Source: Paragordius varius
Taxonomy: Eukaryota > Animalia > Nematomorpha
Assembly (NCBI GenBank): GCA_964247055.1
Contig: OZ176059.1
Coordinates: 620,001 to 684,000 of the forward strand
Direction of reading: 5' to 3'
DNA length: 64,000 nucleotides
Shown: piece by piece, positions 1 through 64,000 of the stretch
Layout: every line of letters starts with the position of its first letter
Position numbering within the stretch: the stretch's first letter is position 1
The notes under the pieces: generated by a model
Databases searched by the model: none
The model's input: the letters and a program-made list of their open reading frames with translations, nothing else
Told to the model about the DNA's origin: nothing
Position numbers and translations under genes: made by a program

Positions 1-513
1 TTCCAAGCAGAAACAACTGAAAAAATGTTGCGTTTGGTTGAAAAAAAACGTTGTTTTTTATTGAAAAAATGGTACAAATAAAGATTTTTATGGAGAAAAC
101 AAAACCACATAAACATATTGTAAATATTAAAAAAGAGATTTTAATCAAAAATTTACGATTATTTAGGAGAGGAGATACATAATCCCGATATTGGGCTTAA
201 GATAGATGAAAAAAAACCCAAAAATTATCAAAGCAGCCACGTAAATGTTTATCTGTTAAACATCCCTAGTTTATAAAGTTTAATTTCAACCACATATATA
301 CGTGCGTGAAAATCTATATGTTTGAGTATTGTATTGTATTGTATGGTAAAATAATTAATTAATTATTATATATGCAATTATAATTCAGCTAAAATTATAT
401 AAAATTTTAAAAATTTATTATGATATTTCAATTACTACAAGTAATCTTTGTCAAACGTAAAAAATAAAATTAAAATATAAACTAAAATTTAAATTATAAA
501 ATAAAATAATTAC

Positions 514-756
514 TTTTATCTCCATCAAATCCATTCGGATAATGGGATAGTGATTGTTGATGTTTGCAATTTAAATCATTGTATATACGATGGTTTGTAC
601 TGTTATTTTCATTACAGGGGTGATGATTAATATTATAATCTTTGCTGGTATATGTTTTAGAGACAGGGCAACCATTTTGCCCTATGAGTGATGTTAAAAG
701 AGCTTCAATTTTAACATGCGATCCATTGAGACGATATATTCCTTTGGATTCAAGCC
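514..756 (-). CDS. RhoGAP gene exon: arginine-finger motif plus Asn/His-rich insert
   Basis: Acceptor ttctccag|GG CTT GAA; (G)LESKGIYRLNGSHVKIEALLTSLIGQNG...FDGDK; donor A|GTAATT. Not in the ORF track on this strand. Confidence 0.85.
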
Positions 757-3700
757 CTGGAGAATTTAATGGGGAAAAAAATATTATAGCACATTCTGAT
801 TTATACGCGCGCTATCTCATGAATACTTTAAAGTTAGTTGGTACTATAACACCGCCTATAAACTAATTACGTGATAATTGTGCATACAATTTATTCAGTA
901 CTTTTTAATAGGCAACGAAAAACGTTTAAAAAAACTTTTTGCAAACTTTTTTTCATATACACCATTTACACTTCAAAGTTACCCCGGAACAATTCAAATT
1001 AACCTAAAAATAATTAATGTGTTTTTAAGATTAAAATTTACCTTTTTTATATATATAAAACATGAAATTTTGCCTAAAATTAAAATAATATTAAAAAAAT
1101 AATAAGTTATGCCATAAAAAAGAAATGTATGATATTAATGATGAGTTAAATATCCCGAAAACACATTAATTTTTAGGGGCAATTTAAACTGTCGAGGGTG
1201 ACTTTAAATGTAGATATATATCACATCATCAATAATATTAAGGCCACTGTATTCAATCATTATATGGTAAAAAGTAGCAAGCAATATGTTTTTTATGATG
1301 TGTTAAATAAGGGCTATAAATTAAAACACGATTGTAAATATAAATGCAAATTCATAAAGAAGCCTAAAAAAATGATATTCATTTTTATAATTAGTTAATG
1401 AGTTAGAATTCAATAAAATAGTATTTTAGCATAGATAATATATATAGTTGGTTGCTTATTTCACACTATATTAGGGCAATTCGCACAGTGATGTATGGAA
1501 AAGAGAAAGGATTTATTCAACGTTTTTTATACACTACTGTGTTGCAAATTGCTTTACTATAGGGTGAAATAAGCAACCATTAAAATGCATACTACATAAA
1601 TATATATAGATATACCCAAGTTAGCCTTTATTCAAAAAATATTTATGCCTTAAGGACAAATTTTTTTCTTCAAATAGACAACCATACCTCTTTAAACCTT
1701 AATTTATCCTATGAAAACAAACAATTACGATAATAAAATATATAATTAATTATGTTAACAATTTACATGTCCAACTTATATTTTGCAGTTTAAAACAATC
1801 ACCGTTTTATTAAAAACACACTAAAATTTAAAAAGTACGATTGTTTAAAAAAAATATATGTTTATGTTTTTATCCGTATAAATTCAATTTTTACTGTATA
1901 AAATCAAAATAATTTATGTAAAAAGTATACATGCATACAAACGCAAAAATTATTATACCGTAATCAGTAATAAAATTGATAAATTTTTCAAGCACTACAG
2001 GTACACCCGATTCATATAGCATTGAATGATCACTAATAACTTGGGGTCGACCAATATTGGATTCTATACCATTTCCTTCAACTGCAGATTTATGGCCATT
2101 GAGTTGGTTTTCATTGGAAAAAGATTTCACATTTCTACCACATATATACCATTTACAGTTCAAATTCACCCTTGAACAATTTAAATTCATTCTTGGACAA
2201 TTCAAATTCACCCTCGAACAATTAAATTTACCCTCGAACAATTAAATTTACCCTTAAACAATTGAATTCACCCTTAAACAATTCAAATTCATTCTTGGAC
2301 AATTCAAACCCTAAAAATAAATTATGTGTTTTGGAACTAATATAACTCATTATTAATATGAAATATATCTTTATGGAATACTTTATTTATTTTTCAGTAT
2401 AATTTTAAAATTTAAAACAAAATTTTATTTTTTAAATATATATAAGATAATTTTTAATCTTATAAAACATAATTTATAGGGTGAATTTAAATTATTCGAG
2501 GGTGAATTTGAACTGTGAATGGTAAACCGTAAAAATTTGAAATTATACGTACAATACGTAAAAATATAAAGAAAAATATTTTTTTTCTAAAAAACAATTA
2601 TACTCTTTAAATCATGATCGATTTATATAAGGTTGATTGTTGGAAATTGCAAAATATGGCATTTGGTAGAAATGTATATTGGTAACACAATATATTTTAC
2701 ATTTTACAATTTAATTAGTATATAAGGAATTAATTAAGTTTAAATAAAAGTATGGTGTTGTATTTTGAGAAAAAAATATTTGTCCTTATATTTTTACGTT
2801 TTGTCCATAGAATAATTTCAATTTTTACTATATATTATATAACCGTAAAAAATTGTAAAAACTAACCACATACATATGCTCATATGAATAATTTTCAACA
2901 AAAATTGTATTGCAGATAATTTGATACACTCTTGCAAAAATTTGTATTTATTTATCAAATAAAAAAAACAAATATACACGTAAAGTATGATTCAATTTAA
3001 CATTTCGATTCAAATTGGGGTATCTAAGCACCCTAAACAATATTTAAGTTGATATTTTTACAAAACAACTGAAAGAAACGGTCCCAATTTAAATATATGC
3101 TTTTATCCTAATAAAAATATATATAAGCCGAAACAAGTAAATAAAATTTGGTTTTGAGAAAAAAGTTCCATATCAACTACTTTGGCGCCATTTTTTACAA
3201 CATTTTTGTATCAGGTTTTTTAAATTTTAAGGCTAAAAGTAGAGCTTATTTTAAATTTAAATCACATATAACATTGATAAAAAGAGAAAAAGAGATTGAT
3301 TTTGTATTATTTTAAATTTAGCTAATGCACACAAGTCATGTTGACTGAATTTTTGGCTTTCAAGTATTTTTAAATGAATTTTTATTTATGTTTCGGTTCA
3401 TTAATGTTTTATAAGTGCAAATTTGTGCCATGGTTTCAATTCCTCTCATATTTTTCAAAGTATTAAATTTTTAATAGGGCTGGGCTAATATCCAATTACC
3501 CCAATTTGAGTCAAAGGACTAAAACAACTATTAATCATTTGTAAATGTTCTTTTATGGGTACACTTTATTAAACACGAAAAATCTAATAAATTACGAATG
3601 AATATAAATATGAAAAAAAAAATGCAAAGACATACGTTAAAAGGCTATCCAGTAAGAAACGGGAAAAACACAATTTTTGTTGACAAACATATGGGCCATT

Positions 3701-6700
3701 GTTAGAGATGGTAGTATACAATTTTTCATACCATTGCGTTAACATATGCTGGCGGCTGTGTAAAGATGGGGTATATATGGGGTTTTCTATTTCATCATCG
3801 ACACAGGGATCCAATAAATTTATATCATTTTGATTATTATTATTATTTGTATTATGTTTTTTATTAACACATTTTTTAGAGGAAGAGCGTTTGTTCTTCA
3901 ACATTTTATTTTTATTGCTATTGTTATCCATGACATTGTAATAATAAGGTTCCGGTATTTGCACAGCTATATATATGCTAGTCCAATGTTGTAAATTTTC
4001 ATTATGACCAATATCATAGTTTTTTGATACGTCATTAGGGGTGGTGTTTATGGTGGGAAAATCGATAACCATATAAGCTGATTGACCATTTTCACCATGA
4101 CATATTTTGTGTGATGATCCCTTGTTTAAACTGCCACGTATTTTACCAAATTTAGACGGTTTATTTTGATTTCCATTCCGCAAATGTCCATGTGGAGTAT
4201 TTATATGGTCATCAATATTGTTTTCGGTACTATAGGGCGTTGTCGAATCAGCGTTCAGCGTTATTCGTTTGGCCGTACGCAGGTCACGTGAAATGAGGTG
4301 ACCACCGTCAGAGGCATCGCTATCGGCTACCCATAACCAAAGACGGCACACATCAGCCAAACACATGATGCCACGTGACCAGTTCTAACGCGCATAAATT
4401 TTATTGAAATTTTAACAAATATATCTACAAATCTTTAATAACTAATATTATGATATTTTACATAACAATATCAAAAATATACCATACGTTTATCATAGAG
4501 AATTAAGGGACACAATTAATTTATCCAAAATACATAAAGACAGCATACCGTCAAAAAAAGAGGTAATTTTAATTACCCAAAAAACACATAATTTGTTTTA
4601 GGGTGAAATTTGGATTGTTCAAAGGTGAATTTAAGCTGTAAATGATATATATATATCTAAGAACACAACGAATGTCACCAAATAGTCAACACAAACACAC
4701 ACAATATTGAAAAAAACGCCGTTTAAAAGATTACTTTTAAAAAGCCATAAAAATAAAAAAAGGTATAATGCTTTACATAACAGAACTAATGGGCACAATC
4801 TATTCTCTGGATTACTATCTTATTGTTTAAATTAATTTATTATTAGTTATTAAACACAAACGGGACAAAATTTAGGTATACTCTAGAAAAATATATTTTA
4901 ATTTAGTATTTAAGTCAATATTTTATCAGAGTAAATATCGATACGGTAAAAATAGAATAAACGGTCAGATCGATTATGGCAGAAACCTTAGGTCATTATT
5001 AATATAACAAGTATAAATATATTTATATTTATTACATAACATATAAAAAATATCCAAGCATCTAACTTATCTCTAATAATTATATTATTAATTTTGAATT
5101 TTTTTTTAACATTTATTTAATTTAGGGTTTTACAGTAAAAATTAAAATTGTATACGGACAAAATGTAAAAATATATAAGGACTAAAAATACTTTGTGAAT
5201 CTTAATTTCTTAACTATAAGTTGTTTAAAACTCCAAAGTATATAATAGAGATGTATAATTATTGGTAACACAATCAATTACCTATTTTACGATTGTTATT
5301 AAATGATAGGCTAAGTGTGGGGTTATCTTTTGAAAAAAAATGTCTTTATATTATTACATTTTGTTCCTATAAAATTTCATATTTTACTGTAATCGTTATC
5401 ACCTGATAAAACATATATATTTTTAAAAAAAATTAATTAACAGTTTGAAAAGCAAACAAAAGGGTCAAATATTTCCACATGTAAATTGGGTTAGCAAATA
5501 TAGTTTTCATGTATAAAAATATATGACAAAATTAATATATTTGGATTTGAATAAGTTAACATATATAAAATACAGTATGAGTAAGTATATATTGCTAGAA
5601 AATTCTTATTAATTATTGCCAAATAGCATATGCAGCAAAGAGAATAATTATTGGCTAATAATAATTAAAAGTAAAAAAATAACTATAAACCAATAATACT
5701 GCCCTTTGTTGTATATGCTATTTGGCAATCATTAATAACTTTCTAACAATGTATACTTACTCATACTGTATATTACTGGAAAAAATTCATATTTTATAGT
5801 GTATTATATTTTAAAGTCAAACCTCTTAGCAAAAAATATATGCTTTATAATGATACAAAAAAAATTTTTTTTTTCCGTTTTAAAAAGAAAAGTTATTTTA
5901 ATATAAGTTAGTAAAAGCTACCATAATGTAAAAACTTTGTTATATATATATAATATGGCAAAATAAATTTTTATTTGGTGATTCATCACATATAAAAGAT
6001 ATTATTAAAAGAAAAAACTAATTCTATCCATTAAAATTACACATATAATATAGTTATTAGCAAAACCCAACGAAATTAAAGAAACTTTCATCAAAATATA
6101 TTTTAATTTAACACGTGGAGATGATTGTTTTTAATATTTTTATTAATTAATACAAATCCAATTTCTATGAATTTATGTTAAAAAATCATCTAATAATGGA
6201 TTTAGTATGAAAAAAACAATGGTAATTGTTAGTAATCAAAAAACATGTAATTAATATAAAAAAATGAAAAGTATTTAAAAATGTAAAAAAAGATTATTAA
6301 AAATATACTGCAACGATATTATTTTTGACAAAAACGTGTCCCAACAGTTTGAGGTGAGATAAATTGAGCAAATTGGGTATCACATAAAATTGATTTGAGT
6401 TTAATAATAATTCGTGTATAAAAAGTGATATGCCACAGGAATTATCAATTTCAGGAGTGATATGTAGCCCTTGTTCTTTAACCATTATATAAAGGGCAGT
6501 GAATTCACACTTGTCGATGTACAATAATAGAGAACTAAATTGTTGAATATAAATATACTTGTGCTTAACAAAATCCAAACTGGATATAAGAGAACATGAT
6601 ACGATTGTGGATTGCTTATTTTTCTCGTTAAATTTCTCAAAATACATTTTTCCACTTTTAAATTTTATTTCATATTGATTCAAATCTCGATCGGAATCAA

Positions 6701-7022
6701 AAGTAGTGTTTTTTAAACCATTTACATCGGTAAAAAATTTAGCATATGCGATAAATTTTTTCTTATTATTATTATTAGAGTGAGGGTTAAGTAAATTCTC
6801 AAGGATAGCCACATTATTAGTATTAGGCTATATTAAATATAAATTTACTTCATTTAAATTTTCATGTGCATTTAATTTCTCAATGTTGTTCATATTTTCT
6901 ATTTTTAATGGTTTCAAAGGTTGGTTCAAATCATCGTTATAGTTTGGCGATGCCAATAGCTCGGATATAATGGACGGCCTAGCCACCTCTTTCGATCTCA
7001 ATCCAACATGATTTTTTTCCAT
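514..7022 (-). CDS. PH-domain + RhoGAP protein (ARAP/centaurin-delta/RhoGAP15B-like), partial; 3' end off the left edge, 5' end uncertain
   Basis: Spliced exons 7022-6849, 6827-6309, 4384-3636, 2134-1959, 756-514 have compatible phases (0,0,2,1). The joined peptide gives a PH start (KLLGHVFVKNNIVA|NWSRGIMCLADVCRLWLW), a PH C-terminal helix (HSRQHMLTQWYEKLYTTIS) and a RhoGAP start (SGVPVVLEKFINFITDYG|LESKGIYRLNGSHVKIEALL) with the arginine finger. ARAP assignment is inferred from the PH-then-RhoGAP order and motif resemblance. Confidence 0.8.
1959..2134 (-). CDS. RhoGAP gene exon: start of RhoGAP domain
   Basis: Acceptor gtggtag|A; NVKSF...VPVVLEKFINFITDY G; donor G|GTATAA; phase 2 to 1. Confidence 0.85.
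2141..2526. mobile_element. Family A foldback-like MITE (TIR TATACCATTTACAGTTCAAATTCACCC, 20-21-bp subterminal tandem repeats)
   Basis: About 7 repeat units on the left and 2 inverted units on the right, around an ~200-bp core shared with other copies. Confidence 0.85.
3001..3518. mobile_element. Family D MITE (TTAA-CACTTCGATTCAAATTGGGG ... CCCCAATTTGAATCGAAGGA-CTAA type ends)
   Basis: TIRs with short terminal hairpins; other copies 13560-14014, 13303-14264 (inverted), ~7280-7700 (inverted, degenerate), ~20870-21110 (partial). Confidence 0.8.
3636..4384 (-). CDS. RhoGAP gene exon: PH domain broken up by Asn-rich inserts
   Basis: Acceptor cgttag|AAC TGG TCA; donor AC|GTATGT; overlaps ORF 3584-4366. 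Confidence 0.8.
5133..5389. mobile_element. Family F Tc1/mariner-like MITE (TA|CAGTAAAAATT...TATACGGACAAAA TIR)
   Basis: TIRs and TA flanks; other copies ~1640-1897, ~2527-2830, ~9505-9765, ~17247-17490, ~62511-62800. Confidence 0.8.
5573..5768. mobile_element. Family B Tc1/mariner-like MITE (TA|CAGTATGAGTAAGTATACATTG TIR)
   Basis: TIRs and TA flanks; second full copy 36443-36636, degenerate copies ~46710-46880 and ~50058-50130. Confidence 0.85.
6309..6827 (-). CDS. RhoGAP gene exon ending at the start of a PH domain
   Basis: Open frame (ORF 6297-6812 extended); donor GCA|GTATAT, phase 0; 5' boundary depends on the uncertain 21-nt intron. Confidence 0.7.
6849..7022 (-). CDS. Most 5' detectable coding segment of the RhoGAP gene (MEKNHVGLRSK...)
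   Basis: Same frame as the 6827-6309 exon; GC-richer than flanking DNA; donor GAA|GTAAAT. Whether the ATG at 7022 is the true start is not established. Confidence 0.5.
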
Positions 7023-8308
7023 CTTACCCAGATTAGTTAATCATGTGTCCGATTAAATATTTTTATTTTGTGTTATTCGTTTTTTTAATATTCATACAAG
7101 AGAAATGCCTTTTTAAGTTAAGTTTATCAAAAAAATTAATAAACCAATGTGTGTATTTTTTTATAGATTAGAATTCTATATCTTTTTAGTTTGTAAGTCA
7201 TCATCGCGATTAACACCAGTACAACGTATTCAAACCACCGTTTCAAACTAAGTTTGATTCCCAGGCCTTTTTTAGTTCAATATTTCTAAAAATATAAATA
7301 AAAATTAATATTGAAAAAAATTGCACTTGCATAACATTGATGCACTATAAAAAAAGAATCATTTTAAATAACTCAATATTCTTATTTTATGGATCCTTAA
7401 AGTAAAATTGAGTCAACAAGGCATGTTGGTATAAATAAATATTAAAATAATTCAAATGACCATAAAAAATTATGTTAATTTTAGCGTTAGAATCAAACAA
7501 ACGCGAATTTCGCAAAAATATTTTAATATAAAAATGGCGTCAAAGTATTTTGATTTTTTTTCAAAGCTCAATTTTATTTAGATATTTTGGCTTAATATAA
7601 TTATTAATATGGAGCATGAATATAAAATTTGACCCGTTTCTTTCAGTATTTTTTTAAAATATTACTTTATTAGTATGAGTCATTATACCCCAAAGCGTTA
7701 ATGTAGCAATTTTTTTTTATATATAATTAGATGGTCTTCAGACCGCTCTTCAAGTGCTTTGTCATGGCCCATTATTTAATAATTTTTTATGAGTTGTTTT
7801 ATAAATATCTGGAAATGTGTTAAACACGTAAATTTCGCGCTACAATGATGCTAGGCCCTTGAGAAAAGATAAATTTGCGGCCCCTTAATTTTCCACGTGA
7901 CCACCGATCTAATATTTTGTAGAGGTGGGAAACGTTTATTTTAGCGGGATAAGGTGACCAATTTTTATGCTGATCACCCGCGGTTAAAGCGATTAGTTTT
8001 TTAAAAACCAGGCTAGTGTTTTCAACAGATTTGGTAGTAAATAAATAAATAAGTTTCTTGCCTACCCAAGTGTTTGTAAAACCACTTACTCCTGTAAAAA
8101 GGTCATATTAACTGTATATATCTCTTATACCACACTGACACCCCACTAGGGTATAATAGATTAAAAACTCAGATAAAAATCAATACTACATTAATGGAGA
8201 TCGAAAATCGAAACCTCAGCAATAAACAAATTAGTGAAAAATTGAAAATAAAAATAATGAAACTGATGAGTGCTTAAATTTACTTATTAAAAATTAATCA
8301 ATTGTCGC

Positions 8309-8350
<42 letters not shown>

Positions 8351-11033
8351 AAAAAAGATGATATATAAATATATACATTCTGATAGTCGAATGTCTCGAT
8401 TATCATGGAGCTTTTGGTTTCAACCCTAAGAGTGATTTAAGAAAATTACAACTACTATTGTAATAACTGCTCCATAACAGAAAATGAATTTGCACTTAAA
8501 TTGTTTTGGTGAAAGCTATATATGCTTCATTCCAAAAAAATCACCAAAAAACTACATATGAAAACCAATTTAGGAAAATTTTATAATGCTTTGTCTTAAA
8601 TGTTTAGACCCAACCAAAACGGACAAGTTTTCTTTAAAAAGGGGGAAAAGGTCAAAATTGAGAGATAAAATGTTGTATATGCTAAATTTTGAGTTCAAAA
8701 GTGGGATATTTTGCTTAATAATATAATTTTTAGCAAAATTATGGTGAAGTCAGATATTGTGTTTTGAAGCATGGGGGAAAAGGTATAAAATCATTTTAAT
8801 ACATTATATAAACACTTTTCTATATAATTTAATAATCTAAACGTTTCTATCACGATAGAATTTTTATTTATGGGTGATTAAAAAAATAATTTATACTTAA
8901 CATAATTAAACACGAACTAATAATTCTAATCAAAATTCTGAGGTAGGTGTTAATAATGGTTATGATCGTTGAATTGGGAAAAAAAGGTATTTATATACTT
9001 AAAGCGTTTGTATATCATATGCATCATGCATCAAAATAATATGAAGTACGCTTTAACACAATTTTATAAAATTTCAAAGAAAATATTTATTATGTTTTTG
9101 ATGCCATTATCTAGCAATATTAAAAAAATAACTCTAAATCTCCACTATTTGCGTTTATTATAAGAAAAATAGCCAATTTTAGTAGGGGCAAAATTTAGAA
9201 CTTTCGGAGTACACATCTAAAAATTATTTTTTCAGAAATTGTTTTGTTTTTCATATGTAAATTAGATTTAGTGATATTTTTGGAATATAGCCTTATGCTT
9301 TCACGAAAAAAAAATTTATTAAAAATTTCTTATATAACTTGTAACAAAAGTGCCATGATAATTTTAATATTTCCGGTCAGAATATATATATAATCGGGTT
9401 ATATTCTAGTGGACATTGTGTTCATCTAACAGAATATAGATATATTTTATCAGGATATTTTACCACCGATTTCGGACGCACATATATATATATATATATA
9501 TATATAAATTGGAATTATACGGACAAAACATATAATAAATTTTTTTTAAAAAACAACACTCTTTTTTAAATCTTGAATTGTGTAATTGTGATTCATTGTC
9601 CAAAATTTCGAGATGTATATTGGTGACACAATCAATTACATATTTTACAATTGTAATTAAATAATTTATATTGAATTAAGGGCTGAAAAGGTATGGTTGT
9701 CTTTTAAAAAAATATTTATCTTAATAATTTTACTTTTTGTCCGTATAATTTCAATTTTTACTGCATACTGATACCCATATACATTACAAAATTATTGTGT
9801 TCAAATTTAATAAGAAACGAAATAAAAATTATATTTTTATTTTAAATAATCGCATCGTTGCCAAATTAATAAATGTAAATAATTATTAGGTTTTAAAAAC
9901 GCAATACAGAGATTGAGATCGTAAGGGGCAAGTATATAGAAAGTGACTCGATTAAACTCGGCGCAAATGAATAAAATTTCATTTGTACTCGTTTTTGTAA
10001 CCGCAGTGTATATCTTTTTAAATTCATATAACATAAGTAGTGGTCGCTCTCCTTAAGCACAATTTTCAGAACATAATTATAATCTCTAGATTCATAAAAA
10101 TATTGCATTCATATGGTCTCGTGAATCCAAAATTTTTTCTAAAATTACTTTTGTAAAAAACCTATATTTATTATACACGTGGTGGTGAAACACATTAACT
10201 TATTCCAATCGGCTTACTTATGATTAAGGAATAACCGTTTTCGAAATTAATGATCCTACTTTTCCCAGAAAATGGCTTAAAATTTAACATTTTATTATTA
10301 TTATATTATATTTGAGTGTAGTAACGAAACAGGACGTTTAAAAACTTTTTTTCTTGAGAATGACAAATTTTCGAGAATATTTACACATTTTCCACAAACT
10401 TTATATTTTGCTTTATGATTGATTCATTTTTTTCAAAAACCATTTTGTAAAGGCAGTGAAACACAGGTGCTCATCAAAGAGTGATTCATAGGCTGGAAAT
10501 TTATTAAATAGAAAATTTTCTCAGAAAATGCTTTGAAGCCCAGTTTTATAAATATACAAAATTCATTAGTAATGCGAATTGATTGGTCTTTATGCGGGCT
10601 TAAAAAATACATGTATTATGGCATTTTAAATGCGTCTGCTCTAGATATAATATACATAATGTACAATATGGGAATCTTCAAAAATTAAATGGAAATTTAA
10701 TGTGTTAAGTTAATTTTACCGTAATCATTTAATCGATATTTTATTCTGTATTGTTCTTTAATGCATTGGTGTTTTAATATTTAATACTTAAAAAGTCCTC
10801 CCTCCAATACAAGCCTTGATATTTTACATAATAAAAGACGCTTAGTTTCATAATGTGTTTGCTTTCTTTTCACTTTAAAAATATAAATGTTTACAATAAA
10901 TACTATTGTTAATATGTCACATGTAACGAAAATTAATACAATAGGTTAATAAAATTTTTATTCCAACACAATAAATTTAAACCATCTATAATTCTAAAAT
11001 TCACTCTAATATTTTTACCTTTTGATGACCACA

Positions 11034-11100
11034 ATGATTGATGTTTTAACAACTTGGAAAACTGTCGGGTTATTCCTGTTATTGTGGACATGTTCATCTG
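11034..11100 (+). CDS. Serpin exon 1 (signal peptide)
   Basis: ATG...TCA TCT G|GTATAT; phase 1 matches the exon 2 acceptor ctctacag|TC. Confidence 0.8.
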
Positions 11101-14100
11101 GTATATCTTTTAAATTATAACTTATTTGTTAATTTTATAAATTTTTATTATATATTTATATATATATGTACAATATCTGGTTTTTAGCCTTATTAAGCTG
11201 ATTGAAAAATGTTTTTATGGTTTACTTTGGTGATTACCTAATCGACTAAGTTCAACGAGAATTTTAAAACATCAAATTATAATCATCAAACTCCATGGTA
11301 CCGTTTATTAAAGTTTAAATTTCATTAATTAAATAACAATATAATTTAATTTAACTATTATAAAATCGTTTATAAACGGTTAAAAAAATATATAGAATGT
11401 TACTTTGAGCTCTTAATAAGTTTTATAATACAGTGTGAAAAAAAATTCATTGGCAATTTTATTAAATATATATAGACCATTTTTTAGTCAAAAGCAATAT
11501 TACATTCATCTAAACAAAACATTTTCCAAATGTAGCATTTTTACCCAATGCAACCTTTTTTCAGCAAAGACAACTGAAAAAATGTTAAAGTATGTTGCTT
11601 TTGCTATAAAAAGTGTGACGTTTGGCTGAAAAATGGTGCTTTGAGTGAAAAATGGTATATTACCGCTAGAGAATATCACAATAAAGGGCATTATTATTGG
11701 ACAAAGAGTATTTTTAGCCTATGACTTTTAGTCAATAATGTGGTTCTTTTCTATAAAGCTATCTGTCAATTTTTAGAAAAACTAGCAATATATTTTAATT
11801 ATACTGTGAAACATCAGTTTTTATCGCGCATGCATTAATTTATTGAATGTTTTAATGAAGTATATTATTATATTATTTTGAGAATAGAAATAGCCAAAAG
11901 CTTTTTTCTCCCAAAAAGGACAAGCCACAATGATTTTTTTAAAAAATAATTTAATTTTCAAATAAGTATATGTAATGCACCAGATATTGTTATTAAACAT
12001 CAAGAGCGAAATAAAAATGGTTAAGATATATTTTAATATTTTTTTGTAACACTTTTATTATCAAATGCATATTAATTATTTTTATTCAATAAATTATTTA
12101 TTCACTCTACAGTCCAATCAGATGCAAGTTTTCCAGCCAAATTTACTTTTACAGATGACAACAATAATAATAATCAAAATTTAACAATTACACAAACCTT
12201 ACATGCGTCCTCATATAAAAATTGGAATATTAGAACTCAGACTCATTCAAACGCAATTATCCTACCAACCGTTGGGCCAAACTGGATAAATATTTACGAG
12301 AATGATAATAAAAAATTGAATTTAACTTACTACTTTAATGATCAAAAAATAGATCAAAATAATGGGACAAGCTTTGAAAATTACTTATCCATAAACGAAG
12401 TTAAAAAAACATTTGCCAAGCAGAATGAATCATTCGGCTCTGAAAACACATTTTCCAACGGAATACATTTGTTAATTAATCAATTTGGTGTTACATTATT
12501 GAAACAACTTACATTGACCAATAGTAAGTGTCGTTATTTTATCAAACAAATCCATCCTGTTAATTATAGCTTTACCGCCACATCATTAAATAAGGTTAAA
12601 TCTAGGCGCCGTGGCGCTCGGCTAAAAAAAGTGTCTAGAACAAATCCAAAGGATTTAAACGCAGTAACTCAAAATATGACGAATTCGTCAATTACAATAG
12701 CACCGCCTAACGTTGCTTATGAATTCCAATTGGATGATTATGCCTGTTTAAATCAATTAATATCACCAAGTAGTATTGCTAACCTACTGTTTATTCTTTA
12801 CTTTTCGAGCGATGGGACCACCAAAACTCAAATAGCTAAAACACTTTTATTGGCTTCTCAAGCGTATACTACACCTTCTACGAATGTTATTAGATATCCA
12901 AATGATACCAACACCATACTCCTCAGTAATTTATACGAAGACAACATTGAAGATTTTAGTATAGAACAACAATATAAAACTTATTTATCGGAATCCAATA
13001 AGCCCAGATCTGCGGGGAACGAAGTTTTTACTGGGCAAACCATTGTATTACAAAATGATAAATCCAAACAGTCCAAATTATCCTACAAGTATGTATTAAC
13101 AAAATATTTTTGAATTATTTTTATTGATATTTGTATACACTACAAATCATGGATTGGAGAAGCGTTAGGTGTACAGAAACTTTTTACAGAACCGTTTTGG
13201 TACAAGATAATCTGAAAACGGTTAAAATAAATTTTTATTTTTTATTTTGAAACATTCAGCTTTTTACAATGATTAACACTTGGATACAACACATTCATTT
13301 CAGTCCTTCGAATCAAATTGGAGTCTTTGGGGACCCGTTTAAAATTAAATGATTTTTTAATATATGAGGAAAATTGAAATCAAAAGTTTGCACTTATATA
13401 ACATTGATGCACTGAAATATTAAAAAGTGATTCATTTAAAGACATGATAGTATATTTTGGGGTATAAGGTAAAAATTTAGTCAACATATGCTTTATATAT
13501 ATTAAAATAAAGCAAAATAAATTATTTTTTCTGTTTATATCATTGTTAGATGTTATTAACACTTCGATTCAAATTGGGGTATCTAAATACCCCAGACTAA
13601 ATTTAAGTTAGGATTTTTAAAAAACTACTGAAGGAAACGATTTCAGTTTTAGTTTATGCTTCTCTAATAATAAATATGCCAAATTATATAAATAAAATTT
13701 TGTTTTGAAAAAAAAGTTCCATGTCAAACTACTTCGACGCCATTTTTATTTTACAAAATTTTTGCAAAATATCGTTTTTATTTAATTTTAAGGGTAAAAT
13801 TAAAGTTTTATTATACATCTAACATTGAGAGAAATAAAAAAAGCGGCTTATTGTGTATTATTTTTCAATTTTACCATTGCACACATGTTACGTTGACTAA
13901 ATTTTACCTTTCGGTTTTAGCTTAAAATAAGTAATATCGAGTATTAAATAAAATTTTTTATATTTTAATTTAACAGGCCTGGGGTATCAAACTACCCCAA
14001 TTTGAATCGAAGGACTAAAATGAATGTATTATATTTAAGTGTTAAATAAACACGATATTTTGCAAAAATTTTGTAAAATAAAATGGCGTCTAAATAGTTG

Positions 14101-16845
14101 GATATAGAATTTTTTTCAAAACTAAATTTTATTTAGATATTTTGGCTTATTTATATAATTTACGAGTATAGAAGCATAAATTTGAGAAACCGTTTCTTTC
14201 AGTGGATTTTAAACATATAAACTTAAAAATCTTTGCTAATTAGATACCCAATTTGAGTCAGAGTGTTAACTTTATTCAAATCTTAAGATTATATTGTTGT
14301 AATGAATAACATACGATTTCTTTTGGAGATGATAGGATTTTGCGGCTATTTTACATTTATTAATTGGCCTTTCTATAAATTAAAAAACCCGAACTTGAAC
14401 CATTTGATCAATAATAATAACCTAATCCAATTTTTTGCAAAACTAAACTAAAACAAATTATTTTTTGATAAATAATTTTTTTAAAAGTGGATCGAATCCA
14501 TTTGCCCAGAACTTTTTGGCAAAATACATTATGTAACGGAAAACTTGAGACGATACAAATTTCCTATATGTATGGCATTTATGCGTTGGCAAATACCAAC
14601 TAAATGTGTTTGAATTTGTATAATTATTTTAGAAGATCTATTAATGGTTAGTTGAAAAATTTAATTTTTTATTATAATCGAGGTTGATACTAAAGACATA
14701 ATTTATATCTTGTAAAAATCATAGGTTAACACCAAAAAGAGTGCATAAATTGTTATTTTCACGATAATTTGACTATATTTTACATACCTTTTTTCCCATT
14801 CTTTACGCTACAAGGCAAAAAAAATGATTCATATAATTATATTTTTTTGTCAATAGTAATAAAACCGAAAGCAATGATGCCAACATATCTACCGATTTAA
14901 ATCTGCAATTTTTGCATTGGTTAGAGGCGAGTTTTGGTATAAATGTATCCCAAGCAGATTTTGCCAATGAACCCAACCAAGTGGTTAAACAAATTAATGA
15001 TTGGGTCTCTAACATAACTCATAACCATATACAAAATATGATTACATCGGATAAGTTAAATGCATTGACTCGTATGTTAATCCTTGATGCTACGTACTTT
15101 TCAGGCGTATGGCACAAAGCTTTTAATACCATTATTGGTGAAAGCTACTCAAATTCCAATGCAAACAATAATTCCCTCTCCAGCACAATTGGTGATGATG
15201 GAAATTTTTATTTAACACCAACTGTTAAAATTAAAACAGATATGATGCGAGTTAAGGGACAATTTAAATCGGGATATGTCCGGGATTTAGAGTAAATATA
15301 TACTTTTTTAATCATGACTTAGATCATATAGAATAAATACCAAAAAAACGCAAATCCAAATTAATACATATACAGATTAAAGAGCTTGATTTGATAATAA
15401 ATAGTTTTATTTTTTAAGTTTATAGTCATGCACTAATTAAGTGTAGTAGAAAATGCATTATTAACTTCATAACGCTCAGCTATGGTAGGTTTTTCATACA
15501 TTTATTCCCTAAAAAAATTATTTGTATAATGAGCATAAAAGGCTGAAGAAAGCCTATCTTAAATTAGGTTTAATACTAAAATATACTTTATGATATAAAA
15601 TTTCAAATCGCTTTGGGATATAAAGCTATCCCAAAAGGTCACGGAGTGTAGCGAATAGATTTTTTCTTTTACTACAAAACATATAACAAATTAATTAAAA
15701 AGAAGTTTTTTTATTTTACATAACTCATCGTTTTTAGTTACGAATTAAGGAAAAGAGATGTAAATTTGTAGCATACATGTTTTAAATATAATTTACAATT
15801 GTAATTATATAATAGTAAGGTTAAAAAATGGATTTTTTATTAATTATTTTACTTTTTAGTTTAAATTAGCTATCTGCATATAAAATATCTTAATTTATTA
15901 GTGCTCAATTCGTTGAAATTCCATTCAACCAAAGCGCTTTAAGTTTCTATATTATATTACCCAACTACAATGATGGCAACGATTTAATGACACTTACTGC
16001 CCGCTTAACGGCATATCAGTTGGAGCTTATGTTTGAACCATTACCAAAGTTCGATATGCGCATTGAAATCCCAAAATTCTCGGTTCAAGAATCCTTAGAT
16101 TTAAAACAACCATTAACTAATTTGGGTAATAGAACTACCATTTTATTTGATCAATTATATTTCGCTTGTAAAATCTCTACAATCGATAATAAGTATATTA
16201 TTCATTTGGATTGGATTAATTATCTTTCCAAAAAATGATCATTAAATGATTACAATTGTAAAGGTAAAAAAATTTATGTGTTACCTATTCACATAGCTAC
16301 TCCTTCTTCGCAACTTAAAGAGATATGTAAAAAATCAGCTTTTAATATGGTTTTCTTTCTCTATAAAAAATATTTGTCTTTTACTTTTTATCCTTTGTTT
16401 TAAAATTTTATACCAGGTTTGGAAGATATATTTAATCCCAACAAAGCCAATTTCTCAAAACTGTTGGCTAAAGATACAAATAAGCAACAGGTGAACGCCG
16501 TTAATAACAATCAGTCGAATTTGACGGATTCAAATATAAATACAAGATCATTGAATATGCAAAGCCAACCACTTTATGTGTCCGACTTTATACACAAATC
16601 TGCCTTTACTATCGATGAAAAAGGTGTTTTATTATAATAATTTTACCAATTAACACATGCTAGTTAAACATGTGATATAATATAAGGTAGAATTAGTTCT
16701 AATTTTTAATGACCAAAAAAGTTATGAGATGTCAACCAATAATTGATTGGGTTAAGAATATATAATTCTTTAATCAGAGGTGTCCAAAACAAATGGCTTT
16801 GCGGGCTGCACTTTTCACGCTAAAACTCGGGAAGCCGTATTAATA

Positions 16846-16885
<40 letters not shown>

Positions 16886-17942
16886 TATTCGAGTTAAACA
16901 TAAGACTGTAAAATGCTAATACAATACAGCATTATTTTTTAGTTCTGTTGAATAGCTTTTTCAGGAAGAAATACCAATTTTATTAATATTTTATAAACAT
17001 ATTTGCGCAAATTATGGATTTTGAAATTACTAGCCCTACATATATTGTCTTGTAGCGCCGCATAGAACCCAGATCTAAATTCTGTTCATAAAATTTTCAT
17101 CTGTTGACAATTTAATATTAATGTGTTGCTAATATGTTATTATTACGGTGAAGGCAATTATGACAAAACCATCAACTCTACATATGCTATAAAAGAAATA
17201 AAAATATTTTTAATAAATATAAATAATAATCAAATGACCATTAGTACAGTGAAAATTGCAATTTTACGGACAAAACGTAAAAATATAAAGACAAATATTT
17301 TTTTTAACGAAAACCATACTTTTTTCAAACCTTAGTTTTTTATATAAATTATTTAATTAAAAAATAATTGATTGTGTTATCATACATCTATCTCTATTAA
17401 ATACTTTGCAAATTTTAACAATAATTTATATGTAAAAAATCAAGATTAAAAAGTATGGGTATCTTTTCGAAAAAATATTAGTCTTTTTTTTATTGATTGG
17501 TGAATTTTGAAAGCGGGTATAACAACTTAATGGTATTTGCATTTTTTAACGCTTTTACCCAACACTAGTTGTGCACTATGATGGGATATCAAATATAAAA
17601 TTATTGTAAAATGTATCCTAAAACAAACTATTAAAAAATAAAAACAAGTAATCTATATTTGTTGGCTATCTAATTTCAATTTTAATAAAATGGAACAATT
17701 ATATAGACCTTTATAAAAAAATAAATACTCTTAGACTATCTGTTTTGATTTAATTATCAAAATTTTACTATTATTGTAAAGGAGCTATTGGAGCTGCATC
17801 GACCCAAGCTATTATAGAGGCCAGGGCATCTATTGAAGACGAATTCATAGCAAATAAACCCTTTCTCTATTTAGTCAGAGATAATAGGGTTAAAACATTG
17901 TTGTTTTTAGGATCTATGACAAAACCCACGGAACACATATAA
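11034..17942 (+). CDS. Secreted serpin (serine protease inhibitor), ~689 aa, 6 coding exons
   Basis: Exons 11034-11100, 12113-13088, 14857-15291, 15902-16125, 16417-16623, 17782-17942 total 2070 nt and are in frame. Motifs: signal peptide MIDVLTTWKTVGLFLLLWTCSSVQS; s6B/hB NQLISPSSIANLLFILY; hF KQINDWVSNITHNHI; s3A MLILDATYFSGVW; IEIPKFSVQESLDLKQPL; hinge/RCL IDEKGAIGAASTQAIIEAR-AS; C-terminal EFIANKPFLYLVRD...LFLGSMTKP. An in-frame ATG at 11025 is an alternative start. Confidence 0.92.
12113..13088 (+). CDS. Serpin exon 2 (N-terminal extension, hA, insertion loop, s6B-hD, s2A)
   Basis: Contains ORF 12316-13113; donor TAC AA|GTATGT. Confidence 0.88.
13303..14264. mobile_element. Nested pair of family D MITEs (13560-14014 inserted into an oppositely oriented copy) in serpin intron 2
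   Basis: The outer copy's core is continuous on either side of the inner element. Confidence 0.75.
14857..15291 (+). CDS. Serpin exon 3 (hE-hF, s3A)
   Basis: caatag|T ... GA|GTAAAT; ORF 14912-15295. Confidence 0.9.
15902..16125 (+). CDS. Serpin exon 4
   Basis: ttattag|T GCT CAA TTC GTT GAA ATT CCA (AQFVEIPF...FYIILP...IPKF); donor G|GTAATA. Confidence 0.9.
16417..16623 (+). CDS. Serpin exon 5
   Basis: taccag|GT TTG GAA GAT; LEDIFNPNKANFS...VSDFIHKSAFTIDEK G|GT. Confidence 0.9.
17782..17942 (+). CDS. Serpin exon 6 (reactive centre loop and C-terminus)
   Basis: gtaaag|GA GCT ATT; ends ...KPTEHI TAA. Too short for the ORF track. Confidence 0.9.
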
Positions 17943-18479
17943 TCTAATTTTCTTAAATCCTGTTCTCCACATATTCAATCATATTTGATTTTTACTTTAA
18001 TTAAATTATCATGTGAATAATTTTATTAATTTCACATTGGTAAATTGTGAACTGATATGAGACAATTTTTTTAATTATTTTTTTAATTTATAATATATAT
18101 ATCCATATTATTAATGAAAGATATGTGAATAAATTGTAAATATCAATTTTATATCATTCCCATTTTTATATAAATTTTAACAATCAACTATTCAATGAAT
18201 TCATTGAATTATTTTAATTTTAAACCTCCAATAAAAACTATTTTAATTTTGATTAATTATATGGTTATAGACATTGTTAAAATAAAATTGCAACTAACTA
18301 AAAATTATTGCCGTAAGGAATATAATGAATGTTAATAACTATGAATCATAAAATAACTGAAAGCGTTTTAACCAATATTAAAATTATAAATACGGTTAAA
18401 ATAGCGAAAATATTGTTTAGTAATTTCTATTTCATAGGAAAAACAAAATCCCAGCAAAAAAGGTAAAAAAATGCATATA

Positions 18480-18661
18480 CAGTAGCGTATGCAGTAAAAG
18501 ATTGTTAGTGCAAAATAATCTTAATGAACACAAAACAGGGGGATATTATGGATATGTTTATAAATAGGACTGAATGATAATTAATATATGAAAATTGTCC
18601 CCCTGTTTTGTGTTCATTAAGATTATTTTGCACTAACAATCTTTTACTGCATACGCTACTG
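18480..18661. mobile_element. Young 182-bp MITE with perfect 64-bp TIRs and TA target duplication
   Basis: 18480-18543 is the exact reverse complement of 18598-18661; TA on both sides. Confidence 0.92.
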
Positions 18662-18734
18662 TAATGAAGGAAAAGCACCACTAATATTAGATATAAAAAC
18701 GTCTCATAAACACAAAATATTTATTCATTAATAT

Positions 18735-19853
18735 CACTAGACAACAAATTTTAACTTTTTTTAACTGCCATTCTTGTAAATTTAAAATTTATTTCATTAA
18801 AGTACATAATTAGTATATCTGAAAAGAAAATTGGTCCTACCTGAAAGAATTTTTTTATATTAGAGTTTATCGATAATTTTTGGCCCCGATTTAACATTAA
18901 ACTCGAAATTTCATAAATTTAAAGTTTTAGATATGAAGCCATGTATTTTATATCATTCGAAAGAGCGCAAAAAACTGCATCTTTTAATGGTAGTAAGTCA
19001 TTTAAATCCATCGGATGTAAAAGTTATTTGGATTTAAATGGTTAAAATTTTCAATCCTTAAATAAGTCAAGAATTTTCACAGACAAACTAATTTGAAAAT
19101 CATTTATATTATTTTAATATTATTATTAGGGTTATATTAGTATTTAATTTAAAGAAAATGTTTGGAAAAGCTTTTGGTTTGCTTTTTTAATAAAAATTAT
19201 TATTATCATAAATATTTTACCTAGTGGATACTAAAATGCATAGTTATAACTGTAAATTTATTACATAATGGCTATAAAAGATCAAAAATACCTTAAACTT
19301 TGTTTTTATCTTTAAATTTTCGAAATTATCAGCCTTGTAAAGAAAATAAATTAATATTGATGAGATGGTAATTTTTAAAAAACAAAAAACTTAAAAATGG
19401 CTGTTTTGAGTGACATAAAAGCAATAAAAAATGTTTTAATCAAGAAAACTTTCTTGTGTTATCTATTTTGGACATTCATCTCCATCTAAACAAAGTTTGA
19501 ACTATTTTCATCCATTAGTTTTAAAAATATAATAATTAAAAAAAAAGCTCTCGCTTCGCGCGTTTGTCGCTCTTTGTGTCCAATATTGACTGTCGATGTA
19601 ATACATATTAGTATACATTTTATAGAGTTTTTAATCTTTCGAATGATATAATACAAATGGGCATTACTTGTATATTTTCAATAAAAAACATTTTTTAGTA
19701 AAATTTGGATAAAGAGGGGCATAATCTAAAAAATCAAATTATACAAAATTCTTCCAACGAGTTATAATTTTTATTTCAGATTTACTGTTAAAATGATATT
19801 AAATATCAAAAAATGCAAAAAACTCGAAGGGCAGAAAAATTTGTTGTCTAGTG
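18735..19853. mobile_element. ~1.1-kb non-autonomous Tc1/mariner-like element
   Basis: Inverted termini CACTAGACAACAAATTT / AAATTTGTTGTCTAGTG|TA; no transposase ORF seen. Confidence 0.65.
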
Positions 19854-20099
19854 TATTTTTTGTGAAAGATGGGAACGATTTAAGTAAACTAGGAATTAAC
19901 TTTTTTGGCTAAATTATAAGCCGTTAAAAATAATGCGGTAAATGTCTTAAATAATTAAAACGGACTAATATAGCTTTAAACCCGGTATATCACGCAAAAT
20001 TATGTAAATTGCATTTATATATGATAGGAGTGTGGTAATTTATATAATGTTTATTCACACAATTTTATTGAAAGCTTTTATAACTTGAAAAGGTTTTTT

Positions 20100-20505
20100 T
20101 ATTGAAAACCCAAATAAAAAAGATTGATGGATCTTTAGTGTTTAAATACTTATGGTTAAAGTTTTAAAATAAAAAAATGGGTCAATACAAGTTTTTTGTA
20201 ATAACATTTTTAAAAAAATGGCATTTTACGGGGGGAGAGGGTAAAAAGGGGCCTAAATTAAAAAAGCGAGAAGTAAACAAAAATCATATTTGAAATTGAA
20301 TGGTCCATCACGTTCTCCGGAAAATTGTCTCAACCTGTTATTTACACAGGGTAGGCCCGAACTGGGGGCCTAATTCCAAAAAAGAACGAAGCTATTGTCG
20401 GGGCATTCATTAATGATTATATTTTTTCGAAGTTTGGATTTGAATGGGTCTACCGGTTTTCCGGTACCAGATCACAAAGCCAGCATTTTCCATTTTTAAT
20501 ATAGA
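20100..20505 (-). mobile_element. Second, shorter copy of the Helitron-like family
   Basis: Minus strand begins a|TCTATATTAAAAATGG and aligns by eye to 33720-34070; distal boundary uncertain. Confidence 0.6.
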
Positions 20506-22888
20506 TTTTGAGAAATTATAATATATCCCGTTTACACTTCAAATTTACCCTTAACAATTCCCAATTCAGCTTTGAACATTTCAAATCTCAAATAAATTAT
20601 ATGTTTTATAAAATTAAATATTATCTATTATTTTTTATATTTTTAAAAATGAAGTTTTGTTTGAAATTAAAATAAACTGAAAAAATAATAAACAAGCAAT
20701 AAAGACATATTTCATATTAATATAATTTATATTAGCCCGAAAACACATAATTTATTTTTGGGTAAATTTGAATTGTAAATGCTATATATTATATACTATA
20801 TAAATTGGATATAACACATTTATTTTCAGTTTTTCGATTTAACTGGGTCTTAGAAAAGTAGTCCTTTTTAAAATTATATATAATAAAAAACATGGATTGT
20901 ATTGAAACCATTTTAAAAGTTTGCACTTCTATATCATTGATGAATCAAAATTTAATTAAAATTCTAATTCAAAATATACTATATTTTATTTTATGGATAA
21001 AAGGTGAAATTTTGGCCAACCTTACTTGCATCTATTAAAATAATGCAAAATTAACCATTATTTCTGTTTATATCAATTGTAAATGTAATTTTAATAAAAA
21101 ATTAATTTTAGTTTTAGCGAAAGGGATGTCCAAAAATGCGGCCTCAAATATATAATTTTACGATTAAAAAAAATTAATTTCAAAAACAAATTTTCTGATA
21201 AATCTTTTATAATTTCGGCAATAAACTAGAAAAAGTGTTAAAATAAATAGTTTTGTTTTTAAAGTCCTACGTATAAAATCTAATAAAATTTTTCCAACGG
21301 CCCGCCATATTTTTTGATACAAAAATGCGGCCTGCGAAGACATTTGTGATGGAAACCCCTGACTTAGACTAACCACTCTGTTTATTCATAACAGAATTGT
21401 ATATTTTGGCTAGTTTGCAAAATGATACAAGCTAAGGGCCCCCATTTACCAATAAAAACAAAGCAGTCGCAATACCACGGTAAACCTATAATGTGAAAAA
21501 AAAAACAATACTGTATCTATGTATAATGAGTACGGATGAAAATCAATTACAAAAGGCACAATTTTAAATATTTTAATTTTAACAAGCGCGTTTCACAGTT
21601 TAGTCAACTATAAAAAAATTTTTATAAAATACGGAAAATTGAACAATATATCAATGAGTCACGAAATACATATATATATGTGTGTGTGTGTGTGTGTGTT
21701 GGAAAATTTATGTATTTCTTCAAACAGCTTTAAAATATCGGGTCAATTTTCATAAAATTGTTTTAACACAATTTTCCATGATAAATTATAGGAAATTTAT
21801 CGAGATAAAAAAAGAACGTGAAAAAGCCGAATGAATGGTACTACTATGAGACTAGTTACCATATGCTGTACCATCCCTATCAGACTGATATAGTTTTTTT
21901 TTTCAAAAAATTTTTTTAACATCGGCTGGTGTTTAATCCATATTATTTTTTTTTCTTTCATACAAATATATGCACACATTAATGTTGGCCAAATGGTAAT
22001 ACAGTAGGGTATGATATAAAACTAATTTTGTCCATATTCAAATAAACAAATTTAATGCTGTGAGATAGGCAAAAAATGTTTAATTTAATCATTGGTTTTT
22101 TTGCCCATACTGCTACTGTATTTACAAATGATTTGAAATAGTATGAATTGGCCATTATATTCATACTTAAATTTGTTTATAAACAATATTATTAGTAATA
22201 ATAATATGTGTATATAAAGATTTTTTTCATCTTAAACAGTTATTACGTGTTATGTTTATAATTGGTTCGGAAGTATTAACCATTTACGCTATGTAAGCAG
22301 AAAAAAATATATATGATTTAAACTTGGTAGTATTCAGTAAAGTAAGTGAGAAAGAACCCTTATAAATTATTAAACGGGAAATAGTATTAAGAATAGTAAT
22401 AATAATAATAATAATGCTATTTACCACTTATTATATTGGTATTTATTGGTAAATGTGGACGGACACACCATTCATATCTGTATCTGTATAGAATAAAGAA
22501 AAAACTTATGTTTTTGATTGAAAAAAAATAAATGTAGCAATCGAAAAATTGCATATAGCCTACTCATTTGAAAAATATTATTATTTTATTGAAGTAATAG
22601 AGCCATTTTATTATATATAATTGGTTTAGATTAGTCAATGGAAGAAAAATAGCAATGTTAATGTAAATTTAAGCTAGAAAAAACCAAAAAAACCAACCCT
22701 ATTTCACATAAAGTATATGTTAATTTGGCGATACTATTCACCAATAAAAATATCTTTTAAACCAATTATTATATGGAAGCAACAGCGAGCTACTTATTTT
22801 TTGTAGAATGCTGCACAGATTTTATATTAATATGATTTGACTAAAAAAATATTTTTTTGCATTATATAATTGGAAGAGAAACTAATAC

Positions 22889-22920
22889 ATACCTACCTAC
22901 CTATCTACCTACCTACCTAT
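22889..22920. repeat. (ACCT)n tetranucleotide microsatellite
   Basis: tacctacctacctatctacctacctacctat; a (GT)n tract also lies at ~21679-21700. Confidence 0.9.
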
Positions 22921-24763
22921 ATGGTAATTATTGCATATAAAGAATAATAATATTATAAATATTAATAATAGATATATTTGTACTCCGGACATTATATGCT
23001 CATTGATTTTTACCTGCTTATCCAAATTGCCTAAATTATGTTAATATCAAGATATTAACGATTATTATATATTTATTAGAATTTACATACATATATGAAT
23101 ATATATATATATTGCGATGAAACTATCTATCTCTCTATTTTTTAAAAGATAAGACTTATAAATAAAAAATATATGTTCAAAAATTAATGTCGCGATCATA
23201 TGAATAATTTTGACATAATAATACACTAATTTTAAATTACCATTGATAACAGGGAAATTTGGTTTATAAAAAAATACTGTAAATAAAATTTTAATATAAG
23301 ATTTAAAGCGAAAAAATTGTTAAAAGTTCTTATACTTTAATAGAGGGGTGGCCAACACGCGGTCTGCTAAAAATTTGGAAACCATAAACCAAAATATGAT
23401 GACAAAATCTTAATAAAATTGGTAATTTATTAAACAATTTTGGAGATAAGTCTATCCTATTCGTTCGCTAGAACTAGAAAACATTGCTATATTGTATCTG
23501 CATTTTCCAGTTTTGTGTTTAAAATCTAATTTTTATGAATTCCCATATATATTTCGAATGCGGTCCCCCGAAATTTTTGGGCCAAAAATGTGACCCGCAA
23601 AGACATTTGTCCTGCCTTAAGACATCCATCCCTTATTTATATCATATTTAGGTAGAAAATGCCAATATTAACTCCCATTGTCAATATAAAAACCAAATAT
23701 TTTGCTGATTAATAAAATTATTAATAAGACACAAAGAAACTTGGGGGTCACTATTAATTTTCTAATTTTTAGAATTTGAAGAAAAATCTATGCCATTCAT
23801 TCATGTAGGAGAGCACAACCTAATTTAAAGTAATAATATAATTTTTTTGATATAATCATTTAACAAAAGCTTACATTTTTATAGCCAATTGTATTCCAAT
23901 ACAATCCAATTTTATCCACCAATCTCCACTCATAAAATCAAACACACACACACACAACATTCCACAACTGTTAATTTTTTTAAATTTTTATTTGTTCGTT
24001 CTCTCCGAATTCCTTTATATACATTTTTTTATTTACTTGATATATATGATACTTATTGCACATTTTGTTAAAGTTTAATCCTAATTTTCTAGCATTGCTT
24101 GTTCAAAATTAATATTATAATATTTTCACATTTTACATCTTGAATATCTATCTATACATACATATATCTATCCATACATTGTATTCACAATCGAAATTTT
24201 TGTAGTTTTATTTTTAGGATATATTCAGTTAAAAGTTTCTCTTTTGTTATTCATATCTAAATATTTAAAATTTCAAGCATATAACCATATCATGTATTCC
24301 GTTTGACGGTTAAAATACAACTATACGTTATTTTTTTGTGTGTGAAAGTAATTAAAACGGTTTTGTTGCACTAAACAACAAATCAGAGCCTTTATAATAT
24401 TACATCGAACTTTAGTTTTTTTCCATTTTCCATTGCGCGCAATTCCTTAAAATTTATAGCGAACAACGTTCAAAACCTATTAAATTAATTTAAAATGTTT
24501 ATAATATATATATAAAGTATAACTTTCCATATCTTCACATAGTTGTTTTGTAAGTGTTAATTAATTATTTTCAACTTTTTTCCAAGCTTGCTCTTAATTT
24601 TCAAACAAAAAACTATTTCTTGAATATACGGTAAAAAATTTGGAATAATAATCGTCTGCTTGTTCAACACTTGTGTTAACCAAATATTAATCGTTTGGCG
24701 CATTTATCATATTTTTAGAAAAAAATCACGTTTTCTTAAAATCAATTTCTCCCTTTCATCCAA

Positions 24764-24811
24764 ATGAAAATACGGATATCGATATTGACGCTAATCTATT
24801 GTCATCTCTTG
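24764..24811 (+). CDS. HSPG2: Perlecan exon 1 (signal peptide [16 protein letters not shown])
   Basis: ATG 24764; donor TTG|GTATAT, phase 0; completed by IILA in exon 2. Confidence 0.8.
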
Positions 24812-27800
24812 GTATATTTATGATTACTTTACTTAATTTTTATCTGTTAATTTAATAAAAAAAATAGCTCTTTGGTGTATTTTGTACTTAGATGGTTAAT
24901 TAATAATGATATAAATTTATGTTTGTCAAACTAGATCATTTTGGCGAAAAAGCATAGGAAATCTAAACAAGCAAAACTAAAACAATTTATAAGTTTTGAC
25001 GATGAGGATATTACAGGGTCCGGTGAGGGAAGTGGTATCATTCTTTCCAAGGAATATGAACAAAGGGATTTTGGTATTTTATAAATTTATTATTTATGGA
25101 TTTAAAATAAATTAGAAAGCTATTTTAATTTCTTTCAACCATTTAGCTATGGGTCTTGGCGTTTTTTGCCTTTTATTCTTAGTTTAAGCACCTTCGGTTA
25201 TAAGTATGCTGAATCTTGGGGCAACAATTATTATAATATAACCTTGTTTAATCATGGCCATTTATAATAACAAAATATAGTTAACCATTCTTGAACCGAT
25301 TATTTATCGATGTTTTTCCTTTTTAAGGTTAGATAAGAAAATTTATAAATAAATATCCATCTTTATGTAATTTTTATACCATATGTTTTTGGATGTAAAT
25401 TTATATATTAAATTTTGAGAATATATAACTATTTTTTATATTTATACAAAAAGTACATTTAGGGTGGTCTTTGAGCAGAAAACGGTGAATTAAATATATT
25501 CAATAAAAATTGATTATAAGTATATATTTTGTTTTGATTAAAAAAAAGGAATAAATTACTTGACCGGTAGGTCACTTTTTTCCGTCAAAAATTCCATAAA
25601 ATTTGACATAAGTAAAACTGATAATGATTTTTTTTAAATAAACGGCGAATATAAATTAATTAGATCCGACTAGTCATCATGCGCTTTTAGTTTTTTTTAA
25701 TAATGGCCCTGATTTTTAAGTGTCATTCTTTCGTGTTATAGAACCCTAACAATAAGCAAAAATTAAACCAAAGTTAAATTTAATCATTTGATTGGTTTTG
25801 TCAAATATCGTACAATATTTTTATTATTATTATTATATTAAATTAATAATAGATTCTAAAATATTAATCCAAAACAAATTATATATTTGTTTTTTAATAA
25901 ACTAATTGTCACGCCCAAAGTAGGTTAGGTCAATAAAATATTTCTGCCGTAAACGAATGGCTTAAAAGACTGATCTAAATGATAAAATTTACAACCCAAA
26001 TATATTAATACTAGTTCAGCCTTTACTATTTCTCTATTATGCAGATGTAGATTTGGCCATATTAATTTCGCAACCTTTATACTAACCCAAATGTTAATTT
26101 AGGTGAATTATAAATGCAAACGTTTTTCAAAACTTATATGAAACGGTTATGTGATTTGTGTTTTTTAAACCTGTAAAAATTATTCGACTATGATCGGCAC
26201 AATAAAAGGAGTGTAAATGTCCGAAATGGAATTTAAGGTATATACGCTTTCCGGCATATCGCTTTAAAGTAAAAACTTGCAATTTTGAGGCGTATTTTAC
26301 TAAGAATGGAGCTTAACGCAGTGATTACTTTGGAGAAAGTGCTTGACCTACGAATTAAAAGAAATATTTGGGATCATGATTAATTTATGTTCTGATTTTA
26401 AAACGTTTTAAAAATTTTGGGTTGATAGTTTTTTGCGAAAAATGTAGATCATGGTGGGGCTGAACACAGGGCAAAAAATGGTTCCACCGTGATTGCCACA
26501 TTTCTAAATGATTAAAAAATATTCACTTAAATCGTTTATTATCCCCTGAGTTGCTTTAAAAATACAATTTTCCGGCTTGGATAATTTTTTTTTACATTGA
26601 GAGAGAGGATGGATTTTATAATTGGTTTGAAGATGACGAGCCCTAAGTTATACCGTACAAAAAAATAGCAAGAAAGCTTTTTTTTGAATTCTCTCAAAAG
26701 CTATTGCTTGGCATAAATATGTTAATAAAAATTTTTGGCCGAGAAAAATGAACACAAATTATATAACCCATAATAATATAACACAGGTTAATGTTGGTGA
26801 AAAAATTTGATGCCAAAACTGTACCCTGTGAAATTTTATTTTTTCATCATTGTTTATGAGGGATTATTCGATTATTTCAGTTTATAATTGTAGAATTTGA
26901 TTTTATATATAGATTTAATAAACTATGTATGAAAATCCAATTTCAGCAGTAATAGATTGCACAGAAAAGTCACAACAGCGCCTTTACATTTTCGATTTAT
27001 AGTTAAAATATTTATTCACGTAAAAAAACAATATTACAGACGATTAAACATTCAAATGAAATCAAACCTGAATTAAATAATTTTTGACTCTTTTACCGTA
27101 CAAACGGTTTAAATAATCATAAAAAATAATTTAATTTTGACCAATTTCGATAATATTATACATCTGATCACTTTTGAATACGCTAGAATTTGGCAGAACC
27201 GGTTAAAATTTTTTAAAGAATGGGATGACGAAATCACTTTTAAAAATGTTTGAAACAAACAGCTAAAAAACAATAATTACCATAGATCCGATGTCAAAAT
27301 ATCTTTAAATGGATTTAAAGTTGATTAAATTTCTAATGATATGTTTTATACCAGTTCTAGTGATTTGAAAAAAAATCTAAAAAATTATTTGCTAAAAGTC
27401 AAAGTAAACAATTTATAGTTTAGAATGCGCCTATAATTCCATGAAATGCGTATATTGTAATTTATCCCAACATTATGATTATTAAGATGTGTAAAAATCG
27501 CTCTGAAATAAAAAGTCACCGGAAGGTGGTAAAGAGTTAAATTATCATAACATTTTTTTCACATTTTAATTTTTTAAAATAATTTGTCCATTTTACAACT
27601 ATCCATTAAGAATATAATAATTTTTGGGGAATGTTACACACATACAGCATTTTTAAAATCTTAAAAAATACGGATGATATTGGACTAACTTTAATATATG
27701 CATTCTATGACCTTTTAATCGTTCTTTTCTTTAAATTTTATTATTAAATAATTTGTAGATCTCTGAAACTTTTTGCCGCCAAATAATTTAGGTCGCTAAT

Positions 27801-30800
27801 ATAAGTTGCAAAGAAATATTGATTATTGAAAAAAAATTTAAATAACAATGAGTTTTTTTATGATTTTTAAGTCAGCTGTTTGTGGATATATAAAATTTAT
27901 ATTTTAGATTGAAAGTCATAAAATGTCAATATAAAGCCATTTTTTCTTAAAATATATATTTATTGTTGGGTAAAAATAATTAATAATTTAACAAAAATAC
28001 ATTCGGAGAAAAAATATGCATTAAAATGTAATTTTATCAAAATAATTCCATATCTATTGTGTAGAATCAAAACTGATCACTCTGTATATAAAAATATATT
28101 AATTACTTTAAGATTGAGTGCAAAAATCAATTTTAATAATTACGCTTCATACCTACCCAAATCGAGCCTCGATTCACTTTTGATTTTTATGAAATCGGAA
28201 TGTTAGTTGCTTCTAGATAAAAATTTAACAAACGACAATTTGGTTTTTGGACCCAAAATTAAATATTTGATTAATATTAAATTTATATACAAATTTATAT
28301 GCATATATAGCAATTTATCGTTGTAAAATATTGCTGGAATCCGTTCGGTATCACATGAATTATGGCGATAAAACGACCACCGAATTCCAAGAACTTGCAA
28401 ATGGATTAATTTTGGCATTCTATGATTTGTTTCCTGGAGACTGGCACGATAATATGAAAATAGCCGTTGTTCAAATCAGGTATGATAGGGAGCTAAATGC
28501 TTAAAGAGTTTTTTTCTAATATGTAGATATTTTGATTTTGGTTAAAGGTTTACGCCAATGATGTTTTAGCATTACTGAGCGTGTGCACAACATATGTCAT
28601 TTATCTATAAATATTTGGAAATTCCTTAGTTTATTAAAGTTGCATCATTGGGGCATTCTATAACATATCGCTACATCATAGCTATTTTTCTAACATAGAC
28701 TAAAGAAACAATAAAATTGTAAAATTTGACTCGGAAATGCGATTTTTTGCTTAATTCTTGTGAATACTTCCAAAAACTTTCATGAAAATATAAAGCTTAT
28801 ATTAATTGCGTTTATGACATACATTAACAAATAAAATTTAGCTGACAGGTTTTCTTTTATCGCATTTTTTTATTAGACCAATATGCGATAAAATGCGATT
28901 TGTTGATTTTGATTAATGTCAAAAAATTAAAATAACCTTTTTTGGTATTTAACTAAATAAACATTTATTTTTGAAAAACCTTTCTGTCGCATACTGTTGT
29001 CGTCAGCCTCATATGTTATAATATTGCAAGCTTCAGCTATTGTTACAGAATTTAAGTTTTTATAAAGTACCCCAATTACTTTATATATATCTTTCAAATG
29101 TATGTCGCGCATATCATTGGGTCATAAAACGAGACAAGAACTTTTAAACAGGTTTTTTTGGCTAATAAAATCTAATATAATAGTATTTGGATTGTAAATT
29201 GTAAATTTTTTATTAAATTTTCCCATATTGGTATTAATATTTAATTAAAACTAATAGAGCCAATTTCAACCTCAATTTTATTTTGCATGCTTGAAAAACG
29301 AATATACTTTATTCATAAATTCGTATATTTACCTTTATGTTCACCTTTAAACGCTATTTTCTCCTTTCAAAGGAGGTAAGTGTGTTATAGTTTTTCATTT
29401 GTTCCAGTCTTTTGCTTGTTCGATTTTGACATTGAGAAAATTTAGTTCTTCTTGAATAGTGGATTGCCAGGTTTTATAAGTTCTACTTTTATTGTTTTTA
29501 TTATTAGTTGAGTAAGACAGTATACGCTTTATCCAGTTTGTGTCTTGAGCTCTGTGGATGTGACCAGCTCAACGCAAACGGTATTCACGGATAGCTGTTT
29601 TAATTGGTTTACTTTTTAAAGTTTGATAGGGGCAAAATTTGGCTTGGAAATTTTAGATGTTAGGGTTATGTGCGAAAAGAATGGCGTTTAGGATTTTTTG
29701 CTCACCCTTTTCCAGTGATAGTAGATTTGTTTAGTCATAGGCCATGTTTCCGTACCATATAGTATAGCAGGACGTATAGCCGGCATAAAAATTTATGCCT
29801 TTGAACTGAGTAAAACGTATTTATTATTAACGAGTACTTTGACACTTTTCCCAGCCGGCTATGATTCTATTCGATAAGACCGATTCTATACCACGACCAG
29901 CATCTAAAGTATCACATAGTTATATAAATTCGTCTACAAATTCGAATAAAGTGGTAGACTCGAGGCGAGGAGATCCTATGGTTATTGTGTTTGTTGTATT
30001 GGACGGGGAGCAGATAAAGTTTTTATCATTTAAACTTTTTAAAGCGGAGCATTTTTATGTTCCCACTTTGAACATTTGTTACACTTTATTGAATTTGACG
30101 TTATAATTAATGAGCACACGGGGCCATTTTATTGTCTTGTTTTCATTGGACATTAGTTTGGTTTCAGATGTATTCACTTTTAGACTGAATTAACTTAGGG
30201 TCCTTCTATAATATTAAGTCATTAGCGTACAAAAGTTTAAAATGTAAGCCTTTTTGGATGTCTTTTGTGATCTCCTCCATAATTAGGATGAATAAAAGGG
30301 GACTCAGTACAGAGCCTTGGTCTAGGCCGTTTTCAAGTGGGATGGGGTTCGTATCGCCAACGCTTGTACGGATTCAGGAGTTCGTATATAGTGCTTCTAT
30401 TATTTGTGTCATATTATCCTCTATACCTTGCCTTCTGAGCGACCATGCAATAAGGTGTTGCGGGACTGAGTCGAAAGCCTGTTCCATGTCTACGAACGCA
30501 TAGTGGAGAAGGAGATTTCTCAAATATTGCATCTATAGTACCCTTGTTTTCTGAAAATCCAAATTGCATAGAATCTATGCTGCAGTGTCGACCTGATGGC
30601 TATCAGATTTTCAAATTCGTATATTGAATGAAAAAATTTATTGGAATACTTATATATTTTGAATACAGATTTAATGATCCTTTTCAATTATATTACAGTA
30701 TGCATTTATATGGTGGCTTATTTCACACCATAGTTGGCCAATTTGCAACACAGGAGTGTATGGAAAAAGAGGAAATAATTATTTATTCGACATTTTCTTG

Positions 30801-33800
30801 TTTAACCTATAAACTAATGTGTTGCAAATTGCCCTACTATAGTGTGAAATAAGCAACCATTAAAATGCATACTGTAAATATTAGAGATTAATCCATTTTT
30901 AATAATAGGTCATGCTATTGGTGAATTATTATAATTTAAATAGTCGATTATTTTAATATTATCCATAAATTATAACACAGGTCGTCAAAATTCCGAAATT
31001 TACATTTTTTTACATTTTTGGTTAGATACTTTTATTATATTGTTATGACCAAATTAATTTATAAAATATTTCAAACGAATTTTTTAATGTAATCAAACCA
31101 CTGTTATTCTTAGGCCCAATGCTGATGTAAAAACAAGTGTATTGTTAGACTTTGCCCTTTCCAAACAGATTAATTTGGTTGAAATGGAACAAATGTTTAC
31201 GTTTGCTGTCAAAACTGGTCGAATCGGAAAGTATGAAATTAACAAAGAAGAATATAGCTTCAGTGCCTTAACTCCCAAAAGTAAATTAATTAATCCACAT
31301 TATTATAAAAATATATTTAAATATTCACAAACATATATTAAACCATGTATATAATAGTAACGCTAATCGGACTATTTTATATAAAGATAAGGACAAATTT
31401 TATTAATTATATTAAAATATTCTATTCGCTATTGATTTCAGGGAATGCAATGTTAATAAAGTTTTAACAAGAATTTCTTTAGGTAAAACAAAAAATTATC
31501 AAATTTATGAAAATTTTTATTAAAATAGAAACAAAATTCTAACATATTATTATTATGAAAATCTAAAAATGTTTGCTTAGATTTAAATATATAGCTACTA
31601 TTGCAACAGTTCATACCTCTTAGGGTAATTTTATACTCCAGGGCCATTTAAAATTTATTATGTAAAACTTTTTAGCATTGGGCCAAATTTAAAAATGATT
31701 TTTTTGCCTTTTAGGCGCTTAATACAAAATTAATTTTTTAAATAAAGATAAATTAAAATAAATGTGTATTATGTAGAAAAATATAAATAATTTACAAAAA
31801 GCTTTCAAATTACATTGACACTTATTGATTTTAACATCAGCTGTTCTTTTTATGTTTTGAGGCTATCTGATTTTGGGATCCAAAAAATTAAAAACTCAGA
31901 AAATTAAAAGTTCATTTATCTATTACAGGTGAACCGGGTTAGATATTTTAACCAAAACAACTTTTTAAAAAATATAATCTTTACTACTTTAAGCTTTCTG
32001 GGGTTAAAAACTGTATCAAAATGTCATCGCGTATAAAAAATGAAAATGTAATGAAGAGTTGAAACTAGTTAAAATGAGTCAGTATATAAAGCATAAGTTA
32101 TGCTAAAATTCTGTTATAAATATTAATGTAATGTGCACGATTATTACGAATACAGGCCGTACCGTAAAACAAGAAACCGAAATTCACTAACTATAATTTC
32201 AAAATAATTTGAGCCGTATATTCTGTTAATATAATTTTTGAATAATATTTTCAAAATATTTCCAAACTGAGGTTATAGCAGTTAATACAATTCTACTCGC
32301 CCTCTAAATTCGGTTAGCGGCAAAATCTTATGAAAATATGTATTAAATACCGATTGTAATTACACATTTATCCCTCGTTGGTCTAATATAATGAATGCTT
32401 AATAAATTGAAACTTATTCCTCGGCCATTATCAACTTAGATAATTACCATTAAATTAATTTATCTAAAAACTTTTTAGAAACTCACTATAATTATTTTTA
32501 CTAGTGGCATCATAACAATCTCTAGTTTGCTTTAATAAATTTTATCTATCTTAGCAGCCCGTATAATATAATTTGCAACATACCGATAAAGTATTGGAAA
32601 ACATTTTTTAATTAGTTGCTGAAGGTATCTATTTTATACCGTTACAACCAATAAAGCTTTAAAATACGTTAACAAAATTCGATTATGAAATCTAAAGTTT
32701 GAAATATTGGAAAGTTAGCTATTGAAAATTTGAAATAATAAATTTATTGGAACAGGACACAGCTTTGTTTTCATATAATTTCTTAAATAAATACACACAC
32801 ACATACCTACATATTTAAATTTATATATATAGGCTAATTTTGCGATTTTTATTAACAAATGTAGCCCCTAAAATTAAATTTAAAGCTTAAATGTTAACAT
32901 GGCATATTTAAAAATTCGAACAGAAAAAACCAGTGTTTATGTTTAAATTTCGTAATTTTCATTTAATATTAAAACTCCTTTTATACCATAATGGCAAAGT
33001 TAGATGTTAGGGTTAGATATGTAGAAGTCCCAAGTCAAAAAGTTGTACAGTGCTAACAAGCATTTGTTGTGCAATTACTATTGACGAATGGTTTCTCACA
33101 CTAATTTACATTTTCACTTAGTTTTTTTTTTTAAAACAATATCACGGACTCAAAAATTTATTTAAAAAATTGATTTGCCAAGAATTTATTTTTTCGTTTT
33201 TATTAACTTTTTCCAGGACCATATATACCATTTACAGTTCAAATTCACCCTTAAATTTAAATTCACCCTTAAACAATTCAAATACACCCTTAAACAATTC
33301 AAATTCACCTTCGAACAATTCAAATTCACCCTCAAATAAATAACATGTTTTTTAAGATTAAAAATTACCTATATTTTAATATATTTTTAAAAAATAAAAT
33401 TTTGTTTTAAATTAAAATAATACTGAAAAAATAATTAATTATGCCATAAAGATATATTTTATAATAATAATGAGTTTTATTAGTTCGAAAACATATAATT
33501 TATTTTTAGGGTGAATTTGAATTGTTCGAGGGTGAATTTGAATTGTTCAAGGGTGAATTTAAACTGTAAATGGTATATATATATATATATATATATAAAA
33601 GGAGTGATTATAAATTCAACTAGTTTTGTAAAAGGAAAATTGTTAAAAGGGATGCATTATATTCTAATTTATATAAAAAGTAATATTCAAATATTTTTTA
33701 TAATCTATATCTATATATTTATAAAAATGGAAAGTGGTGGCTTTGTAATCTGTTTCCGGAAAACCGGTAGACCCATTCAAATCCTAATGTCAAAATATAA

Positions 33801-36800
33801 TCATTGATGAATGCCCCGACAATAGCTTCACCCTTTTTTAAATTTGGTCCCCAGTTCTGGCCAATCCCGTGTAAAAATCGGTTTTTTAAAAAAAATTTAC
33901 AAAAATCGTGTCTTTGAAACAATTTTTCGGATAACGTGTTGGACCCTTCGATTTCAAATATGATTTTTTATACTTTTTTTCAATTGCGCTGAACATAGTC
34001 GGCTCGCTTTTTTAATTTAGGCCCACTTACCCGTTCCCCCCGTAAAATGCCATTTTTTCAAAAAAACAAATTCCACAAAAATAATTTTTTGAATCTATTT
34101 TTCGCCCAAGGTATGAGACCGTCAAAATTTAATGAGGATTTCAGGTATTTCCTGTTCGAAGGCTAAAACTTCGGTCGTGCTTTTTTTTATATTGACTGCT
34201 GGATAAGGCGAGACCCGCTAAAAACTGCCCCGTCATATCGAAATAGTGTGCCTTTGGAGCTAAATTTCAGAAAACCTATCTAGCCATATGAGTTCAATAG
34301 GCGCCTAAAATATTACCCGTAACAAGGCAAAAATTTATGCATGCGGTTATTTAAAATTAACCGTTTATTAGGGCCCTTCACGCCCTGAAAAATGCGCCAC
34401 CATAGAATGATTTTTCAGTTTAGAGGCAATTTTTCCAAAAACTAATGAGAGCATATGGAATCAATCATGATTCCAGGTATTATCCGTAAAAAGGCAAATA
34501 TTTTAATCGCTTTTTTCGTATCAGCCTCTGGGTAGGGAGCTACCCGCCTAAAACTCCGCCATCATATCAAAGTTGCGTTGATTAGGAGTTAATTTTCAAA
34601 AATCTTATCAGGCCATAGAAGTGTAACGAGGGCCTGAATTATTACCCGTAAATAAGCAAAAACTTAAGTCGAGCGGTTTTTTTAAAATAAGCCGTCAATT
34701 AGGCCCTTTATGCCCTAAAAAATGGGCTATCATTCAACTTTTATTTAGTTTTGAAGACAATCTTCCAAAAACTATTAAGAACATATGGAATTAATGATGA
34801 TTCCAAGATTCCCCTAAAACGGCAAAAACTTTTATTGAACGTCATTTTTATATTGGCCTCTGGGTGGGCTACCCGCCTACAACTGCGCCACCATATCGAT
34901 ACAGCATGCCTTTGGATCCAAATTTCAGTAAACCTATGAGTTTAATGCGATATTCCCCATATAAAGACAAAGATTTTGCACGCTTTTTTTATACCTACCC
35001 CTGGGTAAGGAGCTACCCGCTGCGCCAAACTATATAGAAATTGCGTTTGTTGGAGCTAATTTACAGAAAATTTATGAAGCCATACAAGTTCAGTTTAACA
35101 CATTTCTGGGGAATTTGTATATCATTTTTTCCTTTAAAAGGGGACCACAAATGAGTTACTGTTTATATCCCTTGATCCCTTTGAATACAATTTCAAAATA
35201 AAACTTTTAACCATGATTTCATAAAACGAAAATCTCAAATTAATTCCAATGATAGTTAAATATTAACCTTAATAAGGGACAGTTTAAATATGGTCAATTT
35301 CGAGTAAACAATATTTGAGCCTAAGCAAAAACCCGTAAAAGAAAAACTAAAGACATTTTTATTAAGTATGTTTTTTATTTTGTCTCCATTACCTCGATTT
35401 ATTGCAAATTATTAAGAATAGTTATCGGTGAGACTACACAGCGAAGCGTGACAGGGCCAGTTAAGTGATTTAATATTAATTTAAAACATTTATTTTCAGA
35501 GAAGAAATCCCTAATATAAAAATAATATATTACAATAAAAAATAAAAAGGAATTGGTTGGATTGTTTTAAACCCTTTCTATACATAATATAACATATTAT
35601 AATTTAAGTGGGCTAATTATTGTCATATTTTTACCATTCCCACCCTATTATTAGGGTAGGTATACACGGTTAAAATTTATATAGGTAGTTTGTATCAATT
35701 TATTTAATTACCGGGTTAATTATTAGGTTATGAGGTTACTTTTATTAATTTTTATGATCCATCCTAATTAGCCCACAAATCTATTTTAAGCCGCTAAGCT
35801 TCCAATTAAACCGTGTTAAATTTTACCTTATTAACAAATTAATAAATGGTTCCAGCTAGATGTGAACCAAATTCAAAATTAAGCTTAACACAATTGTTAC
35901 AATAAAGAATACATTTTAATTTTAATTATGCCTCTTTTAATATATGAGTATCTGGAGTTAATTTTGATTATTAATATTATTATTATTATTATTATTATGT
36001 AAATAGCATAGTAGCAATCTAACATCAAGGTTATTTGATTTAATTTAATGTTTAAATTAAATTTAAATAAATGGTTTTAAAATATTTAATTATATTTATT
36101 ACTATTCACATACATTTATTCTTTAATTTTTAAAAAATTTTGCCTAGCTTTTTACATAATTAACACTTATCTGCATACCCCCGGCCAACTTTAAATTGAT
36201 ACTATTTAAAAAACTATACCAAAAAAGTGGTCCCAATTTAGACTTTTGCCAAAACATTATTCAAAATTTTGTCCGTATAAGATTTTCCCTACTAAAAGCT
36301 TACAAAACCGATTATTAATATTAGATTACACAAGTTCACCATTTTTAAGAAAAAGTTGTACTGACATCATAATAATGTTTTTTAATTATATACTAAGTTA
36401 ATGTGTACTGTTTAGGTGTTGTTTACATGTTTTTACAAATTACAGTATGAGTAAGTATACATTGCTAGAAAGTTATTAATTAATGCCAAAAAGTAAAGAA
36501 AACTAAAGGCAGTATAATTGGCTAATACTAGTAAAATGTGAAAAAAATAATTATAGGCCAATAATACTGCCCTTTGTTATATTTACTATTTGGCAATAAT
36601 TAATGACTTTCTAGCAATGTTCATTTACTCATACTGTACTATGTGGGCAATTAGTAGGATTTAAAGAAAGAAATTTATATTTATTATTAATAAAGTTCAG
36701 CATCTCAATAAACGGTTTTGCAAATAATATATATATATATCTGATAAATTACGCAAATTTTTTTGCATAATATTGTCAATTATAACTATAAAAAATCTCG

Positions 36801-39800
36801 TAAAACGATTCCTGTATTTGTATGGCTTATATGGGTGTAAAATATGGCCTTAGTTTTCAAAGATTCGAAATTCGCTGTTTCTCATAATTTTTTTGTATGT
36901 TAATTTAACAAACGTTTTTTCACAAATTAGTCCCTATTTTGATTTTAAAAATGGCATATCTCCAGTCATATTTTTATCGATAAATTTTAATTTCATATAA
37001 TTTAATCCAATATTTGTAATTTAATTACTCGTATAAGATTGAAAATAATGTCATTCTCTTTTTAAGATATGATGAAAAAATATTTTTACATATAGAATCA
37101 TGCATGTGATAGCTTGTATTCTCTAAGGGAAAACATTATATATCTACACTATGTTGAGATTTCTTTCTATTTTATTTTGGTAAAGAATTTTGTTTATCAA
37201 TTCAATATATATTTTATATTTCGTTTGAGAAAAGCCAAATTAAACAGTACTTAGGGTCAAGTCTCAATAATACTTTGGATTCAGTACGACTATTAGCGTA
37301 AATATTACCAATCAAAATTTTAAGAAATCCTAAATATTAGAATTATACTGCCAACTTTTAAGATTAAATTCATATTGTTAAATCAAAAAAAATTGATTGT
37401 GTTAGGATAAAGTAATAAAGCAAACAGATAAATATCAATACGTTTAATAATTTATATACTGGTTAAATAAATCATTTTTGAGGTAATTGTTTCAATATTA
37501 GTATTTTTTATGCGGATAATATTACAATGCATATTAAATTAACTAATAACATATTTATGTTTAATGTAGATAATATATATAAATATTATTCTTAACCTTA
37601 AATTTTTTTCATGCTCAATGTATAATGCATGTAAATTAAAACTAATGGTCTGAAAAAATTATTGTTTAAATTATTTTTCCCACAATCTAATTTTAAATTA
37701 TGAATGGTTTTTTTTATTTCTTTACAAATTTTACTGGTTTTGCTTACAGTTATATAGTTATTAAAATCAATATTAGTCAACTAACCAATATAGCATTTAT
37801 TAATTTTTTTAAATCATTTTTTTATAAAGATATAGGCAGCTAAATGGATTAGTTGTTCAAATAATGTGGATTTTATCTCATTTTTTATATTTATTTATAA
37901 AATATTAATTCAAAATTAGTTTGTGTTATTATACTTATCTTGTTTTTAGATGGTTATGATGTGTGTAGGCTTTTTTTTCTCTGAAACTAAATTAACAGTT
38001 AAATGTTCAACCGTTATATAAGTTTTATACATATATAGTGGACATATTCGAATATTATCCCAATTTTACGACAATTATATGGTACGCTCTCCTCTATCAT
38101 TTAAACAATATTTAAATTGCTATTTATCATCACATTTTATTATGGGTTGTGAAGAATTCTCTAAAATATCCCTAAATTAATATATATATTTATATATGCT
38201 TTATTCATAAATATTAATGCTTTCTATACTCTCAAATTACCATAACACGATTTAATATAAATGGGATACTAATACATAAAATCGAATCGAATCGATCACA
38301 ATATTAAAATAACTGAAACAAACAATAATAATAATATTGATTGCATACATGCGTTACTAATTTGTTCTTTGTAAATTAATATAAATATACACTAGAGAGA
38401 AGGTGCGGATTTAAATTAACTTATCTAAAAGTGTGCCATAAAGGGCAACAAAAAAAAGCTTTGGGTTTAATCATTGTGCTAAATTTTCTCATAAAGATAA
38501 TAACTACCTTAAGTCAAAATTATGTACGCCACTACATACGTATTACTAAAAATAACTACAATCTACAATTCAGTTAATATGAAATCGTTCCTATACCAAT
38601 GAAATCCCACATTCATAATGTATATATTGTATATGTATAGTGTGTATGTATAGTTATATACTTACATGCATGCATTTTCACATTCCTAACAAAATTCCCA
38701 CACAACCCTTGGAGAAATAATGTACAAATAGATTATCAGCCCCCCCTTTTCCCCTAATTATTCGCGTAAAATTTGTTTTAATTACGTAATTACCTCATTA
38801 ACGGATATTATATTAAACAAGTAAAGTATGTTACATGGAGTTGATTGGAACAATAAAACTAATTAATTCATGATTCATTTTTGTTATTATGTGTGAGACG
38901 TGAAAATTCCATCATTTTCTATATCAAATATATTTGCGTTAACAACTGATTCGGAAAATTTTGTTACCAAAATAATATTCAAGATTACACATTCGTATTA
39001 TTGTACGACTTAGTTCTATACATAACATATATGGCGCTATCAAAGTTGAGAAAATTTGGTAGTATTAAAGTTTTTCCAAAGGCTAACATTTTTTGTTTCA
39101 TTATATCGACATTCTCATGTATGATCATATTACCATCCTGTCAAAGTAAATTTTATACCAATAATGGCATTGTTGTGGACAATAATATTAAGACTCTACA
39201 GTCATCCTTAAACCATACAAATGATATAGGCCTAAATAACCTGCATCACATTTTAATTGATGGTACGAAATATAAAAAACCTGTGACCGACGAAATATAT
39301 ACCGCTGACTCACACCGTATGAATACATTAGTTAATCGTAGGATATTTCCTTATTCCATGTATCGTTATATGATAGTGGCTAATAAACGACGTCAAAGAA
39401 AGTCAAACACACCCATAGTGCTCGGTTCTAAATTTAAGATGTCGTACCATCGTGGTGACAGCAAGGATAAAAATGTTCATCGAAACAAGACAAAAAGAAG
39501 AAAATATTATAAATTACGATATGATCAACCAATTAGAAGAAATCATAAAAAATGGCATACAAATAATCTGAAATCCGTCATCCTCACCAATCATACTATA
39601 TCAAAACCATCCAAAATCAAAACTAATAACTTTATTTTACGCCACAATATAATAGTTATGGATATTGGCACCCATAACTCTATGGGTGATAATGACAAAG
39701 AAATTGAGGCACTTGCTAAACACATTTCACTCTTTGACAATTTTTATCATTCAACACCCTTAAACACCAATGATAAAAATGGAAGAAGGAAATGGAAAAG

Positions 39801-41036
39801 CCATGGTATTAATCATAAAACTCTATTTAAGCAAAATTTTCCAGGTAAAGATAAAAATAATAAATCACAATTTAACAGCAATAACTATAACAGCCCAAAT
39901 AATGTGTTGTATGCCTTGCAGTTTAAATCAAACAATTATATACCGGCCCAGTTCACAAATAATGATGTTGTTGAAATAAAAAACAGTAATACCACCGTAT
40001 TAAGTGGTAGGAATGTACAGGAAACATTGCATCTACGAAAACACCAAGATTATTCTTCTTCTTTTTCCTCTCGAATTCCAACAACATATGGAGATGGAGA
40101 TAAAAATGGGATGAGATATTATGGTAGGAAAAAGGTTGAATCCATTTTGCCTTACATAGCACACCATGGCAAAACTAACATGAATAAAAATGATAAATTT
40201 TTAGTATACCATGACGACATAACATTCAAACTACCAAATGTTTCAAACACACGCACTGATAAAAAGCGTAATATGTTACTAAAGTTTTTAGCATTAACAC
40301 CACCAACAACATCAGTTAAAGCCTCCCACCTCAAGCATTTAAATAATCAAACAGCCAAAGACATTAGCGAAAGAAATGATAAAATTTACCGAGACCCAAA
40401 ATTATCAGTAATAAATACACTATTCCATATCCATCCTTCTAATAACGTTAGAAAAAAACTCAGAATAAGTAAGCGTTCATTGCGATACCCTTACAGTTCA
40501 TTAATTATATCACCGTATGAGAAACGTGAAATTAAAGCTTGTCCTACAGGTCAATTCCCTTGCCCGGGGAATCGACGTTGCGTGCCCTGGGAGTATCGTT
40601 GTGATGGTATAATTCATTGCGAAGATTATGCCGATGAATTGGGATGCCGTAAGCAAGCCTATATGCCAGATATATATCATTTACATCTCTCAACAATTAA
40701 AATTCACCCTAAAATAAATTATTTGTTTTAAAATTACCTGTATTTTTATATATTTTAAAAAATGAAATGTTTAAATTAAAATAATATTAAAAAAATTCAA
40801 CTATGCCAGATTTTTAGATGAGATATATTAGCCCGAAAACACAATTTATTTTTAGGGTGAATTTGGATTGTTGAAGGGGGAATTTGAGTTATAAATGATA
40901 TATATATTGACTCTTTAGTAAAAATAATTTGAATAAAATTATTAGCCCACATACAAATAATAATGGGGGCAAGTTTGAGCATTTGATTGAGCAAATGCCC
41001 AATCAAGATATTATATGTAGGGAAAGGGAGGGGGTA

Positions 41037-41075
<39 letters not shown>

Positions 41076-44000
41076 GGAAGATTGAATACCTATGTTATCA
41101 TAATTATATTTAAAGATAATTTTTTTCTAAAATCTTTTAATTTTTAAAGGGTTGTCAATTTTATAATTTGTTTAGTTATCTAATCATATTTTTATTTTGC
41201 GGTTCACACATTCAATAGGTAATATTTTAGTTTAGTTCCTTTCGGGGATATAGTTATTGTCCGATAAATTTTTCGCAAATTTTTTTTTAAAAAAGATGGC
41301 TATAGGCTGTATAATATATTGTGTGTGATAATATGACATCATATAGATAAAAATATTTTTTAGCAACTTAATAATAATAATAATATAAAAATGTTAGGAT
41401 AGAAACATACACATACACATCTTCTTAATATTTCAAATTTACATTTTTATTGAATTTTGTGTATACTAACTCACTTACTTACTTTAGTTTAACATTGATG
41501 AATCCGTGCTAGGAATATGGTTTTATCTAATTTATAAAGGATAAATATTAAATATACTATATCATTTCTCTCAAACAACCTGATGCCTATTTACAGCCAT
41601 CATATAAAAATGATTTTTTATACTCATTTTTTTGGTATGACGCAATGGCATATATACTGTATAGACAAATTTCGTTGCCAATATTCATTTATTTTATCAT
41701 ATCTATTTTTAACTATTAAGAGAAAACAAACTTGGGGTAATTGTTATAAAAATGATTTTTAAAAGATTTTTCGAGAATGTATATATGCGTTTTAAGTTTG
41801 TACAGATTTGAAAAAAATACTAAATAATTGAATATATTTAACATTTTCTGGATATTATAATTTTGTTTTAAGTCAAAAATTTTCGGTTCCATATTAATCT
41901 TTTTTGCGGAACTACGGTTTAAAAAATATTTTTATTAATTAGTTTTTTATAATTATTTTTCGGGACGGTTTAAGCCTAAGCCCTATTTATTTATATATAT
42001 AACAAATTTTTTAATATTTATATATGGTTATAAATTTGTCACGTTATCCATGCCCCTTAGTTGATGAAATGAAAACGAAAACCAGCGAATGAAAACAAAT
42101 AATTAGTGCAAAAATTATTTTTTTTAAAAAAATTCCATTAAACTGGAACAGCTTATTTGTGGAAAATAGTTATTCTCGAAAAATATTTCATGAAAATGAA
42201 ACGGTCTAATATAATCGTTCCATCATAATCATTATTTATTGGATTGCAAATTACTTTGGTTTAATATTATCTTTAAAACTAAAATAATAAGTGATTTTGT
42301 AAAATAAAACTTTAACTAAGTTTCCCTTTTCCCCAACATATTCCGGATAAAGTCAATATAATAGGTTTATAAATTAAAAAAGGGTCTGGGAATGCTATAT
42401 ATAATATGTATATATAGCAAGTATAATTATACGGGACTTTAATAACTCCATATATCATTGCCAATCCTATTTGTAATATATATATATATATATATAATAC
42501 ATATATATAATCATATAAAATGGGAAAACGGGTTTCGAATTGCCAAATTGGGTGTAAACATGTAACATGAGACACAAATCTAAATAATTTGTTTTATGAT
42601 AATTTTTTTTGATATGCTGTATAAATATGACATGGTTGAAATTATTTTTGTAAAATAATTCCAATTTTTTTAAAACTAAAATAAGATATATAATAAACTT
42701 CTTTTTCTGTGTAAATAAAATTATATTGAAACAATATATTGTAATTAAATTTTTTTGTTCAAAAACATTGAAAATATTAATTTTATGGGGTGATCTACGT
42801 ATGATAAAAATTGATAAAAAATTATTTATTTCACTAATCATGATAAAAAGCCAAACTTTTAAATTTTTAATATATATCATATATTATACTGAATGACGGT
42901 TTTACTTAATGAATCACTTAATAAGCGAATTCATAAATTATACAGTCGTTTGATAATATATTAAATAATTTATTAAATTAACGGCTTCTTTTTACTTACG
43001 CTAGTTATAGTTATATACTTGCATCAATATATAAAAAATAATATAATATATTTTACTTATCTTTTCTATTTACGGTTTGTAGCTCAACCTGTTATATGTG
43101 GAACGAATGAATTTCGTTGCACCAATGGACAATGTATCCCCTATTCCCTTAAATGTAATCAAATCTATGATTGTGTTGATCGTTCCGATGAAACTAATTG
43201 CCTTACAGGTAAATTTAAAACTATCATTGTCGGAAAAATAAAATAGCTCCTTTAAAAAAGAGAAAATATATTGTTAAAAAATATTTTAATATAGTTTCAT
43301 TAAATTTATTTTGACTTTTAAGTGTGTTAACCAAAAACGCCATCTTTTGACCTGAAATTTTATTAAAAGCAATATATTTTTTTATTCAATACATAGCTAG
43401 TATATACTGGAAAAAATTTTTAGTATATACTAGCTTTTATTCAGCAGGCCCACTCCTAAAATGATAATAAACCATAATATTTCAAATTTGATCACTAGTT
43501 TTTGAATTATCCTTATTTATCCTTAATTTTAACGTTTTGCCCGATTTCGATTTTCTCTCAATATTTCAAAAACTACGTTGTCAACAAATAAAAATTTTTG
43601 TGGCAAATGAATACGCTGGTCATAAGCTATCTCATGAAAAAAAATTTTTTCGTTTAAATTTTTTTGAACACAGTGTATATATATTTATATATTATATATA
43701 GATGAACCAAGATCCATATATTATTCAAGTACTGGTTCTCATACCCTTTCGCCATGGAAATCAACGGCCCGCACAGAGGACATGACAACAAGTTAAAATT
43801 GTTTTAAATCGTTGATTTTAATTTAAATAATATTTGAGATTTTTAAATTATATCATATGTTTTGGTTTAGAAAAAATTGATTAATTATAACGTAAAAAAA
43901 ATAAAACACGATTTATGAGGAAAGATATCCATCGATCACAAACAAAAAATTTATCAATATAGAAAGATTTGTAAAAACTGGAGTTAAACCGTAATGATTC

Positions 44001-47000
44001 TATAATATACATTAAAATAAGCGATTTAGGTATTTTATAGTTAAATTTTATCTTATTACACACATGTTGCATTTAAATAAATTTCTGATATCCCAATAAA
44101 GTTTTTTGCCGTAATATACTTTGTTTATATCATAATACATGTATGAATATATACCATTTACGATTCAAATTCACACCCTTAAACAATTCAAATTCACCCT
44201 CGAACACTCGAACAATATAAATTCACCCTCAAAATATATGATTTTTAGGATTAAAAATTACCTATATTATTACATATTTTTAAAAATAAAAAATATGTTT
44301 TAAATTAAAAATCACTGAAAAAATAATAAACTATGCGATAAAGATATATTTCATATCAATAATGTTAAATTAGTTCGAAAACACATAATTTATTTTTAGG
44401 GTGAATTTGAATTTTTAAAGGGTGATTTGAACTGTAAGTGGTATATATGTGTGCCTTATAAAATAATTGATATTTTTACATAAAACGAGTCCGCTTCTTA
44501 CTCTTGATAACAAAACCATACCGGTGTCATTTAGCACGGTTGATTTACACTTAACTAAACTTTTTCATCTTCAATACTGAAGGTAGCGGAATCGAAAAAG
44601 AGTATCTCTAATTATTTTTCACATCTTGAATTATTAATTTGGCTGTCATCGTCATTTATGGTCGAAAGCCAGCTTTTAAGGCGTTGTTATGGAATCGATA
44701 TCATTATTTGAATATATTTCTTTCAATATTTTTTTCTTAGTAATACGTTTATTATAATACTAAATAATTTATTTCCATTTATTGGCCTGTATTTTTTTAA
44801 CTGATATTTGCAGAATTATTTATATTAATATATTAAACAGAAATTTGTTATTCCCTTTTTTCCATACCACAGATTTCGAAGAGGATATCATTAAAAATGA
44901 TCTTGGTTTCAATGATAATGATATGGACACACTAAAACCCTTTGAATATCTTGGATTAGATTCAGTGAGCAGTCAAACAGGAGCGCCTTGGAAACGTACC
45001 CCTTCTGTTGGTAAAATAAAACACACCATTATAAATATTATTTATTTCAGTAGAAATGATATAACCATTCCTTTAAATGATAATAATTTTTTTTGGAGAA
45101 CACTTATAGAGATTGATTAAATTAAATTTCAATTTTATACGTATTTTAATATATTTAACTACTTTTTCGTCAAATAATCTCTGCTTCAGATATGGGTGGA
45201 CAACAAATCTTCGAAGGGGAAACACAAAATCAACACCGGGTCAGGCTACATGATTTAACTAGCCAATCTAGTTATGCCAATTATCCTGGTACAACTCCAA
45301 CATTTTTTCCACAAACAAGCGGTGAACGGACACTGGGTAGTACCAATAATTACGAATCTGAAACAACAAGGTATCAAGATTTAATTGGCGGCACACCTCA
45401 TAACACAATGAATTATCAATTTTCAACACATGATTCTACCATGTCACCAATACTATCATCAACGGATAAATTATTGCCTTCAATCTCAACCATTGATTAC
45501 GAGGATCATGATAATATCTTATCATCAACGTTACCCGATAATGCTAATATGATAGACAACACTTTAATGACATCAACTCTGCAACACAGGGCAGCATACC
45601 ACGAACAAGATGGTGTCAAACATTTGATGGGTGCCATCAATACAAACCGACCTGAAATACGGAGTACAACGATAGAAGGTATATATAAATATTACTTAAA
45701 AATCTTTCATTTAATCACCACATTTTTTCATTTCACACTTTATCATTCAATCTTTACCTTTTCATCGAAAGCTAAACTATAACGCTCAGCATTTTATATA
45801 AACACATTTTTTTAAATTTAAATTGGTTATTTAAATTTTGGGCGCATTTTATATAATTTTACAAAAAAACAATATCCGTAATGATAAAACCAAAAATAAA
45901 GAAAAACATGAAAGTTAAATGACTACCAGTCCTGAATGTTGAATCTAAAGTTTTATTGTTGTTATGGCAAAGATCGTTGTGAATTATATATTTTTTTAAA
46001 TTTGATGCATTTTTATTGTTAGGTCAACTACTAATATATTTATAATATCCTATTTGGTCGGTTGTTAATCTAGCCCAGTGATAATTAAGAAAAAAGGGCC
46101 AAAAATATTTTTCTTGTCCAAAAGCCATAATACCGATATTTCATAGCCACATTTGGACATATTTATACTCCAATATTTACATAAAATATATTAGTAGTTT
46201 AAGGCCATAAAAAAGCATTTTTAAGCGCATGCAGCTCGTGCCGGGGTTTGAGTATGACGAAGTTATATTGGTTAAATAAGGGATATTAGTTATATGTTTG
46301 AATGAAAAAAATGTTTCATATATGTTAAAATTTATCGTATTCAAATTATATAAATTTTATGTTAGATGATAGCCTTGATGTTGATGTTGTATTAAGACCA
46401 ACTTACCTTGAAATCCCATTCCAGGGTTCAGGCATTTTCGAAGTACATAAATTTATATCCATTAATTTTACATAAAATTAATTTAATTTTATAGTGTAAA
46501 TCTTTGACTATTGTAACTTTTATTCCCCAATTTTTATATAATTTATTTATAAGCAAGTTAAAAATTTTTTGATAAAATGAACTTATTGCTCGTTCAGGAT
46601 TTAATCAATGCATTCATACTTTGTCTTACACTTAAACTAATATAAATTATATTGGTGTGGTAGTAAATATTACTTTGAATAAATTATTATAATAACCGAC
46701 ACATATAAAAGTATGTGTAAAATACATTGCTAGGTTTTTCTTATTAATTAGTGCCAGATAGCATATACGGCAAAGGGCATCATTATTAGTTAATAGCGGT
46801 GAAAAGCGTTGGAAAAATAATTACAGGCCAATAATATTGCCCTTTGCTTTGTATGCTATCTGGCAATGATTAATTACTAATCTATATATCTATTACGTAT
46901 ATATATAATATTCTCAACTAAGGTTTTTATACGGTATCGCAATGTACCCCAACATGAATATGATCGTACCTACTATGAAAGTATTGAATGGAAACGTGGT

Positions 47001-47559
47001 GATGGGAAACCACTATCATCACCATCATCGGCTGCGCATGGGTATGGAGGAGGGCGTATTTATGCCATAAATGCTGGTAAACGCCTTATAGTAAATCGTG
47101 CCCATGTCCAGGATCAAGGTACGTATGTTTGCCGTATAATTATACGGCACAGGAGAGATAATCAAATAATTTGGTCAACGGAAAAAAGTGTAACTTTACG
47201 TGTTATTCAACCAACTTCACATATGCCAATACCGGCAACATCAGGTATGCGCTTTAAATTTAAGTGTGATTAATTATTATGGTAGATAACATTTAATCTC
47301 CCCCACCCTTATAATCCTTTATACACAGCGCCTGTTAACTAATTAGTGCATGCTGATAATCATCCATTTTTTTGATTTGAAATAAATTATTATCTCACAA
47401 TGTATGTAATAATAAAAAATATATTTTTTTTATATATTTTATTAGTCTTAATAGTATATATAATATTAAATATTATAAAACTAAATATTAACTAAAAAAT
47501 AATCTAGAAATTTTATGTAATTCTTTTGAGATTAAGGTCTTTATGAGGGGGATCTACTT

Positions 47560-47619
<60 letters not shown>

Positions 47620-48524
47620 AATGCAGCAACGTAGGACAATAGATAGGTTTAAGCAACATTTTATAAATTTACATAATATGAATGTTAAACGTTTTTAGTG
47701 CAACAACATCATCATCAAATTACGACTACTATACCATCTCCACCAGTAATACAAAGAACTACACCAGCAAATACCCTCACACCCCCACCACAAGAGGATT
47801 ACTACAAATTTCAACATTATCCAACACGCCATCCCACTCATATTGATCTGGCTGTGGCCCCTGCTTCTGCCAGGCAATCTACGAGACCAGAGATTACCAA
47901 TGAATCCCATCAAAGCCATAACGCAAGTTCATCCGTTCTAACGTCTTACTATGCTGAATACCATAGCAGAAGGCGACAACATGAAGAGGAAGAAAATCGT
48001 AGAAAAATCCTTTCTGACATGAATGCAAGACGGGTTCAACAAGAGGCTCATGCATATTCGCATCAATTACTATCGCAACAATCTAGGTATGTATTATTAA
48101 CTAACTAACTACACATATACCATTTACAATTCAAATTCACCTTTAAACAATTCAAATTCACCCTTGAACTATTCAAATTCACCCTTGAACAATTCAAATT
48201 CATTCTCGAACAATTCAAATTTACCCTAAAAATAAATTATGAAATTTCGGTCTAATATAACTCATCATTATTATTAAATATATTTTTATGGCAAAGTTTA
48301 TTATTTTTTCAGTATTATTTTGATTACATACAAAGTTTCTTTTTTTAAAATAAAAATATAGGTAATTTTTAATCGTAAATTAAACACATAATTTATTTTA
48401 TGGTGAATTTGAATTGTTCAAGGGTGAACTTGAATTTTTTAAGTGTGAATTTGAACTGTAAATGGTATATAATCAAACTTATTGGCATAGATAAGATACG
48501 ATTCTAGAAATGTGATATATTATA

Positions 48525-48590
<66 letters not shown>

Positions 48591-51500
48591 GCACAATGTG
48601 CTTTATTGAATTTCTCTTGCTATATATATATATAACAGACATAATGTCCAACCGCATCATGGCGCGTTTATTAATGTAAGCAACATATACACAAGTCCAC
48701 AACCACCTCGGGTAATTACTCAACATATTATAAGGAAGATTATTGATAGCCGATACTTGAAATTACATGTAGAACCTGCCCATGCCACAGTCATTATGGT
48801 AATCTATATATAAAATGTTTGATAAACGATGGGGAAAACATTCACATATTCAATGAAATATAATTTAGGCAAACAACGCTTCCAATTGCTTAATTTTTTT
48901 ACCAATTTCAAATTATAACCAATAATATTTTGTTTATTGTATATGCGTAATATTTATTAGATTTTAAATGATAAATATTTTTTCAATAGTATTAACTGAT
49001 CAAATATATTCTTTTGTATGAATTACAAATTCACATTAATAAAAGTTGTTAAATCCGTAATATAATGTGATAAACGAAAATTAAATGGAAAGTTAATTGA
49101 AATTATATATTTATAAACTGAAACTATAAATAACATATGTTGTTTCTATTTGTTTTAAATATAAAATAATAAAATTTTATTGAATTAACAAATTAAAAAT
49201 ACTAATATTACAATACTACTTATTTCCAATCCACAAAAGTGATCATCTTAAAAAGGAAATTCCCCTTTTGTGGATTAGGAACTAGAAGTAGTATTATAAT
49301 CGTACTATTTTATATTTGCTCTTTATAAAGTCATAATTTCATATCATATTCATTTTAATCCAAGGGACAAGGTATTAGGTACATATGTCGCCTGTTTGAT
49401 CAATCACCCCAAAGTACTATGAATGACAATGTACAGCCATCAACATTACCGCTACCTCAAATCGATTGGATACGGCTTAGTGGAGGGAATTCGCGCAATT
49501 TAACCTTACCTTGGCCAAGGGCCCGAGTACAATATGAACATAGTAGTAGTCACAGCGACAGCGATGTAAATAGGGAGCGATCAATCCAAGCTACACTTAT
49601 GATATTACCCGTCCTAGAATCTGATCAAGGGCATTACGGATGTGTTTTGCGTCAAACAGCTGCACAAAGTGGTGGCCACCAACAATCATATGATAGGGCA
49701 CTCAGGGCTGTCGTTACATTACGTGTTAATCCGACCACCCACACTAATGTACAACAAAGGAATCAAATTCTTCAACATCAAAACTTGGTAACACAAAGAC
49801 AACAAGTAACAAGTCCATCAACGCTTGAAACAATTTCGTCTACACAATCCAACACAAATCGAGGATCGCAAAGACCCTCATTACAAAGACCACACTTTGC
49901 TGCCACTAGGGACCCTAGTAGGAGCGGACTAACCCGTATAACTTCCCCTGTTCCACATCCTCATGTAAAAGTTTTTTTAATGAAATAAAACTTTATTTCA
50001 TAAAAGCTGTATATTTTTGTTTTCTTTGCATATGTGCATGATTTATGGCATATCATTTACAGTGTGAGTAAAAAATACATTGCTAGTTTTTCATTTAATC
50101 TTGGGAGATAGCAAGTAAAACATCTTGTTGGCTCAAAGCAGGAATGTCCAACATGCGGCCCGCGAAAAATTTGGCAGTCCATAATTTGAAAAAATATTGT
50201 CAAAAAATCTTGGCAACATATTTTTTTTCTGAATAAGTTTACAATTGGCAATGGGACTAGAAAGATTGTTATATGTTTTTCTTATCTTGGAAAATTAATA
50301 ATTATTTAATAATGTCCATATATATGTCTTGAATGCGCACGCTAAATTTTTAAGCTAAAAATGCGGCCCGCGAAGCCATTTGTTTTGTACCGCCGCCTAG
50401 CTTAGGGGAAGAAAAAACCAAATCTTAAATTTTATATTATATATGCACCATTGTCATTTATTAAAAATGCTAACTGGCAATAACTTATGGATATATTTTT
50501 ATCTTAAATTACTATGTATGCTGGATTTAGATTCTTCATGGACTAATAGGCGGATCTCACATGCAAATAAAAGATATCCAACGGGGTGATCAATCAATAC
50601 ATGACGATAGAATGGGAAATGGTAATCAATTACCGCAAAGACCATATAATCAGCACATGTTACAAACAACGCCTGTTCCCAGTAATAGCAATATCTCATA
50701 TATGTACATTAGCTAAATTTAACACATATATAGTTGTTAAAATGTGAGTGTTTTCGGTATAGATTAAATGATTTTCTAATCACAAGGGTGCTATTCGATA
50801 GCAACTGTTTTGACTGCTTGTCAGGAAATAAAATATGTAGTGTAGATGATCGTTATGGATTTTTCTTAATTATATTAGTATTAGGGGCAGATTACAAAGA
50901 TTTACAATGGAATAAATTCTGTAAGATCGTGATAAAATTTATGTTAGTTTTCACCAAAACTCTATAATACTCAACATAACGTGTTTCGATTGCATTTTGA
51001 TTACTTCATGGATATAAATTTAAAATTTTTTGTATAACATAAATATTTTAAACTAAAAAAGTACGCAATTATATTATTATTTAATTACAAAATATCTAAG
51101 ATACTTAAAAATATGTTGAGCTTTCACCCAAATGCCACCTGACTACCGAAATTCGTGATAGTAATTATTTATCCAAACACCGAAATATTAATTACACCAC
51201 CCGAAAATTCTCAAATTATACATTATGGGTTAAATAAATATTTATATGTTAATCATTGATTTCGTATAATATTATCAAGATGACTGTTTTATCTTATTTT
51301 TTTAGTATTATTATCGTAAAAACACAAATAAAATTTCAACTCTTTACTTAAACTTATTTCCTTATCGATATGCAGTATAAGTGAGGATACATTGTTGTTT
51401 TATTACAGTTATTGCCGAATGGCACATATAGAAAAAAGAACTATTAATTGCGCTAATTGCAAAAATTCAATAATATCGCCTTTTACATTTATACCAAGGG

Positions 51501-54500
51501 TGTCCAACACAAATGATTTTGCGGGCCTCATTCGTAACATACATCATAAGTAATTTAGGTATTTACCAACATAAGACTGTAAAATGCAAAGACAATATAA
51601 CAATTTTCTCAAGTTTTTGCATGGACTTATTTAAAAAATTAGTTAAAAAAATATCAATTTTACCAAGATTTTGTAGTAATATTTTTGCAAATTATAATTA
51701 TTATTTTTCAGGCCGCATATAAAATTTCAGAGGGCCTTATGCGGCCAGCAGGCCGCGTGTTGGATACCCCTGATTTATACTATCAATTATTGAAAAATAT
51801 AGCCATGTATACTTATGCTGTATACTTACTAGATGTTTACCAAGATTTGAATGGTACAATAAACAATAACATTATAATTCACGTTGAAAACGGAGATGAT
51901 GAATTACTTGGGCACAGTACGGATAAAATGAATGTTAAACATAACAAGGCTTATCAAAAAGTTACTACGGCTGCCAGGCTAAATCCATATGTAACACATA
52001 TACCCTCTCGCATACCCTATAGGTAAATTTATTTAATTCCTTTGTTTTGCATGGGAGCAAATTTAAATATTAGTACTAAGTATAGGAAAGACATGGCGAA
52101 TATTTAATTTGACAATTAATGTTAGTGTAAATTTTATTTAAGATTCACGATATACATTAAGTCATTAGGATAAATTCTAAACTGATATTAATTTTGTCAT
52201 ATTATTATAAATGTGTGGAAAATATCAAGATTATTTTCATATAATTATCAACTATGCCCTAAACTTTTAGATGCGAAATCGATGAAGCAACATGCCAAAA
52301 TGGCCAATGTATTAAACGTAATTTGGTATGTGATGGGATCCCCCACTGTTCCGATAGCTCTGATGAAATGAATTGCCGTATTTATTTTTTATATCTATCA
52401 TATGTAATGGCGCTTTAAATGTTGCTACTGTAGTGCTTCATTTTTTAAATATAATATTAGTTGTAGGACCTTTGTTAAAATGCATCCAAACTTTATTATA
52501 TTGTTTATGCGCTTTGCTTTTTGTGCCTTGTGATCTATATGTGTCCATGTATATGCATATTTTAGCTGGTGGTGGTTCACGGGATTCAAGTCAAATCAAA
52601 GGTAAATAATTTTTAGTAAACGGTTATTTTATATAAAAGGGATATGGGAGGAATGCATATATTCTTAAATACTTACTATATTGTATTCATAACAAACTTT
52701 ATAAATTAATGCCACACTGTAAAGTTTTTGAGCATATAAAAAACGGGTTTATTAATTAAATTTGTTGGTATATTCAAAAAAATATTTTAATTGATAAATA
52801 TATTGATATAATGCCTTAAACGATGAGTGCGGTTAAAGTAAAATAACTGTTTTAAAATTTAAGCTTAAGATAATGTTTATTTGCACGTTAACTTTTATTT
52901 GAGTTACCAATATATATTCTCAAATGTATTGATTTACACTTAAAGCCGTCGCTTTAATTTTGATACTTATATGAACTATTATAAATTATCTTGATTTGAA
53001 TGATCATCGGATTATATATTGAACCCTGAACAGAGAATTTCCGACTACATCCCGTGCACGTGCTTTCCATATATTAATTACACTAGTCAACAAATTTAGA
53101 CATTTTTAAGCACCACCACTCAAACTTTTTAAATTATGACTAATTTCAGTGTTTTAAAACCCAATTTAAAAATTTTTTTGATCCCGCCAATCAGAATTTT
53201 GAAATTTTATAGGTTTTTCAATTTTTCAAAAACAAAAGAAAATCGAGAGAAAATTAAATATAACTTTATAATAAAATGTTATTATATTATAAACTTAATA
53301 TCATTTAATAAAGCGTTTTAATCTCTATCTTTTGAATATAAATATGTCATTTAAATATCAGAGAGAAATAAATAGTACGGACTTAAACGTCAAAATTTAG
53401 TCTTTTTTTTTCAAGTGAATTTTTAACACATATAAAAATTTTTTAAAAAAATACTAAAAAAGGCATTCTATGGTTTAAACCTTCGGCTTTCAGATAGGCT
53501 ATATTTTTTTTGTTAGTTTTCGTTCTTTTGAGTACTTATTAGACTTTTTCTCTTGAGTTAGTTCTTATAAAAAATCTTTTATTTATACCTAGTGGATATA
53601 CCTTATTTTTTTTTAAATTATTGGTTGTTTTGTAGAATATCAGATGGATGTTGTGTAGTCACTTTTAGAAGAATTTACTGTTATGGGATTGGACCATTTG
53701 TATTTACCTAATTTATATTCAATTTAATTGTAGAATTTATCTAACTTTATTCTGTAAATTTGTTAATTTGACATGTCAATTTGCCTGGATTTTGCTTGCA
53801 AGTCTCTCTTATCGGACTTTACGATTACTTATTGTTATCTTTGCCACATCTGGCATAATTATAGGATCGCTTGGGGGATATGCAGAGCTTGTGCAGCCGC
53901 CCGGATCTATCACACTATACATAAGCCCCTTTTAGATTTTTAATACTTTGGCTCTTAGCTTGTTTGGTATCTTATTTAATGCCTGGAATTTGTTATCCAT
54001 GCATAGAATATTACTTGTATCGACTTGTTCGTTTGAATATTAAAACATATATACACGAGGAATGATTGTTATTTTTAAATTAAATACAAATTTAAAAATT
54101 AAATTTTGGAAAAATCCTATTGGTGGCCTCAATTTTCTTTTTTGTTTTGGCCTTTCCATGCCATTAGGTATTAGAAAATGCAAAAATAATGGGGTGGTGC
54201 AAAACCTTGTTGAGCAGTGTTATTACAGTTATAATAGTATAGGGAATTTATTGTAATATAAAAAAATATATTTTACTATATATAGTTTGGCGGCAATGTA
54301 TAATTGCGTAGGTTAAATATTACAATATTTTGGTAAAAGCATTCACAATTAACTGCAATTAATGGATAGATGTATAAAAATAAAATGGAGCGGAGTCCGA
54401 GCTAGTTTGCATAAAAGGAGGTTCAAATTTATTGGTTTATTAAAGGGTTTCAAACACGCGGTCCTTTCTGAGACTATGTGTGCGGCCCGCGAAAAATTTG

Positions 54501-57500
54501 AAAATCCATATTTTGCGAAATATGCTTAAATCTTAATAAAATTGAAATTTCACAATTCCATATAAATCAATATAATATAATTGTCATGAAGTAGATAAAA
54601 ATTGATATATATTGTGTTCAAAACAGTCTCATGTAAAAAATCTAAAAAAATCATTTATGAAGGCCCATATATATCTATCAAATGCGGACCGCCGATTTTT
54701 TATGGCGAAATTGCCTGCAATTTCCTCGTTTAATTTATTGTACTTGAACGCTTTTGATCCACCAAAGTTATTGTATAACGTGTGTACACCATGCCACTTT
54801 GTATCAATGTCGCCTTTGTTTGCATATTTTTTTCCCCATAATTGTGATACGATAAAATATTTTTTAAACGTTTTATTAATGTCCTATCCAAATTTGACCA
54901 TTTGTCACTATTCAATGTATTGGATAAATAAACAACACAATTGTCTACAATTATTTACCCACCGGGACATAAAACCATACATACAAATGAATTAATACAT
55001 CGAAATTATCTAAAAATGTTTTTCGTTTCCAATAATACCTTCGATTCACCCACCTACTTGTGTGTTTGCTACACAATTAAAGTATACCATGTAAACATAA
55101 GTATGATATATACTGGTAATTGGTTCATTGATTTTTAATTTTTGACTTTTTACCATCACTTTTCCATTTACATTGGCATTCCACACTCATATTTCAAACT
55201 TATATATATATATATTATAAATATAACTTTTACAATTTCATTCTAAAAAATAATTTTGTGTTTTTTTGGGCTAATCATTTATTTTTTAATAAATATCAAA
55301 ATAATAATTTACATTTCTAAAAACACAATAAATTTAGGGTGAATTAAAAATCGTATATATATATATATATATATTACCTTATATTATTCGGGTAATAATA
55401 ATAATACGGCAATATATTTTTGTAATTGATTATGTTTAAGCTCCTAAATTTTTAAAAGGTAGAAAGGGCAAGCTTAGCCTATTAACTCTAATAAAAAGCA
55501 ATAATGTGGTGTAAAAACACCAATGATTTTTAATTTCTCCAAATCACAACATTGTCATTTTTTATTGGAAATACAATCATGATTTTACATCATACGCTAT
55601 CAGAATATTGATATTAGCAGTATATAAGGATCTATATATTTTGTATAATGAAAAAACAAAGATATTTACTGAATTAATAAGAAAGTAATCTTAACTTTGC
55701 TATTGTAAAAAAACCCATTTTCACTTATATTTGTATATAAGTAAAAGTATTGTTAAAATAGCTAAAGTTTAAAAGATATGGTAAATTTTCCTAATAATGA
55801 TGATATTATCTCTTAACATTTTAAGTTATACATTAATTAATTTAAACAGATTATCAGCAATACTGTGAACCTAATGAATTCCGTTGCGACAATGGTAAAT
55901 GCGTACAAAAAATTTGGCGTTGCGATGGTGACGATGATTGTGGAGATGGCTCAGATGAAAAGTTTTGTGGTAAAAAATCAAACTTTTTCAAATTAAATTA
56001 CCAAAATCAACATGGTTTTTTAGTTTAAAAAATCGACAGATCTTCTAACAAACAAAATATTTTCAAATTTAATATATTACTTTACTTTTACCTTGTGTCA
56101 TTATTAAGGTTAAAATGTAGAGGCTCCTTAAATTATTCTTTTTTAATACCAATTCAATACAATATATATTGGCAATTAATATGTGTCTTCTATATATTTG
56201 CAGTAATGAAATTATGCGGACTAAGCGTAAAACTAAAAATATTTTTTTAAGTACAAACATATTTTTTGAACATTATTTTTTTGATATCACTCATTAAGGT
56301 AAAAAGATATAAGTTGTTAATGAACTACATTTTATATTTCAAATCGTGATTCCATTTATGTAGGAAATATCGAGTCTTAAATGATATGGTTTTCCTTGTT
56401 TTTAATAATAATTGCCTTTTAGTCCTTTCATTTTGCACAATTTTTACTGTATATTTAGCTACAAAAGCACCCGGTTCTCGATGCAATACTGCTGAATGGG
56501 GTTGTGCCAGTGGACATCAATGTATCCCGTCTTCCTATCAATGCGACGGTGAAATCGATTGTTCAGATAGTTCGGATGAAATTGGTTGTTCCCCACCAAT
56601 CATTCTTAAAGCCCCTCAGAGATATGTCACGGTATATGTAATATAAAATGTAGATGATATAAATATGACTAATATTGTATAGCGCTGTAAAAGTTAATTC
56701 ACCCATTATATTGGTATAATAATGAATAAATCTTAGTTCGTTCCTTTTTTGTCAAAATCTCCAATTTTGACAGGCCTGTGTTTGAATATATACACGACGA
56801 TTCGTGATTATATTAGAATAATCATTAGAAAAATAGTCTCTCAATAAAAATAACAGTATTGAATGTTAAACAAAATTAACTTTGTTCCAATACTAATATC
56901 ATTACAGTATTATAACACCTGGTTCACCTTAAACTATTGCACAGTTTTTGTAGTTTTTTTATACAGATTATTATCCAAAAAATATTAGGTAAGGGTAGGA
57001 CAAACGGCCACAATCGATTGTATTGCGCAGGGAACACCTACACCCCTCATTAGTTGGAGATTAAATTGGGGACATATACCCATAGGGCCAAGGATAACTA
57101 CAACGAGTGAAGGCGGGCGGGGTCAATTAATCATACGGGCTGTGAGGGAAAGCGACCAAGGTATAAATCATAGTTGCATTTTTTTTAAGCTTGTGATTTT
57201 TAAAACACTGTTATATGATAAAGTATATTCAATAATTATGAGTTTTTATCCTAGCATTAGATTTTAGCCAGCCATCATTTAATGATAATCTATGAAGGAA
57301 AGAATTTTTTTGCGGAATATTATATTAAAATAATCAGATAATATTAAAAAAAATGTTTGATATTTTTACTAAAATTTTATATCAAAACTCTTGATCGCTA
57401 TAGTATTTATTTTAAATTAATTAATATAATTGTTTAATCAGTTAAAAGACTTTGCATTTAAATTGTTTGTTACGGTGTATGCTTAATATTGTAAAAAGGA

Positions 57501-60500
57501 TAGACAAAGAAAATTTATACCTAAAATTAATAGGGGGATCATATCGGTGTCTATAATATATTTTATTGGTATTTAATCACCCATGTTTAAGTTGTTAGAT
57601 TCATACAATAGATTTATTTTTCTTACTTAAAAATAATTTATTCTGACAATCAAATTTTTTTGCTCTTCAAACGTCATAAAAAGTAAATCACACAAATATT
57701 AAATCTTTTTTAAGTCAAACTTTCATGTTTATAGAGAATTACATACAACACGTATTTTTTGTTCAAATATGATTTTAGGAGCATACAGTTGTGAAGCCAT
57801 AAACAACAGAGATTCCGTCTTAGCTACTCCAGATGCTATACTTACTCTTGTGTTTGATAAACAGGTTAGCGCTGAACCGAAAAATGATTCTAAACCTTCA
57901 ACGACCGTAAGAGTTGGCCAAGCGGCCCAAAGCTTTCCGCCACCACAACGGACACATGATAATAGAAGCCGTCCTCCACAAAATGGTTGTGTTTTTAAGC
58001 TCCATAATAGATTATATGTTATCTAATAAAGAGCTCACTACCATTGTATATATAATTGTAAGGTTGAGTTGGATTGTTTATAGGCATATTCTTGACTGTG
58101 ACTGGGATCGCTTAAAAAGATAACTAGTCAAAAAACATTTAAACATATGATTATCATATAAAATTTAATATATAATTTTAACAAATATTATTACATTAGA
58201 GTTATAATATATTTTAAAACCATTATAACCTATTTTAACGGTTAACTTTGATTATGGCTTAGTTACATTTGTAGCAATAATGATTGCTTAATTTCCAAAG
58301 CAGTCTCGGTTAGAATATATATAACTTAATAATACATACCCACATAGTGGCTCTTTTAATAAGATAAAATATCTATTTCCCTAATTTAAATTTTTATTTA
58401 TATAGTTGTTTATAAAGTAATTATATAATCGGTTATTTTCTTCAGCATAATCCATATATATATATAAATTGAACATATCTAAATACCATTTAATTTAATA
58501 TTTTTGTTTTAAAGGACCTATTTGTCAACCACCGTATTTTAATAGTCAAGCAAGGACACCTAGTGAATGTTTAGCTTGTTATTGCTCGGGAAAAACCACT
58601 CAATGTTATAGCAGTACTAATCTGTATTTGTCAGAGGTTTAGATTAAGTTCCTTTATTGATATAATAAGCTTAAAAATATCCTAATAGCTAAATTATAAT
58701 AAACTATTTTTACGTTTGTTTTAGATCCCTTTACGAGGAAAACTAAACATAGCTGAGGTTAATGGGCAACGTATCCCTGAAAATTATTTACATCCATTGT
58801 CTGACGGTGTATCAATACAAAATTTGGATTCGTATTACAAAAGGTAATTCTAACATCATAAATATGGCCTGGGAAAAAATTTAGTGATAGGTGAGGTCGT
58901 AATTTATTTTCGAAAAATGATAGTGTAAGTTTGTGTATAATTTTTGGATTTAATCTTTCGATATTATTTTTATAAAATCATGCTTTTAATGCGTAAAATT
59001 TAAAATTAGATTGATTAATTTTATATTATATATTTTTTAAAATGCGAATTGGATAAATTTTGTCATTCTTAATTTAATAATCTTATTTCTAACATATTAT
59101 ATAAAGTTATATTTATTCTGAATAATTTGTTTAGAAACACGGCTAAACCATGTTATATCACATTAACTCCCGAGTTTTTGGGTAACAAATTACGAAGTTA
59201 TGGGTCATCGTTAACCTTTGATATATTTTATACGACAATCGATGGGCGGACAAAAGATAGATTATCACATCCCATACTTATTATTGAAGTAACTGTATAA
59301 CATTATTTATTTTGTAATTACATATCAGCACCGACAATGGCAATATTTCACATGTAATGTTTAAGCAATTATCGGTGCGCTTTGAATATTTTGTATAAAG
59401 TGTTTTATAAGCGAAACTACGGTGATTTTAGCTCAAGCGTCAAAATTTAATTAAAAAAGTAATGGGTTTTATTGTAAAGAGACATGTGAGGCCACTAGTT
59501 ATTCACATAAATTTATCTTATACACATTCCATTTTTAGCTTATTTTTTTAAATTTTTGTTCGGGCAAGAGTGGAACAATCAGTGATAATTAGGAAAACCT
59601 AAATCAATACTCCAAAAGAAACGTTTGAATGCTTGTATAGTTTCAAAAATTAGAGATAAATATGTAATTATAAAATTTTTTAATTATTTATTTTTAAACA
59701 AAATTATTAGGGATCAAATCAAAACATTTATCATTATTCCAAACATTATATCCCTCCGAATAGCCATAACCGCATAAATATTCCCATATTGGAAGTAACA
59801 ACTTTTTTATCATATCATTTTTATCGATTATTTTTATGGATTTTTCAATACTCTGAAAATTATTTTAATTATAACATATTGCCTATATATGATTAATACA
59901 TATATAAGGATATAATGTAAATTGCATACCTTTTTTAATAACCAATATAATATATTCCAATTTGTTTTTGGTTTTTTAGAAACATTTCACGCCAATATCG
60001 ACACAACAATCGATCGATGATAGGTCAACGCTTAATAGGCAAACATTTATGTCCATACTTCAACAGGTCAGAGCTATCAAAATTTTGGCTTCGTATGACT
60101 CTTCACAAACACAAGCACGGTATATTTAATTTAACTTTTATCAGTATTTTTATACATTCACCATGTTTGATCAACTTAAACACTTTTAACTTTTTACCAA
60201 TAAATGTAAATTACTTTTAATACTCAGTACGATTTATTATTGTATCATAAATATAAGAATATTAAACAAATAAAATAAGTAATGAGTAAAATGTATTAGT
60301 CCATATAAAATGTAATTTAAGATGGTGGATGAGAATTAGTTATGGTAATTTAAAAAAATATTTATATAATTATTAGCATAACTAAAATAAGTATGGGTGA
60401 TGCCGGTACCTACGATTATGGCAAAGGGCGCGCCCTTTTAGTAGAAGAATGTCGTTGTCCAATTGGTTACACTGGCCCATCTTGTGAGGTGAGAATTACA

Positions 60501-63500
60501 TGATAAATGGAATTATTTGATTAAAAACCTTTATATAAAATATCATATATAAACGTTTGTTTGCCATCGAATTATATTTAATCATAGAAATGTTCTGAAG
60601 GATTTACGGGTCAAACTAAAACTGGAGAAACTAGCCCGACATGCATTGCTTGTAAATGTAATGGTCATTCAAATCAATGTGATTTAAGTACAGGGACGTG
60701 TTTGGTAAAAAATATTTGAAATATTTTGCGTTAACAGATAAAACAGTACCATTTTAGGGGATACTTTTTTGTTCTGATAATATTTTTAAATTTTGTGCTC
60801 CTATTATTCAAAATAAATGCATACGACACCTATTAGCCTGATAAAAATGAATACATACAGATCAATATTTTTAAAGACTTGAATATCTATTTAATTATTA
60901 CACGTATAAATATATTATTACACATGATTATTGAATGAAAAATGGGGAATAAAATAAAATAAAAAATATTTTTTTTTAAATTAGAATTGTCAACATAATA
61001 CAGAAGGCAAAACCTGTGAACGCTGTAAAGCCGGTTATTACGGAGACGCTCAGCGGGGGACGTCTCATGATTGCAAACGATGTGCTTGCCCATTAGCTCA
61101 TGACTCCAACAAGTATTTTTTATGGAAATCGAGAAATGCCAAATAATAAAATATTTATTAAAATAGTAAAGTTAAAAAAAAATTTAAATCACAATACCAC
61201 TAATTTTGAATCCACAAAAGGGGATGATTCATTTTCAAAGTTAATTATATTTTAATAACTAATTTATTAATTTATAGCTATAACATAAAACAATATAATA
61301 GTTTATATATCAATACAATTTGGGGCGCCTTAATATTTTGATGACCTTTAAACCATTTCACACATTTTAACTTAGCCCTAAAAATAAATTATGTCTGTGT
61401 CTGTTCCAAATCAAGTCATAAGTGAGTCTTAATATCTGTTTATAATTCATAAAATAATTAAGGGGTATATATGAAAATGTTAAAATTTAATTTCAAAATA
61501 TCTGATGATTAATTTGGAGTGTTGGAAAGGTTTAAAGCAGTGGTTCCCAACCTTTTTTGTTCAACCCCAATAAATTGAAATAATTCTTGCTTTCCTCTCC
61601 TCTCAAAAATCAAAGATAAAGATGTAAAATTTATTTAATAATATACTTTATCGATGAGATTCTTTTATTTGTAATTGTTTAAATATTTTTTCCATTCATT
61701 ACTTAATTATAATTTTTAGTAAGAACCAATATAAAAAATAATTAAAATTAATATGTGGGAATTTAACAAGCTAACAATGACTACTTCCCAATTTTTAACA
61801 AATTTATAATTTAAATTAATATTTTTGTATAACCGATTATCTAATAATATAATAAACATTATGCTTATTAACATAAACTTAAAGTAGTTTCTCCAAATTT
61901 TCCGCGCCACCTCCAGACTTTTTGGGGCACACTGATTAAAGCCGTCTTAATCTCCCACCATTAAAGTGGAATGATAAATTGATTGCTAACATATACAATA
62001 TTAAGCTTAATTAAGGTGTAATGGCCATATATTTAATAAATAAAATAATATATTCGGACAAAGTTGAATAACATGCAATAAAAGTATTTAAATATTCCAA
62101 ATATATGAAAATAAAATTACGTTTGCCGGGTATAAATCTTTTTACTATGGTCAAATTAATGTTATGTGCATCTATGTTAAATACACTTTATTTCATAAAC
62201 GTCCTAACCATAATATATCAAATATATACGGTTTAATATTGAGTTTTTGAAAATATATATCTTTTATTGAAATTTGGGTTGCTTTAGTAACCTAGTTAAT
62301 GGCGATGATAGAAATCTATACTATCTCTCATAAATGTTTAGTTTCTCACCCACGTGTGTTTTGGAGAAAGATGTGAATCAATTACATTGTTTGCAATGTC
62401 CTCCGGGCTACAGCGGAAAACGGTGTGAACGCTGCGCACCTGGCTATGAAGGATATCCCACCAAACCTGGGGACTCGTGTAAACCAATAGGTAAGGAAAT
62501 GACTGTAATACAGTAATAAAAATTGAAATTATACGAACAAAACGTAAAAATATAAAGACAAATATTTTTTGAAAAGACAACCATACTTTTTAAATATTAA
62601 ATTTTTTTCAATATGAATTATTGTTTAAAATTGCAAAGCATGAAATTGATATGTATGTTGGTAAAATAATTAATTATACACTTTACAATTGTGATTATAT
62701 TATATATATACGAAAAAATAAGGTTTAAGTATGGTTGTCTTTAAAAAAAATATTTGTTTAATTTTTTTACGTTTTGTCCGTATAATTTCAGTTTTTACCT
62801 TAATATGTGTCTATATGTAAAACATTGAGACAAAAACGTATTTTTTTCGTTTTTAATATTTTTCAGATACTACAGCTTACCTGATAAAATCCAAAAATTA
62901 AATGCCTCATTTAATTTAGACATATCGGAGTGTTTTTTATTAAATATGTATCTAATGGAAAATAGATGTTAGAATTTAATTAGTTCAGATAAGCGATTAT
63001 AATTACCATAGGGATTATTGATAGTAAAAAATTAAAATATTAGTATATTAAACCTTTAGATTTTTAATTTATAAAAAAATTAAGTTAATTAACGCTTTGT
63101 TGTTGATAGTTTTTAATGCAAAATCGGACAAGCGATTTTTTTTTCATTAAACTTTAAAATTTGGCCATTTTAATTAATGACAAGTTTTTTATTAAAGTTA
63201 AACCAATGTAGAATAATAAATTTTGAATTTTTTATCAATATATCCTACAACAATATATATTAGATGTTAAAAAAATTATATTATAATCAGAATAAAGGTG
63301 CTTATCGCTTTTGCAGCGATTACTTAATTTTAAAAATCTAATATGATATCTCACTAATTTTCATGACATATTGTACATATAGTATATTTATATAATTAGA
63401 CCTAATTCTAGGATTTATAAACTCAAAATAATTTACATATATAAAAATGGTATTTTTTAGCTAAATTAAAAATTCTGACATTACTTTTATGTATAACAAA

Positions 63501-63692
63501 AAAACGATTACTTATGTTTACTTTTTTAAAATATTAGCACCTCGAGTTTCGCCTTCAGTTATAAGTACCCTTAAGCCACTATACCAGGTAATGCAAACAC
63601 CAATTCCGTCTCGCATTCAACCAGCAATTTGTGATATTAATGGATCTCAAAGACCTTATCCGGATCCACGAACACGTTCTTGTACATGTAAA
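24764..63692 (+). CDS. HSPG2: Perlecan (basement-membrane heparan sulfate proteoglycan; trol/unc-52 orthologue), 5' portion, continues off the right edge
   Basis: About 31 exons join in frame (5370 nt = 1790 aa): signal peptide, [16 protein letters not shown] site, SEA, LDLa x5, Ig ([28 protein letters not shown]...[24 protein letters not shown], matching the perlecan Ig1 pattern), laminin-B ([15 protein letters not shown]) and laminin-EGF repeats. The domain order is diagnostic of perlecan. Confidence 0.95.
24935..25073 (+). CDS. HSPG2: Perlecan exon 2 (basic N-terminus, acidic SG glycosaminoglycan attachment site)
   Basis: ctag|ATC ATT TTG GCG; [46 protein letters not shown]; donor G|GTATTT. 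Confidence 0.85.
28311..28479 (+). CDS. HSPG2: Perlecan exon 3 (SEA domain, N-half)
   Basis: [57 protein letters not shown]; phases 1 to 2. Confidence 0.88.
29340..30545 (-). mobile_element. 5'-truncated, decayed non-LTR retrotransposon (RTE-clade-like LINE), reverse transcriptase and C-terminal region
   Basis: Minus-strand translation: [14 protein letters not shown]...[21 protein letters not shown]...LLYANDLIL (YADD degenerate), then [15 protein letters not shown] and [31 protein letters not shown]; contains stops and frameshifts. Confidence 0.88.
30697..30875. mobile_element. Family C Tc1/mariner-like MITE (TA|CAGTATGCATTT...GCTTATTTCACAC TIR)
   Basis: Long imperfect TIRs; related copy at ~1448-1592 lacks the outer left end. 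Confidence 0.75.
31114..31280 (+). CDS. HSPG2: Perlecan exon 4 (SEA domain, C-half)
   Basis: [55 protein letters not shown]; phases 2 to 1. Confidence 0.88.
33220..33580. mobile_element. Family A MITE (opposite orientation to 2141-2526)
   Basis: Same TIRs and core; ~5 left and 3 right subterminal units. Confidence 0.85.
33704..35465 (+). mobile_element. Non-autonomous Helitron-like element with internal ~330-bp tandem array
   Basis: 5' a|TCTATATCTATATATTTATAAAAATG; 3' GC-rich GCGAAGCGTGACAGGGCCAG followed by a degenerate CTAG-like end; the first ~350 bp are homologous to the reverse complement of 20150-20505. Confidence 0.6.
34120..35110. repeat. Degenerate tandem array, period ~330 bp, ~3 units
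   Basis: Marker CCRYCATATC at ~34229, ~34559, ~34888; GCTACCCGC-type motif at ~34210, 34540, 34867, 35011. Confidence 0.8.
36443..36636. mobile_element. Family B Tc1/mariner-like MITE
   Basis: TA|CAGTATGAGTAAG...TTACTCATACTG|TA. Confidence 0.85.
39031..40648 (+). CDS. HSPG2: Putative alternative first (or extended) perlecan exon: signal-like segment, ~500-aa basic region, then LDLa1
   Basis: ORF 39001-40731 is stop-free in ~70% AT sequence; ATG 39031; hydrophobic [20 protein letters not shown]; ends with LDLa [36 protein letters not shown] and donor C|GTAAGC (phase 1). Confidence 0.75.
40538..40648 (+). CDS. HSPG2: Perlecan LDLa1 as used by the SEA-containing isoform (internal acceptor)
   Basis: The nearest phase-1 AG upstream of the LDLa is aaattaaag|CT TGT CCT; it is a weak acceptor and is inferred. 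Confidence 0.55.
43083..43208 (+). CDS. HSPG2: Perlecan exon, extra LDLa (LDLa2)
   Basis: [35 protein letters not shown]; phase 1-1. Confidence 0.9.
44148..44447. mobile_element. Family A MITE
   Basis: Same TIRs and core. Confidence 0.8.
44873..45010 (+). CDS. HSPG2: Perlecan linker exon (acidic)
   Basis: ccacag|AT TTC GAA ... GTT G|GTAAAA; phase 1-1. Confidence 0.75.
45190..45678 (+). CDS. HSPG2: Perlecan Thr/Ser-rich linker exon
   Basis: cttcag|AT ATG ... GAA G|GTATAT; ORF 45192-45782. Confidence 0.8.
46366..46442 (+). CDS. HSPG2: Perlecan exon, start of inserted Ig domain A
   Basis: [26 protein letters not shown]; phases 1 to 0. Confidence 0.75.
46923..47244 (+). CDS. HSPG2: Perlecan exon, inserted Ig domain A
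   Basis: [11 protein letters not shown]...[19 protein letters not shown]...VTLRV; phases 0 to 1. Confidence 0.85.
47565..47612. repeat. (AT)n microsatellite
   Basis: Direct reading; other (AT)n tracts at ~8316-8345, 9482-9506, 16852-16882, 33574-33596, 41041-41072, 48520-48587. Confidence 0.95.
47699..48086 (+). CDS. HSPG2: Perlecan His/Gln/Pro/Thr-rich linker exon
   Basis: ORF 47698-48108; ttttag|TG ... AG|GTATGT. Confidence 0.8.
48113..48470. mobile_element. Family A MITE
   Basis: Same TIRs and core. More degenerate copies at ~955-1200, ~4530-4660, ~20520-20790, ~40673-40900, ~55195-55370. Confidence 0.85.
48639..48798 (+). CDS. HSPG2: Perlecan exon, linker and start of inserted Ig domain B
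   Basis: ...[15 protein letters not shown]|; phases 2 to 0. Confidence 0.8.
49365..49964 (+). CDS. HSPG2: Perlecan exon, inserted Ig domain B plus linker
   Basis: [10 protein letters not shown]...IDWIRLSG...[20 protein letters not shown]...VVTLRV; phase 0-0. Confidence 0.88.
50531..50681 (+). CDS. HSPG2: Perlecan linker exon
   Basis: atttag|ATT CTT CAT ... CCC A|GTAATA; open in the required frame, phases 0 to 1. Confidence 0.7.
51495..51772. mobile_element. hAT-superfamily MITE (family E) with 8-bp TSD
   Basis: TIR CAAGGGTGTCCAACAC / GTGTTGGATACCCCTG flanked by an exact ATTTATAC duplication; internal GCGGCCCGC-like motifs. Related copies ~16775-17060, ~21121-21361, ~23342-23630, ~50137-50400, ~54445-54700. 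Confidence 0.92.
51833..52022 (+). CDS. HSPG2: Perlecan linker exon
   Basis: ctag|AT GTT ... TAT AG|GTAAAT; phases 1 to 2 bridge to the LDLa3 exon. Confidence 0.78.
52271..52377 (+). CDS. HSPG2: Perlecan LDLa3
   Basis: [35 protein letters not shown]. Confidence 0.92.
52566..52601 (+). CDS. HSPG2: Candidate 36-nt symmetric microexon ([11 protein letters not shown])
   Basis: tattttag|CT GGT GGT GGT ... AAA G|GTAAAT; phase 1-1; GC-rich island in an AT-rich intron. Confidence 0.6.
55850..55969 (+). CDS. HSPG2: Perlecan LDLa4
   Basis: [35 protein letters not shown]. Confidence 0.93.
56459..56631 (+). CDS. HSPG2: Perlecan LDLa5 and start of canonical Ig1
   Basis: [41 protein letters not shown]. 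Confidence 0.93.
56989..57160 (+). CDS. HSPG2: Perlecan canonical Ig1
   Basis: [31 protein letters not shown]...VRESDQ. Confidence 0.92.
57779..57985 (+). CDS. HSPG2: Perlecan end of Ig1 plus linker
   Basis: [25 protein letters not shown]; the 3' boundary (G|GTTGTG) is a weak donor chosen for phase compatibility. Confidence 0.75.
58515..58636 (+). CDS. HSPG2: Perlecan domain III start (partial laminin-EGF)
   Basis: [34 protein letters not shown]. Confidence 0.9.
58725..60119 (+). CDS. HSPG2: Perlecan laminin-B (domain IV) module, exons 58725-58843, 59135-59288, 59711-59794, 59980-60119
   Basis: In-frame join; [55 protein letters not shown]. Confidence 0.9.
60377..63692 (+). CDS. HSPG2: Perlecan laminin-EGF repeats, exons 60377-60488, 60588-60704, 60985-61112, 62342-62490, 63538-63692
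   Basis: [16 protein letters not shown]|KCSEGF...[18 protein letters not shown]|[22 protein letters not shown]...CACP...NFSPTC...[21 protein letters not shown]...CDINGS...CTCK. Confidence 0.92.
61539..61950. mobile_element. Degenerate hAT (Charlie-like) MITE
   Basis: Left end CAGTGGTTCCCAACCTTTTT; right end not clearly identified. Confidence 0.45.
62511..62800. mobile_element. Family F MITE, 20 nt after a perlecan donor site
   Basis: Same TIR and core as 5133-5389. Confidence 0.8.
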
Positions 63693-64000
63693 GTATGCTA
63701 CCTTTACTACAATATAAAAGTAAATGTTATAAACTTGGTGCAGACTAAAGAGTAAAAATATATTTTTTCGGTATTATAATGATTTAACTATTTTAGGGTT
63801 AATCATGCAATTAGTATATTTCATCCGTAAAAACGTATTGTTGCATCTTTTTCAATATTAAACTTAAGCATGGCAAAATAGTTAATCCATTTTAGTTTCT
63901 CAATTTATTCGTGCATTTAAATTTGAATTAACAACATTATGCAAGGTTAAGTTGATTCTTCTAATAATATAATCAATTCATTTCACACCACCTCATTCTT

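Follow-up and report, generated by a model that had tools for sequence, protein, structure and literature searches.

Growth factors are stored by heparan sulfate chains attached to the N-terminal domain I of perlecan, and a perlecan locus of the horsehair worm Paragordius varius raises the question whether one gene can provide both a form with this domain and a form without it. The window analyzed here, a stretch of 64 kb in its full length, contains exons for a signal peptide, a candidate GAG-attachment site and a SEA-like module upstream of a large intron, and the 3' part of this intron harbors a long open frame that continues into the first LDLa repeat. A first-pass annotation had read this frame as an alternative first exon, which would replace the GAG-bearing domain I by a polycationic region.

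The perlecan gene and its upstream 5' end

Judged by its sequence, the gene is a perlecan, because its downstream exons encode LDLa, Ig, laminin B, and laminin EGF domains. All exons described below are on the + strand. The tandem LDLa repeats followed by Ig of perlecan domain II are represented by Pfam LDLa matches at 40537-40647, 43083-43208, ~52271, ~55850, and ~56459 (E 7e-07 to 8e-15) and by an I-set Ig domain at 56989-57150 (E 1.2e-07). LDLa repeat 2 (43083-43208; PF00057, E 5.7e-14) is encoded by an exon that directly follows the long exon with repeat 1 and extends from phase 1 to phase 1. Domain III is recognizable from a Laminin_B domain at 59073-59297 (E 6.7e-06) and EGF_laminin domains at 62334-62513 (E 5.4e-09) and 60985-61143 (E 1.6e-05), and the Ig array of domain IV and the laminin G/EGF domains of domain V fall beyond the 3' end of the window.

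A separate 5' end with a signal peptide, an SG site, and a SEA module had been assigned to positions 24764-31280, and these elements were found, the SEA match being weak. According to sequence reading, exon 1 (24764-24811) contains the ATG and the first 16 residues of the signal peptide and ends at a phase 0 donor (TTG/GTATAT), and exon 2 (24935-25073) encodes the remainder of the signal peptide (IILA), a stretch of basic residues, and an acidic candidate GAG site, GSGEGSG preceded by an acidic run. The 3' end of exon 2 is uncertain owing to a second phase-1 donor at 25034/25035, and the exon had no match in Pfam. The first half of the SEA-like module (28311-28479; acceptor atatatag/C, phase 1; donor CAG/GTATGA, phase 2) matched the Pfam SEA profile (PF01390) at positions 3-42 of 106 with an E-value of 0.0064 and 17.1 bits vs. 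a cut-off of 26.4. Its second half (31114-31280; acceptor attcttag/G, phase 2; donor AAAA/GTAAAT at 31280/31281, phase 1) had no Pfam match when scanned alone; both results refer to exons scanned singly.

A long open frame contiguous with LDLa repeat 1

The longest stop-free frame in the window extends from 38950 to 40728 (+ strand) and comprises 593 codons, vs. 345 codons in the runner-up. At the local composition (31% GC in the DNA carrying the frame, a stop probability of ~8% per codon), 593 open codons have a chance of ~1e-20 to 1e-22. The first in-frame ATG is located at 39031; the openness of the 27 codons preceding it fits chance (9%), and the segment from 39031 to 39147 would be open by chance with a probability of 0.03. 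The translated frame contains a polybasic, Cys-free low-complexity region of 463 residues (39148-40536; N 12%, K 12%, R 7%, H 5%) with a pI of 10.2, a net charge of +53, and seven N-glycosylation sequons, and the product of the long frame is very hydrophilic (GRAVY -0.98). Without any splice, this region is contiguous with LDLa repeat 1 (40537-40648), which was identified as Ldl_recept_a (PF00057, E 6.8e-07) at residues 513-549 of the 39001 ORF, corresponding to 40537-40647, and to which LDLa modules in the PDB also align (residues 503-539). A GTAAGC donor at 40649 terminates the long exon at 40648 in phase 1. The observations of the first-pass annotation were confirmed: the stop-free frame with its ATG and hydrophobic segment, the K/R/H/N-rich stretch, all of whose quoted basic motifs were recovered, and the unspliced run into the LDLa repeat.

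The polycationic character may partly reflect composition, since another linker exon of the gene has a pI of 11.2 and the mature N-terminus of the canonical form likewise begins basic. A single-sequence AlphaFold model had a mean pLDDT of 31, low even over the LDLa repeat, and is uninformative on order or disorder. Release of a GAG-less core or of cationic peptides by proprotein convertases, as had been suggested from RXXR and KR sites, was not supported: RXXR motifs occur at chance level (2 observed vs. 2.0 in shuffles, P 0.6), the furin consensus R-X-K/R-R is absent from the product, and dibasic pairs are marginally enriched (21 vs. 15.4, P 0.06). Tribasic runs numbered 7 vs. 2.8 in shuffles (P 0.03).

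Homologs, copy number, and variation

For residues 1-500, a word search retrieved no relative, HMMER retrieved no credible relative among 1.84 billion representatives, and the ESM Atlas contained none either (best value 0.79, low recognition); nothing outside the LDLa repeat was recognized in Pfam, PDB, and PHROGs. These protein, Pfam, Atlas, and PDB searches agree with the initial impression that the region is not a known perlecan module. One HMMER match (P0001, E 3e-24) was rejected, as this protein of 5768 residues consists of ~25 tandem repeats and its score represents one 36-residue stretch (33 bits, 13/36 identical) counted 25 times. As a control, the core exon of a serpin located in this window was searched likewise, and it was also unmatched in the word search; the missing relatives do not, therefore, indicate that the region is absent from other horsehair worms, and the searched collection seems to be devoid of fragment-level close relatives.

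The long frame occurs in one copy in the 110.5-Mb genome, and this, together with the lack of any family match outside the LDLa repeat in Pfam and PHROGs, speaks against a transposon or viral protein. High-copy elements are found nearby. A dispersed repeat at 33900-35100 lies in the large intron outside the coding unit and had at least 135 matches and 2421 first-look candidates in the same genome, with 80-85% identity. A MITE-like element with terminal inverted repeats (40692-40907; inverted repeat I1) is situated in the intron just past the donor, had at least 83 matches and 2062 first-look candidates in its own genome, and showed a read depth of ~600x single copy. This element accounts for the last part of the open frame as well as for the extreme depth and the numerous read joints near the donor. 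A deletion allele or a frame-carrying element was considered for the joints 38197->40692 and rejected, as these reflect other MITE copies and AT-rich low-complexity matches.

In a second individual (sample X3/X4), ~3.5% of the bases differ within the frame, and the frame is retained across 39221-39865. Among the indels listed for this individual, one falls in the frame and is an in-frame insertion of 6 nt, and no stop is listed; all nine indels listed for the flanking non-coding DNA are 1-2 nt long. The substitutions in the frame (5 synonymous, 14 non-synonymous; pN/pS ~0.7) are nearly neutral, and sequence-level constraint on the exon is accordingly weak. The 1.6-kb frame is open, is retained in a second individual, is single copy, and ends with an LDLa repeat and a donor; we regard it as a real perlecan exon of this AT-rich animal, coding and kept open by selection.

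A putative translation start at 39031

By hydropathy and a charge heuristic, a signal-like segment follows the ATG at 39031 (39031-39147). It consists of an n-region of 18 residues with a charge of +5, an uncharged hydrophobic run of 18 residues (residues 20-37), and QS, and contains the sole hydrophobic window of the long frame (1.89 for the best Kyte-Doolittle window of 19 residues; best 12-residue mean 2.46). In a signal-peptide test, which was a crude heuristic and not SignalP, it scored as the strongest among the 84 Met-started open frames of the window, three of the other 83 passing, all more weakly. The features of an N-terminal signal or signal anchor are thus present according to this heuristic, and the charges are located N-terminal of the hydrophobic run, the arrangement of an N-terminal signal and the reverse of that in a stop-transfer segment. 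This anatomy of the 5' end of the exon argues for a translation start at 39031 in the perlecan of this locus, a reading that we favor by a modest degree, and it is this part of the proposed second N-terminus without domain I that gained support. The context of the ATG is poor (T at -3), no ATG occurs in any frame from ~38892 to 39030, and the codons of the hydrophobic run are rich in pyrimidines and could equally represent a polypyrimidine tract. The short leader between the best acceptor-like site upstream (gacttag/T, phase 1) and the ATG (39014-39030) could be 5'UTR, or coding sequence if the SEA exon splices there.

Under the favored reading, translation of transcripts that have the exon at their 5' end would be initiated at ATG 39031, and the first 39 residues would be a signal peptide or, if left uncleaved, a signal anchor. 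The following 463 basic residues, which would be fast-evolving and probably unstructured, would continue into LDLa repeat 1 and the remainder of perlecan, and neither the GSGEGSG site nor the SEA-like module of the four upstream exons would be part of this form. This scheme comprises a predicted start codon, a putative function of the signal segment, a promoter or 5' end expected near 38.9-39.0 kb, and a presumed coexistence with the domain-I form.

A run search for RNA support listed nine runs. The four runs that contain the stretch are DNA, because they cover introns as well as exons, and the presumed-RNA runs lack the stretch, the LDLa part included; presumed-RNA run X5 had only two matches of 19-24 letters. 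As no RNA run covers the locus, we infer the internal promoter, the transcription start site, and the junctions from the DNA. With regard to trans-splicing, a search for the nematode SL1 family yielded no match in the genome but is uninformative, since control genomes gave none either, and an Rfam scan of the whole window gave no match.

Alternative readings of the exon

The exon may instead be an internal cassette or an extended exon, joined from 31280 to an acceptor at 39014 or 38984, in which case a single perlecan form would contain a 1.6-kb insert between SEA and LDLa repeat 1 and would tolerate the hydrophobic segment. Both acceptors are in phase 1, as is the SEA-exon donor at 31280 (the phases previously calculated for 38984, 39014, and 40538 were correct), and the gene contains other long low-complexity linker exons. 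In an acceptor matrix derived from 18 training sites of the window, which discriminates poorly (leave-one-out scores of -1.3 to 8.7), site 39014 is of the TTAG type shared by 13 of the 18 training acceptors and scores within their range (3.5), 38984 scores 2.0, and the acceptor at 40538 (attaaag/c) scores below all 18 (-2.9). The canonical junction 31280->40538 assumed in the first-pass annotation is accordingly no more than a candidate way of joining the SEA exon to the gene: it agrees in phase but has a poorer acceptor than 39014 and several in-phase AGs within the exon. Agreement in phase alone, however, has a one-in-three chance, and if a hydrophobic run of this strength lay within a secreted matrix protein rich in disulfides, it would be prone to hold the chain in the membrane, so that the LDLa, Ig, and laminin domains would end up on its wrong side. 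Signal-like segments just after the first ATG are also rare by chance, as seen from the three of 83 frames mentioned above, and an internal cassette is overall rather unlikely.

The exon could also begin within the frame, at an acceptor that shares the phase of the SEA donor (40292, 40160, or 39845) or, via an undetected upstream exon, at one in another phase (39147 or 39202); the signal-like start would then be open intron. The three in-phase acceptors (40292, gtttttag/C, with a score of 7.4; 40160, with 5.7; 39845, with 5.2) outscore 39014, and the pyrimidine-rich DNA of the hydrophobic run terminates in caaag/T at 39146/39147. Such partial inclusion is nevertheless improbable: it would require hundreds of upstream codons to stay open without selection (P ~0.003 for 38950-39147 if non-coding, far lower for 1 kb), the second individual retains the frame over 39221-39865 with only the 6-nt indel among those listed, and the small acceptor matrix is a poor discriminator.

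Two genes instead of one would be present if the SG/SEA exons formed a small secreted proteoglycan gene ending near 31352 and perlecan always started at 39031. The frame of the SEA exon indeed continues for 24 codons past the exon to a stop at 31352, the sole acceptor for a classical SEA-LDLa1 junction is very weak, and perlecans without domain I in fly and nematode as well as transcription of Trichoplax perl as two genes have been reported (PMC4398486, PMC8405445). We regard this arrangement as having little probability, since the exons share the same strand, the SG-SEA-LDLa order, and matching phases, a good GTAAAT donor is found at 31281, and evidence of a polyadenylation site or terminal exon is lacking. 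Finally, the exon may not work at all, whether as a relic, as a frame derived from a transposon or virus, or as an artefact of assembly. This would fit the near-neutral substitutions, the lack of relatives, and the adjoining mobile elements, but is highly improbable for a single-copy frame of 593 open codons at 31% GC that matches no transposon, viral, or phage family, is carried by an independent sample with the reading frame preserved, and is in frame with an LDLa repeat and a donor, the MITE beginning only at 40692, past this donor.

Comparison with other proteoglycans

The upstream exons resemble vertebrate HSPG2 in encoding a signal peptide, an acidic Ser-Gly motif, and a putative SEA-type module, followed by LDLa, Ig, and laminin B/EGF domains. 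They differ from it in the weak SEA match, with half a domain per exon, and the long exon has no HSPG2 counterpart; an alternative first coding exon is, to our knowledge, not established for vertebrate perlecan. Agrin and collagen XVIII are basement-membrane heparan sulfate proteoglycans with alternative first exons, and agrin exists as a secreted laminin-binding form and as a type II membrane form with an uncleaved signal anchor. By analogy, the start at 39031, with its short basic N-terminus and ~17-18 hydrophobic residues, could act either way. No sequence relationship to agrin or collagen XVIII is known, however, and the alternative exons of agrin are short, whereas the putative start described here is followed by a basic region of great length that passes directly into the first domain in common.

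Alternative perlecan promoters are already known from Drosophila, where three promoters of trol give rise to perlecan forms with different N-termini; some forms include an additional exon with heavy glycosylation, and the site of accumulation in the matrix varies between forms (PMC8405445). The polybasic, signal-bearing start is probably a new variation of this theme. Both loci would have in common that internal promoters of one gene provide different N-termini, the use of the start being a prediction here. In contrast to trol, which is reported to have no domain I at all, an SG site and a SEA-like module coexist with the putative internal start, and the 463-residue polybasic region has no HMMER-detectable similarity to trol. 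Nematode UNC-52 and cnidarian perlecan start just before the LDLa repeats, without SEA or N-terminal GAG sites (PMC4398486); these species have only the SEA-less form, whereas both kinds of 5' end are found in one locus here.

Functional claims for the exon are hypotheses drawn from these sequence features. If the start at 39031 is used, gain of a promoter and first exon inside an intron would be one route to the loss of domain I, and the locus would offer naturally paired perlecans with and without GAG chains for comparison. It is conceivable, but doubtful, that the locus represents an extant transitional stage of domain I loss in moulting animals, with the ancestral SG/SEA exons still in place and a new intronic signal-anchor start fused to LDLa repeat 1. 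The resulting GAG-less, cationic perlecan would perhaps be membrane-tethered, in analogy to transmembrane agrin, and its polybasic arm might serve to bind, rather than to carry, heparan sulfate or other matrix or cuticle polyanions. The long exon is in any case another clear example of how a conserved matrix gene can contain a long coding insert that evolves fast and is restricted to a lineage, and such inserts are probably missed by homology-guided gene prediction. Further long low-complexity linker exons of the same gene are located at 45190-45690, 47699-48087, and 49359-49985.

Perlecan domains encoded around the long exon

Exons 3' of the long exon, whose frame has its first ATG at 39031 and which ends at 40648 (+), encode four further LDLa repeats, Ig domains, laminin B and laminin-type EGF domains. 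On the upstream side, an ATG at 24764 (+) opens a hydrophobic leader that is carried on into exon 2 (24935–25073), where the end of the leader is followed by a basic stretch and a 13-residue segment; the phases of the next exons (28311–28479 and 31114–31280, +) match, and the donor of the latter, the SEA exon, reads A|GTAAAT. The predicted domain order (I, II, III) is that of perlecan, and judged by this order the gene is a perlecan gene. The separate canonical-type 5' end proposed by the first-pass annotation could be read in the sequence at 24764–31280: it is of the domain-I-like type, with a signal peptide, an acidic GSGEGSG site and a SEA-like module, the last a weak match (E 0.0064, below Pfam's cut-off, on exon 28311–28479) that covers half a domain only because the upstream exons were scanned one at a time, unjoined.

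Open frame and product of the long exon

A six-frame ORF scan of the very AT-rich window (GC content approximately 26%) revealed a stop-free frame of 593 codons (38950–40728, +), the longest open run across all six frames (runner-up, 345 codons). With a stop probability per codon of 0.075–0.084 at local base composition, an open run of this length would arise by chance with a probability of ~1e-20 to 1e-22. Its earliest in-frame ATG is that at 39031, and the product would comprise a 39-residue start followed by 463 Cys-free residues (N 12%, K 12%, R 7%, H 5%, D+E only 7%; pI 10.2, net charge ~+53, GRAVY −0.98). This basic region continues uninterrupted into an LDLa repeat with six cysteines (Pfam PF00057, E 6.8e-07), and solved LDLa modules align to residues 503–539 only of the product. 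The exon ends at a phase-1 GTAAGC donor (40649) that is compatible with the following LDLa exon, whose acceptor at 43083 is likewise in phase 1; the coordinates, motifs and phase arithmetic previously assigned to this exon were all correct on re-reading. The usual LDLa calcium cage is D-x-x-D-C-x-D-x-S-D-E. In LDLa1 (40537–40647), the 13 residues at this position carry His for one Asp and Ala for Ser, so that calcium binding by this repeat may be altered.

The long exon is genuine rather than part of a mobile element. The 500 residues preceding the LDLa repeat have one match in the 110.5-Mb genome, their own locus, and no family in Pfam or PHROGs; the transposon or viral match against which the first-pass annotation had weighed its reading was not found in these searches. 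Repeats near the exon all lie outside its boundaries.

The read sets X3/X4 stem from a second sample with the same species label, independent of the source of the window, and their contigs differ from it at ~3.5% of bases within the frame. The listed differences in the frame include no stop and a single indel, a tandem duplication of 6 nt at 39610 (S-K-I to S-K-T-K-I), whereas all nine indels listed in flanking non-coding DNA are of 1 or 2 nt. This pattern is the signature of a frame held open by selection. Downstream of the ATG, 19 substitutions are listed, 5 synonymous and 14 non-synonymous, which with 20% synonymous sites gives a pN/pS of ~0.7. The amino-acid sequence is thus barely constrained, which agrees with a fast-evolving, probably unstructured linker-like region. 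Across 37400–43350, X3/X4 diverge from read set X1 by ~2–4% in coding and non-coding DNA alike, with many small indels. Such divergence means that diversity is very high or that the samples represent two cryptic species. Misidentification among horsehair worms is reportedly described in a preprint of 2026 (10.64898/2026.02.03.703548).

Search for relatives of the basic region

A word search with the 500 residues preceding the LDLa repeat gave no match, and neither did the same search with the core exon of a serpin from the window, used as calibration; the searched collection therefore seems to be without close relatives at the fragment level. The long exon may be conserved in other horsehair worms, though unseen in this collection. 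HMMER against 1.84 billion cluster representatives returned one protein, P0001, which was rejected as a repeat-inflated chance match: it has ~25 tandem repeats, and one 36-residue stretch (13 of 36 identities, 33 bits pairwise) was scored 25 times. The ESM Atlas features search yielded low scores only for the basic region. The earlier impression that the region is unlike any known perlecan module is consistent with the lack of relatives by word search, HMMER, Pfam or PHROGs.

First exon or internal exon

From the sequence, we slightly favour a translation start at 39031, which would make the long exon an alternative first coding exon. The sole hydrophobic window of the frame directly follows the first ATG, with five positive charges before and small residues after it. 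In a crude signal test (a positive n-region together with 12 or more uncharged residues in a row) applied to Met-started open frames of at least 45 codons in the window, only three of 83 other frames passed, all with scores below that of the 39031 frame. Charges N-terminal of the hydrophobic run suit an N-terminal signal or a type II anchor. If non-coding, 39031–39147 would be open by chance in only 3% of cases; the 27 open codons preceding the ATG are unremarkable (9% by chance). All four sequencing runs containing the long-exon stretch also cover introns, and the runs guessed to be RNA contained no words of it.

Splicing of the long exon from the SEA exon as an internal cassette is unlikely, even though the SEA-exon donor (31280/31281, phase 1) has a phase-matched acceptor of the typical TTAG type at 39014. 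The score of this acceptor, 3.5, lies inside the range of the 18 acceptors of the window on which the small, weak matrix was trained (leave-one-out scores −1.3 to 8.7). However, the charges are in the wrong orientation for a stop-transfer segment, and a hydrophobic segment inside this secreted, disulfide-rich protein would leave its LDLa, Ig and laminin domains trapped on the cytosolic side. Partial inclusion through an acceptor inside the long exon is quite improbable, even with the in-phase AGs at 40292, 40160 and 39845 outscoring both 39014 and 40538. Similarly improbable is that the SG/SEA exons belong to a separate gene, with 39031 as the sole perlecan start. That the long exon is non-functional is hardly credible.

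The second perlecan N-terminus of the first-pass annotation retains its frame, signal-like start and LDLa fusion; the 31280 to 40538 junction assumed with it fared less well. The acceptor at 40538 (attaaag|C) scores −2.9, below all training sites and at the 15th percentile of window AGs. With so small and weak a matrix, the scores say only that the canonical SEA–LDLa1 junction should not be taken for granted. An acceptor likewise placed a single residue ahead of an LDLa repeat's first Cys occurs at 52271 (ttttag|A) in the same gene; what is unusual about 40538 is thus its sequence and not where it lies.

Processing and cationic character

Release by proprotein convertases, as previously suggested, finds no support, as the mature region contains no R-X-K/R-R site and its R-X-X-R sites are at shuffle level (2 vs. 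2.0). Dibasic pairs (21 vs. 15.4 expected, P 0.06) and runs of three basic residues (7 vs. 2.8 expected, P 0.03) indicate that basic residues are mildly clustered, which is no pointer to convertase cleavage. With an A content of 39%, the coding strand is biased towards K, N and R codons; a further linker exon in this gene has a pI of 11.2, and the canonical mature end likewise starts with a comparable 12-residue stretch. The cationic character should therefore not be over-read.

Comparison with other proteoglycans

Agrin and collagen XVIII both have alternative first exons, and the short form of agrin is a type II membrane protein. Three promoters of Drosophila trol give rise to short, intermediate and long forms that differ in N-termini and matrix locations (PMC8405445). 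By this analogy, N-terminal diversity through internal promoters is already known in the protein class; for P. varius it is proposed from sequence. Fly and nematode perlecans are reported without domain I (PMC4398486, PMC8405445), trol among them (PMC8405445), whereas the P. varius locus has domain-I-like exons plus the candidate 39031 start. Nematode UNC-52 and Nematostella perlecan are reported without SEA, and in Trichoplax SEA is present but the gene is split (PMC4398486). If the 39031 start holds, both kinds of 5' end within one ecdysozoan locus would be new, as would a very long orphan polybasic arm fused directly to LDLa1.

Repeats and other features of the window

A MITE-like element of ~215 bp with inverted ends (40692–40907; 55-nt imperfect terminal inverted repeats) starts 44 nt 3' of the long exon's donor and has at least 83 matches across all large contigs at 74–81% identity (from 2062 first-look candidates). 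Three observations near 40692 are explained by this element: the open frame's tail, the numerous joints and a read depth of 600-fold. The large intron holds a high-copy dispersed repeat of ~1.0–1.2 kb (33900–35100; 80–85% identity, 2421 first-look candidates), which is internally self-similar and the GC-richest part (37%) of that intron. The serpin gene (12316–16637, +) has several exons, with a Pfam Serpin match on the first (E 4.5e-04), and an Asn-rich low-complexity insert. An Asn- and Lys-rich ORF of 260 codons with an ATG start (3584–4366, −), assigned to no Pfam family, is possibly a further orphan exon or gene.
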